Part shown: in pieces, positions 1 to 64,000 of the stretch
Layout: every line of letters begins with the position of its first letter
How positions within the stretch are numbered: the first letter of the stretch is position 1
From: Syncephalis fuscata S228
Taxonomy: Eukaryota > Fungi > Zoopagomycota
Length of the DNA: 64,000 nucleotides
Assembly (NCBI GenBank): GCA_025786725.1
Contig: JAHLTZ010000047.1
Coordinates: 62,001 to 126,000 of the forward strand
Reading direction: 5' to 3'
Made by a program: the position numbers and the translations under genes
Notes under the pieces: model-generated
Database searches by the model: none
What the model saw: only the letters and a program-made list of their open reading frames with translations
Told to the model about the DNA's origin: nothing

Positions 1-1075
1 TGAGGGGTGAAGCGACTTGGGTAAACCGAGACTAGTGTGACTGAGTCATCCTTGAAACGTCGTTGCATTGCCAATAAAGCTTGTTTGTAGTGCGGTACTT
101 ATTGCTATCGCCTAGTTGAATATAGGTCCATACTCTCCGTGTATGATGCCATCTATCGGCAAATGACTTGGCCGGTAGTTACACTTATACGTTGCTGAAC
201 ACACCGACCCTTGTATCTGCTAACTTTGGCGTTGTTTAGTAAATCGCTTAATAAAACCGATTCACCAATGGCCATTTATTAATACTGTTTTTTGATGCAG
301 TGTATCAGTTAGGCGTTGCATTAGCAGATGGCTACACCTGCCGCTTAGACGTCGCCTTGCTTACTACTACTACTACTACTATTACTACTTATCATTATCT
401 CCCGAGTTATTTCAATAACTACCCGAGAGAATTGAGCAATTAACGCCTTGAACTGCAAAGTCTACAGAGTGCATGTGACTGTTCACTATGACTATTCATT
501 TGCTCGTAATTGGTCCACGCCTCCCTTTTTGTTTCATACTATAAGAATCACTATATGGATATGTAACCTCAAAGAGTTTAAATAGCGTCGTTAACAATCA
601 ATATCGCCACTTTTACAAATCATATTATCACTCGTTTCTCACTTGCTACCATCTACGATTGTCGCAGCCGTATTACGGTAAATTCATTAAGCACTTTTTG
701 TCGTACATCTTTATATAATCTTACATACATAAACACGTCGTTATTCTTCTTTGTTTCAAGTCGGTCTTTTTTGTTCGTTGTACTTCTTTCGACACAATAA
801 CTACCGCAACAACAACAACAACACTCATATCAACCATATCATCCCCAATAGTTCAATTTCACTTTCTTATCTTAATAACATAGGTAACGGTGGCAGTGTT
901 AATTATCTAAGCCCATTTGTATTTCATTTCTACTCGTACTAAGTGATTATTGCTACGCTATTGTCTATTGATTAATCAATTGCCTTTATTTCATATAACC
1001 TCGCAAAAACAAAGGATTAGTTTCACTATCAATCTATCTATTTACATCTATTGCTATTGTATCAGTGCTTGTAAT

Positions 1076-3850
1076 ATGACTCCACCTCAAGTAGTTTTGG
1101 ATGAAAGTAAAGTTCAATTAAACCACCCATCGTTCAAGGCGTCCACTCTTTATTATTCGCTATTCAATAGTCCTTGTAGTGTCGCTACCCGTCTACCTGA
1201 AGAATGTCTTATCCACATTCTTTCCTTTCTACCATTGACTACGCTGTTAACGGTAACGCGCGGTACTTGTCGGCACTGGCGGCATCAACTTGTACCGCAT
1301 GCCGTATTGGCTGCGTTGCGCCGCCAACAAGCGCGGTGCACTGTTTATACAAACCCGCCTTACTTGAACTTTAGTTGGGTGTATAGCATGTCGCAGGCCG
1401 ACCGGCTTCACTTGTCGCCCGTATCGGTCGATCCCGCAAATGAAGTGGTGATCTTCAAAATGGCACGGCCCACAGACAAATCCGACTCGTCGATGGAAGG
1501 GTGGATGGGCACAGAGTCTGATGTAATCGACGCTGCCTTGCGAGCAGTACGGCATTTTAAAGTTGACTTTTCTGGCTGGCCCAGTGGCGCGTCGGCGCGC
1601 CGTTTTACTCGGCGCCAAATGAGAAATCGAGAACGGCGCCAAGAAGAAGCACTACGACTTGCTTCACTTATGTGGTACGAGTCGTCGCAGCAGCAGCAGC
1701 AGCAGCAGCGTCAACGTTCCTCTTCTGCTCACGAATCAATTACCCAAGCTGTCGATCATTTGTCGACGGAATCAGCTGCTGTATTACCGTCGAATTCATT
1801 ACTTACTACCAATCAGCTTCAGCATCTTCATTCGTTAACGCCATCCGTTCACACACTCGCCTCGTCCCATGCCGTTTTTGGTCCTATGAATGGAACAATG
1901 ACGCCGAATCGCTATAGTAATAGCCATAGTAGTCACAACAGTCACACTATAATGGAAAGCGGTGATCATTCTCACCATCACCACCACCACCACCACCATC
2001 ATGACCATGAATCGGATGATGAAGACGATGCTATTGTCGAAGTAACTGACCCGGCAAATCAAGGCTATGCTAATGTAGCTGCTGCCGCTGTCATGGATGC
2101 TGATGATCAAGAGCCAGGTACGAATGGACCTGTTAATTACAATTCAGTGGTGGTAGAGCCACCTGCACTAGCACCACCTCTACTGCCACCAATTATTGAT
2201 GTAGTTCCAAATGAAGATAATGAGCAGCCCGACGAAGTGGCTAATACAACTAACGATGAAGTATCAATATCAGTTAATTCTAGTTTATTGGCCACCATTA
2301 CTGATGAAGATAGTGCTGATAATAATGACGATGAAGATGTTGATGAAGACGATGAAGACGATGACGAATTGAACAGCGAAACAGACGATGGCTCAGCCGA
2401 AAATACCAATAATCCACAACCACCAACAGAGTTTGGATGGCATGAAGTTAATGCTGCCGATGAATGGGTACGGGCCTGGCACCGACTACACGCAACTTAC
2501 CGGCCTACTGTAGAGACTTTCTATACAGCTGAATCAATCCCCGGCTATCGACCATCAACCGGACTTAACGATTTATACGGGCTTAATTCTTCTAAAACAA
2601 CGCAAACATCATCAAATAAAAATATCGACTGTGTCGATGCGCTTATTACAGGTGGCTATACAGGCGATGCGGGCGTTTCTGTACGCTATGAACATCATCC
2701 AATATTTGGATTCCGTATTGTATGGATGCGTGTTTCTTTTGCATGGCTATTAAGTGGCTGGTTTGTGTCGGCACCCGATACACGTGGTCCTACTGCATCT
2801 TCAGTGCCCATGCCTACAGCCACTACTGTAGCTACGGCCACGGCCACTGCTATAGCCATGGCCCCGCTCATCTCTAATAGTGCCACTGCATATCGAGAAC
2901 GCCATGACACGCTATTGGCTCGATTACGCCAAAGAGCCCAAGCACTTGATCCGTATAGTCATGCCAGCATTACGCCATCGATGGGCCAGTCACTTGTCGG
3001 CTCTGATGGTACATGGCGTGGACCTGTTCGACCTATATTTTTACTTGACGGACCGGATGGTGTGGCGCCGCCTCGTAACGGCACATCACTGCTAGATCGA
3101 ACACGTCGTGGCCGTTTAATGTTGCGTCAATCGATGGACCGACTTAATACTAAAAGCAAAACACTTTATCGTAAACTGTCGTGTATTTCATTAAATAGTC
3201 ATGATAATGACAACGACACCGATAGTCATGACAGCAACGACAATGGCTATATTTATAAGATGGGACCACAAACATCTTTATTACCAACTTTACCGGAGCC
3301 AATGCCCAGGCCATATCAATCACCACCTCATCAAGTTCAGCCACCTATTTACGCATCAAGACTTTATCGATTACAAAAAGAGATTGAAGAGCAAGCAAAA
3401 CTACATCTTGCCAATAGGATATCGTCAGACGCCACTGCACTCTTTGATACGGCTCACGATACATCAAGTACACTTCATTGGCTTGTCGATCCGTATAATC
3501 CATTAACGATTGCTTGGTGCGCGGGTGAGCTTGACTGTTCGGTGGATGAATTCTTACGTTGGCAAACTAAGCAGCCAGCCATGATAACTAACGACTACAC
3601 ATCAGTAACGAAGAGTGCCGCTCGTCGTCGTCGTATGGTTGAAACTGGCTTGTGTATGATTGGCTGTGATCCATCGGCACTATGGAAGTATAAACACGCC
3701 AAGCGTTATATTATGCAAGGTGGTGGTGATCAATCGGTCGTTACAGTGGCTAGAGTAGCTGCTTCCGAACGAGCCTACGCTAAGCATTGGAAAGAAGTGG
3801 CCGCTGCACGTAATAGAATACGGGAACACCAACGCTTGTCGCGCCAATAA
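1076..3850 (+). CDS. F-box domain protein with long low-complexity (Q/H/D-rich) central region
   Basis: Intronless ORF. F-box motif RLPEECLIHILSFLPLTTLLTVTRGTCRHWR lies near the N-terminus; first ATG is at 1076 (the ORF track starts at an upstream TTG). Confidence 0.75.
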   Translation: MTPPQVVLDESKVQLNHPSFKASTLYYSLFNSPCSVATRLPEECLIHILSFLPLTTLLTVTRGTCRHWRHQLVPHAVLAALRRQQARCTVYTNPPYLNFSWVYSMSQADRLHLSPVSVDPANEVVIFKMARPTDKSDSSMEGWMGTESDVIDAALRAVRHFKVDFSGWPSGASARRFTRRQMRNRERRQEEALRLASLMWYESSQQQQQQQRQRSSSAHESITQAVDHLSTESAAVLPSNSLLTTNQLQHLHSLTPSVHTLASSHAVFGPMNGTMTPNRYSNSHSSHNSHTIMESGDHSHHHHHHHHHHDHESDDEDDAIVEVTDPANQGYANVAAAAVMDADDQEPGTNGPVNYNSVVVEPPALAPPLLPPIIDVVPNEDNEQPDEVANTTNDEVSISVNSSLLATITDEDSADNNDDEDVDEDDEDDDELNSETDDGSAENTNNPQPPTEFGWHEVNAADEWVRAWHRLHATYRPTVETFYTAESIPGYRPSTGLNDLYGLNSSKTTQTSSNKNIDCVDALITGGYTGDAGVSVRYEHHPIFGFRIVWMRVSFAWLLSGWFVSAPDTRGPTASSVPMPTATTVATATATAIAMAPLISNSATAYRERHDTLLARLRQRAQALDPYSHASITPSMGQSLVGSDGTWRGPVRPIFLLDGPDGVAPPRNGTSLLDRTRRGRLMLRQSMDRLNTKSKTLYRKLSCISLNSHDNDNDTDSHDSNDNGYIYKMGPQTSLLPTLPEPMPRPYQSPPHQVQPPIYASRLYRLQKEIEEQAKLHLANRISSDATALFDTAHDTSSTLHWLVDPYNPLTIAWCAGELDCSVDEFLRWQTKQPAMITNDYTSVTKSAARRRRMVETGLCMIGCDPSALWKYKHAKRYIMQGGGDQSVVTVARVAASERAYAKHWKEVAAARNRIREHQRLSRQ

Positions 3851-4184
3851 TTATAAGGTATTGCAAATACGGGATGGGCCATAAGCGATTAAGATTATTA
3901 TTATATCGTTATTTTATTAATCATTGATTATTTTTCTTTTTCTATACATATTTTTAAATTTTACAATAAACCTTCACTTGTTCATTATTAAATTACTAAT
4001 AGCCGTTATTGATAGTAATTGTCATCGTCACTTTAATTCTACAAATAAAAGAGCAAAATGATTATTGCATTACTATTTTTATGATTACGCACAAACAAAT
4101 ACGAAATAATCTTAATGAATAACAGAGAAAATAGAAGAAAAACCAAGTAATGAATATCCTAAATAAACAGTCGTCGTTTCTTAA

Positions 4185-7100
4185 TCAACGCCAAATGGGC
4201 CGGTTACGCGTTACTTTCTCCGCCGATGAATTGCTACTAGTGTTACTTGTGCGTCTTGATTGGCGTGCTTTCGATGATAGGCTTTCGTCGAATGAATTGT
4301 TGCCTTTATTGGCTAGGACAGCCGGTAAGGGTAGAATATCTGTACTTACGGTTTGTCGACGATGTCGGCGCTGTAGTCGATCAGCCGTGGCCGATGAATA
4401 TTCATTTTCCTTTGATGTGTTTGCTCTACGTGATTGTAATAGTTGCATAGCCCGTGTATTAGTCGTCGATGATTTACCACTATTGCTGCCGCTTGTTGTT
4501 GTACTGGATGTTAATAGATTTTGAATCGTACTCGATCGAGTAATCATTGATGTACGCCGTGATGTATGTGATACTTGGCTTCTACTATGGCCCAATAGTG
4601 AGGCATTTGCTTTATCATAAGTATTTGGCAAAGCCATTAATGAAATATCGCCTGGATTAGATGATTTGGCCATACTGCGTTCAAGTCGGCCAAGAACACC
4701 GGTAACAAATGATTCTCCCATGGCTCGACTGCGCCGACGGGCTCTTGTCTCGCGAATGGGTCCACTGCCACCATCACTGCCGGGTGTTGATGGTGATCGG
4801 TGTTCATTTTTAGTCGTGTTATATTCATTAGAACGGCGCTTTTCAAACGATGTATTTACTGAGGTGCCCATTGATACATTGGATGATTGGCGTGATGACG
4901 TAGTTTCTTTAAAAAAATTTGGATCTTTTACTGATGTTGATCCACTTGTATTAGGCGATGATCGACTACGTTTACTGTTGTATACCGGTGAAATACGACG
5001 ATTAATGAGCCGTTGTGTGTCTTGACTTTGCTGTTGTTGTTTTAAATGATCATTATTACCAGTGTTAAAGGTTATATCAGCTGATGTATCTTCAATAGGA
5101 CGCTTGGATGATAGCATTGCAGCCTCGGTTCTTGGGCTAATAATAACTACAGATTTGCCGTGACCGCCTGGTCTTTTGGGACGGTTTGGATCTTTAAGAC
5201 TTGAACGTAATAATACTGGTGATGGATGTTTAGTAGATCTATTACCGCTATGGTCATTATTACTATGATTGGCAGTTACGCGGCGTGTATTACTGCCTGC
5301 TAATAGCGATGTAGACCCCGTGATGGATGTAGCAGCTGCCGTTAATGCTGCACCTAATAGCGATGCAGTTCGTGGACCAGTAATAAGTCGACGGGCACCA
5401 GTCATAACGGCCGATTTAACTGGTGTAAGACGGCGACGACGAGCTGGTGAGGATACAACACGTTGTATCGGTACTGAGCGCTGTGGTGCACCAATATTTA
5501 CACTAACATTACCGGCCATCTCAGCTGCAACAGCTGGACGACGAATACTTGATAACATTCGAGTAACTGCATTATAGTCAAGTTGACCGCTAGTACCACT
5601 ACTTAAAACGGTACTTGGTCGAGATTGAACTGCCGATGTATTTACATCATTGAACGTGTTGTTATTGCTATTGCTATTGTTATTACTGTTGTCGTTATTG
5701 TTATGCAAGATTGAAGTATTTGTATGTTGTAATGATGGTTTACTGTTTGTGCTATTTACAGTCTGTTGATTAATCGTGGCCGGTTTGATTGTATTTGATG
5801 GCTCATTTGACAGATTAATAAGCTGTGTTAATGAAGTAAATGACTGAATGGCCTGCATATAAATATCATTCATACTGGATAATTGAGCATTGCCTTCCTC
5901 GCCCCATGACTCGGCCATACGTAAACAAGCACGTAGACTGGCTAGCTGTAATGCATTACTTTTGGCAAATTCAGCTAAACAGCTTGATACACGTACAAGT
6001 TGTTGTTGCGAGGCAGTTAGTGCCTTTTCTAAACGTGTATTGGCGGCCATCAATTCAAGTCGGTCACGTTCTCTATTGAATTCACGCTGTGCCAATTCAC
6101 GCTCACGTCGACGCATTCCCGGGAAATCTGTGGCCATAATCCGGGCGGCATTGGCACGCTGTTCCGATAGCAGTGTTTCAGCACGATGACGCTGCTGCTG
6201 CATTTGCTCAGTACGTGTTGTAGCATCTGATAAAATCTGCTCCGCTGTTTGATAGAAAGATGCTGCCGTTGCTGCCGTGTGTGGATCTTTAGACTGATAA
6301 TTATCAAATGCCTTACACCAAGCCGACATCCACGCTTGCTGTTGCTGGTATGCCTCAACTGCAAATGCGGCCTCAGCAAACTCACCTTCTGTTGTATGGC
6401 TAACCGTGTAAGTACGTGCTAATCGTTGCAATTCCTTATCTACAGCCACTCGACTTGATGGTGTTAAACCATGGTCATTAGTTGCTGCAGTATTGGCTGA
6501 TGAGCTGGTAGCTGTTGTGTTTACAGTTCTTGCAACGCGTGCAGCAGTTGCTGTATGACTTGTTGTAGATGGACCAGTGCGTACAAGGCGTAGTTTGCGC
6601 TTCAATTCAGCCACTTCACCTTTCAACTCTGTGATAATACGACGATATTGTGATACGTGCATAGTGACATTGACTGTGTTGCGTGCCACCTTCGTTTTAA
6701 TATTCTTTGCCCGATTTGCATATTTGAGTGTATTGTGTGTTTCTTCGTAGTGAATAGAACATGGACTCACACAAACGATCATAACAGTACGACAATTGCC
6801 GCCCAATGAGAATTTAAGCAATCGGGTTAATTTACTGTCACGGTATGGAATATGTGCTGATTTACGTTCATCACACAAAGCATTAATACAATTACCCAAT
6901 GCTAATTAAATATATTAATAAAATGATTACATTGTTTATAATTATAACCAAATACTTACCAAGTAATGATCGATTAATACTAGCACCTATATACATATAC
7001 ATACATACATACATATATTATTAATTAATATTGGGTTTATCTATTTAATATATCATTACCTTCAAGCAAACGACCACCAGTATTTTTAGTAACACTAGCA

Positions 7101-8336
7101 CGTTCACTACCAGCTAGATCAATAATGCTCATAGTGGCTACTGTGACATTACTGCTGATACTGGCTGAGCGTGGACGACGGCGTACATTGACTTGTAGAA
7201 CAGCATGAGAACGTGATGATACAGCATTGGCACAGGTAGGTGACATGGCACGGTTCTTATTACCAAGTATCAATAGACGCATTACTTCTTCCGGCTATTA
7301 AAATAAACAATTAAATATTAAGGTTAGATAGTAGAATGTATAGACTAATGTTAACAACTTGCCGTTTTTGGATTATGTTCACTTAGACCAGCAACCATGA
7401 CACCACGTTGATCTTCTCGTAATGCTAATGGCCGTCCTCGACCACCTTCACTTATAAGTAGATCGCAAATAGTTTCATTATAGACTTCAAGGTAGGATAT
7501 AGATAGTTCAGTCGATATATCCTCTTCATTGGCTTGCATTTTCTCAAATAACTCTCGCATAGTAAGAAAGATAATACCTGGATCATCTGATGTGCCACTA
7601 TATAATATAGTATCAATATTAATGTAATTAATTAAATTGTAAATTATAATATAAATTGTAATAAGTTACCTAATTGTATGTGTTTTACCGCACCCAGTTG
7701 CCTATTTAATGATTTAATTAATATTAATATCATTAATTTAATAGTATAGTTAACACTTACACCATAAGCAAATACTGTAACATTATATCCATTCAATACT
7801 GATGTAATTAGATTTTTAGTAGTACCGGCAAATACTTGTTCTTGACTTGCTTCTTCGTTAAAAACCCGATCAAAGGCAAATCGAATATCTTTGCATCGAC
7901 GTCCACCAGTGGGTCCATTTAACCGGCCACCACTCATATTGTTACTTGAAGTAGTAGGTCGATCCAAAGTACTAGGTGGATCAAATACAAGCATTCGGTC
8001 ATCAATGACAGATATTACTTTACGAAGAGCGGCTCCGTTGGAACTAGTATCGCTTGAAGAAAGAGCTGCGTTTGAATTGAAAGCATATTGACTTTGTGAT
8101 TCCGTTGGTATCATACCACGCTCTTTCTCCGTAAGAGGGCGAACCCGTATAGCAACAGTAATTGACGAAGTAACTGGATTGTCATCGCTTTCACTGGGAT
8201 TGGTGGCCGGTGCTGTGGCGGCCGTAGTTGCGGACTGAGCATTCTGGTCGGGGTTCTCGATCAGACTAGTCGCGTCATTATCTTGTTCTGTCATAGTAGC
8301 GTCGAGGTCTTTGTCTACAGTATCGCCATAAGCCAT
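4185..8336 (-). CDS. KIP3: Kinesin-8 (Kip3/KIF18-like) motor protein, multi-exon
   Basis: Motor motifs [54 protein letters not shown] and [31 protein letters not shown], spread over exons joined by short introns; then coiled coil and a disordered tail. Confidence 0.9.
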
Positions 8337-9374
8337 AGTTGCAAGCTATTTGCAATATGTCTGCTTTGCGTAGAATAAATTGTCAGTCCCAAACAAGTTG
8401 GCAATGGGCTGGGTTGGGTTGGGTTGATGCGTGGTGTAAATAATCACCTCCAACTTAATCAACTAGATTCACTAAGATAATAATACCAACAACCTAATGC
8501 ACGTATAGTATCATGTAACTGGAGAATAAAACAAAGTAGACGACGTTGCAGACAAAAAAGATAGTCGGTAACAGTATGGTAGAAAAGAAGGAAATAGATT
8601 ATGTGTGTATTTATTGAACACGAAAATTGTGTCAAAACAATAACAACACAAATAGACGCGTTGATTGGTCGAGGAATTCACAATGAATTTGTGATCTATG
8701 AAATACAAAAGTAACATCATTATTATTAGAGTAGAACTGACATTGTGTCATTTTACGCAATCGATCATAATAATTTAAATAGTTGATTTGTGTTTAAATC
8801 ATCATTCATAATAAACATAAAGTAACATCATTATCATTATCATTAGAATAGAAATGACATAATGATAAATAAATGTTAGTAAGAGTTTGTGGATTATATT
8901 TTCAATATTATAATAAATCAGGTTTGTTAAGTCAATCTACTAAATATGATATAAAATGCTTAGTTTAAGCCTTGTAATTAATAAAAACGTTTTAAGGCGA
9001 TATATTGACACTGATCGTTTCTTTGTTTGATAAAATGTATCATGTGAATAAAAGACATAAAAATATGTATTAATATAATAGGACTGATAGAAAATCTGTA
9101 GATTAATTTTTGTATAAAATAAAACATCAAACCATTGATAAGTATGAGGCCAAAGTTTTAAATTCGGTAATAAGAGTTCGGCTTTTAAATAAACCGCACT
9201 GCGGTATTAATCAAACCTAAATTTGGCACATAACACGGTGAAACCGTTAGTCGAAATTGGCAAGTACCACATGGTTAGAGCAAGGATATGTAACCTATAT
9301 AAAGGGACAGTTTTTGTTACTTTCATCATCAAGTTTTATCGCTATTATATCATTTTGTTAACAATTTTACTGCC

Positions 9375-10612
9375 ATGATGTTCCTTGGACGTAGATTAGG
9401 CAATGCTGCCTTTACAAGTTTTGTTATAAATTTACTTATCGCTTATCAGCCTATACTGGGTGACAATACAGAAGTAGGATCCAGTAGCCGTAGTAGCCAG
9501 AAGAGCGGTAAATAATGCGTACTTCCACTATGCTATACGGCTTATTTTGTTGTAATGGTGTAATATAGGAAATACCATTTTTGATAACATCGGTGAACCT
9601 AATCCTTTTGGTCAAAAAGATCTCACTATTACAAGTGACAATATAAATGATCGCAAAGCTATACAGATTGCTCGAGGTTTATACAAATCTAAAGATGTCC
9701 ATGTTACTTGCGCACGTATCAATGGTGAGCAGTTCCCAGAGATGCAAGCATACAAAGTAGGTCATAAACAAAATAAACATTAATATGGTACTTACAGTCA
9801 AATAACTATGCTAGAGCCTTAAGGACCTTCAGGGCACCGTAGAAAATGCTGATGGTGCAGAGTTTGTTAAGCAGGTAGTACACGACTTTGAATGGAATGG
9901 TATGCAGTGTTTTGTTACTCCCTCAAGATGCGATAAAACCTTGGAGTATTACACTGCTCATATACCAAATCAACAAAAACATGACCTGCTTTTAAAGCTA
10001 ATGATTCAAGTTTTACATGGTATGTGGCGATAGGCTAATGCAAGTGTGGCTTACTAATAATTACGGTAATCATAGGAACTGCCTATTTGCATCGACACAA
10101 TACCACATACAATGATTTTACGCCCACCAGTGAGTATAGCTAGTGTTCCGTAGTATAGTTAGTTATATTGATGTGCTATTCTAGCTATTTGTGTCAACTC
10201 GGACAAGCGCAGTGAGCCAAAAGCTTTGCTTTTTAATTTCAAAAAGTCTTCTTTTTTGAAGTTTGTAACAGAAAAAAAGGTATTTCTCAACTTTCCACAT
10301 AGACCATATGTGCTTGACTCACAAGAGTGGAAAATGGAGCAATATGTTGACATGCGTAAGCAAGATCTATGGAATATTGCAGCACTATTTTACGCACTTC
10401 TTTTCAACATCTCTCCCTACAAAGATAGCCAAAAACTATACGAACATCGTGAAGATATGACATCATTTAACCTACGAAGATTTACTTCAATTCAGTATCG
10501 TTCTAGACTGCTAACCAAAATGATAAAAGATATGCTTGTCTGGAACAGCAAAGAACGTCCTACTCCAGAAGAGTATTTAGAAAGTGCCAAATTTATTAGC
10601 GAATCTAAATAA
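9375..10612 (+). CDS. Secreted protein-kinase-fold protein, predicted pseudokinase (5 exons)
   Basis: Hand-spliced: hydrophobic leader MMFLGRRLGNAAFTSFVINLLIAYQPILG; VHVTC at the VAIK position; AYLHRHNTTYNDFTPT (catalytic loop); LLFNFK (DFG position); DLWNIA; KERPTPEE. Confidence 0.75.
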
Positions 10613-11163
10613 ATTGCAATGTTACTACTGTTAATTTAATGCAATTGGATGGCAACAGCGAAATTCCAATTGGTTTTTTATGGCATAAAATGACCACGTT
10701 CTTTTTGCGTAATTTGAATTGTGATTGATACATGAGACTTTAAAACGCCGCTTTTCGGATGATATATATCGCCATTAAACTGCTACCATTTTAAACTAAA
10801 TAGATCACTAACTCTAAAACAGCTTATCAACTTTTAAATCCACAGTTTTCTAAAATAACTATTAATCTTATTTACTGTTTTTAAGTTGTACTCCAAAATA
10901 GTTTATTCAATTTGGTGGCATAGTTATTCTACATAGCCATAACTATAACGATCACGGGGACAGTCATTTCTATTTGTGGAATAATAGCGTTTCATATTCA
11001 TTTGCCGTTGTTTCTTTTACAGCTTCAGTAAGAACATGCTTTTTGTATCACCATAGTATAAATGCAGGCAACTTACAACACCAATATTGAGCACCATTAG
11101 CTCCCTCCCCAAATAAACAAGCCGCTTCTCTCACTTCTCTTAACGCACTTTTAAACGTGAATC

Positions 11164-12413
11164 ATGCTATCCTCCTATCGCTCTATGAAGCTTATAGCCG
11201 CTATGTGCATTCTGGCAAATGCATTATCGATTGATGCCGCAGTAACCCAAGTAACGACAAATCAAGCCAATGGTGTGTACCACCGGCTGCTTTTATCACC
11301 AAGTACTAATTTATTTCTAAACTATAGATGGACTTGCAAGCCTTATCGCCGAAAACCAAAACAACAAACAAATTACGGCTAGTCTAAGTAAAAAAATAGA
11401 TTTTTCTCTCCCAGGAGTTAGATACAAGAAAGACCTGGTTCATTTTCGATGTGTTTTCGATCCAACAAGAATACAGAACGAAATGAGTATAAGCAGCGTA
11501 AGTTAGAAATACACGCATATGTGTTTTTACTTTAATAAAACCGATCTTTTATATTCTTATAGTATCTCGTTTCAAATCCTCAAAGTATAAATACACAAGG
11601 TCGAGACAGTATTAAGACATATCAAAACACCTTTGTGGTCGATGGTGGTCGCTGCTTTACATGGCCAATTGGGGATTATCAGCCGCTAATTGATCTAGCA
11701 AAACTACCTTCAGAAAAAAAGGCAGCGCTGTTACCTAATATTGCTGAAGCAATGGTATCAGGTATGCAATGATTAAATCATCTTATCACTGTTATGTACT
11801 AATATAGTTGCATTTGTAGCTGTTCATTCTTTACATCTTCGTGGATTCTATCAGGGAAATCTTACACCTAGCAGTAAGTTGATGCATTACCAAGTAGATG
11901 CACACTTATTAATATGTGTTAATAGACTTTTTGATCAACAAAAACTATCAAACGAATACTGCAGATATTGTGCTCACAGGATTTGGATATTCAGGTCGTT
12001 TGCATGAGCAAAATATGCCAGCGGTACTTTCTAAGGATGAGTGGTTTTTATACAAGTCGCCGGAATCGTTTGGCTCTAACGTAATTGACATGAAAAAGCA
12101 CGATATGTACGGACTGGGCGCAAATCTTTTTCACTTGATCTCAAATAATCCTCCACATCTCGCACTATACAAGCAAGCCAAATCGCTTGAGCTATTTAGT
12201 AAAACAATGCAAAATATTCAACGACTAGGTGATCTCGACTTCCAACTCAACCAATTGAATGATCCAGATAGAAACACCCTTAGTTTCTGTATTCTTTTGA
12301 TGCAAAAAATGATGGCGCCAATGGTTGATCAAAGAATGTCTTTGGATGCGTTTCTGAAAAATTTTGAATCGTATCGTCTAACCAATGAAGCGGCTAACAA
12401 AGCGTATTTCTAA
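11164..12413 (+). CDS. Secreted protein-kinase-fold protein, predicted pseudokinase (5 exons)
   Basis: Signal peptide MLSSYRSMKLIAAMCILANALSIDA; VHFRC; LHLRGFYQGNLTPSN; IVLTGFG; YKSPE; DMYGLG; QRMS. Intron positions and phases match the upstream neighbour. Confidence 0.78.
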
Positions 12414-12635
12414 ACAATGAATGGGCGGGTTATTACTTGTCCTATTTAAATTAAAATATATTTTCTAAAAGTCTTGGGCGATTTATTTAAAAATAATAGG
12501 TGTGCCACATCTATAGAGGTGTTAAAGCAATAAATGTCAGTGGTGTAAAAGTGAAGCAAAAAAGCTATACGAATAAGTAATTGTGTAAAATAGTACGGGG
12601 ATCATTGGGTGGTTGTTTAATTATAACATTATTCA

Positions 12636-13993
12636 TTAGTGTGCCATGCAGCCATAGCTGAATCGATGGGCGTGATAATGAAGAGAGGCACGGTACTGAT
12701 ACCAGATGCCGGCAACAACAAACATATGCCAGAATTGGTGAGAACTGCCCCAACGATCAAACCATCCGGGGAAAAGTCTTTCCGGGTAATGGTTTGCATA
12801 AACAAACACGCCACTAAGATACATGGCAAGTGACCAAAAAAGTGGGGTAATAAAATGGAACGTAGCTTCTAAGCCGCGTGAATTGATAAGATGTAATAGT
12901 GGGAATAAGCCTGCGCCGCCCATAAGTACGAAAATGCCTGTGCGTACCAAACGGAATTCTAATATGATTCATCAGACAATAACTAATAAGTTGTCGTCGT
13001 TTAAGTATTAGCTAGCTGGTGGCCTACCTTTGCTATCAAACCAATCAAACCATGGTAGAACAAACCCAATAGCACCGACAATACCAGCGGTTGTCATATA
13101 TAAGCGTGCCAAAGATTCGTCACAATAGAAGCCGTAGTAGGCAGTTACCATGACCGAGGCAGAAATAAGCAGCGAAATACCAATATAATCCAAGGTGGCC
13201 GCTCGCTTCATAACGGTAAGTCGTACGTGGCAGGTGAACGTGTGGAATAGTACGGAGCAGCATAAACATTTTGTGGCAGCAATAAAAAAGAAGAGAAAAA
13301 TAAAGTGATCGCCAAGAGTTGCTTGTGGTAACTGATTCAAATGGCAGTAAATAGCAATACAAAGGACAAAAAGTGCACCTAGCAAGTGCGTCCATATGTT
13401 GCCAGTCTCATTATGTCTAAAATAGACAGATAGAAATTAAATTGAATAAATAATTAGCTACCTAAAAAGTTAATTTATATAATTACTTACAAGCGAAATA
13501 TGCTTAAAAGACATTCTTTTTTTGATGCAACGAATCGATAGCTGTATTACAATCATAATGATTAGAAATTGCATATCGCTATTTGTGAATAATTTATAGT
13601 AACATACCCTGTTAAAATGTATTGATTTTCTTGCCATTCGCGGGGAAGCTCCTCAAATGATAGCAAACGATCAACACCGATGTTGGCAGCGTAGCGATAC
13701 CGTTCGACTGCCGTTTCAGCCACTTCAAACAAACGCTCTTCCTTCTCTTCCATAAAAGCAATAACTCGACTACGGTACTCGTCCGCATAGCTTTTAATAA
13801 GTTCTTCCTTGGTCGAGATATATGTCAATGTTGCCGAGCGGATATGGCGCGCAGTGGACGTAACAGTCGAGGCAGCTGCAGTCGCAGTGGCCGCGATAGG
13901 TACTGCTGCACCTGTGGCCGTTGGCACGGCGGCCAAAGTAACCGAGGGAGTGGTGCGGTGGCCGCGGCGGCGAGTATTGTTCGTCGTAGACAT
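12636..13993 (-). CDS. PAQR / haemolysin-III family membrane protein (IZH/adiponectin-receptor-like)
   Basis: Spliced motifs ELPREWQENQYILTGY, HNETGNIWTH, SVLFHTF, LDYIGIS, PERLFPGWFD and SHQFWH. Confidence 0.9.
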
Positions 13994-14711
13994 TATTTTG
14001 GGACAAAGTTGTGGTGGGATGAGGAAAAAGAAGAACACGGCTGTGCTATTCGAATGTAGCTGGGAGTCTTGCTGGGTTTATAGCATGCGGTCACAGGTCT
14101 ATAGTGTGATGCTCTTATCTACGTCAATGATGTAAATCGAGATAATGGACCAATTAAATTGATAAGGTCAAAGATAAGACAATGCAAGGCGGTACGGAAG
14201 AGACGGAGGAGACGAAAGGACGGTAGAACGAATGGATATTAGTAGACGATAGAGCGGAAACGTAGTATATTTGATTGAAATGCAAATTTTGCGTTTAATC
14301 TTGAATGACCATTCAGCAACTAATAGCCAAGGCCGTAATACCGGAATCGGATGGGGAGGTTGTCGAAACAAGCAAACGTGCAGCTATGCACAATAAACAA
14401 CATGTCATTGGAGCATGGTTGGTGGCGCCACCCATTAAACACCGCGTGTTGCCATTGTTATTTATTACGAGTCTGTTGACAATGGTTTGTCGTATAGTTT
14501 GTCGACGATGCATTCCCACCAAATACCGCGTAACACATTGCAACGGGTACTAATTAAAATAGCAAAGATTTACATAGATACGTGTGTGTTACAAGTATTA
14601 TTTGCATTCTAATTGCATTCATCATTATTGCCTGACTTTGAAATTTTACCTGACAATATTCCCATCGGCTACCCCAACCAATCTGTAATATTTTGTTTTA
14701 TTAGATTGAAT

Positions 14712-15360
14712 TGTACTTTGACACCACATTTGGAGTCTCCAAAGCAAAATCTGCTCCAACTCAAGTCAATTGTAACAAAATGGCCGTAGGATAGCCACTG
14801 TTACTGCTGTTATGCATGACAAAACACAAGTATAGCGCTTTTATTTGATTACTTGGAATTTACGAGGCCGATCATTATTGTTGTTGGCCATGTATAGAAA
14901 GATTAATCGAATATTAATAGAAGCCATGTGATCGCAATTCCATATCGTTTTGCAGTTGTTATTGTTGTTACTACGTACAGTGTGGTTTCTTGCGTCTGAA
15001 TGGTCTTTTCTATTCTCCAATCTTCTGCTGTTGCATTTTGGGCACATTTGTGCTGTAAGATACTCGCCTATGATGACAAAAAGGTGGAACAACTAGCATT
15101 TCTAATGTTCACTATTTTCTTGAGCATTCTTAATATCAACTTGGTAGATGCAGATTATTTGCCAACCATTGATGGAGCAAATCTACCTCCACCATATGCA
15201 ATAATGATAGGTTGAGTGTCTTCACCAGGAAGATCTTGCGATGACAGTTGTACCAGAAGATACGGCATGCCGTTGAGGTTGCTTGAACAGGTGTTGACGT
15301 AAATAAGAGAAGTAAAGACTAGGAATTGAATAATGCTCTTTATTAATGTTCAAATACGCA
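14712..15360 (-). mobile_element. Degenerate Fanzor (eukaryotic TnpB-like) 3' half plus transposon end
   Basis: Across one stop and frameshifts it reads PIIIAYGGGRFAPSMVGK...VIIGEYLTAQMCPKC...CKTIWNCDHMASINI, matching the RuvC-II / Zn-ribbon / RuvC-III layout. The non-coding terminus ...GTCAAAGTACA is shared with the copy at 23541. Confidence 0.7.
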
Positions 15361-16632
15361 TGCTATTTATATTGTTATATTCGCATTAGCGTATAGTATA
15401 TTACTGAATAAAGCAATAAGATAGCAATAGGAAAAGACGGTGAAATGAGTAAATAAAAAATATGAAAGTACAATGCTCCTCAAGCTTAATTAAATATTAA
15501 CAAGATAAATAATAAATAACATATAATTGTCATATTGATGCTATCTATTGTATTATATATTCTTCAATTGTATTTTGTCCGTTCATCATATTGTATATCA
15601 TTATATTGTCTATTGATTATATAATCTCAATAAAAGCTGTTTATTACTAACTGTATTGTAAATGTCGCTTCATCTTGGTTTGGCAATCGTCATGCCGTCT
15701 AGTGCTCTAGGCTACATCTGTTACAAATCCGGCTTGTCAAAAACTCGCCATTGTAAACAAATTCAATAGAATCATTACAATCGTTACTACTATTATTACT
15801 CAATGAATGCTTAATATATAAACCAGCACATTTTATTAACCAACTAATGAATAAATTATATCACATTCTCACTTGTCATATCCAATATTAAGGCTTTTTT
15901 ATTTCTGAAATCACACTATTATTCCCAAACATAATTAATTAAACAACAATTATTACAATAATAATAATAGTCATATGGTAAATGAATGGTAATTAAAAAT
16001 GATGATCTAATAACCATTAATTCATGATGATAGTAATAATAATTACCAAAAGAAATAAGTAAATTGTTTATTCAGTCTATTTTTATTTACTATCAAAATA
16101 CCAATACTCTTATTTCGGCTTACAGGTTGCTTATCAGGTGGGAGATTAATGAATTGCACAGACTATTGGCCAAATACTCTGCGATAGTAACGTGTGCCAC
16201 GCCATTTGTCTCGGCACATACAAAAACATTACTATAATAGATATTTAAAAACAGGTTATCAACTAATTAAGTAAAACAGCAAATGATAACATTATTATCG
16301 ACGTTTCATAAAGAATATATATTTTTGGTAACATAGCAACCTGTTTAATGTATTCGGTCTGGTAATACCGACCGGTATTTAATATCATCATTGCTTCTAC
16401 TGGTCAGCAATAGTAGTAACAATATAAAGATACGATAAATATTCAGCATTGATCATTTACTCAGTACTGTACTATCGATGCAAAGACTGCCTAAAACCAT
16501 CTTATTGTAAATAGTGTTTGCAGTTTTTGGTTTAATTTATAATCTATCATAGTCAGTACTGTATGCTATCCAACTGATTTGTTCTGTTTTTTAAAATATT
16601 GATTTGTTCACAGTATCTTTACTGCAACAACC

Positions 16633-17612
16633 ATGTCCGATTATATTCGTATGGTGACAGATATTTTTCCAGAATTTACTCGTTATGCATTAATTCATGG
16701 ATTTGCCGAGTATTGTATTGTTCCATGGTTGGACCAGAAACGTGTGGCTTCTTTATCTATAGGTGATCGTATTGATTTACCAGAAAAGTAAGTTATCAAC
16801 TATTTAGTCAAAAAACTTTAGCTATAGTAAATTAAATAGCACTATTTAATAGACTGTCCTCAACCATACATGCATTGCGTATTGGTATAAGTGGATTAAG
16901 AATTGTATTTTGCGACAATATTTTTCAAACAAACGTATTTACCGAAATGACTGATTCAATGTCTAAAGTGCTTCACGAATGTGCCGGCTATAGCATCTAC
17001 GACATGATGGTAATGGGAACTAAGCCTCATGAAAGCAAAGCAATGTGGATACATCATATACTTACCAGTATCGGGCCGATTATCTACATTATATTTAAGC
17101 AAGGAATTTTTTTTGGCTTTCCATTAACCATTACTGAACTTACAGTGCCTTTTGTTAATGTGCTATGGTTTATGTCGCGTCTTACCAACATGAAGCCGTT
17201 AACCCGCCAAATTCTACTAGGACTACGTGCCATGGCGTATATTATCTTACGATGTTTTACCGTACCTACCATCCTATGGTATGCCGTACGTTCGAGTAGT
17301 GCTTATGTAGCCAGTAATCGATTTAATGCAATGGCAATTTTAACGAAATTAAGTGCACATCAGCAACAGCCGCAACAGCAACAAGAAGCAATAAAAAGCG
17401 CGCTAGCATCCCTCGTGGGTCGTAACGATATGATTGTACCGAGATGGTCCGATCTACGCTGTTTCTGGTACTTTTACCAACAACTGCCCATGCCTTGTTC
17501 CATTATGATATTCGTTTTACTTACTGGTACTGCTATACTTAATATTCTTTGGACACGCGATGCAGTTTTGTCGTTTTTCCGTAATTGGAAAAAATACCGA
17601 GCTTCAAGATAA
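16633..17612 (+). CDS. TLC (TRAM/LAG1/CLN8) domain membrane protein
   Basis: Two exons (intron ~16788-16852). SSTIHA, GYSIYD, WIHH, TELTVPFVN, LRC and LNILW motifs with multiple hydrophobic segments. Confidence 0.75.
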
Positions 17613-18934
17613 TCATCCAAGGATGCGCTATCCAAGCGCTTGCTCATGCTTATCTTAGTAAATGACGATCACCTCCTATCAATATGGATGGTCTATCCAT
17701 TGAATTACCAGATCGTATAAACAATAGCCTATTTATTTATCTATTTTACAGTGTATCATTTAATTCCATCATGATTGAACACATAGAATACTACTATGGT
17801 CGAGATAGAAACAACGCTTGTTTGACTGGTAAATAGCCATAACAACAACATTACAATGAAAATCTTTTTATTCTTAATTCTATAACTATGTTTGGTGTCC
17901 AGTAATAATGGCCCTGATCTACAAAGCATGTATTGCCATTGGAGACACGCACACTTATACACCATACATATTACACATGTATGCATGCAGACTGCTAATA
18001 GGCATGGTAGTGTAGCCGCGTGGCTAACCAGTGCTTGTCCATAGACTTGCCGCCAATTGATGGTGGTTTTCTATGGCAACCCTGATTCTGTGCTGCACTG
18101 TTATTTTACTTGTTTGGATGTGCCTATTCTTTTCCAACTATATTTACCTTGAATTTACTCCATTTAATATAGCACTACCACGACTCTTTTACTACAATAT
18201 AATATAATACTATAGCTATAACTAGAACCAATATATACCTGCTCTACGCCTCATCACTTGTGATTGTATTTCAGTGCGTACATTTCTATAGTATTCCTTC
18301 GCATTATTCTCAGCGTTCGTGGGCTTTGCGTCTGCTCTTAACTTATTCAGTAATTCGGCTTCTCCTTTTCTAAGCCGAGTCAACCGCCGTCCCTTCCTCT
18401 ATTCTTTCCTTTTCTTTCTCATTCACTTGTTCCTTCACTTGTTCATCTTTTAATTGAACAAACCTTTCTACCGACGTGCTTAGCAGCAGCACTGACGTAC
18501 GATTGTTGATTTACAAAGGACGCTGCTCTTGTGTCAAGTCTATGCAGACTTCTGAATTGGCTTGTCTGTTTCAGTGGTGCTAAAAACTCTTTTTTCTTTT
18601 TCCTTTAAGCGATTGCAGCACGCTTCATAGCTTTGTCTTACTATAATCCAGTGATAACATTGGTGCCACTCTCTGCTGTCGTTTGTTGCAGCCTTCAATG
18701 CTAGCCTGGTTTCTCGGCCAAGTCTCTCCTGTGTTCGGCGCAGCCGTCACAGATAATAATAATATTAATAATAGCAACAACAACAACAATAACAACAGTA
18801 TTCCAGAGTTGACTGACGAAAGTCAAGTACAACTACCGGCACAGCATTCCTATTCCTTGTCTCAATCACTTGCGTCAATACACGCTATATTAGGGACTCG
18901 GACTCAAATACAAAACAACACGCACGTTAACGAG

Positions 18935-19864
18935 ATGTCGACCGAAACTGTTGCAACTAACATCGACACTAAACTATCCATGCCATCATTGAAGGAGATG
19001 GACGCGGTGGAGCATCAGCCTATAATTGAATTGCCAGCTGATTTTGGTGAAGCTAATCCAAGTGATGTGGCACGCATCATTGGTAAGTAGCGTGTGTAGG
19101 ACAAATGGCTATAATAGTAAATAGCGAGTACGGTAGACAGTTAAAATGGTTATATGCTATCTAAAGAGTATAATGCATTATACTAATGCTTTTTATGTTT
19201 ATTTACAATCTATAGCCCATGTTATCGACCAACTAATGGTATATAACGACCGAATTCCACTGGACCCTCAGCATCTTACTCGTTTCCACTCACGTGCAAC
19301 GCCGGCATTAGCATTACCGACTATTTGGCTCGTATTGTTCGCTATACCTCGTTGGAGACCGCATGTCTGCTCTGCATCCTTGTTTATATTGACCGTGTTT
19401 GTGCATCTCATCCAACATTTACTTTGGCGTCATTGACCGCCCATCGATTTATTAGTGCGGCAGTGACCGTTTCAGCCAAAGCCTTATGTGATATCTATTG
19501 CACCAATGCCCATTATGCCAAAGTGGGCGGTGTAAGCTGTGCTGAGTTAAACGCACTTGAATTGGCACTTTTACGTATGATTGACTGGCGACTCTACTGT
19601 CGACGAGAGGAACTTCAACGCTATTATGAAAATCTCGTACGTCAACATCCAGGCTACCGATTGGCTGAGAAAACAACGCCACTAATACCCCTAACGAACT
19701 TTTCCAATTACAATCCAGCCATTGGCGAATTAGGAGTCAATATAGCTATGAAAACAGAAAATGTAATCGATGTTGAACACTCCCCAGCCACTGCTGCTAC
19801 CGATACAGACACCGATACGACAGTGTCGTCTGTATCAAGTCCTGCGACCGATGTTGTTAACTAG
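18935..19864 (+). CDS. PHO80-like cyclin (Pcl/CNPPD1 type); 1-nt deletion near 19308
   Basis: LTRFHSRATP(G)ISITDYLARIVRY, LVYIDR, HRFI, AKALCDIYCTNAHYAKVGG, ELNALE. Intron ~19083-19215. An alternative in-frame ATG lies at 18698. Confidence 0.85.
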
Positions 19865-19924
19865 CAACTAATTAATTAGCTAACAAACAAACAAATTAAT
19901 GAACGACAAAACACACCACATTGA

Positions 19925-20020
19925 TATACATACATACATACATATATACATACATACCTATCTAACTACCCACTCACCTAAATATATAGCTACCCACCTA
20001 ACTAACTAACTTACTATCTA
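19925..20020. repeat. (ATAC)n/(ACTA)n microsatellite-like tract downstream of the cyclin
   Basis: Directly visible tetranucleotide repeats. Confidence 0.6.
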
Positions 20021-20284
20021 CGGACAACCTACACGACAACCGTTCGTTGCTACCATTGACAACACTCGGGATTTACGATTATTTTTAACGGTTCAAGATT
20101 GCGACTATGATAGCCATGCTGCATTTATAGCTATCCACGCTGCTCGCTGTACTAATTTACGAAGATTCATTTTTGGTTTTATAATAACGATCGTTTATAT
20201 TGGCATATTTTAACATAGCATTAAATACTTTTGTTTATTCTGTAAATTGATACTATCATTTTATTCATTATTCATTATGTCTAA

Positions 20285-23200
20285 TTATACTAATTTAAGG
20301 AGATGCGGTGTAATAGTCTCACCGACTGCACAACTGGATGCCAATGTGGCAATGGCAGCATGTTGAGCAATATTAACAAGTCGATCCATGTTATCGGAAG
20401 AGCCGTGAACGGTCAATCCAGCCACAAGTGCACCACAAAACTATCACCGGCACCTGTAACATTAACAATACTGTCGGGCTTAAGAGCCGGATAATATTTA
20501 AGTGTTGGAGCAGATTCATGAGAAGACAACGTGTTGCTGGCACATAGTACACCATGATTGCCTAACTTGACCATTACCGTGGGTATTCTCCTACTTAGTC
20601 TTAATGCGTTAAGAGCGGTGGTATGCCATAGTTCCGGAATGGATTCAAGTACTAAAAACGAAATAGTATCAAATAATAGTAAATAAACTGATGATGATTA
20701 CTTACATAAAGTATGATATTTATCAATACTAATTGGTTTTGTAAACCAGTCTTTATTGTTAAGCACCTGTGTCAATGCGTCTAATTCATAGTGATTGGGT
20801 GTTATGTAATGAATACCGCCTGACTCGAGAATAGCGGGATCTTGTAAGATGCGAAGTGATTTTGGAATCGATGTCGGTTCAAACAAAGCTATATTATTGT
20901 ATTAGTATATGGATAGATGGTAAAGCCTATTATATCTTATACTTACTAGGTATACCGGTAAGCGCACATATATCGGAAATTGCCCGTATACAGGAAACAG
21001 GTAAATTGCCGTCAAAACATATAAATGCCGGCTTCACTTCCTGTATCGCTCGGACAATATGGCTTGGTTGTAATTGGTTGAAAATATCCATATTGGCCAC
21101 TGCAACATATAACTGTCCATCAGCCTCGTGAATAGCATTGTAAACAGCCGTGTGGGTTGTTGGATCATCGCTAGAAAGTCTTTGTATTTGGCTACAGGAC
21201 TATATTAAATAGAGTAATCAATGACGGCCATTATTATTACTATTATTATTACTATTACTATATGGCTGCTATTTCATTTACCAAATTAATACGTGTTAGT
21301 TCTTCGTTAATCCATTCACCGTCTGCATCATTACTTGTAATAGATACTAATACAGTATCGATACCGCATTTGTGAGCAACTCGAGCTATATTACATCCCA
21401 CACCGCCTAATGTACGCTGTAATTGGCCCGGATACGAGGATCTATTTAATGGATGATGGCCTACATCTGATGCTACCGTACACGTAATATCAACGGCACA
21501 ACCGCCCACCACCATCTAAATAGATAGATAGATAGATAGATAGTGGTCAATGAATAGTAACTGACTCCAATAGTTATATAACCAACCAGTCTTTTAGCAC
21601 TATGATTATTTATGGAACTACTGCTACCACTACTATTGTTACTACTTGAATATGATTCAGTAGGCTGATTATGGGTAACAAAAGTCTTTTGATCATTAAT
21701 AAATAGAAATAACACAAAAACAATATAATATAAGTAAGTCTTCATTATCAATTGGCCATAAGTATTAAACCTTTGGATGTGCTTGGTTCTGGCTATTTTG
21801 ACGCAATAAAGCAAATTCCCGCGCTATTTGACTACCAATAACTGCATTATTTTTTATCAAAGCAATGTCTAACATTACAAATTAGTTTACATGGTTTTTA
21901 TCAGCATTTCAGTGACCTACTGGCTTCCAATGATTTGCCTAAAGTCCGTTGGTTAACACGGTCGAGTAGGAATGGTGTTATATCTTTTCCGATAATATTT
22001 TGTTCACTAAGTAGCTATTATTAATCATAGAACGGTGGTTATGTTATATTATTATAGTTACACTGATTCGGCCAATGCTTGCTTGATAGCCTTTTGAATT
22101 TCTTGACCATCAGCGGCGTATTGCTCAGGAATTGGTACGGCAATTACTTGGCCTCCTTCTAATTGAAGTCGATGCGCCACATCTTTGATGCCATTGTTTA
22201 TATTTGTAGTGCATTAAAATAAACCAAAACTTACCCAGCAATGATGCACATTCCTTGACAGTGTCTAGCCGCATTGGTGACTAGATAGCGAGATAGTTAT
22301 TATAACTAGTATATAGGATATTTGGCTCATTAATTAAATGTTACCTTAAATCCACTATGAGGTGTGAAAAATGCAGGGAATTCATCAGAACCATAGGTGG
22401 CCACCGTAACGCCTTGCGTTTCCTATTATTTGTATTATTTAGCCAATGAGTCGTTATATGTTAGTGTTATACCAAATATTCTAATGTCTTTTCCAGGTCA
22501 AGAATCGATTTGGCTCCACCACATACGACGGCTACAGGTGTACGACCTAGTTCCGTTAAATCCGCGCTAATATCCATTGCTGTATTTCAACATTATTAGT
22601 AGCTGTTCTATCCCGCTGACCATACTTACTTTGCTCGGCACCGTAGTGAACACCACCAATGCCTCCCGTAACAAATACAGGAATGCCCGCTCGATGTGCA
22701 ATCACCATGGTGGACGCTATAGTAGTAGCTGCAGGAACACCCTTTAATTGTATATTTAATGCTATAGACGCTTTAATGTGTTACAATGAGTTTGTAAACT
22801 ACCTTTGCTACTACGTAGGCAATATCTCGACGAGAAGTCTTAGTTGCCTTGTTACCAATCTTGGCCAGTGTATTTAATTCATCATTGGTAAGTCCTATTA
22901 GTTATTAGTAAGTATGGTTTACACCAATTCAATAAACAGTATACGTACCAACACGTATTTTGCCATCAAGGATAGCAATGGTAGCTGGTACACAGCCATG
23001 TTCACGCACAATTGACTCGACAGCTTGGGCAGTGGTTAAATTTTGTGGATAAGGCATGCCTGTGGACAGCTATAGAGTAGATTATCATGAATGGATGTGG
23101 TACACGTACCATGACTTATAATTGTCGATTCAAGAGCCACGACCGGCTTTCCTGCCTTCAATGCAGCAGTTACTTCGGCTGACGGCTGCAAAATTGTTTG

Positions 23201-23323
23201 CATTGCGTCACGCGCTAATAACCGTCGCTGCGCTATGTGAGAAGAACACAGCAGTGCGCGAGGTGCCAGAGAAGTTCGGGCGACGCCATAAGCCATTGAC
23301 GAAAATACGCGTTGGTAATTCAT
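20285..23323 (-). CDS. Pseudouridine-5'-phosphate glycosidase (PsuG/IndA) fused to a PfkB-family pseudouridine kinase
   Basis: N-terminal [31 protein letters not shown] and ITPFLL; C-terminal [20 protein letters not shown] and [10 protein letters not shown]; many short introns. Confidence 0.9.
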
Positions 23324-23540
23324 TGTGGGAAATTGCTGGCGTATGTAAATTATGTATAACGCTTAAAGAAAAAGAACACTACGCCCTTATTTTTATTTTT
23401 ACCACTCAGTGTAACAAGCATGTTGGTTAAAACCTGAATGGATTGGATAGGCTAAATATAACTTTATGTACTACGTAAAAACACCATTAATTGTGGCGTG
23501 TTAAGCGTGTTAAAGAAATGAATTACGTATTAAAAGCTAC

Positions 23541-23786
23541 TGTACTTTGACTCCCACATCTGTCCCAAAGCACAATTTGTTCCAATCAGAGTTATGCCAT
23601 TATTATACGCAACATAGTTATATTACTTTCTATTAAAATATTATTAATAGACTGATTTAAATAAACAATGTAGCATACTATTTGATTACTTTGAAACATT
23701 TGAGGTTGATTATTATTGTTATTGGCTATGTGTAGAAAGATTGATTGAATATTAATAAAAGCCATTGATCGCGATTCCATATCGTT
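23541..23786 (-). mobile_element. Second, shorter Fanzor/TnpB transposon-end remnant
   Basis: Encodes TIWNRD..MAFINIQSIFLHIANNNNNQP, homologous to 14841-14950. It ends in the same terminus (plus strand TGTACTTTGAC..CCACAT..CCAAAGCA..TCCAA) with a different flank. Confidence 0.65.
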
Positions 23787-24298
23787 CCTCATTACTTCTG
23801 TTGCCTGTTTGTCATACTGCACATCAAATTGTTATGTATCTATTTCTTTTCTATCTTGTTTCTGTTTACTTGAACCACATTGTATATTATAATAATTATA
23901 TTTAATAATCGCAATTATTTTATTATTTTTATACTTGTAGACCATTTCAACAAAAATATCTAACAATTCAGTGTAATAATGACGATGTATTTTACGGAAA
24001 TCAATTTAAAACAGGTATCACAATATTATTGATTGGCTTGTATGGTTTTACTTTTATTCATAATTTAAGTTTGTACTGCTTTCATCTGAATGCTATACTA
24101 TTATATCATTAGCTAATTTAATATTGAAGGAAATGATGCTATAATAATATAGATTGTCCATAAACATTACAATGTATGGTCAAAGTAGTTCATGTTACAT
24201 TAGCAAATGTACAAAGCGTATTGTAATAAAATATTTGATTATTATTATTATTTATGATATGCACGAAATAAATGCTATAAGTATTGTTAGTCTAATTT

Positions 24299-25658
24299 TT
24301 ATTGAATATTGGCTGCAAGCCGTTTAAATGTGCTCCATGGTCGTTTTACTATTTTCTTTATCTTTTCAGCTGTAGAAGACGTTAACATTTGAATTGGAAT
24401 TAAGCAGCCGGAGCTATTACTGCTATTTAACGCCACCATAAACTTGAGAAGTTTAAGTAGTTTTTTTGCTGCAACTGTATCAGATTGCGTTGGAAGTATT
24501 GGTAATTTAAATTGATACTGTTGATAATTGTTGATAAACCTTGCTTTCAATTGCTCTAGCCTTTCCAGTTCATTTGGGGTTATTTGCGGTGATATGTTTG
24601 CTGTTATTTGGAATATCTCCAATAAAGTTTTAAATTGATTTATATTACTGCCATGAAAATAACGCGGAAAGACTCCAGTAATAGATCTAAATATCTTTTT
24701 TGACAGACTTGTATTATCATCATTGCATAGATTATAAGCTGGTGTTTTATCCAAATTTTGTGGTGGCACCAATTTTTTAGTGACTAAAACATTATTTTGG
24801 ACCAATTGTCCAGAAACATCATAGTCGATGATTGTCACTTTTACGTCTTTTGAATTCGGTATTTGCCAAACCATGATGTCTACTCAAAATAGTTAGATAA
24901 CCATACAAACACACGTATCAACGTACTTTTCCCCTCCAAGTCGTTATGAATTAAGTTGGCATAGCGTAAATACATAGTACCTAGTTATTGTTAGTAAATA
25001 TATAAAATTTATAACATTACTACATACCTTGAGCCACTTGATAAAACACTTGTGGAAGAAATGTAGCCTTTTCTGCCCATGATTTTGCATCGATGAAGTT
25101 ATCCAACTCAATACCATAAGCAAACGAGTATATATAACAAACATCATTCTTAGAACTACCAGATGGTTCTGGTATTTTAAAGCTATGCAATGGTTGTTGG
25201 ATATAATCCTTGCCTTTTGCTATACTGTTTTTGATTAGATCTTTTACTGCTTTTAAAATCTATTTTCTGTGTCAGTCAATTTTTAATAACAAGCCAAATT
25301 CTTACATTAAATGCTACATCCTCTTCGTACGCTATGTCATTCCTTATACATTTTAGAAATCTACGCTGATTATTCCATACGACATCGCCAACGCTTACTT
25401 CATGTGATCCACCAATCCATTTGATTGAGGCAAATCCATGACCTTTAAGTGTATCGTCATTTTTAAAATAAATATACCCAGGACTTTCAAAACCAAGCTT
25501 AGCTATTATGGATATTAATTTTACTAAAAACCACAGATTTAACACAAATATGCACACTTACCACCAATCCTTGCACCAATAGCATTTGCCAGTGATACAC
25601 TGCAAAGCGCTATTAAAGCACAAGTTGATATAACGTTGCACAAAGTAAAACTAGTCAT
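24299..25658 (-). CDS. Secreted atypical protein-kinase-fold protein (5 exons), copy 1
   Basis: Signal peptide MTSFTLCNVISTCALIALCSVSLANA; RFLKC (Lys kept); IHNDLEGKN; VTIIDYD. Reading frame is open after splicing. Confidence 0.8.
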
Positions 25659-26288
25659 GTCAAAACAGCTATTCTATAAGGTAAAGATTAAAAAAATTGT
25701 GATTGTGCGTTTGCGGAAAATAGGGAATAACTATTATATGAGAAACGCCATAATACGATGCTTATTTATATATATATGTGTAACTGAGATTTAAAACAAT
25801 TGAAAATTTTACAAGTATTGCTAAAAATAAATATTGAACTATAGAAATGGAATTCTTTTGCTGTCTTTGAGTATGTTAATACCATTTACAAAAATTGTAA
25901 AACGTGGGCTGATCAAAAGAGATGAAACGTCAATACTTATTATAGCATACTACTTGGATGATCTATACCATATAGAATTGGCGTATTTTTACAAAACAAC
26001 TTAACATCTACTATCAAATGAACACATAGAGACACTTTACTAAACAGTACAAGCTATTGAACCAATTAAACAAACAATGACATCCTGCGTTAATGATTGG
26101 TGCTCAACCATCCCCAAAAAAGATTTACAACTTTACCATGAGAGCTTATCATACTTGAATCACATCATCGCTATCCGATAAACACGCCTTTTCTCGCTCT
26201 TATCGTGTCATATAGGTTAACGGGCCGTAGATATATCGCTACTAAAGTTTTCTTTTGTATTTATTCATTATAACAATTAGTTGCCACG

Positions 26289-29200
26289 ATGCAAGCGAGT
26301 TTCTTCTCGTCGACGTTTAGCGACAATCTAAGCGGCTCGTCGTCCACACGCAGTCCCGACTTTGTTAAACGTCGGCTTGACCATTACTATCGCGCCATCA
26401 ATGCGATTGTTCTTTCACGCCAGAATGCCTGCAGCGGCTTGTTACCGGCCTCGGTAGCTGTTACAACGCACGGCGATTATCGCGATGCCTGGGTACGTGA
26501 CAATGTCTACTCGATCCTTTGTGTATTCGGTCTGGCTCTGGCCTATCGTCGATTGGACGACGATGACGGACGTGCCTACGAGCTCGAGCATTCGTGCGTT
26601 AAACTAATGCGCGGTCTACTTACAAGTATGATGCGACAAGCAAGCAAAGTGGAGCAATTTAAGCAAACACAAGCACTGGAACACTCGCTCCACGCCAAAT
26701 ACAGTACGACAACGGGCGAGCCAGTTGTAGGCGACTTTGAATGGGGTCATCTTCAGTTGGATGCGACTAGTATATTTTTATTAATGCTTGCGCAAATGAC
26801 GGCAGCTGGCATGCAAATCATCTATACGAGTGATGAAGTTGACTTTGTTCAAAATCTTGTGTTCTATATTGAACGTGCTTATCGGTAAGTAAATGGACAA
26901 ATATTATTTATTTTGTATCTGTAAGTGATGTTAATTATTGTATCTAGCACGCCAGATTACGGTATTTGGGAACGTGGTAATAAAATCAATCATGGACAGC
27001 CTGAATTAAATTCGTCATCCATTGGCATGGTTGTGGCGGCTTTACAAGCAATTAATGGTATTAATCTTTTTGGTCCTCGAGGTGGTCCATCAACGGTGAG
27101 GTATTAATATAAACTAAATGTTTATTTTACTTATTAAATGAATAGGTCATTTACGCACTACCCGATGAAATTACCCGCAACACCACCGTATTGCACTCTG
27201 CACTTCCACGCGAATCAAACTCCAAAGAAATTGACGCTGCTCTTCTTTCGATTATCAGCTATCCTGCTTTTGCCGTCTCTGATAAAGCATTGGTGGAGCG
27301 CACACGAAATGATATTATTAAAAAATTGGGCGGTAAATATGGCTGTAAACGCTTTTTACGCGATGGCCATCAAACGACCGTTGAAGGTAAATAGAGGGTA
27401 TATTGGTTTATAGTACTGTGCAGTTAACCATTTATTGCCACCTTAATAGACACTTCCCGTCTGCATTATGAACCACACGAGCTTGAAGTGTTTAAAGACA
27501 TTGAATCAGAATGGCCTTTGTTTTTTACTTATCTTATATTGGATGGTATATTTACAGGAAATGATGTTCAAGCAGAAGAGTTTGCAGAGGCGCTAGAGCC
27601 GCTAATCATTTCATCAGGCCAATTAAACCAGTTGGGATTGAAGCTGGAAGGTATTAACGTTGATACACAGCGTGTTCCTAGCGATGCCACCGGTTCTACG
27701 CCGCCTATTACACCACGAGCACCGCGTGATGATATTCCATTGATTCCTGAACTGTATTTTGTGGCTAGAGATCGGGTTGATGCCGAAAAGGCCAATCCTC
27801 ATTCACAGCCACGTATGCCAAATGATAACGTGCCATTGGTATGGGCCAATTCCTTATATTTCCTTAGCCAATTGCTACGTGAAAATCTACTATCGCCAGC
27901 GGAGGTTGATCCATTGGGACGTCGTTTACTTCCCAAGTTCAATAAAGCATCAAATACAGTGGTGCAAATTGTGCTATTGTCGGAGGATGTGCAGCTACAG
28001 TCGAAGCTAGCTGTCTATGGCCTCGAGACGCAGACCGTTGATGAAGTACAGCCAGTTACTATTGGATCACACAAGGCACTGCTTGAAGTCTATAGCACCT
28101 TGGGCATGAATCGTAAGCTAGGCTTATCTGGTCGACCTCGACGGTACGTGCAATAATTGCCTTTACGGCTAAATATTAATATAAAACATATATACTAATT
28201 ATAATGGGTAATCACATTTGTAAATAGACCGGTTGGTTGTCTAAGTACATCTAGACTTTATCGCGTACAAGGCCAATTATACGCATTTACACCGCATTTC
28301 CTTGATCGAGAAACCTTCTATATGACAAGCGACAACGAGTACTTAATGGCACTATTTGAACAAGAACTAGCGTTTATCCGCGACAATTGGACTTGTTCTG
28401 GCCGTCCAACACTAGTTGTTATGTTAACACATGCCATGATGGACAGTATTACAGGTGGCCGGCCGTCGACTCATTCGGCAAATTCAAACCAGACCGCCAT
28501 GAATCTATCACGTCCATCTATTAGGTATCGTGGCCGCAATATACTTAACTTTATGATGAATCTACGAGCCGGGCAATGTAATGGTGTTCGAGTCCGTTTG
28601 GGTCGACTATCGGAAATGGTCCGTACCAGCTATATTGAAAGCCTCGACTTTCTAGTCAACAAGAATGATGTTGATTGGTATGGTATTCTACGAGGCAGTG
28701 GCCGATTTGGACACTCTCCACGAGATATTCTATCAGCATCGGCTCGTAAATCTCGACAACATCGCCGTTCATCAACACGTAGCCGATCTCGATCTCGATT
28801 GGCATCACCGGTACTGAAACCGGAAAAGTATCTTAAAGACGAAACGAAATCCATTGGCATAGTGGGGACAATAGTGGCATCGCCACCACCATCTGCTACA
28901 TTACCTTCACTCTCGCTGGATATGTCGCTTTTATCCAACCATCATACACCAATCGATAAAGAAGGAAAGGAGATAGAAAGTAAGGCGAGCATAAATACTA
29001 GTAGTAGTAACGCTGCTATACCAGAACCATTGTCATTGGAACGAACGGGTACCGATCTATCTGAAGCATTATCTGATGATACAGTATTGGATATTGATAC
29101 ACTATCTCTTACCTTGGGCGACCCAAGCAGTGTACCACAAGCCATTGAATATCTAGTCAAATCAGCCAACTATACGATCAGATTGGTAAGAACTAATCGC

Positions 29201-31242
29201 TTAATTACTTAATATTTACAGTTATAATACCAATGCTAATTAAATATTAATTAGATTTATTACACTATTTACACTCATGTGTGGGATCAGCCTATCAGAT
29301 AGATGCGTTATCTTGTACAGTGGAACAATTGCTAGAGGAAGTGTATCGTAAGGCACTTGGCTTAAGAATGTGGCATGTTGTTCGTCAATCAGCTGGTTTA
29401 TTACGTAAAGTTGTCAATTCACTGTCTATTAATTTGACCGATCTACTTATTCGTCAAAAGCAAGTAACATTTTCATCTGGCGATGAAGAAGTATTTATTC
29501 GGTCTCCATTACCACCAAATGCATTAACAGAATTGCTGTATAAACATTGGTAAGTCATTAATAAACCATTTATCTTAATAACTCATTACTATTACACTAT
29601 TAGCCAAGATGATGCTCGTGAAGGGCCATTGGTACAGGAACTACTTACTTATATGGGCAGTTTCATTCGAGGTAGCCCACAGATGTTTGATGGTATTATG
29701 CGCTTGCGTACCCATTATATTATTGTCGCGTTACGAGAGGACATATCTCGTACTAAAGGATGTGATGAAGAGACAGCTGTAGAATTGTTAATGCAGGTAA
29801 GTAATAGTAATATTTACAGTAATATCGATAGTAACTAATAATGTTTATCATATTTATTGCAATAATAGATGAGTCCTAATGATCTACAACGGCTATTGGC
29901 CACTGTATTGAGTGGACCTAGCTTATGTAGTCCATTCAAAGAGCCAAGCGACAGTCCAAAAATGGATGATGAAAAAGAAAGCAAAAAACAAAGCAATAGT
30001 AACCACAAGAACATTGAACATCTACAGACACAACGACTTGTACGCGATCTATCACGTAGTTCTTCAAGCGTAGTTGCAGTATCTGTTCAATCTGCCGGAT
30101 TTGATGCCGGTGATTTTACTCATATTACCGTCAATAATGTGGAATATAGCATGAATCTACGTGGATTGAATGTTGTTGTTATTGATCGTCTTGGTGAGGT
30201 GACCGAGGTGGCCAGCTTTGATACACATCTTTCAAGTGAAGAATCAGATGCATTCTCCAAGTTGGTCGATCAATTGGAGAATGGATCAGTTATAGTGGTG
30301 GCCATTAAGGATGAAAGCTCATGGCACTTGTCATTGTCGGCCATACAAGCTTGTCGTTCACTTGGCAGTAAATCGATAGATCAGGTTCAGTTCCGTGACT
30401 CTTGGTGCTTCATTGGTACTAAAGGTAAGCCTGATATTGCATGTCAATTATCTAGCCAATTAATTATACTTGTATTAGGCAATACGTCATTGGCTGTTGA
30501 GTCATATCGACCAGCCAAAGATGGCCCAACTGAACTGCTGACCAAGCGTATTGACTTTTCTCGGCCACCAGTTGATCAGTCGGCTACTAGCAGCTGCAAT
30601 AGCCTCTCTTCTCTTGCACAGCTATCTCAGCACTATCCAAGCCCATCTGGCGGTAGATGGCTTCATCGACGCAAGAATGACGGTTCATTGAATCGAGTGC
30701 CTGAAGGCTTTTATCCACGCGTGTGGCGTATTCTTAGCCAGTCAGCTGGCTTGCTTATACGTGAAGAACGTCTTCCAAGAGATCCAATTGTATCGGAAAT
30801 GACGCCAGAGGAATTCAATTTTGCTATTGAAGTTGAATCGTTCCTTGACAATCTGATTGATCCGGCCGAGCGACAAATTGCCGTCGAGTGCTTAATGGTT
30901 ATATTCGACATGAGCAGTGAGACTGAAGAGACAGACATGAAAACACCATGCGATCCGGGTCATTCACCCCTATTAGACTTGTCGCGTGATATTGATTTGG
31001 TGAAGATTATTGACCATGCAGTTGCTCAGTATCGCGAACAGCATTTATCAACTCTCCCGGCAGAGACCGCCGAGACCGAACAAAAGATGGCCGAACAAAA
31101 GGAGCAGCCAAGTGAAGATAAAATAGGAGAAGAGCAGCTTCGTTTACTTTCGTATCAATACTTTTTCGATTTACCATTTGATCAACAAAATGGCACGGCT
31201 ACTTTTCTACGTGAAAGTGCACGACAATTGCTTCTATCCTAG
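26289..31242 (+). CDS. Phosphorylase b kinase regulatory subunit alpha/beta-like (GH15-like fold) with an inserted ILEI/PANDER-like domain
   Basis: [66 protein letters not shown]; about 7 introns; apparent 1-nt deletion near 29169. Confidence 0.88.
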
Positions 31243-31583
31243 CTCATGGCTATAAAAGCCAAAGCTTTACGTTGAGCAGTTTGGTAAATAAAATAAACAA
31301 TAGCAAAATGCTTTAATATTACTAATCATTAGTTGACAATCTATTCAGCTATCCATTAAATATAACATTTAGCTTGAGTGACTTAGTAAAAGAAATGTAT
31401 TTATTGACAATAAAACTGCCTAGACTAATCGATAGCATCGATAGTAATACATTTAGTACTATGGCGATGCTATAGCCCAAAAGTATAGACTTGGTGGAAT
31501 GATTATCAAAAGGCGGCTTAGTGTCAGTAAAACATAAATTGAACGCTGGATTTAATCTGTAGTTGCTAGCTTGATACTTGCGT

Positions 31584-33994
31584 TTATTTTCCTACTTTAA
31601 ATAAATTGGATAATGCAGTCAATATTAGAAACTTATGGACGACAATTGATAAGTTATTCGAATAACAGTACTTACCTTCTGTTATAATTATTTATTAGTT
31701 CCAATATTAATAAATGAACTTTATTAACACTGCCATACTCTTACTTATTATCATCCATCAAAGCCTATAGAGATAAGTCAATTGAAGATCATGAAGATAA
31801 TTAGTAATAATAGTAGTTTGGAGTAGCTATTTAGCACTTACTGACTAGTTATGTTAACAATTAGGCAGGTAAATAAATATAATTAATTTTGTATATTAAT
31901 CATTTAAAGTAAACTTACTAGCTAATGATATTATTTTGACAGATATATACATAAAAATATCACAATTAGTGTCTTTCTAATGCGTATTCAAATTTATTAC
32001 TTACTAGCTGTTGTTATTGATTTAAAAATAGTATTCATCAAAATATTAGATAGCTGCATATTACTCTGATTGCCTTTAATTTCCACTTACAATCTAATGA
32101 TAGATCGTGTAAATACAGTGTACAGTAATACCGTTAATATGTGTTTGTTTCTTTAGTTATGAATTCAAACATACCTTTTACCGATTTCAATAAACATGCC
32201 ATACAATCAATAAATGATTTAAATTAGCAAAATATTATAATGCATAATAAACATGTCGAATAGTATAACGTGGCCAACTATACATTCTAGTCACCAACTT
32301 ACCATTTGCTAACAGGTTAAAAAGTCAATTTTAGTAAACAATATAATGCAAAGGATTTTAAACGCAATCTGTGTCTGCACTTACTTATCACTAAAGTCAT
32401 AATTTATACAATAAAATATTAGCTATCGCAAATAGTCTAAATACAATCTAATTCGACCCACCGCCTATTAACATTAGTTAAAAACTATTACGTTAGCAAT
32501 ATGATACAATGCATATTTTCAAGTAGTACAGAAATTGCACAAGGTATAATCTTACATCCAACTGTGGTATTAATAAACCAGATTAAATATAATAAAGTAT
32601 TAATTATTATCAATTAGCTGAACATATGCTTTAGCTTACGAAATTCTATTAGCATTATTTTGTTAAATGCAGCATCAAATCGAAATATATTAGTAATCTA
32701 GGATTTATAGTGATCTATAAACTTACTCATATCTATTGAAATTGGATTCAGAATACATTATTAATGTTTTATTATGCTAATGATAATAGAAAATTACCGT
32801 CAACTATTTTAATAAACAAATGATTTAGATAATATAATGGTTAGTTTATATTCTAAATTAAAAATATTATGATTACTTACGAACTTCTATTAGTTTTAAT
32901 AATGCAGCATAGTTTGTTAAACCTATTGGAAACTTAAGTTTTATTCAACTTACTATCTATAAATACGGTTAATCAATCAAATTAAAATTGAGTTAATACG
33001 CTAATGACAATTTACAACTAAAACTCCAAACCTTAAGCTTACTTTTTTCTAATAATTGGTATTTATCAGTTATGTATAATAGCAGTAAGCGGCAGTCTCT
33101 TTTTAATTGCTTAAATCATAACCTACCAGACGCTATTTTTACCATATAGCAAACATTGATAGTCACAGCAATCGGTAGTTAGTAGTTGAATACTTATAAA
33201 TTATTGTAATTTACCCGGCACTATGCGTGTTTTTAGTACAATTAAAGCGCCATGTAATTAGTTATTATCCAATTAACAAAGTTGTAACTTACAAGATTCT
33301 ATCATCATTTAGGCATTGATATTGGTATGTAAAACAATGTTAGTTATGGTATAAACACTGATACCATAAATTACCGGAAACTATCAATGATAATAATTTA
33401 TAAATACGCAGTTAGAATCTTCAGATAATTGTTACATATTACAACTTACTTAATGCTATTAATATCAATTTGGAAAATATAGAGCATCAATATAAAGCTA
33501 GTTTATGAATTAATCATTTAGATTCTAACTTACCAGAACCTATTTCAGCAATTTGATGAATATTTAATATAAAATTTAACATTAACTTACGTAGAGCTAT
33601 CGATAGAAATTGAGAATGTTAGATAATAGCTAAATATAAACATTTATAATGTAACATACATGAACCTAATAAACAAGTTAGCGAACTAAACAACAATAAA
33701 GCATAAATAAATGTTAAACGTCCGATTACAACTTACATTTTGCTGTATAGACGTGTATCAATTAAATATCAATAAACTAGTATATTAGATGTTATACAGC
33801 TGCTTAACACTGTGTCTTACGATCATCTATTTGTGTTATTTTATTATAAATAATAGCAAGAAGTTAATAGTTTACTAAAGATAATTTTTGTTGCAACATA
33901 CCGCGGCGAACAATCAATGGTTGGCGTTAACGTCAATAACACTTGTTAGACACGCAACAACGGTCGTGCAAAGAATCGCCGTAGTAAGTCTCAT
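31584..33994 (-). CDS. Micro-exon gene encoding a small secreted protein (~29 exons, 25 of them 3 or 6 nt)
   Basis: Exon 1 (33994-33902) encodes MRLTTAILCTTVVACLTSVIDVNA-(x)PLIVRR-G; it needs +1 nt near 33921, otherwise TGA. Twenty consecutive YAG|3-or-6 nt|GT exons then splice to DDPKCSSLRSALISESLPASEKNKVLDDMKFLGCVITN with no stop. The 3' exons are less certain. Confidence 0.85.
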
Positions 33995-35227
33995 GGTTGC
34001 GTTGGCTCAGTTCAGTAAAACAAAAATGTTGTGTTAAAATGGAAAGTGAAAGTATGTACCTTTCATCTAGCGGTCTACGCACTTGTGCGCTATTTAAGTC
34101 TGTAGTCTGGCCTGTTTGACGCACAATAAACTAATTATAGATACCAAGTCTATGCATCCGTATGTGGTATTAGTCCACGTGCATACTATTTTCATCATAG
34201 CGCTTATGTGTCGAGTGTAAAACAACATTTTTTTATTGACCAAAGCGCTGTAACGCCTTTGGTAGCAGCGACAACAAAGGCGTATGCAGTCATTTATAGC
34301 AAAAAATAGATTGATTCATGGCGTTGATACAAGCAGCATCTGCATTGCATGCCTTTGGCCTTGTGCTTTTCATGCAGATACAAAGGTCTAGAATGCTTTT
34401 GAAAGCTTGTTTGAATATAGCATTACGCTATTCCAGTACACCTGTTAGTTATTAGCTGTACGCATACAATTACAAAATCAATTGCTTGACTAACACTATA
34501 GTATACCATAACATAATATATAATAGTGTGGGGTAGAATGGGAATGATATAAGTGGATATAGGATGTATGCATACTGGATAACAAATCTATGATGATGAG
34601 TATTTGATGATTGATGTCACTCACTACTTATTATCGTGTTTAATAAGAAGAATATCACCAAATTTAGTCATTTGATTCTTGAATTATATTAAATAGTTAA
34701 TAAAGCCAATTTATTTAATACATAAAACTAAATACATATTTAAAGACCAGTATCTAGTATTGATGCTAGTTATTGTAATGAATTAATAATACATACTTGC
34801 TAAGTTTGTTACGCTTGCTGTCTTTAATTTTTGGAAAATAAGAAGCTGGCACTTTTTTATCTTGGAAGAAAGGGCGCGCTTAGCTGTTTCCTGCTCTTAC
34901 TAAAAGCACTTTGAGTTTGCATGACATGGTTTACCTAAATAGTATTTTGCAAACATTGGGTTTTTATCTTTTTAATCAGTCCACGTTTTACAATTTTTGT
35001 AAATGGTATCAGCACATTCTAAGCTAATAAAAAGTTTTCCATTTCTATAATTTAATAACTATTTTTAGCAATACCTGTAAATTTTCAAATTTATCAGCTT
35101 TTAGCTATATAAATATATAAAATAAAAATGGCGCATTCTATTCTCTCTTTGTAACAACTATTTTTTTACTTTCACAAATACACAAATAGGTTTTATTTGC
35201 AATTTATTTTATAAATACTGGTCCAAT

Positions 35228-36558
35228 ATGACTAGCTTTACTTTGTGCAACGTTATATCAACTTGTGCTTTAATAGCGCTTTGCAGTGTATCACTGGTAA
35301 ATGCTATTTACTCAAAAATTGGTGGTAAGTGTGCATATTTGTGTTAAATCTGTGGTTTTTAGTAAAATTAATATCCATAATAGCTAAGCTTGGTTTTGAA
35401 AGTCCTGGGTATATTTATTTTAAAAATGAAGATGCACTTAAAGGTCATGGATTTGCCTCAATCAAATGGATTGGTGGATCACATGAAGTAAGCGTTGGCG
35501 ATGTCGTATGGAATAATCAGCGTAGATTTCTAAAATGTATAAAGGACAGCATGCTGTACCGCGAAGATGAAGCATTTAATGTAAGAACCTGGCTTGTTAT
35601 TAAAAAATTGACTCACCAAGAAATAGGTATTAAAAGAAGTAGAAGACAAAAATTTAATTCAAGACGACATGGCGAAAGGCAAGGCGTATGTTCAACAGCC
35701 GATACATAAATTTGAAGTACCAAAAGCATATAATAATCGTAAAAACGATGTTTGTTATATCTACTCATTTGCTGAGGGTGCTGATTTGAACGACTTCATC
35801 AATACAAAATCATGGGCAGAAAAGGCTACATTTCTTCCACAAGTGTTTTATCAAGTGGCTCAAGGTATGTAGTAATGTTATAAATTTTATATTTTACCAA
35901 CAGTAACTAGGTACTATGTATTTACGCTATGCCAACTTAATTCATAACGACTTGGAGGGGAAAAGTACGTTGATACATGTGTTTGTATGGTTATCTAACT
36001 ATTTTGAGTAGACATCATGGTTTGGCAAATACCGAATTCAAAAGACGTAAAAGTGACAATCATCGACTATGATGTTTCTGGACAATTGGTCCAAAATAAT
36101 GTTTTAGTCACTAAAAAATTGGTGCCACCACAAAATTTGGATAAAACACCAGCTTATAACTTATGCAATCAAGAAGATATAATTTTGTCCCGAACAATAT
36201 TCAGATCTATTACTGGAGTTTCACCGTATCAATTTACGGGCAATAAAGCGAATATATATAGAACTTGTTGGAGATTTTCCGATTAACAGCGCAAATATCA
36301 CCACAAACAACATCGGATAAACTTGAAAAACTAGAACAAATGAAAGCAAATTTTATTAAGCATTATCAATATCCACAATATGGACTGCCAATACTTCCAA
36401 CGCAATCTGACGCAACAGCAGCAAAAAAACTATTAGGACTTCTTGAATTTATGATGGAGCTAAACATGGGCAATAACTCTGACTGTTTAATCCAATTTAA
36501 ATGATGACGCCTACCTATACAGCTGAAAGAAATAAAGCAAATAATAAAACAAACGTAG
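35228..36558 (+). CDS. Secreted atypical kinase-fold protein, copy 2 (inverted duplicate of 24299-25658); 3' end disrupted
   Basis: Near-identical leader, intron 1 and catalytic region (IHNDLEGKN, IIDYD). Frameshifts at ~36264 and ~36492, and TAG at 36556 where copy 1 has Trp. Confidence 0.75.
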
Positions 36559-37079
36559 AACACATTTAAACAATTTACAGCTAATATTTAGTAAAAAGTA
36601 AACTAGTAGTGCTTATAATATTTCTTTTGTGTATTAGATAATAATAATGATCAAATATCTTGGTACAATAAGTACTGCAAATAATACATTAAATACATAT
36701 CTTTATTTTTACGAATCTATATACTGCCATGTTACACATCAACTATTCAAATTATTTACTTTACTGTTATTACTAAATTACTATTTTATAGCGGCATTGT
36801 AACAGACACATATTATGGATAATATAGCTATGCATTAAACTCATTATTAATTTTAGTCATACTGTAGCAGATGATAAACTCGTTTATTCAAATACTAATA
36901 ATAAAATACTATATAATCATACTCAAATAGCACATATTAATAAAGCAAGTTTATATAATGCAATAGTAAATAAGCAATATTATTTATAGATTTCATTTAC
37001 TTGCAGAATTGTGATTTAATTGTATAAAACAGAAATCATTCCTAATAGTCGCTTTTCATTGGTAGATAGATATTGCTAT

Positions 37080-39895
37080 TCATTGCTGGTTAGATGAAGA
37101 AGAAGAAGGAGATATACGTACACCCGAAGGCATGGACGACATCGAGGCTGATGTGCGTCGTTGCTGTTGTGGTATAGATACAGAAGAGGACAAAGCAGAG
37201 GCCGTCATCGTTATTGTAGCCGGAGCGGCAGATGTCGGCGCATGCATACCATGGCCTGGATGATAATAGTACGAAGGCATTGTTACTGTAGGATCTTCTC
37301 CTATATGATCTTCGTCAGTATAGCTTTTTCTGCTGTTATTCGCATTATTGCCACTATTTGTTGTGACTGCTGCTGGTGCGGTAGGCGAATAGGGCATGGG
37401 ATTATAGTAGATGGCGTTACCAGTTGGTGCACCGCCACTATTAGGCGGCATGAATAGTGGCATTGCTCCCGGATAAGGTATGTATGTTGGCGGCATCGAT
37501 TGCGGCGATGGATGATTGGGATCAACGCCAGTTGAATAAGGCACGGAATACTGACTCACTACAGGTCTATTCGTTCTGATTATTAGTATCTATTGTGTAA
37601 TGTATACCATGTTACTTACCGGCCATAATAGCCACCAGCTGATGAATTGCCGCCTGTAGTATTTGTAGCGCCACTGCCGGCACCGGCACCAGTACCACCA
37701 GCACCACTTGTAGCATTGACCGGTGTAACGGGCACTACTAGGCCACTGGCCGTTTGTACAAGAATCGGTTGATGCGATACACTCACTTGCGACGAAGCAC
37801 GATGATGGTGAGCATGGTGAGGATGTGTCTGCGATGGATGCTGATGATGATGTGGATGATGTGGGTGGTGATGGTGTGGATGAATAGCTGGTGGGCCGTG
37901 TGATGTCATCATTTGATAGGGATTGCCATCGGTAATAGGAATAGTTAGACCATTGGCGGTTGTATAAAGATAAACAACTGGACTTGTTGTCGGTGCTGTC
38001 GTTGTAGCCGTTGCCGTTGTATTAGTACCGGTACTTGTAGTGCTAGCTGCACTAGTTGGTGCAGCAGTAGACGCAGCCGAGTTGACCATTGACGTCATGG
38101 TGGATTTCGTCGCAGTAACTGTCGATTGGACGGCATTGGCAGCAGCATTGGCAGCAGCAGCAGCCATACCTGCATTAGCAACCGTTTCTGCCGTAGGACC
38201 AAGTGGCTGAGCTATTGGACTATTTGCAGCTATTGTCGTTACAGTAGATGTTTGTGTGGCCATTTCTTTAACTGCAGCCTGTTCTTCTACCACGGCTACA
38301 TTAGTAACAGCTTTTTCTTTTGGTTTCGGCTGTGATGGTGTCACTGCTGGGTGTGTTGAGAATTTGGCTGCACTATTATTATTGGTCGCTGCAGATGGTG
38401 TACCCGATAATGTCACATTAACAATATTTCCAAAACGTATTTGACGACCCTTAGACGATGATGGTGGCAATGGTGCTGATGGTGTTTCTGTAACATCAAC
38501 AGCAGTTTTATCTAATAGATTTAGTGTTAATTGTGTAAAATGGTTTAATTTAGTTTGATTACCTTTACTTAGTGTTGTATCAGCCTTTTGCTTATTAAAT
38601 GTAGTTGTTCCAGTTTCTACAGCAGGCCTTGGCTTGTATGTCTTTTGATCAGGCTTTAGTGTTGCCACGTAATGATCGCGACCTTCCATGCCTTCTCCTC
38701 GGAATCCACCAAATGACTAAGTATTTGATATTAGTTACTGTTTAATTACATTATTATAATAACTTACACTATTGTCATGCAAGGACACACCTCTGCCTCT
38801 ACCTCTACCTCTACCTCGGAAAGGTCGGCCTCGTCCGGTGGCACGATATAAACCAGTGCTATTTCCTCGATAACCTGTAGGTGTTACTCTTTCTCGCTGC
38901 TGTTCTGTTCGTACTAGCTCTTCGAATCCATCATGGCCCCACTGTCTTCCTGCATTGCCGCTATAGTTATTTGAGACGGCTTTGGTATGAGGTGCTGCTG
39001 TATCAGTCTCTTTTGTTGCCGATTCAGACTCATTTGACTTGATCGGTGTTGGGTTAGCTTTAACGGATTCTTTTGTTGTAGTAGGCGGCACTGCAGATAC
39101 TTTATTCGACTGTTCGCGTACTGGCGGTGTATTTACCTCTTTGGTTACCGCAGTAACAGTACGTTTATTATCATCGTCATTGTTTACATTGCTGTTACGT
39201 GGTCGACTGGGATAAGATGCCATAGATCGCGGATAGCCACGTCCTCGCGGCATAGCACGACTGTACTGCCCTCGTCCACGACTAAAGCCTCGTCCACGCG
39301 GTCGATTACGTAATCCATCAGGCATAAATCGGTCGTCGTGGCCCCAAAATGAACCAATGTGCGGTACAAAGGACGGATCATCGGCTAATCGCTGTCGATA
39401 TTCATTGCGTACCTTTTGTCTTTGTTCAAAGGCATTATCCGCAGCTTTGAATCGGTTGGTTCGCAAACGACCTTCCTCTCTACATCTTGTGGCAAATACT
39501 GGCGGTGATGATGATCGTAATTTACCACCACGTCCTCTAATCGGTCTACCTCTTGTAGAGGGCGCAGTTGTACGTTTTGATTTATTTGTAGCGTTCTGTT
39601 TTTTTGTATCTACTACAGCTTCTTTACTGCTATCACCAACTACTTCGTCTTCTTCAGTAGCTGAATTACCTAACTCTTCTTCTTCTTCGTCGTCGTCGTC
39701 GTCGTCGTCTTCTTCTTCTTCTTCATTTTTATCTTCTGTCTCGTCTTCTTCGTCGTCATTTTCCAATTCACTTTCTTCTTCTTCTTCTTCAGATAAAGTG
39801 CCTACAGTACCCTCAGAATACTCGGACAGAGAGTCTTCCGCCTCATCGGCGTCTTTCTTTCTAACATCGGGTGCACGACGTCGCAAACGATTCAT
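37080..39895 (-). CDS. CASC3/Barentsz (Btz domain) exon-junction-complex protein
   Basis: Btz motifs DPSFVPHIGSFWGHDDR and WGHDGFEE, acidic N-terminus, RG-rich segments; two introns. Confidence 0.75.
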
Positions 39896-40205
39896 AACTG
39901 TAAATAGACACGTGTTAGATGGTTTGTTAGGCTTACAGCCTTCTTCTATTAATGTCAACAACTCACCAGAATAACAACTAATAAAACACGACTGGACTGA
40001 ATAATAGTCGTTTGGAAACGAGGTAGATTCGAATACAGTGGCGTCAAGAGGAAAGTGAGAGCAGATCGTGGAAAAAAGGAGTCGACTTCAACCAAAAGTC
40101 AACCAAAACCAATGTTTTTTCATTATTTCCACCATAATAAACAACAAAATTAAACTTTCATTTATTAAAAATATCGTGTAGTAAACTTTCTTTTTAACAC
40201 CAACA

Positions 40206-41810
40206 ATGGACACCATCATTACCAATACTGCACCACAACCAATGGCTGAAAGCCGGTTAATAGCAGTATTGACTGCACTGCCATCTAGCGACTATTGGCA
40301 GTTTCTTTTATATTTGAATGGTTCGACAGTGGCACGCCTAAGTGCTTGTTGTCATTTATTAAAAGAGAAGATACGGACCGATAGCTTATTATGGCAGTAT
40401 CTTTATCATAACCAGTTTCTAAATAACGAGCTTAAAGTTAAAGAGATGGATTTTGTATATTGGTGTACACGTTCCAGTCCTAATACACAAAACGTGCCAA
40501 ATAGTAATAAATCAAGTGTAATTGATTGGTATGATGTCTATCGACGACGAATCATTACTGAGCAAAATTGGCGATATGGCCGTGGTCAGCGCACTGTTAT
40601 TCCACTGCCCGAACCTGATAAATATAAGCAATGGTCGATTGGTAATAACTCTGCCACAGGCATGATATTATATGGCCATGCGTATGGAAATAATCTACAG
40701 CGTGGTCCTGCTGTGGTAGTCATCGAAGGTACACCCATCAACAATATAGCAACTAATTTAAAAACAAGTGCTATTAATGATTCAAGTAACATGACACTAA
40801 GGCCTACTTTAAAAAGATTAGAATCAAACGAATTGAAAGATAGTAATAAGAACTGTATAACACTTATGAGTAATCAATATATCGTTACAGTCATTAGCTG
40901 TTTCTATTCTAGTACAGTTTACATGGAAATTCGTGAACGAGGCTCGCTTAATCTTAAATCAACAATCCATCTACCTTATCGCTCAAGTATACAAATGATT
41001 AAGGGTCGATGGGCCATGTTCATCTATCGTGAAATGACATATAATGAGGCACATTCTGCCAAACTTATGGTATGGGATATAGAACGCGGTATGGCTTGTC
41101 CCGGCTCAATCGACGATCTTGGCAATACACGGTCATTTCATCAAGTGAACGAGGAGACAGCATATGTATATGTAGCAAAATGTGATTCTGCAACACCAAC
41201 GACTATCCATTGGATGTACTATGTATTTTCAGCAACAGAATCTGTACGTCTCGTAAAACAAAGCAGCTTTCAGACTAGTCAGCGGATTGTTGCATGCTTG
41301 GCAGATTTTACATTTGATTCAACTCGAGCTTTAATTAAAACACTTAATTCTACCCACCAACACCAGTTCTTCCTACACAGCATTGCTGCAGACACACAGC
41401 AACAGCAGCAATTATCAGAACTGCTAATACCAAAAAATAATGCAGCTATTGAATTGGTATTACGCGATATAAGTAGCGACACGAGTGAAATGCAATCTAT
41501 TGTGCAGTTATCTGATGCAAGCGAGAATAATGTCGATATGGATAATTATGTTGGCTGTCAGACTTATGAAGAAATAGATAGATGGAGTTCATCTCGGTGT
41601 CTGCATCTTATCGGGCAATTATGTGTTTTTATTGAGCTTTGTACTTCAGGATTAAAACGTGCAACATTGGTCGATGTTAAGACGAATGCTTCTGTTCGAT
41701 TCTATAGTCCCTATGCTACTAATAATGATTGCGCCTTTTTAATGACCTCATTTATTTGCTTGGTACCTAATCGTAATGAATTGGTCATTGTTGATTATGG
41801 CGCATTGTAA
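40206..41810 (+). CDS. Intronless F-box-like protein with a beta-rich C-terminal region
   Basis: LPSSDYWQFLLYLNGSTVARLSACCHLL..DSLLWQYLY..DWYDVYRRRIITEQNWRYG; 534-aa ORF. Confidence 0.65.
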   Translation: MDTIITNTAPQPMAESRLIAVLTALPSSDYWQFLLYLNGSTVARLSACCHLLKEKIRTDSLLWQYLYHNQFLNNELKVKEMDFVYWCTRSSPNTQNVPNSNKSSVIDWYDVYRRRIITEQNWRYGRGQRTVIPLPEPDKYKQWSIGNNSATGMILYGHAYGNNLQRGPAVVVIEGTPINNIATNLKTSAINDSSNMTLRPTLKRLESNELKDSNKNCITLMSNQYIVTVISCFYSSTVYMEIRERGSLNLKSTIHLPYRSSIQMIKGRWAMFIYREMTYNEAHSAKLMVWDIERGMACPGSIDDLGNTRSFHQVNEETAYVYVAKCDSATPTTIHWMYYVFSATESVRLVKQSSFQTSQRIVACLADFTFDSTRALIKTLNSTHQHQFFLHSIAADTQQQQQLSELLIPKNNAAIELVLRDISSDTSEMQSIVQLSDASENNVDMDNYVGCQTYEEIDRWSSSRCLHLIGQLCVFIELCTSGLKRATLVDVKTNASVRFYSPYATNNDCAFLMTSFICLVPNRNELVIVDYGAL

Positions 41811-42799
41811 TAAAATAAACATTAGTATATTTTATATTAAAATAATGATATATACAATAAATAATAAATAACAGTTATTACTGATATGCAATACTATGGA
41901 TACATAAGGTACGACTGAAAAGAAAAAATGTAAGTTACGTTTAAATTAATTGACCAAAATTAACTAAACTTGTGATTTCAAAAATTAAACACTAAAATAA
42001 GATTTAATCTAAAGTAAATTCGAAACACTCTACAGCGCTCAAACAAGCATAATAAAAGCTGCTATTTAGAAATACCAATATGCTGTGACAATCTATGTAA
42101 TATACATATACGGATAACGTAAAGCTTTGTTAACCAATTACACGTAAATTGCATTTTTGGTCAACTTTTGTTACAAAAATCATTGTTCTATTTCTTATGC
42201 TAATCTGTATAACTAAACACGAAGAATTCGAATCCGGCAGTTATTTTGCTGTATTTTAAGTATATAAGTCATAAATGACTAAAAACTGTTATTTTTGCAC
42301 ATTTATTAGTGTATTATCACAGTTATTACACCATCATGCAATATAGTTACGGTATACTTCGTCAATAGCTATCTACATATTATACCCATACTCATGCAAA
42401 ATACCATACAGTTTGTTTATTGTACGTAAAGCTATACAAAATATTAATAAAGTTTTACTAATTAAATAGTAATGATTATTTTTTTTAATTCACATTGCAT
42501 TGTCTTTTACCAGCTAATTACATTATAATCGCTTTTAAGCTGTTCCTGACTATTATAAGTCGATAGTAAAGTGTTTAAATAAAATGGTAGTTGGTGTTGA
42601 TATCCAATATACTTGCTGTCTTAAGACCACACACATATGGTGTATTGTTCATTATATAGTATAATTAGTCACATTGTTATAGTAATATGACATAATATCA
42701 TAATAATAACAGCATATTAGGATACATGTTTGAGTATCCTACTAAATGATGTTTATTTACCCAATCTGCTTACTTTATAGCAAGTTTAATGAACAAATC

Positions 42800-44059
42800 T
42801 TAGTTTGCTGAACTGCAAATAAATTCCAAAATTACATCATTATATTCGTCTGGATTTTCCGCATGGATAAGATGACTGCAGCCTTTAAACACCTTTAATG
42901 GTGCCTGTAAGATTCTGGCAAGATATTCGGAATTGGTTGGTAAAACAAGACGGTCTATATCCCAGTGCAAACAAGCACCTTTAGATTGCTATCCGAATCT
43001 TGACTAGTTTCTCCTCAGTCATGTAAGGAGTATCAATAGCCTTGAACTGTGCCTGGTAGCCTTTATTTATCTTAGCATAGTTATTGGAGTTGATTGATAG
43101 CACCATCTTAATAAGTGTTATATATTAAATGTTAATATTACAATTAGCAAACAACATTGCATATTAAATACCTCTAGTAAAAACTCTCGATTAGTTTTGG
43201 TAGAATCCATTCTTGACGGAGAATCTAGCCATTTCTAAATGCAGTTAGTATTGTCTGGTCGTTTTGCATCAAATGCTGGCAACTTACAGCAGAGTATACA
43301 TAATCCTGATTTTGCTTGGAACGTGCTACTGGATCTAGATGTGATACATATTCTAAGCGCCTCTTCATATCCAAGTTCTATATATTCTGAGTTAGTACAG
43401 CCTATACAAAGCAGCAAACTATTAATATTTTATAAATGTTTTAACATACCTCTGGGCCATCAATGCCAATAAAAGTGCTTGTCAGGCACACAGACTTAAA
43501 GTACTGCGGATGCTCGTTGGCCAATACCTGTGAAATAAGTCCACCCATACTGACCCCAATAAGATTTATGTCAGATGTCCATTCTAAGTAGTCGAGTAAC
43601 TCAATGGTGTCCATTGCCATGTCACCAATACTATGTTACAATAAAGAGTCAGATGAAATGTGCATTTCAATATACTATGTAATACTTACGTAAAAGGCTC
43701 ATCAGGAACATCTAATAGTTTAAAATAAATCAATGGATTTGATTTAGTTACTTATACAGGCTACTTACCGGAGCTACCTACACCGCGATTGTCAAATATA
43801 CACACTTGGAAATCGTGTTGTGCTAAAAATTGTGCTTGCGATAGCCATGCTTTACCAATAAGTCCTAGGCCTGTCGTTTTTTATTAGCGATACTGCCTGC
43901 TGATTTACTTGTTGTAATTAATATCATTGATGTTATACCCATAATAAGAATAGCCCGTTGTGTTCCAGTACCATAGAGTTCATATGATATATTCAATGGA
44001 CAGGCGCCACGATTGGCAGCCACTTGACAGACCCCTTGGGTGACGGTAGGAAGAGTCAT
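42800..44059 (-). CDS. Alpha/beta hydrolase (multi-exon)
   Basis: ISYELYGTG, CIFDNRGVG, nucleophile elbow IGVSMGG, GCSHLIHAE (catalytic His); probable 1-nt deletion near 42960. Confidence 0.85.
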
Positions 44060-45399
44060 AGTGATAAATAAACTTGAATAGAATATAGGAGTAAACTACG
44101 TCAGTATAATATTGGATAGTATGAAAAGTGGAAATGTTTAAATGACGTATCATATTTGACTTGCTACCTCGTTATTTAAATATCATCATGGCAAGCTACT
44201 GGTTATAGGCCTTTGGAGATATGCGTCACCTCTATGTTTGTAGTACACGGGTAGAATTTCTCAATATAAATACACACAAATAATTTCTGTTTTTAATAAG
44301 GCATTGGTTTTTACTTGTTGTTATTGATAGTCAACTTGTTTTTTATTAGTCATTGATTATCACAGTTCAACTATAATAAACTAAATAGTTTGTATTGTGC
44401 CAAGTAGAAATATAATAGACCTAGAAACGATAGTGTATTTATTGATATTGAATAAAAATATAGGTTTTATTAATTATATCCTTTTTTTAGTTGAGCAGTT
44501 ATAACAGCATGGCCATAATACCACGACAATAAAACACTAAAACACTAAAACTTGATTGCTGATCAGATGATTTTAATACATACATTAGTAATATATAGTG
44601 CGTTTACTAAAATAATTGTTGCTAATATTAGTAATCAATCTAGTCACAGAGATTTAAATTTATCGATCTTTGCTATGTCTAATTCTTACGCTTAGACAAT
44701 AAAATATAGTAAACTACAGATTAGCTCATAATCAAGTCGTAATGACAATAATACGATATTTACAGTAGTGCGCTATGAGCTGATTATTGCTATCAACTAT
44801 AAAAAACATTTATTTCATATAGAATGCCATTAGTCAAGCACAATATTGTAGTATAGTAAGGCAGTATTCATGCAACAGCATTATGGATATAGTTTAATAC
44901 TCGTGTTGAGTGGTTTATTTTTTTAATCATTTAATTCCAAATCAATCAAATTTTAAAGTAATTCACTAGACATAGGTGTATATGAGTTGGTGTTTTTTGA
45001 TATCGTCTACTTCTTAAATTCAATTACATGGATGTAATGGGCTGTCATAATGCTATACCAGTTTATACACAATATATTTCATATTGACACTAGAAATCAA
45101 ATGGAATACATAGTATTAATAAGATGTCTCATTATATTATGACATGCAAACCAACAGAAAGACAACTGCGTATAGCGGATAAGGGAGATGTACTTTAGTA
45201 AACTATTAAAAAAATAAGCAATTACGTGGTTTAATTAAGATTAATGGAAATCGGTTCTAGGTCCCGGTACATTTCTAAAGCATTTGTATTTAATTAGCTA
45301 CCAATATACATGAAATGTGCATAGTTTTGTAATATCATGACTCGTAATGTTAAACTTTGTTTTAGATATTGCAGCTTATATGATTAAAAAGCGACTTGT

Positions 45400-46008
45400 C
45401 CTTACGTTTCTATATATACCAACAAAAGAGCAATATGATCATAAATAATACTGTTTTTAGTTGTAAGCTATATAATGTTCTTTTTTTATTAATATTGCAT
45501 ACCAATAAAGAATAAACAGCATAAAATACTATAATTAAGCAGATGCAAGTGCATGAGTATCAATGATGAAGCTGTAATATGCATGACAGCAAACTAAGTC
45601 AATATCATAATAAATACAGCTAATAATAACAAATGGCGTTTATTAATTATATGTAATAAATAGACAATATGCTGCTATCGAATATGATGAATGAATAAAG
45701 TGCAATTGAAGAAATAAGAATATGTCGTAGGAAAAGTTTTTGTCATTTAAATTAAAGCATTGTAGATAAATAAGAGTGCAGTACTAGTACTTTGTTTTTA
45801 AATATATGTTTCACTGCAATTACAATAGCAGCAGTCGACTAAAGCACAAAAAGTAAAAGCTTATTGTGTAAAAGTACCAGTAACACAAACAACAACTTAG
45901 TATTAACTGTAGCGCTATTGTCAATCTACGAATAATAGAAACATCCATGGATATTAAAATGACGTTGTTTGCATTCACGGACAACATATACAATTTAATA
46001 AAGGTCAT
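45400..46008 (-). pseudogene. Possible decayed multi-pass membrane protein gene
   Basis: Hydrophobic reading fragments broken by many stops; no recognisable family motif. Confidence 0.25.
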
Positions 46009-46907
46009 AATGTTTATTTAAGAATTTATATTATTAAGCTGTCCAATTAGACAATACTCTGTCACTAATCATCACAAATGTTGATGCAATACCGTACGAT
46101 CATTGCTGGCTCTATACAGGAAAGATGTCAAGATAAAAGGTCTGTGCAGCTAAATAGCAACATTTAAAAAAGCAGTCTGTTAACAGTTGACGCATTATAG
46201 CGCATATCAAAAGCAAAATAACGAATGAAATAGGATTAACTAATATTAATAAACTAAATGTAATCCACTTGAGAAAAGTGCAAGCATTGAATATATTGGT
46301 ACTTGATATATAATTATCCTTGACATGTATTGTTTTTGGTATTCAAAATACAGACAGGTTTGTGGAAAATCGCTGTATTTAATATACAATGCTAAAAACG
46401 GTGACAATCCTGTCATGCATCCAAACAATGATTTTCTTTACATGTATATTATTAAATAAAATCTATTGGACAGACTAGAGACGATTTATGTGCTCATTCG
46501 AATACAGTAACTATTTGATAGCTTATACATTAACAAGATTGAATATGTGAATTGGAAGAAGTAATAGCGACAAGGTAATGCTGTATCTTACTGTCTAGAC
46601 AATCATAGACAAGCCTATACTTACGCAGTACACAACGAATTTACGTATTTGCAACAATTTGTTTTATTCATTATATACAAACAAAAAAATAACAAAATTA
46701 CACAGCATACAATTGCGGACAATTAGCATCCATAAAAAATGCATTGTCAGTTTCGGCTTCACGTGGTTCTATTTTAGTACCTTGATAATTTCACATTTTT
46801 ATTAATAATTCCTGTACAGGTTTATTTTATTCACTTTTCTTGTGTTACTTCTCACGACAAAATAATTTTGACTTGCTCATTAGCCTAGCAACGCAGTAAT
46901 TTTAATT

Positions 46908-48666
46908 ATGAATTTGAATATTGGCAACTTAATATGGATGTCAGCAAAGCCAATTTTAAAGCTGGCCATTATTGCTGGTAAGTGTACAGTAAGTCCACGG
47001 ATTGCAAGTCTCCTTGGCAATTATTTGAACTGCCGCTGACCAGGGCACATTGCTCATTTATTGTAGGGGGCGGTATGGCGCTATCTCGGGCAGGCATTCT
47101 AACGGCCTCTGCGTCTAAGAATTTATCCAAGGTAATGAACAGATATGGTTAGTTGGTATGTATTGGTCTAATGGCAATTGCTATTAGATTATCGTCAATT
47201 TATTAATGCCATGCCTACTTTTTGCCAATATGAGCGCATCGTTATCAAGTGATAATCTTAAACAGCTTGGGTAAGTGGCTAGGGATGTATGCCTGTTGCT
47301 ATGCTAGCATCTAATGCTTTCATATGATATATATATATATGTAAATACCAATGATCATTTATAGTGTTATGCTAGCTGCAAGCGTTTTCTATGTGTTGCT
47401 TGGCCTTGGAGCCGGCACACTTATGAAGCGGTTTCTTTGCCCTCCTGCACGGTTTAAAAACGGAATTATTGGTTAGTTAGCTAGATGTCATATTTACTCG
47501 TTGATCTGACTTAATAAATAAATAAATAAATGAATAGCTGCATCCGGCTGGAGTAATTGGGTAAATAGCGAGCATTAATGTAAGCTAGTTTAATGAATTA
47601 TTAACGTGTTTAATATGTTAGGGAGATTTGCCATTGGCCATTATATTATCGGTCGGTGATATGGCGCCATTCCAACAGGGAGATTCCATGCTAGGATTGG
47701 CGTTTGTTTCGGCACTTATTTGCGTATTTAATGTTACGCTCTTTCCGATGGGCGGACATCGAATAGTAGAAAAAGATTTTAAACGGCCATTTTGTCATTC
47801 ATCAATTGAGCGTAACAACGACGTTTCTGATTTACCTAATGAGCAGCCAATGGCCGAAGTAGCCCCGATGACTACTTGTCGAAATTCAATACCAAATGAA
47901 TATAGTATTATGGAGCCAAAGTCTATGCCAAATGCTGATTTGACAATCGAGGTTGAAAACTCGGTAGAAATGAATCATGGCATTAATCGTTCTGCAGGAA
48001 CTAACACCACAAATATTGATTCTGGTAATTAATTTAAAATATGTCTTTGCTTTATTAATTGTTTAATAATTAGGCATTACAAAGTTACGGCTATGGGCGT
48101 TTTCATATTTTTCCTTAAACTCAGTAAAACACTTTCTTATCAATCTACTATCACCAACCAATCTCGGTGTATTCTTGGGGCTTATCGTAGCATTTACTCC
48201 ACCAATACGTCAGCTATTTGTGCGATCATCGGATGCCAATGCATCTGAGCCACCCCTCTATTTCCTGCTTGATACTGCCTCATTTATCGGGGCCGGTTCT
48301 GTACCGCTAAGTATTACTAATCTTGGGGCGGCACTGGCCAAAATGAAGCTTAAATCTGTGCATCCATTATCGGCTAGTGGTCTTGCGATTTTCAAACTAA
48401 TAATTACGCCGATTATTGCAATTTTTGTGCTTGATCCGCTGTTGGTACATGGCCTACATTGGGTTGATCCAGCAAGCGATCGTGCATTGCGCTTTGTTTA
48501 CATGCTTGCTGGTTGTATGCCCACGGCGACCACTTGCCTTTTACTGACTCAGCTTTATAGCCCGGATGGCCAAGCACGCGAAGTAGCAGGTGCGCTTGTT
48601 ATTCAGTATGTAGCCGGTATATTAACAATGGTTGGAGCACTTTGTCTTATTATTGGGCGTATTTAG
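46908..48666 (+). CDS. Auxin-efflux-carrier (PIN-like / Ecm3, Mem_trans) transporter
   Basis: IWMSAKPILK, MPCLLF, SNWGDLPLAI, FIGAGSVPLSITNLGAAL, KLIITPII, CMPTAT; several introns. Confidence 0.88.
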
Positions 48667-49590
48667 CATTAAACTATAGATTGTATGATTATTAATAATT
48701 AAATAAAGATAGCTTAATTTTTAAATGCTAAAATATAAATGCTACTTTCAATGCAATAACACTCAAACTATCCATCTCGACAATAATATTGGCATTGAAT
48801 TAATTTAGTTCGTTATTGTTTGTTTGGTGGTCAAATGACTAACATTTAATAACAGCCAATCTATTAAACATGATGATGAATGGTGAATGACATTAAAGTT
48901 TAAAATACCCATTATCATAGATTTATTATCCAGTATGCATATATCCATCATTTAATTATTTCATTTTCATTGTATTTTTATTTTATTATCTATTATTTTA
49001 CGCATATTTAGTCTTGTTTTATTCAAAACTGCTATTTGTTTGGCGCTAACTCTTTTATTTATATTCTTGATTTATTCACTCACTCATCATAATATACATT
49101 ATAATCAATATTTATTCGAATTATAGCATTATACTAGCTTACAGTTACATCTTAAGTATGAACAAAGCCATACAATAGTACACAGACTATATAAAGTCAT
49201 GTTTTAATGATCGTATTAAACGGTATAGCCAGTAATGGCCAATATAGAAACGATGAAACAACAAGGTGACGTGGCAAATCATCATCCACACAATGGCACA
49301 CTCAGCCTATCAACGAAGATTTAATAAACAATTAAATTGGTAAATACTCAATGCCGCCATCATCACACCCACCGCTTTTCGTACTTTACACCTTACCGCG
49401 GTTCCCATTCTCTTTCCATCTCTTTCTTCATACTATTACTGTCATTACCATTGTTAAGATTGGTTTGCTGCCAGTACCTACCCCCCTCTTATCTCCCTTC
49501 GTGTTTGTTTATTCCTTGAACTCGGCGCACGTGTGTATCTTTTGGTAGGGCAGCGCCAGCCTTGTTACGCGCTTTCCTCTATTTGACACG

Positions 49591-52500
49591 ATGGCTGAAA
49601 AACTGCCTATTCGCTTTCAAGAGCATGTCCAGGTACGTCATCCAAACTCGCCGTTATAAGGCGCTATATACGTAATGTCATATACGCTAACTACAGATCG
49701 TATATAGCTCACAGCTTTGGGCATTAGCCCAAATAATATTGGCTTTGCCACGTTGACGATGGAGTCGGACAAGTTTATTTGTATTCGAGAGACGGAAGGC
49801 GATCAAAATCGCATTGCCATTGTTGATATGGGCGATGCCGGTAGTCTGATGCGACGTCCGATTACTGCCGACTCGGCCATAATGAACCCGGCAACCAAAG
49901 TGATTGCATTAAAAGGTAGGAATAGTTTGCCTGTCTAGTTGACACAGCTTATTAGAGTATTGATCAATTGACTAATAAATACATCTAATTTGTGCATTTG
50001 TGCTTTATTTATTGGTTAAACTAGCTGGTCGTCAATTGCAAATATTTAATCTGGAAATGAAATCCAAAGTAAAAGCGCATATGATGCCAGAGGACGTTAC
50101 ATTCTGGAAATGGATCAATAACAAGACAATTGGCCTTGTCACCGACAATGCTGTGTACCATTGGTCGATGGACGGCGATTCGTTGCCAAAGAAACAGTTT
50201 GATCGCCATCAGAATCTGGCCGGAAGCCAGATTATTAACTATCGCTGTAATTCGGATGAAAAGTGGATGGTACTTATTGGTATTTCTGCCCAACAAAACC
50301 GTGTTGTTGGTCAAATGCAGCTTTATAGCAAAGAGCGTGGTGTGAGCCAGCCCATTGAAGGCCATGCCGCAGCATTTGGTGAACTCATACTTGAAGGTTC
50401 TTCAGTACCGTCGAAACTATTTGCTTTTGCAGTTCGCACAGCCACAGCTGCTAAATTGCACGTTGTAGAAGTAGATCACGCAGAAGGTGCACCAACCTTC
50501 CAGAAACGTGCCGTTGACGTCTATTTTCCACCTGAAGCTGTCAATGACTTCCCCGTGGCTATGCAAGTTAGCCATAAATACGGTGTGATCTATCTTGTGA
50601 CCAAATACGGCTTTATTCATCTGTATGATTTGGAAACCGGCACTTGCATCTATATGAACCGTATCAGTGGTGATACCGTTTTTGTTACCGCCGAACTTGA
50701 AGCGACAAGCGGCCTTATTGGTGTTAATCGTAAGGGCCAAGTGTTATCGGTGAGCGTTGACGAGGACAATATTGTGCCGTATATCATACAGACGTTGCAG
50801 AATACCGATCTTGCCCTTCGATTTGCTTCACGTAACGGACTTCCTGGTGCTGATGATTTGTATTTGACGCGATTCCAGCAGCTTTTTACTCAAGGCAACT
50901 ACAGTGAAGCTGCACGTATGGCAGCCACTTCACCACGCGGCATGCTTCGTACGCAAGATACAATTGAGCGATTTAAGCAATTGCCTGCAACACCCGGCCA
51001 ATTGTCGCCTATCTTGCAGTACTTTGGTATTTTGCTTGAAAAAGGCACATTAAATCGCTATGAATCGCTGGAGCTAGCACGGCCTGTATTGCAACAAAAC
51101 CGAAAGCAATTGCTGGAAAAATGGCTTAAAGAAGACAAGGTAATTAGTTGAATAGTCATTGTAATGATATAGCAAATACTTACAGCTGTTTGTTCATTTT
51201 AGCTTGAATGCAGCGAGGAATTAGGTGATATTGTCAAGGCACACGATACTATGCTTGCTTTATCAGTCTATTTGCGAGCAAATGTTCCAATGAAGGTAAA
51301 TATTTAATAGATAATTAATTAGTTAAATCCAACCTATACATTGTATTATTTAGGTGGTAGCTTGCTTTGCTGAAACAGGCCAATATGATAAAATACTACT
51401 TTACTCAAAGAAAGTAGGCTTTCAACCAGACTTTGTCGTTCTACTACAGCATGTAATGCGCGCTGATCCAGAAAAGGGCGCAGAATTCGCTACTAAACTC
51501 ATTAACGATGAAATGGGCCAGAATTTAGACTTGGATCGTGTAAGTAATGATACAAGAGCGACAATAGCAATGGCTATTATTTTTATTTATATATTTATTA
51601 ATCGGCTATTATATAATAGATTGTTGATGTATTTATGCAACAAAATCTTATCCAACAAGCAACCTCATTCTTGTTGGATGCATTAAAAAACAATCGTCCA
51701 GAGCAAGGTCCATTACAGACGCGATTATTAGAGATCAATTTGCTACATGCACCTCAGGTGGCCGATGCCATTCTAGGCAATGAAATGTTTACGCACTATG
51801 ATCGTGCTGTGATTGCACAACTCTGTGAAAAGGCTGGTCTTTACCAACGGGCTCTTGAACACTACACGGATCTGTATGATATTAAACGTACTATTGTCAA
51901 TACAAACGTGCTTAATCCAGAGGTAAGTAGCAATAGACTTTTTATTCGGTAAAGAAGTAATAAAATGCTAACAGCACATCCGTATTATGTTTTTAGTGGC
52001 TAGTTAACTTCTTTAGCCGTTTATCGGTTGATCATTCGATGGAATGTCTACGAGAGTTACTCAAAACAAATCTGCGACAAAATCTCAATGTTTGCGTCCA
52101 AGTAGCAACCAAATACTCAGAACAGTTAGGACCAGGCAATTTGGTTCAATTGTTTGAAGAGTTCCAAACAGAAGAAGGTCTATATTATTATCTAGGCTCA
52201 GTGGTCAACTTTACCCAGGATCCAGAGGTTCACTTTAAGTATATCCAAGCAGCAGTAAAGACAAATCAAATTCGTGAAGTTGAACGTATTTGTCGTGAAA
52301 GCAATGCATACGATGCTGAACGAATTAAAAACTACCTTATGGTAAGTAAAATAAAAAATAACGAATTAATATAGATACTTATTATTATTATTATTAGGAA
52401 GCGAACTTGGAAGATCAGCTGCCATTGATTATTGTATGTGATCGTTTTGATTATGTTCATGATTTGGTACTTTTCTTGTACAAGAAACATATGTTCCGAT

Positions 52501-55392
52501 TCATTGAAGTCTACGTTCAAAAGGTCAATCCGGCTCGTTCTCCCGCTGTTATTGGCGCACTATTGGATGTTGATTGCGATGAGAATATGATTCGTAGTCT
52601 CTTAATGTCAATTCAAGTACCAGTTCCCGTTGATGAGTTGACACATGAAGTCGAACAACGCAATCGACTCAAGTTAATCTTGCCGTATCTTGAAGTTCGT
52701 ATTCGTGAAGGTAGCCAAGAATCAAGTGTTTATAATGCTTTGGCAAAGATCTATATCGATAGCAACAATAATCCGGAACATTTCCTTAAAGATAATCAGG
52801 TATGGAGTATTATATTAATAACTAGTATTTGTAACTTATTCTGGCTATTACTATTATAGTTTTATGATTCACGTATTGTTGGTAAATATTGCGAAAAACG
52901 TGATCCATATTTAGCTTATGTGGCCTATGAACGTGGTCAGTGTGATATGGAACTGATTAATGTCACAAATGAAAACTCCATGTTTAAACACCAAGCAAAA
53001 TATCTTGTAAAACGACGTGAACCTGAATTATGGGCTCAAGTACTGGACACGTCGAATCCATTCCGTCGTGCAGTCATCGATCAAGTAGTATCGGCAGCAT
53101 TGCCTGATTCACAAGATCCAGAAGATGTTTCAAATACAGTCAAGGCATTTATGGCTGCAAATCTACCTCATGAACTTATTGAATTGCTGGACAAGATCAT
53201 TATGGAAAACTCGGCCTTTAGCGATAATCGCAGTTTACAAAACTTGCTTATCCTTACAGCAATCAAGTCGGACAAGACGCGTGTCATGGATTATATTACA
53301 CGCTTGGACAATTACGATGCACCAGACGTTGCTGGATTGGCCGTTGGCTCTGGCCTATTTGAAGAGTCGTTTGCCATTTATCGCAAGCATAACCAGCATG
53401 CCAGTGCTATTAGTGTATTGCTAGACAATCTCGAAGATCTTGATCGTGCACTTGAATACGCTGAACGCTGCGATGAAGCTGAAGTGTGGAGTAAATTGGG
53501 TCAGGCCCAACTCAATGCCAACAAAGTTGTTGAGGCAATTGAGTCATATGTACGTGCCGATGATCCTAGCAACTATCAACAAGTAATTCAAGCAGCTGAT
53601 CGAGCTCAAATCTCTGAAGAGCTTATTCGCTATCTGTTAATGGCACCAAGAAGTTGAGGGAAGCAGCCATTGATGGAGAACTTTTATTTGCCTATGCTAA
53701 AACTAATCGACTAGCGGATACGGAAGAGTTTTTGAGTGGACATAATCTTGCTAAGGTAAATAATATATGTATTACAATATGTGTATATTAATACTAATTA
53801 ATTGGCGCTGTTTTTAGATACAAGAGGTTGGTGAGCGCTGCTTTGAAAACGGCATGTACGAGCCGGCCAAACTACTATTTGCCAACATCTCCAACTGGTC
53901 CCGTCTCGCTTCTACCCTTGTATTTTTGGGCGAGTATCAGGCTGCGGTCGATGCTGCACGTAAAGCAAATGGCACCAAAGTATGGCGCGAAGTCAATGCG
54001 GCCTGCATTGAAACGCGTGAATTCCGTCTTGCACAGATTTGTGGTCTACACTTGGTTGTGCACGCCGATGAATTGCACGAACTTATTCAGACGTATGAAA
54101 AGCAAGGATTTGTTGATCAGCTTATTGAGCTATTGGAAGCTGGCCTTGGCTTGGAACGTGCACATATGGGCATGTTTACTGAGCTATCCATTCTTTACGC
54201 AAAATACAAGCAAGAAAAGATTATGGAGCATTTGAAACTGTACAGCTCGCGTATCAATATTCCAAAGGTTATTAGAGCGTGTGAGGACGCGCACCTATGG
54301 GCCGAGCTTGTTTTCCTCTACGTACACTACGATGAGTATGATAATGCTGCACTTACAATGATGCGTCATTCAGTCGATGCTTGGGACCATGCTCGCTTCA
54401 AGGATGTTATTATCAAGGTGTCCAATCTTGATTTATACTACAAAGCGCTACGTTTCTACCTCGAGGAACAGCCGATGCTTATCAACGATCTATTGACGGT
54501 ATTAACACCACGTATTGATCATACACGTGTGGTTAAACTGTTGGAGAAGTCCGACAACATTCCATTGCTTAAACCATACTTGGTTTCAGTTCAATCTAGC
54601 AATAATCAAGCTGTAAATTCAGCCTATAATGAGCTATTGATTGAAGAAGAAGACTATAAATTGCTGCGCGACTCGATTGATCATTTCGACAACTTTGACA
54701 ACATTGAATTGGCTCAAAGACTTGAAACGCACGAACTACTTGAGTTCCGTCGTATTGCCGCTCATCTTTTTAAGGTAGCTAAACAACACTGGTATATCGA
54801 TGAATAGCAAAGCTAATTATGTAATATATAAATAGAAAAATAAGCGCTGGAAGCAATCCATCGAGCTATCAAAGCTTGACAGTCTTTTCAAGGATGCGAT
54901 TCAAACGGCTGCCGAATCAAAAGACACTGAAGTGGCCGAAGAACTTATTCGCTACTTTGTCGATACCGATAATCGTGAATGTTTTGTAGCTGCACTTTAT
55001 GTTTGCTACGAACAAATGCGTCCAGATGTAGTAATGGAACTGGCGTGGCGCAACGGCCTTACCGACTTTGCCATGCCATTTATGATTCAAACAATGCGCG
55101 AATACATGTCTAAGGTATATATATTGCATGGAATATGATCGAGAATAGCGAATACTAACACGATAATGGCCAATAGGTGGATACACTGGAGAAGCAGAAT
55201 GCTGAACGACAAGCTAAGGAAACAACGAAGGAGAAGCAGCCAGATGGTGGCCCAATGATTCGTCCAGGTGGTGGCATGGGACCAGGCGGGCCGTTGATGA
55301 TTACCTCGGGCATTACTGGCGTTGCACCGCCAAATAGCAATCACATGGGCTCACCTGGATTTGGTGGCGCTGGTTATGGTGCGCCGTTTTAA
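49591..55392 (+). CDS. CHC1: Clathrin heavy chain
   Basis: [63 protein letters not shown]; about 12 introns; a 1-nt deletion near 53647 breaks MARKK. Confidence 0.97.
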
Positions 55393-56161
55393 AACAACAT
55401 GATTACACTTGTTGAATAAACATATTATTCAAAATAATTTACTGAAATTTGTTATAATTACACTAATATTCAATGGCTATATTGTTTAAATAATAATTTT
55501 GGTAACTTTAAATTGGATTATAAAAATACCAACATTGTAAATTGTTTTTGTATTTTGTTTACATACCGCTTTCCTAGTCAATTTCTCACTAATCTGACTC
55601 GATAATAACAGACATGTGAAGATTATATAACATTTGATTCACAGCTAATCGACTTGTTATCAAACCAGAAAGCAAACTCAGACTATTTATTATACAATTA
55701 GTTTACGATTTCTTGAATGTGCATATTAAGATTTTTGGTTATAAAATAGCATTGCAACAAAACACATGTTTTGTTTTAAAATCGTTGATTAATACATAAT
55801 ATTATAAGTTATATCCAATAAGTTTGCGATTGATTATTTAAGTAATAAAGTCAAGCATTACTATAAAAATAAAGCATTAATTTTATACTAAAATTAGTCA
55901 AGATTCAAAAATACGATCAATTATTGACAATGGTTGATTAGATGCATGTGAACCAAGGTAGCGTGTATGTAGTAATATACAGCATTAATATTACTACATA
56001 TTATGAACATGTATGATAACCATACCATTGACCCATTCAACTAGCAGAGATATGGCTCTACACAGCTCCACAATTACAGTGCAGTGTATTAATAATTGCC
56101 AACTTTTACTCTTTAAGCATATCAATATCATCTGTCGATTTTATACTAAACATTTTATACA

Positions 56162-57100
56162 ATGTCATTTATTAACTATACTAATCCAGAGGACACCGAG
56201 TGGGTGAAGAACGCAACGAAAGTGTGAAATATTCCTGTAAATCCACTTGACAAAATAGCAGTGTGTGCTTTTTACGCAACAGCTGCAGAAGCAGACAATA
56301 TTCCCGGCTTGCGCGAGCGATTAATGGCACGCCATCTTCAAACAATATTTGATATCATGATTCTTTGTGGTTTTATTAGCAATTTTATTATAGCCAGCAA
56401 GATGGTTGCGCCGCGTCCTCGTTCGTTTATCGCTTGGTGGTGTCTGCTTCCATCGGCGCTAGGTGCAATAACATGTTTAATATTTGCACTTAACAACTGA
56501 GATACTCCTTTAATTGTCGCAATGTGTGGCGGTCTTTTGGATTTTCAAATGTAATATCAAGTATTTGCAACAGCTTGGTACTGCTTAACAAAGCCTATCT
56601 AGTCCTCTATCGACAGAAATGGGTCATATACAGCAGTATTTCATGCTGTCTTTCCATTGTGCTTCAACTAGGTAGCGCAGATTCCGATCTTTTTTCTTTA
56701 TAAACTGGTGAGTACCTGTAAGCAACCATTATATATATATATATCTGACGTAAATTAGAACAATTGTTACCACCATATTGGTACGTCACTGTAAAAACAT
56801 GGGCAAAGCCATTAATCGGTCAAATAACCCCAAAGCGAGTTACATAGAGCATTTGTCGGAAATTGCAATAGCCAAGTTTTAGAATAGTGCCATTGTATAT
56901 TTTAATTGTGTAAATGTTAGTAAATTTCCTGTAAAATAAAATGAAGAAAAAGGCTATGATGTGATTTAAGTATTGGTGGCGGTCATTGAAAATAATCATA
57001 ATGATTACCAATATTCTAATTTGAAGTCGATAAACTCCAAGAAACATCAGTTTTTTCGAAATTGATCTGGTATGGTACCACTTAATCGTAGACTTTTAAG
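56162..57100 (+). pseudogene. Decayed multi-TM (GPCR-like) membrane protein gene
   Basis: Fragments HPLDKI..GLRER..NFIIASKMVAPRPRSFIAWWCLLPSALG, NCR and LLNKAYLV, separated by several stops and frameshifts. Confidence 0.5.
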
Positions 57101-57595
57101 AATATGTCTGAAATTCAAAGCTGCAGTCGTCACAGTGTCATAACCTTACACCATAAAAGTTTCATGAGTTTTCTTACAATTTTGGTTTGTGCACCTACAA
57201 ACAATCTAGATGTAAATAAAATATTATTTGTATTCAGTCTATAAATTATAGTAGCTTATAAGTTTATGACACTTTACTTTTGGATGATTGTGACGCTGAT
57301 ACGGACGTGGGTTATCGATTATTCTAAATGTTTCTAAACTTCAAGCTTGACAAGTGGGGCAGGTTTTAGAACTGTTATACTCATTAATTAAAATCACATT
57401 AAAACCACTCTTTTAAAGTATACGCTTCAAGCCAGCACCTCAAATAGGTTTTTGAAAATTTACATGACTTGCAGATCAGTTACCAAATACCAAAGTAGCA
57501 TTACTATCAAACTTTAATTTAATCTTATTGACAAGCTTTTGGCCAGCTTGCTGTTGTCTAATGTACAAACATAGCTTTAGTTTTCTAAATAACCA

Positions 57596-57647
57596 GTTTT
57601 GTTTGATAGAGTCTATATTTGTTTGATAAGCGTAGTATAGTGTTAGA
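57596..57647. repeat. Left arm of a 52-bp inverted repeat (partner 60505-60556)
   Basis: Reverse complement matches 60505-60556 at 48/52 positions. Confidence 0.8.
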
Positions 57648-58036
57648 TATTGGCTGGAAACAGCACGAACAGCAAGCTATTCTTTAAAATTAGATAAATT
57701 AACAGATTTTGTTTGACATTGAGACAATAAATATTCTTTTCTTTGAACATCGGGATACTTTGCTTTCAGTTTCAATTCGATTCTGCGATACTTCTTGTAC
57801 CCAATATCAAAATGCCTTTAATTTAAAGTATATCTGTAGGTTATTGGCTTTTGAATGGTGTTGAAGTTATAGTGTGTTTATAGGCAAAATAACTTTATAA
57901 AAACACAACTATTTAACCATTGAATTACATTAAATAGTTATCAAGTTGTATAATAATTTATTAGCTAATTTATTTGTAAAAGCAATAATGTTAATAAAAT
58001 AGTGAAATAATGTTAAAAAGTATATATCTAAGCTGT

Positions 58037-59878
58037 TTAACCTTTCACTGTTCCATAATACGGAATAAAAACAGCACGGTCTGATGGTGGTTTATTGAAT
58101 CTTGGATTAGGATCGAGTACAATATATCCGGAATATGACCATATCTCATTCTTTTGTATACTCGTGGGCGTACTAATCCGTACCAGAATCTCACCTTTTT
58201 GCTTTGGTTGTAGGCTAATAGATCCTGGAAAGGAAACGGCTGCGATTAGAGATTGTTTTGATAACATATCACTAAGATACGATACTCTTGGAGTCGCTTC
58301 AGCTGGAATATGTGAAATTTTATATAAGAGTGCAGTGTCGGAAAAAGATGAAATTTTGATCTGTACATTCGCTGTATTGGCATAAGTACCTTCTATATTA
58401 ATTGAAGATGGTTCAACGTGAATGCGTTCATCATCTATTAGTTTGCTAAGATTAATCATGCCAGCACCTTGATGTTGTACAGGAATGTAGGAATCTACAT
58501 TATTCTCTTTGACTGGAATTGCGTTGTTTTGTAATATAGTTTTGACATATCCAATGTCAATCAAACTATTTTGATTGCGTTCAACTATCAGCGCAGTTGC
58601 ACCGGCAACATATGCAACAGCAGCTGATATATCACTGAAATAAGGCTTGTCTCGTTTGTCATAAATGGTAGTAGTGTAAATTTTGTGACTTGGCGCTAAA
58701 ATGTCAGGATAGAAAGGTGATATGAATGGTTGCTTTTGCGGTCCAGCTGTGTCGACAGTAATGCTACTATTTTCAATGTAGCCATACTTTTCTGCAAAAA
58801 CATATTTATATGCAAGCTTATTTTCATAGCCTTTTTTAATAAATAAAGCATCTTTTTCACTAATTTGAAATAAAGGTATATTACATCTTGTTTTTGCTCT
58901 AAAATCATCGCTTATAATGACAAGTGCAGCCATTCCGATCGCTTTAGCACGCTTTCGCATGGCCAAAGTTTTTGTTGTTTTATACCAAATAAGTGCAATG
59001 TCATCTTTTTTAAAACCATCTAAATGATTTTTTAATTTGCGTGAATACTTGCTAGGAATAACATCCACTTCTTTGCCAAAGTTATATTTCATATTTGAAC
59101 ATCTAGACGTAAATTCAATACGACGTCCCGTTGTTTTTTCTTCAAACCAATGCGATAAACGATATTCTTGTTTAAAGCCACCAACGCTTAAGACAGGAAG
59201 ACCTTGATATAAAAAGTAATTTGGATTCATAAAATTATTGGCTGATGCTGCAACAATCATAATCACGCCATGTTTTGCAGCATCTTCTATTGTTTCTCTC
59301 AGCCGATTGCCATATTCATCTACAATGGCAATTTCCGGCAATACAATGATTTTCATTTGATCATCAGTGATTGCAGTTATTAGAGCTTGCAACACCAATA
59401 AAGTTGAAGTCGGACCTTTACAGCCAAATACACGATAGGTGCCAAGTGTCGCCTCGGGCGCAACTCCAGTAAAATAAATGGTTTTTGCAACGGCAATTCC
59501 AGCTAGACTCATACCGCGATTGTTGCAATAAGGTATATTTTCGTAGTTTTTTTCATTATCTACATATTTATGGTAGTGCTTATGATTCTTTTTAAATACA
59601 TGAGCTTCGATATTTATTCCGCTATCAATGATTCCAAGCTTTACGCCCCTTCCTTTAAAGCCCATATCGTGAAGTGTTTTAACGCCGGTGGGTACATAGT
59701 AAGGTGTTGCATAAACTGGGTTATTAGTGATTTTGGAGCCAATATAGGGGCGGTTGTAATTAGGTTTCGTGTAAAAGTCATCTTTATATGATTTGGTACT
59801 GTTTACGGCAAAATGTTGTGTTGAACAAAATAGCAGCAGTATAGAAGCTGCTAACTGCTGTGTCCGTCTTAATATCAT
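58037..59878 (-). CDS. Secreted subtilisin (S8)-like protein with PA-like and Fn3-like domains; catalytic His and Ser lost
   Basis: Signal-like leader MILRRTQQLAASILLLFCSTQHFAVNS; GRGVKLGIIDSG, GVAPEATLGTYRVFGC, PDILAP, QGAGMIN, YSGYIV; intronless. Confidence 0.85.
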   Translation of the reverse strand: MILRRTQQLAASILLLFCSTQHFAVNSTKSYKDDFYTKPNYNRPYIGSKITNNPVYATPYYVPTGVKTLHDMGFKGRGVKLGIIDSGINIEAHVFKKNHKHYHKYVDNEKNYENIPYCNNRGMSLAGIAVAKTIYFTGVAPEATLGTYRVFGCKGPTSTLLVLQALITAITDDQMKIIVLPEIAIVDEYGNRLRETIEDAAKHGVIMIVAASANNFMNPNYFLYQGLPVLSVGGFKQEYRLSHWFEEKTTGRRIEFTSRCSNMKYNFGKEVDVIPSKYSRKLKNHLDGFKKDDIALIWYKTTKTLAMRKRAKAIGMAALVIISDDFRAKTRCNIPLFQISEKDALFIKKGYENKLAYKYVFAEKYGYIENSSITVDTAGPQKQPFISPFYPDILAPSHKIYTTTIYDKRDKPYFSDISAAVAYVAGATALIVERNQNSLIDIGYVKTILQNNAIPVKENNVDSYIPVQHQGAGMINLSKLIDDERIHVEPSSINIEGTYANTANVQIKISSFSDTALLYKISHIPAEATPRVSYLSDMLSKQSLIAAVSFPGSISLQPKQKGEILVRISTPTSIQKNEIWSYSGYIVLDPNPRFNKPPSDRAVFIPYYGTVKG

Positions 59879-60504
59879 CGTACAACTAATTTTTGTATTG
59901 AAGAAGATGTATAATTTAATTATATAAAAAGTGCCGATAAAAAGCAAATAAAAACGAGACGTATATAAGATAGGAATATTTGAATAAGTACCTGGTAGTT
60001 ACTTTTAGACTCAAATGATATGGTTCTATAAAAGAATATTGGCATGTTTTAAATACCATTTTAGATTGTCAAACAGGAAACTTAGAACGTGTGTTTAAAA
60101 TAGTACTAATTGTAGAACGATAGCTCTATATCTATATATATTACTAGTAATTTGATTTTTATTTAAATTAGTGATTTTAATAATTACCATGCAATATTAT
60201 ATCTTCTTGATTAACTACTACAATTGCATATAACTTCTTATGGTGCTAACTGGTCATGATATTACACATCAGCATACATAGTTTGACAGCTGTTTTATAG
60301 GTTGAATAGCTTAAAACTAAAATATATTTGGCTATACATAAAAATGGCACGCAACAATTTTTGTGTTTGTTAAATAGATCCAAGCATAATAAAACATAAT
60401 AATATAGATTAAGCAAATGGTTTCAACAATTTCAAATGCTATTATAATAAAATTAATGCATGTTTCAATGTATAAACATAAATAACAATTTTATTCAGTC
60501 AATC

Positions 60505-60556
60505 TCTAACAATATACTAGGCTTATCAAACAAATACAGACTCTATCAAATAAAAC
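60505..60556. repeat. Right arm of the 52-bp inverted repeat
   Basis: See 57596-57647. Confidence 0.8.
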
Positions 60557-60926
60557 AACTAAATGTGACTATGTTTATAGAAAGACCGAGTAAATTGATC
60601 ATTAACAAGTAAAGGATTATCAAAACATTATATAACAGCATTATCAATTAAACAAAATGTGTAAAAAACATTTAAACTAACAAGATGAATTTATTACTGC
60701 AAGTTTGCATATTTAAATAAAAGCATCTGGTTACAAGCTTGTTGGTAGAATCATAATACCATTGCTTAAAAGCTAAAAACTAAAGCATTGGCCAGAACTT
60801 GATAAATAAATAGACTGAACAGCGTAGTTGTCAAATGGTGCTGCTTTCTATCGAATATATTTAAACTGTCCTGGACTAGTGGCCTAATTGCGCTACCAAT
60901 GCCAATGCCGGAAATAGCGGTTGTTC

Positions 60927-61075
60927 TTACTCGCATCCACCGCAGTTAAGCTCAAGTTTCCAGCAAAGGTCACATATAGGAGTATGCTTTAGTAGAGTTG
61001 GCCTAGCATCTACCATAGATATATTGGCCACAAAACCATGGCGATGGTGCAAACAACGGCAATAGAAAGCTTCAT
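60927..61075 (-). CDS. Small secreted Cys-rich peptide (49 aa if one T is restored in a T-run near 61033)
   Basis: MKLSIAVVCTIAMV(F)VANISMVDA-RPTLLKHTPICDLCWKLELNCGGCE*; a TATA-like TTTAAATA lies ~110 nt upstream on the minus strand. Confidence 0.6.
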
Positions 61076-62789
61076 GATGATATTGCAATCAATAGGAAAA
61101 AACGTAGAATGAACTGCGTGAGTTGTTTGAAATAAAATGGATAAAAACGATGATTAGACAGAGAGTAGAGCATGACGATGACAGCTATTTAAAAGGGATT
61201 TCTTTCTTTAAAAAATGATGTTAATTGCCATTTTTTGATTAACTAAAATTACGGAAACGTGCAAAATTCTAAATAAATCGTATTACTATATTTGGTAACA
61301 GTGCCCTTGAATTCACTTTTAAAGCAGATCGTCATTGTTTTCGATGTAAATAGCTCTTTATTCCATCCTCCCAGTTGTTGATACTTTAGCACACTAGACA
61401 AATGGCGTGTTTACTTTCACTACATGGGTAAAATAATATTCTTTGTTTATAGCGCCGTAAAGTCTATATTTTATTGTGCGCTATGTAGCGTTATAAAGGT
61501 GTGGTATGTTTTGGCGTTTGCTGCTTTAGTTTAATATTATCTAGCGTGGATCATGAGCGCTTTATCGTGCGTTGCTACTTTGTCTTTGGGGGCTACAGCC
61601 TTCAACTTAACCCTAATCTGACCGTTTAGTTGCAGTATTCAATGAACAGTACTCGGCCTATCCGTAGTCCCAGGGCTATTCTAATCTAAAGGCTTTGTTG
61701 CTATCAAAAAAATTAACTTGTAGTCGTTGTCTATCGGTCGTATCGGGCAAATTACGTGCTTTGGGACCGCGGCTGCTTGTTAGTTTTGCGGATAGACAGC
61801 ATGGTGTTTATGGAGCTGGCGGTACGTCAGTGGAGTACAGGACGAAGAACTTTATTGGATATCACATTTAAACGCGTGTACTGTTGTGTTTGCTATCGGG
61901 TAAAACCGTTAGCAAACACAACAATGACTGGTGTTTCTGCGGTGCTTATTGCTCTGTTTAGCGTGCAGAGTTTTTGACCAGTCGTAAAACTATTACTGAA
62001 AGACACCTTGACAAGGTAGTTTGCGATGAGCTGCTTGATGTACGCTTCATCCCACACTAGTTACATATTTACTAAAGCGGAGGTGTGGGGCAAGCGAGAT
62101 GTATTGCAATATTGCAATGCAATCCTAGTTGATGACAAATCTTCAATTAGCTATAAGATTTGGATGGAACCAAAGGATTCATTGGCTTGGTAGTTATGAC
62201 GGATGGGACATGGTCCTTGACTATAATGAATATCTACACCACTGGTAGATATTAGGAACTCGTATTCCGCGCATTTGGTCATTTAATAGCCATAGTCACG
62301 GGGGGAAGCTTCACCACTGTCATTGACTTACCAGCAATGTGTCGTCTTATAGCTATTGATAATTGATAAACAGGACCACATACAGTACTTTAATACATCT
62401 GTACCAGAACAAATTCACATCCTTTCTAACTGACACCGACCAAAGAGACATCTATTTAATAAATGACTTTTATTCTTTTAATACATTTACTATTATACTG
62501 AATATATGTTTTATAATAATGAGTAGTTTTGGTGGTAAAATGACTTTTATTCTTAATGCATTTATTCATTTACTATCAATCTGTTCTATGATGTACTGAC
62601 ATGTTGGGTAGATTGACTTTTATTATTTACACTTCATTTATTAATCAATTAAACTCGGCTGTTTATAAATATTGACTGACAGGCTCACATCTCACAATCT
62701 ACGTCACTACATTTCTCTTTCTCTTTCTTTACACTTGACAGCATATATCCATTGCATATATTTGTACACTCCATATATACCATCTAAAT

Positions 62790-63560
62790 AATGTCAGTAG
62801 TTATTTGACTACTAGTTAGATACACACACCTTCTACACTATGTACTTGCCTTGCCTTTTGTAATTACCTTCATTGCTTTGATAATTGGTATTGGCAACTT
62901 CTTTGACACGGTAAGTGCATTCCTGGCTTGTTTTTATGTTATGTTGCATATATGCTGTGAAATCTCGTTGTATGCTTTGTCTTTACTGTGACTACCACTG
63001 CAGATCGCACTGCTGTATTGGCATTGAATAAATATTCAGCGGCTATACTAGCAGTGCTTTCAATATTGCCGCTGTTGTATATGCACGACTGCCAGCACGA
63101 CGAATGTAACGACTATATGCTGCCAAAGCTACTATATACTTTGGATTGCTATAGCTTGCCACTCTAGATTGTGCTGGCAACAGCATACACAGTGGTCATA
63201 CTAAAGTGCAATCTACCACTGTTTCCAAAACAATCTGCGGCGGCATTCTATAGTAAAAGCAGAGCATACAACAGATTTGGCAGCATACAGTCACCGTAAT
63301 CACCATGTACAGCTGCTATACACATACAGCAGCAATAGCAGCATATCGTACTGCTCGTATAGTCGCTGAGCAAGTTTTCAGTGCTGGAACAACAATGCGA
63401 TCTACTGTTGTTGCTACTGTTGTATATGCATACAGAATAATAAATCTACAATAATGAGTATTTTGATGGCTGGTGTCATCCACCACCCAGCTCCATCTTT
63501 AATAAAACGAATGTCTAGTTCAATTATACCAATGTTATTAAATGTAGTCATTTGGCTCAC
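62790..63560 (+). pseudogene. Possible decayed membrane-protein gene
   Basis: Hydrophobic coding-like fragments, one GTAAGT...CAG intron (~62911-63003), many stops. Confidence 0.25.
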
Positions 63561-64000
63561 AAACCATACTGAATGTTTAACAAACTTTTTAATAACAATA
63601 GCAGAAATTAATTAGTTAATTAAATCAGTGATACTATTGTTTAAATGAATAGTGTGCTTAGTATTGAATGTAGTTGTAGTCTAGTTATGTAACATCAATA
63701 AATTCAAACCAAATAAATAATATTACTTTAATCGTAAAGCAAATACTAAGCGTAAAATTAAATAGACAATAGCAATGCTGCCATTAATATAATATCATAT
63801 TGTGTCAATAAACATTCCATACACTTTGTTAAAATCATTTAGTTCAACATACATAATATCCTTCTTTGCTATTACTGATGCTTCATTTATTTAACCAATG
63901 CATTCAAAAGCATGCAATAACAGCACCAATCAACACTTGGTGGGGTAAAAAACCAAATGGATACACATTTCTTTCATTTGGAAAACCGTACCAAGCGATA

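Follow-up and report, generated by a model that had tools for sequence, protein, structure and literature searches.

The deposited annotation of the mycoparasite Syncephalis fuscata leaves an interval of several kilobases without a gene, and we examined whether this interval holds a gene with very small exons. The DNA analysed (the window) is a stretch of 64,000 nucleotides from contig JAHLTZ010000047.1 (assembly GCA_025786725.1; Fungi, Zoopagomycota), and Syncephalis is a genus of mycoparasites within the Zoopagomycota (PMC10386755); it does not cause disease in crops, animals or people. All coordinates refer to the window unless they carry the prefix L002 (S. plumigaleata) or L003 (S. pseudoplumigaleata). 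No gene is deposited between the phosphorylase kinase gene, which ends at 31242, and a kinase gene, which starts at 35228. For this interval an initial annotation had proposed a minus-strand gene in which a signal-peptide exon is followed by a long series of exons of 3 or 6 nt. In our analysis this architecture is real and conserved, and as read from the sequence it very probably belongs to a gene that is spliced to encode a small secreted protein. The gene lies at 31.6-34.0 kb on the minus strand, spans 2.4 kb and has ~29 exons, of which the first encodes the signal peptide, 25 measure 3 or 6 nt and a few are longer (Table 1).

All of the proposed micro-exons were found at their coordinates, each with YAG before it and GT after it, and the proposed number of 25 was confirmed as a main run of twenty (eighteen of 6 nt and two of 3 nt; m1 to m20) plus five 3-nt exons in the tail. 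Shuffled sequence did not yield comparable arrays: a stricter donor pattern was present 24 times in 31550-34000, compared with a mean of 1.05 (maximum 5) in 1000 dinucleotide shuffles, and the excess was limited to exon lengths 3 and 6. In the whole window, the pattern YAG-N6-GTRWG matches 22 times, and 14 of these matches, all minus-strand, come from this 1.5-kb run; a splice-site chain search gave the array scores of 105 and 40, with nothing else above 14. Weak chains of 3-4 short exon candidates at 56672-56910 (+), 16046-16231 (-), 44583-44796 (-) and 62383-62658 (-), with scores of 8-14 against 105 for the array, are probably ordinary genes or chance.

The spacers were then judged by two signals that are independent of array detection. 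Of the 20 introns, 19 have a branch-like YTRAY motif 8-45 nt upstream of the acceptor (shuffle mean 10.9), and only 2 contain AG in their last 20 nt (shuffle mean 10.8); neither value was reached in any of 2000 shuffles. The introns of the S. plumigaleata orthologue described below gave 16/19 and 1/19, respectively, and clathrin introns in the same window carry branch-point and AG-exclusion signals as in the array. The array spacers thus look like ordinary introns of the S. fuscata genome. They measure 51-103 nt overall and 51-91 nt in the main run, where all 40 splice sites are intact; GTAAGT is the most frequent donor (9/20 in S. fuscata and 11/19 in S. plumigaleata) and TAG the S. fuscata acceptor in 18/20 cases. 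Given one base from exon 1, the first 20 micro-exons were free of stops, as had been claimed, while the other two frames contain 4 stops each. This open phase-1 frame is by itself modest evidence (P ~0.03 with random local hexamers). Every junction of the main run is in phase 1 and 20/20 exons are multiples of 3, and because of this uniform phase each 6-nt exon provides one full codon and parts of two others. The coding region is broken every two codons, which amounts to about one intron per 9 nt of coding sequence.

Table 1. Predicted exons of the S. fuscata gene (window coordinates) and one-base gaps in conserved coding exons of S. plumigaleata (L002).
Feature	Position	Strand	Remarks
Exon 1	33902..33994	-	ATG at 33994, phase-1 donor at 33901; 93 nt as assembled; hydrophobic signal peptide of ~24 aa (by inspection) and short pro-piece with dibasic pair at its end
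m1-m11, 6 nt each	33043..33826	-	Lowest coordinates 33821, 33737, 33660, 33591, 33534, 33450, 33375, 33293, 33215, 33127, 33043; orthologue in S. plumigaleata also eleven 6-nt exons
m12, 3 nt	32954..32956	-	Orthologue 3 nt at same rank
m13-m17, 6 nt each	32556..32886	-	Lowest coordinates 32881, 32798, 32727, 32640, 32556
m18, 3 nt	32462..32464	-	Sequence identical in S. plumigaleata; second cysteine codon finished here
m19 and m20, 6 nt each	32303..32390	-	m19 at 32385-32390, m20 at 32303-32308
Candidate longer exon	32175..32201	-	Without AG acceptor; two candidate donors (32181, 32174)
Four 3-nt exons	31842..32093	-	At 32091, 32005, 31919, 31842
20-nt exon	31745..31764	-	Sole well-bounded exon whose length is not divisible by 3
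3-nt exon	31676..31678	-	Coding or 3' untranslated, depending on the preceding exon
Presumed terminal exon, 5' part	31560..31591	-	Support weaker than for other exons
S. plumigaleata one-base gaps	L002 1894, 2570, 16935, 16973, 18281, 19361

We reached the corresponding locus of S. plumigaleata via the neighbouring Btz-domain gene. The order of clathrin, a membrane transporter, an F-box-like gene, the Btz gene, a gap and phosphorylase kinase is kept there, and the gap holds an orthologue in the same orientation (L002 13964 to ~16200). Its exon 1 is intact, with 28 codons plus one base (85 nt), and ends in phase 1 at a GC donor. The series that follows (eleven exons of 6 nt, one of 3 nt, five of 6 nt and one of 3 nt) equals the S. 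fuscata series over 18 exons, and the chance of two 3-nt exons falling at equal ranks in both species is 1 in 153. Exons m19 and m20 correspond to what reads as a single 12-nt exon in S. plumigaleata, a predicted intron gain or loss. In S. pseudoplumigaleata, exon 1 is likewise intact (29 codons plus one base, 88 nt, phase 1) and is followed by a 73-nt intron and a 6-nt exon whose donor lies at the extreme contig end (L003 3884-4057).

Phase 1 is the sole frame open in both S. fuscata and S. plumigaleata (joint chance ~0.002); it scores best of the frames, and zero register shift scores best. The ungapped in-register comparison gave 8/38 identical residues (21%), with a BLOSUM62 score of 25 and a shuffle P of 6e-5. 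Among the identities are the cysteines at positions 5 and 34, which lie 28 residues apart and in register in both species, and the two residues after the second cysteine; the codon for the first cysteine is divided between m2 and m3. Three of the eight identical residues use different synonymous codons in the two species. Since the other two frames, compared in register, are also above shuffle (P ~0.002) and codon-position identity is flat (15, 17 and 15 of 38), part of this similarity simply reflects homology of the exon DNA. Orthologous introns were no more similar than non-orthologous pairs and could not be aligned between the species. Exon sizes, frame and splice signals were therefore kept while the DNA between the exons turned over, and the register of the main run has been held between species whose introns no longer align. 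Syntenic orthologues in two other Syncephalis species in this way bear out the proposal that a signal-peptide exon and micro-exons together form a coding gene. Recurring at one position in related species, the layout looks like a genuine gene design, which had until now been known chiefly from blood flukes. From these comparisons, a protein-coding gene for a small secreted protein that is conserved across the genus is the likely reading.

The expectation that automatic annotation would miss the gene also held, as no gene was called in S. fuscata and the deposited S. plumigaleata model, KAI8057187.1 (68 aa), is partial and mis-spliced. Five exons reproduce this model exactly; it includes two predicted 6-nt exons and three predicted introns, along with an unlikely first intron and one retained intron. 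The model, which may come from RNA reads or from ab initio prediction, offers outside support that is independent of the present reading and is suggestive, not proof. The S. plumigaleata introns are 56-157 nt long, and one junction requires a weak donor and the 157-nt intron (L002 14774-14930). Inside this intron there is a strong donor at 13 nt, use of which would lead to a stop, and near 14845 there are an internal branch motif and a TAG; the intron may be the remnant of a decayed intron-exon unit or a regulated unproductive splice. Two GC donors and two donor pairs 6 nt apart were noted in this gene (L002 14043/14049, 14617 and 15003/15009), and at both places with tandem donors either choice keeps phase 1. 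Reading the ninth S. plumigaleata micro-exon as 13 or 19 nt was rejected, because both versions contain an in-frame stop.

The 3' tail is a different matter, since after m20 the irregularities in both S. fuscata and S. plumigaleata exceed what error rates predict. The candidate exon at 32.2 kb preserves phase 1 whether it is read as 18 nt, read as 27 nt or skipped. As written, the 20-nt exon has three consecutive stops in the phase-1 frame, and with an X at one position it adds six further residues. The initial annotation had offered a tail that either stops or continues with one restored base; the stop stands for the sequence as written, and its version is one among several readings. In S. 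plumigaleata the candidate tail exons measure 15, 20, 3, 5, 3 and 33 nt, and the acceptors of two are poor; the two tails can be aligned in loose register only with an X at two breaks, an alignment on which we place no weight. Whichever tail reading is used, the predicted S. fuscata protein has ~83-90 aa before processing.

Regarding expression, transcription would start upstream of 33994 on the minus strand. In fungal splicing generally, recognition of such short introns works across the intron itself. Each of the ~28 short U2-type introns would accordingly be defined by its own donor, branch point and YAG, which lie within 50-100 nt of sequence, and with such recognition the 3-6 nt exons would need none of their own. 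Removal would proceed mainly from the 5' end onward, so that the upstream exon stays long at each step and crowding is avoided. The signal peptide, judged by eye in the three orthologues, has a basic residue after the Met and a hydrophobic core, and small residues precede a proline-containing pro-piece. It would direct the product to the ER, and the pro-piece would probably be cleaved at the dibasic pair; the Kex2-like RR that had been suggested is plausible in two species, and the third has RK instead. The two conserved cysteines would probably make one disulfide. A helical-hairpin or half-saposin fold, an idea drawn from the cysteine spacing, was dropped when hydrophobic-moment tests were not significant, and since the periodicity and amphipathic-helix tests failed we claim no fold. 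Because length and cysteine spacing are fixed across species with sequence identity at 21%, the form with all exons would be the selected main product. Duplication of an intron-plus-exon unit is the simplest explanation for the uniform phase and size, and the array most likely grew by repeated events of this kind. The only trace of them is a weak 48-nt direct repeat (73%, spacing 86), largely splice motif, formed by the identical 3-nt exons at 32005 and 31919 with their introns.

Small secreted proteins of fungi typically have a signal peptide, a Kex2-cleaved pro-piece ending in a basic pair, conserved cysteines and rapid divergence. The Syncephalis product resembles them in its predicted signal peptide, dibasic pro-piece, cysteines and divergence. 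The identity of 21% in the mature peptide compares with 84% in conserved segments of neighbouring genes and 38% in the F-box neighbour, and is too low for dN/dS. Secretion, small size, fast divergence and lifestyle together would fit a role at the contact with the fungal host, which is the likeliest role in our view, although we consider the case for it evenly balanced.

The initial annotation had likened the gene to the micro-exon genes (MEGs) of Schistosoma, and we drew the features for this comparison from PMC4350168, PMC4015677 and bioRxiv 10.1101/2023.06.21.545858. MEG-1 to MEG-35 have a 5' signal-peptide exon and many small symmetric exons, 10-20 per gene, of 3 or 6 to 81 nt and mostly 15, with introns of 0.1-5 kb that are longest in the middle; they are described as flatworm-restricted, form multigene families and show exon skipping in cDNA (PMC4350168, PMC4015677, bioRxiv 10.1101/2023.06.21.545858). 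The Syncephalis gene shares with them the 5' signal-peptide exon, a mature protein built from many small symmetric exons, a small, predicted secreted and apparently fast-evolving product, a parasitic bearer and a tendency to be missed by automatic annotation. All coding sequence after exon 1 (~two thirds) lies in exons of at most 27 nt, which agrees with a MEG-like definition, and the tail has one 20-nt exon. The differences are that 25 exons are of 3 or 6 nt, where MEG exons are mostly 15 nt and less numerous, that introns are 51-103 nt (S. fuscata) or 56-157 nt (S. plumigaleata) instead of 0.1-5 kb, and that the lineage is fungal with one locus known per genome, whereas MEGs form families in flatworms. 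The likeness therefore holds for architecture and fails for lineage and for the long introns, and the gene is not a member of the MEGs. It is a more extreme, convergent variant of the micro-exon gene design.

Fungal micro-exons have been reported before. Among the exons that fungal spliceosomes include are some of at most 15 nt and even of 1-3 nt, and missed exons break gene models (PMC12230235, PMC11121469); Coprinopsis cinerea has 27 exons of 3 nt in 26 genes (PMC12230235), and Xlr2 of Trichoderma virens is a scattered case (PMC11121469). These micro-exons are isolated within ordinary genes and often shift the frame, whereas the Syncephalis exons stand 20 in a row and encode nearly the whole mature protein. 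In the literature covered, which included few subscription papers, no paper linked micro-exons and Zoopagomycota. The locus extends a design described as flatworm-restricted to a fungal parasite, and the link between this design and parasitism thereby becomes testable independently. It also offers a 2.4-kb natural substrate for asking how, and in which order, the spliceosome handles 20 successive exons below its own footprint, and it points to a class of predicted secreted-protein genes that gene callers and short-read aligners overlook.

We next considered whether the same gene serves mainly for variation as in MEGs, whose defining behaviour is exon skipping, with combinatorial skipping that would generate secreted variants to defeat host recognition or widen binding. 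As the exons are symmetric, a skip would leave the frame intact and create hybrid codons not present before, and a pool of variants may result. No single skip leads to a stop in S. fuscata, only 11/190 and 9/171 possible skips bring one in, and the in-frame tandem donors of S. plumigaleata, the fast divergence of the protein and the MEG precedent (PMC4350168, PMC4015677) point the same way. However, stop-free skips are neither rarer nor commoner than base composition predicts, and the stop counts speak neither for nor against its use. In addition, one single skip does produce a stop in S. plumigaleata, the fixed exon number and cysteine spacing suit one folded product, and the strong donors suit constitutive inclusion; unit duplication would also leave the symmetry. 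On balance, actual use of skipping, as judged from the exon structure, falls a little short of being an even prospect, and variation as the main function is a tentative reading that we place below it. The broader proposal of an independent MEG-like diversifier, in which ~25 phase-1 exons are skipped combinatorially to pit variants against fungal hosts and which belongs to a hidden Zoopagomycota family, seems unlikely to us.

A second alternative accepts the gene in the genus and takes the S. fuscata copy as a recent pseudogene. As assembled, exon 1 of S. fuscata lacks one base for phase 1 and reads into TGA at 33916, and this frameshift, the absent acceptor near 32.2 kb, the 20-nt exon and a lineage-specific inverted kinase duplication directly upstream all speak for decay. 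It had been suggested that a base is missing near 33921, and the three-species alignment of exon 1 indeed shows a one-base gap near 33922, beyond which the pro-piece and the dibasic pair realign with both intact exons. Comparable deletions were found in essential genes. In the same assembly, clathrin heavy chain has a one-base deletion at ~53646 (53643-53648), where two pieces, read in different frames and separated by two bases, correspond to residues 1122-1160 and 1162-1196 of solved clathrin, and phosphorylase kinase has one at ~29169; both are probably assembly errors that distort gene models. In S. plumigaleata, six one-base gaps occur in ~7 kb of conserved coding exons of these two genes (~1 per 1.2 kb). 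The exon-1 gap lies among short C and A runs, and most of the deletions that the two assemblies show in essential genes are placed in a similar way. In S. fuscata, ~2 deletions are visible per 9-10 kb of coding DNA checked, and this low background favours a pseudogene, as it sets the prior for a hit in such a small gene at only 10-20%. Against decay stand the intact main-run splice sites and a frame that is open through 20 exons. As deletions of the same type in clathrin and phosphorylase kinase make an assembly error likelier than a pseudogene, we lean towards the exon-1 break being such an error and not a recent loss of function, and a recent pseudogene is an unlikely account of this copy.

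The remaining alternatives dispense with a protein. A spliced non-coding host transcript whose introns are the product would account for the tiny exons and the many regular introns, which are typical of snoRNA host genes. We nevertheless regard it as very improbable, given that there was no Rfam match to E=1, that no intron has both C and D boxes, that exons are conserved and introns are not, and that a signal-peptide exon and open frame recur in several species with frame and cysteines conserved. A decayed tandem repeat or a chance splice-like pattern in AT-rich DNA has in its favour the many tandem repeats that the motif search of public collections returned, some in spliceosome-less bacteria, but is scarcely credible, as Tandem Repeats Finder was blank at the array, the introns are not copies of each other (mutual similarity 16.4, barely above the 15.7 of shuffled sequence, the weak 48-nt pair being the one exception), the exons all differ, the introns carry branch points, the frame is open, and a syntenic orthologue has unalignable introns.

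We also looked for relatives of the gene. When exon 1, the only exon of sufficient length for a search, was compared with 1.84 billion representatives only KAI8057187.1 matched, this model as a query found only itself, and exon 1 gave nothing above the cut-off in Pfam; the joined exons served for the frame check and for the in-register comparison of the two species, with X at breaks. A second array was absent from the Syncephalis DNA scanned, ~100 kb in all (~79 kb from S. fuscata and 21 kb from S. plumigaleata). The viral, metagenome and prokaryote collections were scanned with a motif of three linked 6-nt exons; those matches with chains of at least 5, and the least repeat-like of the others, turned out on inspection to be tandem repeats and not diverse arrays, and no diverse array was found among the matches listed for the metagenome scan. 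No array lay close to phosphorylase kinase in Mucor hiemalis or on a metagenome contig without assignment, and metagenome contigs that carry the neighbouring Btz gene are too short and end before the locus.

Some further observations concern the neighbourhood. An inverted ~1.7-kb duplication (74-91%) of a kinase-like gene, at 24219-25918 and 34970-36670, flanks the phosphorylase kinase and micro-exon genes on both sides. The kinase-like copy at 35.2-36.3 kb is uncalled at the corresponding S. plumigaleata site, S. pseudoplumigaleata is without space for it, and contig JAHLTZ010000047.1 carries several further kinase-like genes. The deposited S. fuscata clathrin model has 1608 aa. The Btz-domain gene is a single 696-aa model in S. 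fuscata (37080-39961) and two models of 494 and 331 aa in S. plumigaleata (L002 10001-13050), possibly split by a frameshift error. Elsewhere in the window there are two F-box-like genes (1076-3850 (+) and 40206-41810 (+)) and an S8 peptidase gene of one exon, whose product has a likely signal peptide (58037-59878 (-)).

Follow-up and report, generated by a model that had tools for sequence, protein, structure and literature searches.

An unannotated, conserved Syncephalis gene in which consecutive 3- and 6-nt exons encode a small secreted peptide

Closest described systems

Schistosome micro-exon genes (MEGs) combine very small symmetric exons, a signal peptide and fast protein evolution (10.1101/2023.06.21.545858; PMC4350168; PMC4015677). 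Single microexons are known in large fungal proteins, as with the 20-nt switch exon of Trichoderma Xlr2 and the cases in S. pombe, and according to a 2024 paper (PMC11121469) no functional microexon had previously been reported from filamentous fungi. A literature search returned no report in fungi of a gene such as the one described below, and none linking Syncephalis with microexons.

The window analysed here comprises 64,000 nt (positions 62,001 to 126,000 of contig JAHLTZ010000047.1, assembly GCA_025786725.1) from Syncephalis fuscata, a zoopagalean fungus of a genus of mycoparasites (PMC10386755). The species is not pathogenic to humans, animals or crops. Its annotation has no gene between a phosphorylase kinase gene ending at 31242 and a kinase-like gene starting at 35228. 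The micro-exon array found in this interval is a genuine, conserved and very unusual Syncephalis gene for a small secreted peptide, and we document its architecture, synteny, conservation and divergence.

Like schistosome MEGs, the gene has a signal peptide, a coding region made mostly of very small symmetric exons, a parasite as its bearer and a protein that appears to evolve fast, and it too was missed by automatic annotation (10.1101/2023.06.21.545858; PMC4350168; PMC4015677). Its exons are however smaller (3-6 nt, against mostly 15 nt), its introns far shorter (51-91 nt, against 0.1-5 kb) and its bearer a fungus, so it is a convergent look-alike that works like a MEG at most, and not a member of that class. 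It strings at least 20 micro-exons in a row and is apparently present in one copy in the DNA scanned. MEGs are restricted to the Schistosomatidae; skipping has been demonstrated for MEGs (PMC4015677) and is hypothetical in the Syncephalis gene. With the Trichoderma Xlr2 and S. pombe microexons it shares a very small exon that lies between short introns and escapes gene callers, but those are single exons, whereas here the whole mature peptide is made of micro-exons. It further resembles the small secreted, cysteine-containing fungal peptides (Kex2-type) in its signal peptide, its propeptide ending in a dibasic pair, its conserved cysteines, its restriction to one lineage and its divergence. 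Genes of such peptides normally have few introns, in contrast to the many-exon gene found here, whose first exon matches no family.

Array structure and conservation

Acceptor-donor sites. On the minus strand between 31600 and 33900, 26 YAG acceptors have a consensus donor no more than 12 nt downstream; dinucleotide shuffles (n=500) give 2.7 such sites on average and 8 at most. Eighteen of these sites are 6 nt long, seven are 3 nt long and one is a spurious 2-nt call; in the rest of the window, acceptor-donor sites favour no particular length. Exons 2-21 (33826-32303) form a run of 20 consecutive 3- or 6-nt exons, all with YAG acceptors and GT donors, whose introns measure 51-91 nt and which adjoin in series without a gap (Table 1). 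Most of the coding region thus lies in very small exons, the whole core coming from these 20 with one or two residues from each, and a pre-mRNA of ~2.3 kb serves a core coding sequence of 114 nt. The core frame and all 40 core splice sites are intact in S. fuscata.

Table 1. Features of the micro-exon gene in the S. fuscata window, with corresponding S. plumigaleata positions (sequence L002)
Feature	Position	Strand	Exon starts	Remark
Exon 1 (start codon, signal peptide and short propeptide with terminal dibasic pair)	33902-33994	-		donor 33901
Stretch with one-base frame break in exon 1	33917-33929	-		signal peptide and propeptide motif in different frames
Micro-exons 2-12 (eleven, 6 nt)	33043-33826	-	33826, 33742, 33665, 33596, 33539, 33455, 33380, 33298, 33220, 33132, 33048	colinear with L002 14139-15002
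Micro-exon 13 (3 nt)	32954-32956	-		3-nt exon of same rank at L002 15084-15086
Micro-exons 14-18 (five, 6 nt)	32556-32886	-	32886, 32803, 32732, 32645, 32561	five 6-nt exons in L002 15158-15455
Micro-exon 19 (3 nt)	32462-32464	-		identical in both species; completes split second-Cys codon
Micro-exons 20 and 21	32390-32385, 32308-32303	-		correspond to single 12-nt exon L002 15595-15606
209-nt stretch with orphan donor 32174, no visible acceptor	32094-32302	-		phase-1 frame open for 16 codons before donor
Tail micro-exons 22-25 (four, 3 nt)	31842-32093	-	32093, 32007, 31921, 31844	phase not fixed
Exon 26 (20 nt, asymmetric)	31745-31764	-		phase 1 ends in three tandem stops; phase 0 open
Exon 27 (3 nt)	31676-31678	-		followed by further intron (donor 31675)

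Orthologous loci. The syntenic locus of S. plumigaleata (L002) was fetched through the neighbouring Barentsz-like gene. The same array lies there between the same neighbours, with 18 colinear phase-1 micro-exons (2-19), and the 3-nt exons hold ranks 13 and 19 in both species. The first exon of S. plumigaleata (L002 13964-14048, 85 nt) is intact and ends in phase 1, as does that of S. pseudoplumigaleata (L003 3884-3971, 88 nt), where the contig reaches only a little further, through an intron of 73 nt and an exon 2 of 6 nt. The original prediction, made from the S. fuscata letters, placed 20 micro-exons between phase-1 introns; the intact first exons of the two other species (85 and 88 nt) bear out this phase, so that core exons 2-21 are symmetric (multiples of three in the same phase). 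The further claim that every micro-exon is a multiple of three holds for exons 2-21 and breaks down in the tail, which contains a 20-nt exon (31764-31745).

Exon number is nearly unchanged between S. fuscata and S. plumigaleata. Exons 20 and 21 match one 12-nt S. plumigaleata exon, so one intron has been gained or lost. Exon 10 of S. plumigaleata has a weak donor, its longer readings containing stops, and is followed by a double-length intron that may hide a damaged extra exon; the array also has an unused strong donor at 14787 (L002 14768-14936). Exon 12 (L002 14997-15008) also has a weak donor, with an in-frame choice of 6 or 12 nt; because exons 10 and 12 rest on such donors, the number of exons may vary somewhat, as may the spacing of the cysteines (28 or 30). 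The S. plumigaleata array also contains two GC donors, and several donors in its tail are without clear acceptors (L002 15607-16200). The public S. plumigaleata model KAI8057187.1 (68 aa) is mostly wrong, yet three of its introns are among those inferred here and two of its exons are 6-nt exons read in the frame given here, which may be taken as an independent sign that those introns were recognised.

Divergence. Only 6 of the 34 core residues (18%) are identical between S. fuscata and S. plumigaleata, both cysteines included and with them the Val-Ile that follows Cys, as compared with 38-95% identity for the neighbouring proteins; all codon positions are saturated between the two species, and therefore dN/dS cannot be computed. 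Exon by exon, residue similarity in register nevertheless exceeds that of residue shuffles (p=0.0003) and exon DNA identity exceeds that of exon permutations (p=0.012). Introns cannot be aligned above background, orthologous pairs resembling each other no more than non-orthologous pairs do. The array stands at a syntenic site and has kept its exon layout, and therefore represents a conserved gene; its product is a secreted peptide that appears to evolve fast and probably contains a disulfide bond.

The contrast between exons and introns also bears on a reading in which the exons are spacers and the product lies in the introns, as in a small-RNA host transcript, or in a splicing delay. Small-RNA host genes do have tiny exons between many short introns, but here the conservation is in the exons and not the introns, the signal peptide is conserved and the frame is open. 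There is no Rfam match and no intron carries both a C and a D box, and Rfam, C/D-box and intron comparisons together found no conserved structured RNA in the introns; we consider a non-coding role very improbable.

Extent of the search. No second array turned up in a scan of ~79 kb from S. fuscata and 25 kb from S. plumigaleata, and a phosphorylase-kinase search found no further Syncephalis locus. A three-micro-exon DNA pattern, which detects both Syncephalis loci, gave at least 120 metagenome and 13 prokaryote matches (four contigs labelled human gut metagenome, L016, L042, L046 and L049, were left out), and those examined were tandem repeats or repeat-like, with no true array among them.

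At the donors of the S. fuscata array (31675-33901, minus strand), base +7 is mostly T and is A in 3 of 27, whereas 12 of 16 ordinary introns have A there (Fisher 4e-5, a comparison made post hoc). The T bias, absent from the S. plumigaleata array, could mean that these introns have a common origin or that extended pairing with U1 is weaker.

The two ends of the gene

Tail. The 209-nt stretch downstream of exon 21 (32302-32094) may hide a longer exon. Because this intron contains an orphan donor, tail exons 22-27 have no settled phase, and exon 27 would belong either to the 3′ untranslated region or to an alternative end. An AG immediately precedes the orphan donor at 32174. The site might be a recursive splice site of zero length, or it might close an exon that lacks an acceptor; two further cysteines would lie in the open stretch preceding it.

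First exon. The original prediction began the array at 33826 (its span being 31676-33826), which leaves out the start of the gene at 33994. Exon 1 of S. fuscata is 93 nt long and in this assembly has an in-frame stop at codon 27. Aligned first exons of the three species, judged by inspection, all begin with a hydrophobic N-terminal leader, and the S. fuscata exon contains the propeptide motif common to both orthologues, read in a frame other than that of the signal peptide. The dibasic pair ending the propeptide is a putative Kex2-type site.

The one-base break, the stop at codon 27 with no other usable start, the orphan donor at 32174 and the lack of a gene call are what would be expected if the gene were real in the genus and the S. 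fuscata copy a recent pseudogene, which we consider unlikely. Single-base frameshifts also occur in the clathrin heavy chain gene (53645-53660, plus strand) and in a PfkB motif (~20435, minus strand), where they are most likely assembly errors, and the S. plumigaleata assembly (L002) has six single-base losses within conserved coding sequence. Since such losses commonly break coding DNA in these assemblies, the exon 1 break is probably an assembly error as well, and a pseudogene is further disfavoured by the intact core frame with 40 of 40 core splice sites.

A Pfam search with exon 1 alone gave nothing significant, and a large database search with the 34-aa first open frame of exon 1 had the S. 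plumigaleata database model as its sole match; a word search with that model matched only itself. Because a signal peptide is a weak probe, this lack of exon 1 relatives does not amount to an absence of relatives of the mature peptide.

Exon skipping and the peptide product

Library or by-products. Our best reading, held with moderate confidence, is that the form with all exons is the main product and that in-frame skipped forms are by-products and not a selected library. We regard as possible but doubtful the alternative in which skipping is frequent and useful, so that a selected, combinatorial pool of secreted peptide variants serves host or self recognition at the host interface; this would make the gene a convergent equivalent of schistosome MEGs, evolved independently in a mycoparasitic fungus. 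In its favour, every core exon is symmetric and in phase 1 in two species, the peptide is secreted, very divergent and from a parasite, exons of 3-6 nt are intrinsically hard to recognise (PMC10250204) and MEG transcripts reach seven skip variants (PMC4015677).

The skip joins themselves speak against a selected library. It had been proposed that skipping any subset of micro-exons keeps the frame, and so it does, but 11 of the 190 possible joins in S. fuscata make a stop codon, as do 9 of 171 in S. plumigaleata, where one arises by a single skip that stops the frame. Stop-making joins have not been purged: we found no depletion against two null models (P 0.55-0.85). Both cysteine codons are split across introns in both species, the first between exons 3 and 4, so the cysteine pair depends on four specific exons and heavy skipping destroys it; at 50% skipping per exon, open products with two cysteines are computed to make up 13% in S. 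fuscata and 5% in S. plumigaleata. Nor are the donors weak, exact-consensus donors being found in 9 of 20 micro-exon introns and in 6 of 16 housekeeping introns (p=0.74; the latter set comprises 16 introns conserved between species, with one donor per acceptor chosen by eye). Exon gain and loss is also almost nil between species whose introns no longer align, and fungi whose introns are short seldom skip exons.

A low rate of skipping would have a different effect. At 2-5% per exon, 33-64% of transcripts are computed to be in-frame shorter forms, and 5% leaves 36% full-length. Recognition of both ends of a 3-6 nt exon at once is impossible, as argued for animal microexons (PMC10250204). Constitutive inclusion is nevertheless possible even for an exon of a single base (PMC4674806). 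Given exons too small for two-ended recognition and this computed yield, some in-frame skip variants of the peptide are likely to occur.

Proposed mechanism. If the all-exon form is the main product, ~26 short introns would be removed one after another, since U1 and U2 cannot flank a 3-6 nt exon simultaneously, a constraint established in animal microexons and assumed to apply here. The main mRNA, if expressed as we infer, would carry all exons; the peptide would enter the secretory path and be cut after the dibasic site, and its two conserved cysteines would form one disulfide. The sequence between them appears to change fast, which would fit a host-contact or self-recognition peptide of a mycoparasite, a peptide acting on contact with the host fungus or among cells of Syncephalis itself. 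The array may have originated by repeated copying of an exon-plus-intron unit, the copies having since diverged, and its uniform phase most likely records this; we found no sequence trace of such copying, the introns being without clear mutual similarity. After copying, the frame itself would keep exon lengths at multiples of three, and the uniform phase would make skipping errors harmless. On the other side, uniform phase over 20 exons would be unnecessary for one constitutive product, and by analogy schistosome MEGs, the closest known system, do skip exons (PMC4015677).

The residues named in the original prediction and its cysteines at mature positions 5 and 34 were reproduced. The two amphipathic helices it proposed gained no support: helical hydrophobic moments of both segments are no greater than those of shuffles (p 0.24-0.94), so the hairpin is a guess. 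The two conserved cysteines of a hairpin effector are present, and the label 'effector' is one suggested solely by secretion and lifestyle.

Significance. Even without skipping this is an extreme gene, with ~20 consecutive 3-6 nt exons, conserved between species, that encode a whole mature peptide. Secreted-protein genes of this kind are invisible to gene callers and protein searches (there is no call in S. fuscata and a garbled one in S. plumigaleata), and secretome counts of early-diverging fungi may therefore miss them. The gene offers a compact natural substrate for studying how a series of micro-exons is processed by the spliceosome. It is also a second case, independent of the first, in which to ask whether the layout of schistosome MEGs exists for making variants or is a tolerated product of history. 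Should the variant library prove true, a peptide would be diversified by splicing in a kingdom where exon skipping is considered rare.

Neighbouring genes and repeats. The kinase-like gene, which has a signal-peptide-like start, occurs as an inverted 1.7-kb duplicate (24219-25927 and 34962-36670, 82% identical), the two copies flanking the phosphorylase kinase gene and the micro-exon gene; S. plumigaleata has no kinase-like gene between the Barentsz-like gene and the micro-exon gene. The Barentsz-like gene is one 696-aa model in S. fuscata and two models in S. plumigaleata (L002 10001-13050), where an F-box gene is likewise cut, by a frameshift. The gene at 26289-31242 (plus strand) encodes a regulatory subunit of fungal phosphorylase kinase into which an ILEI domain is inserted, as it is in chytrid and mucoromycete relatives. 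Dispersed intergenic repeats of 60-145 nt pair 14842-14949 with 23679-23786, 34534-34675 with 48831-48974, and 57596-57656 with 60496-60556.
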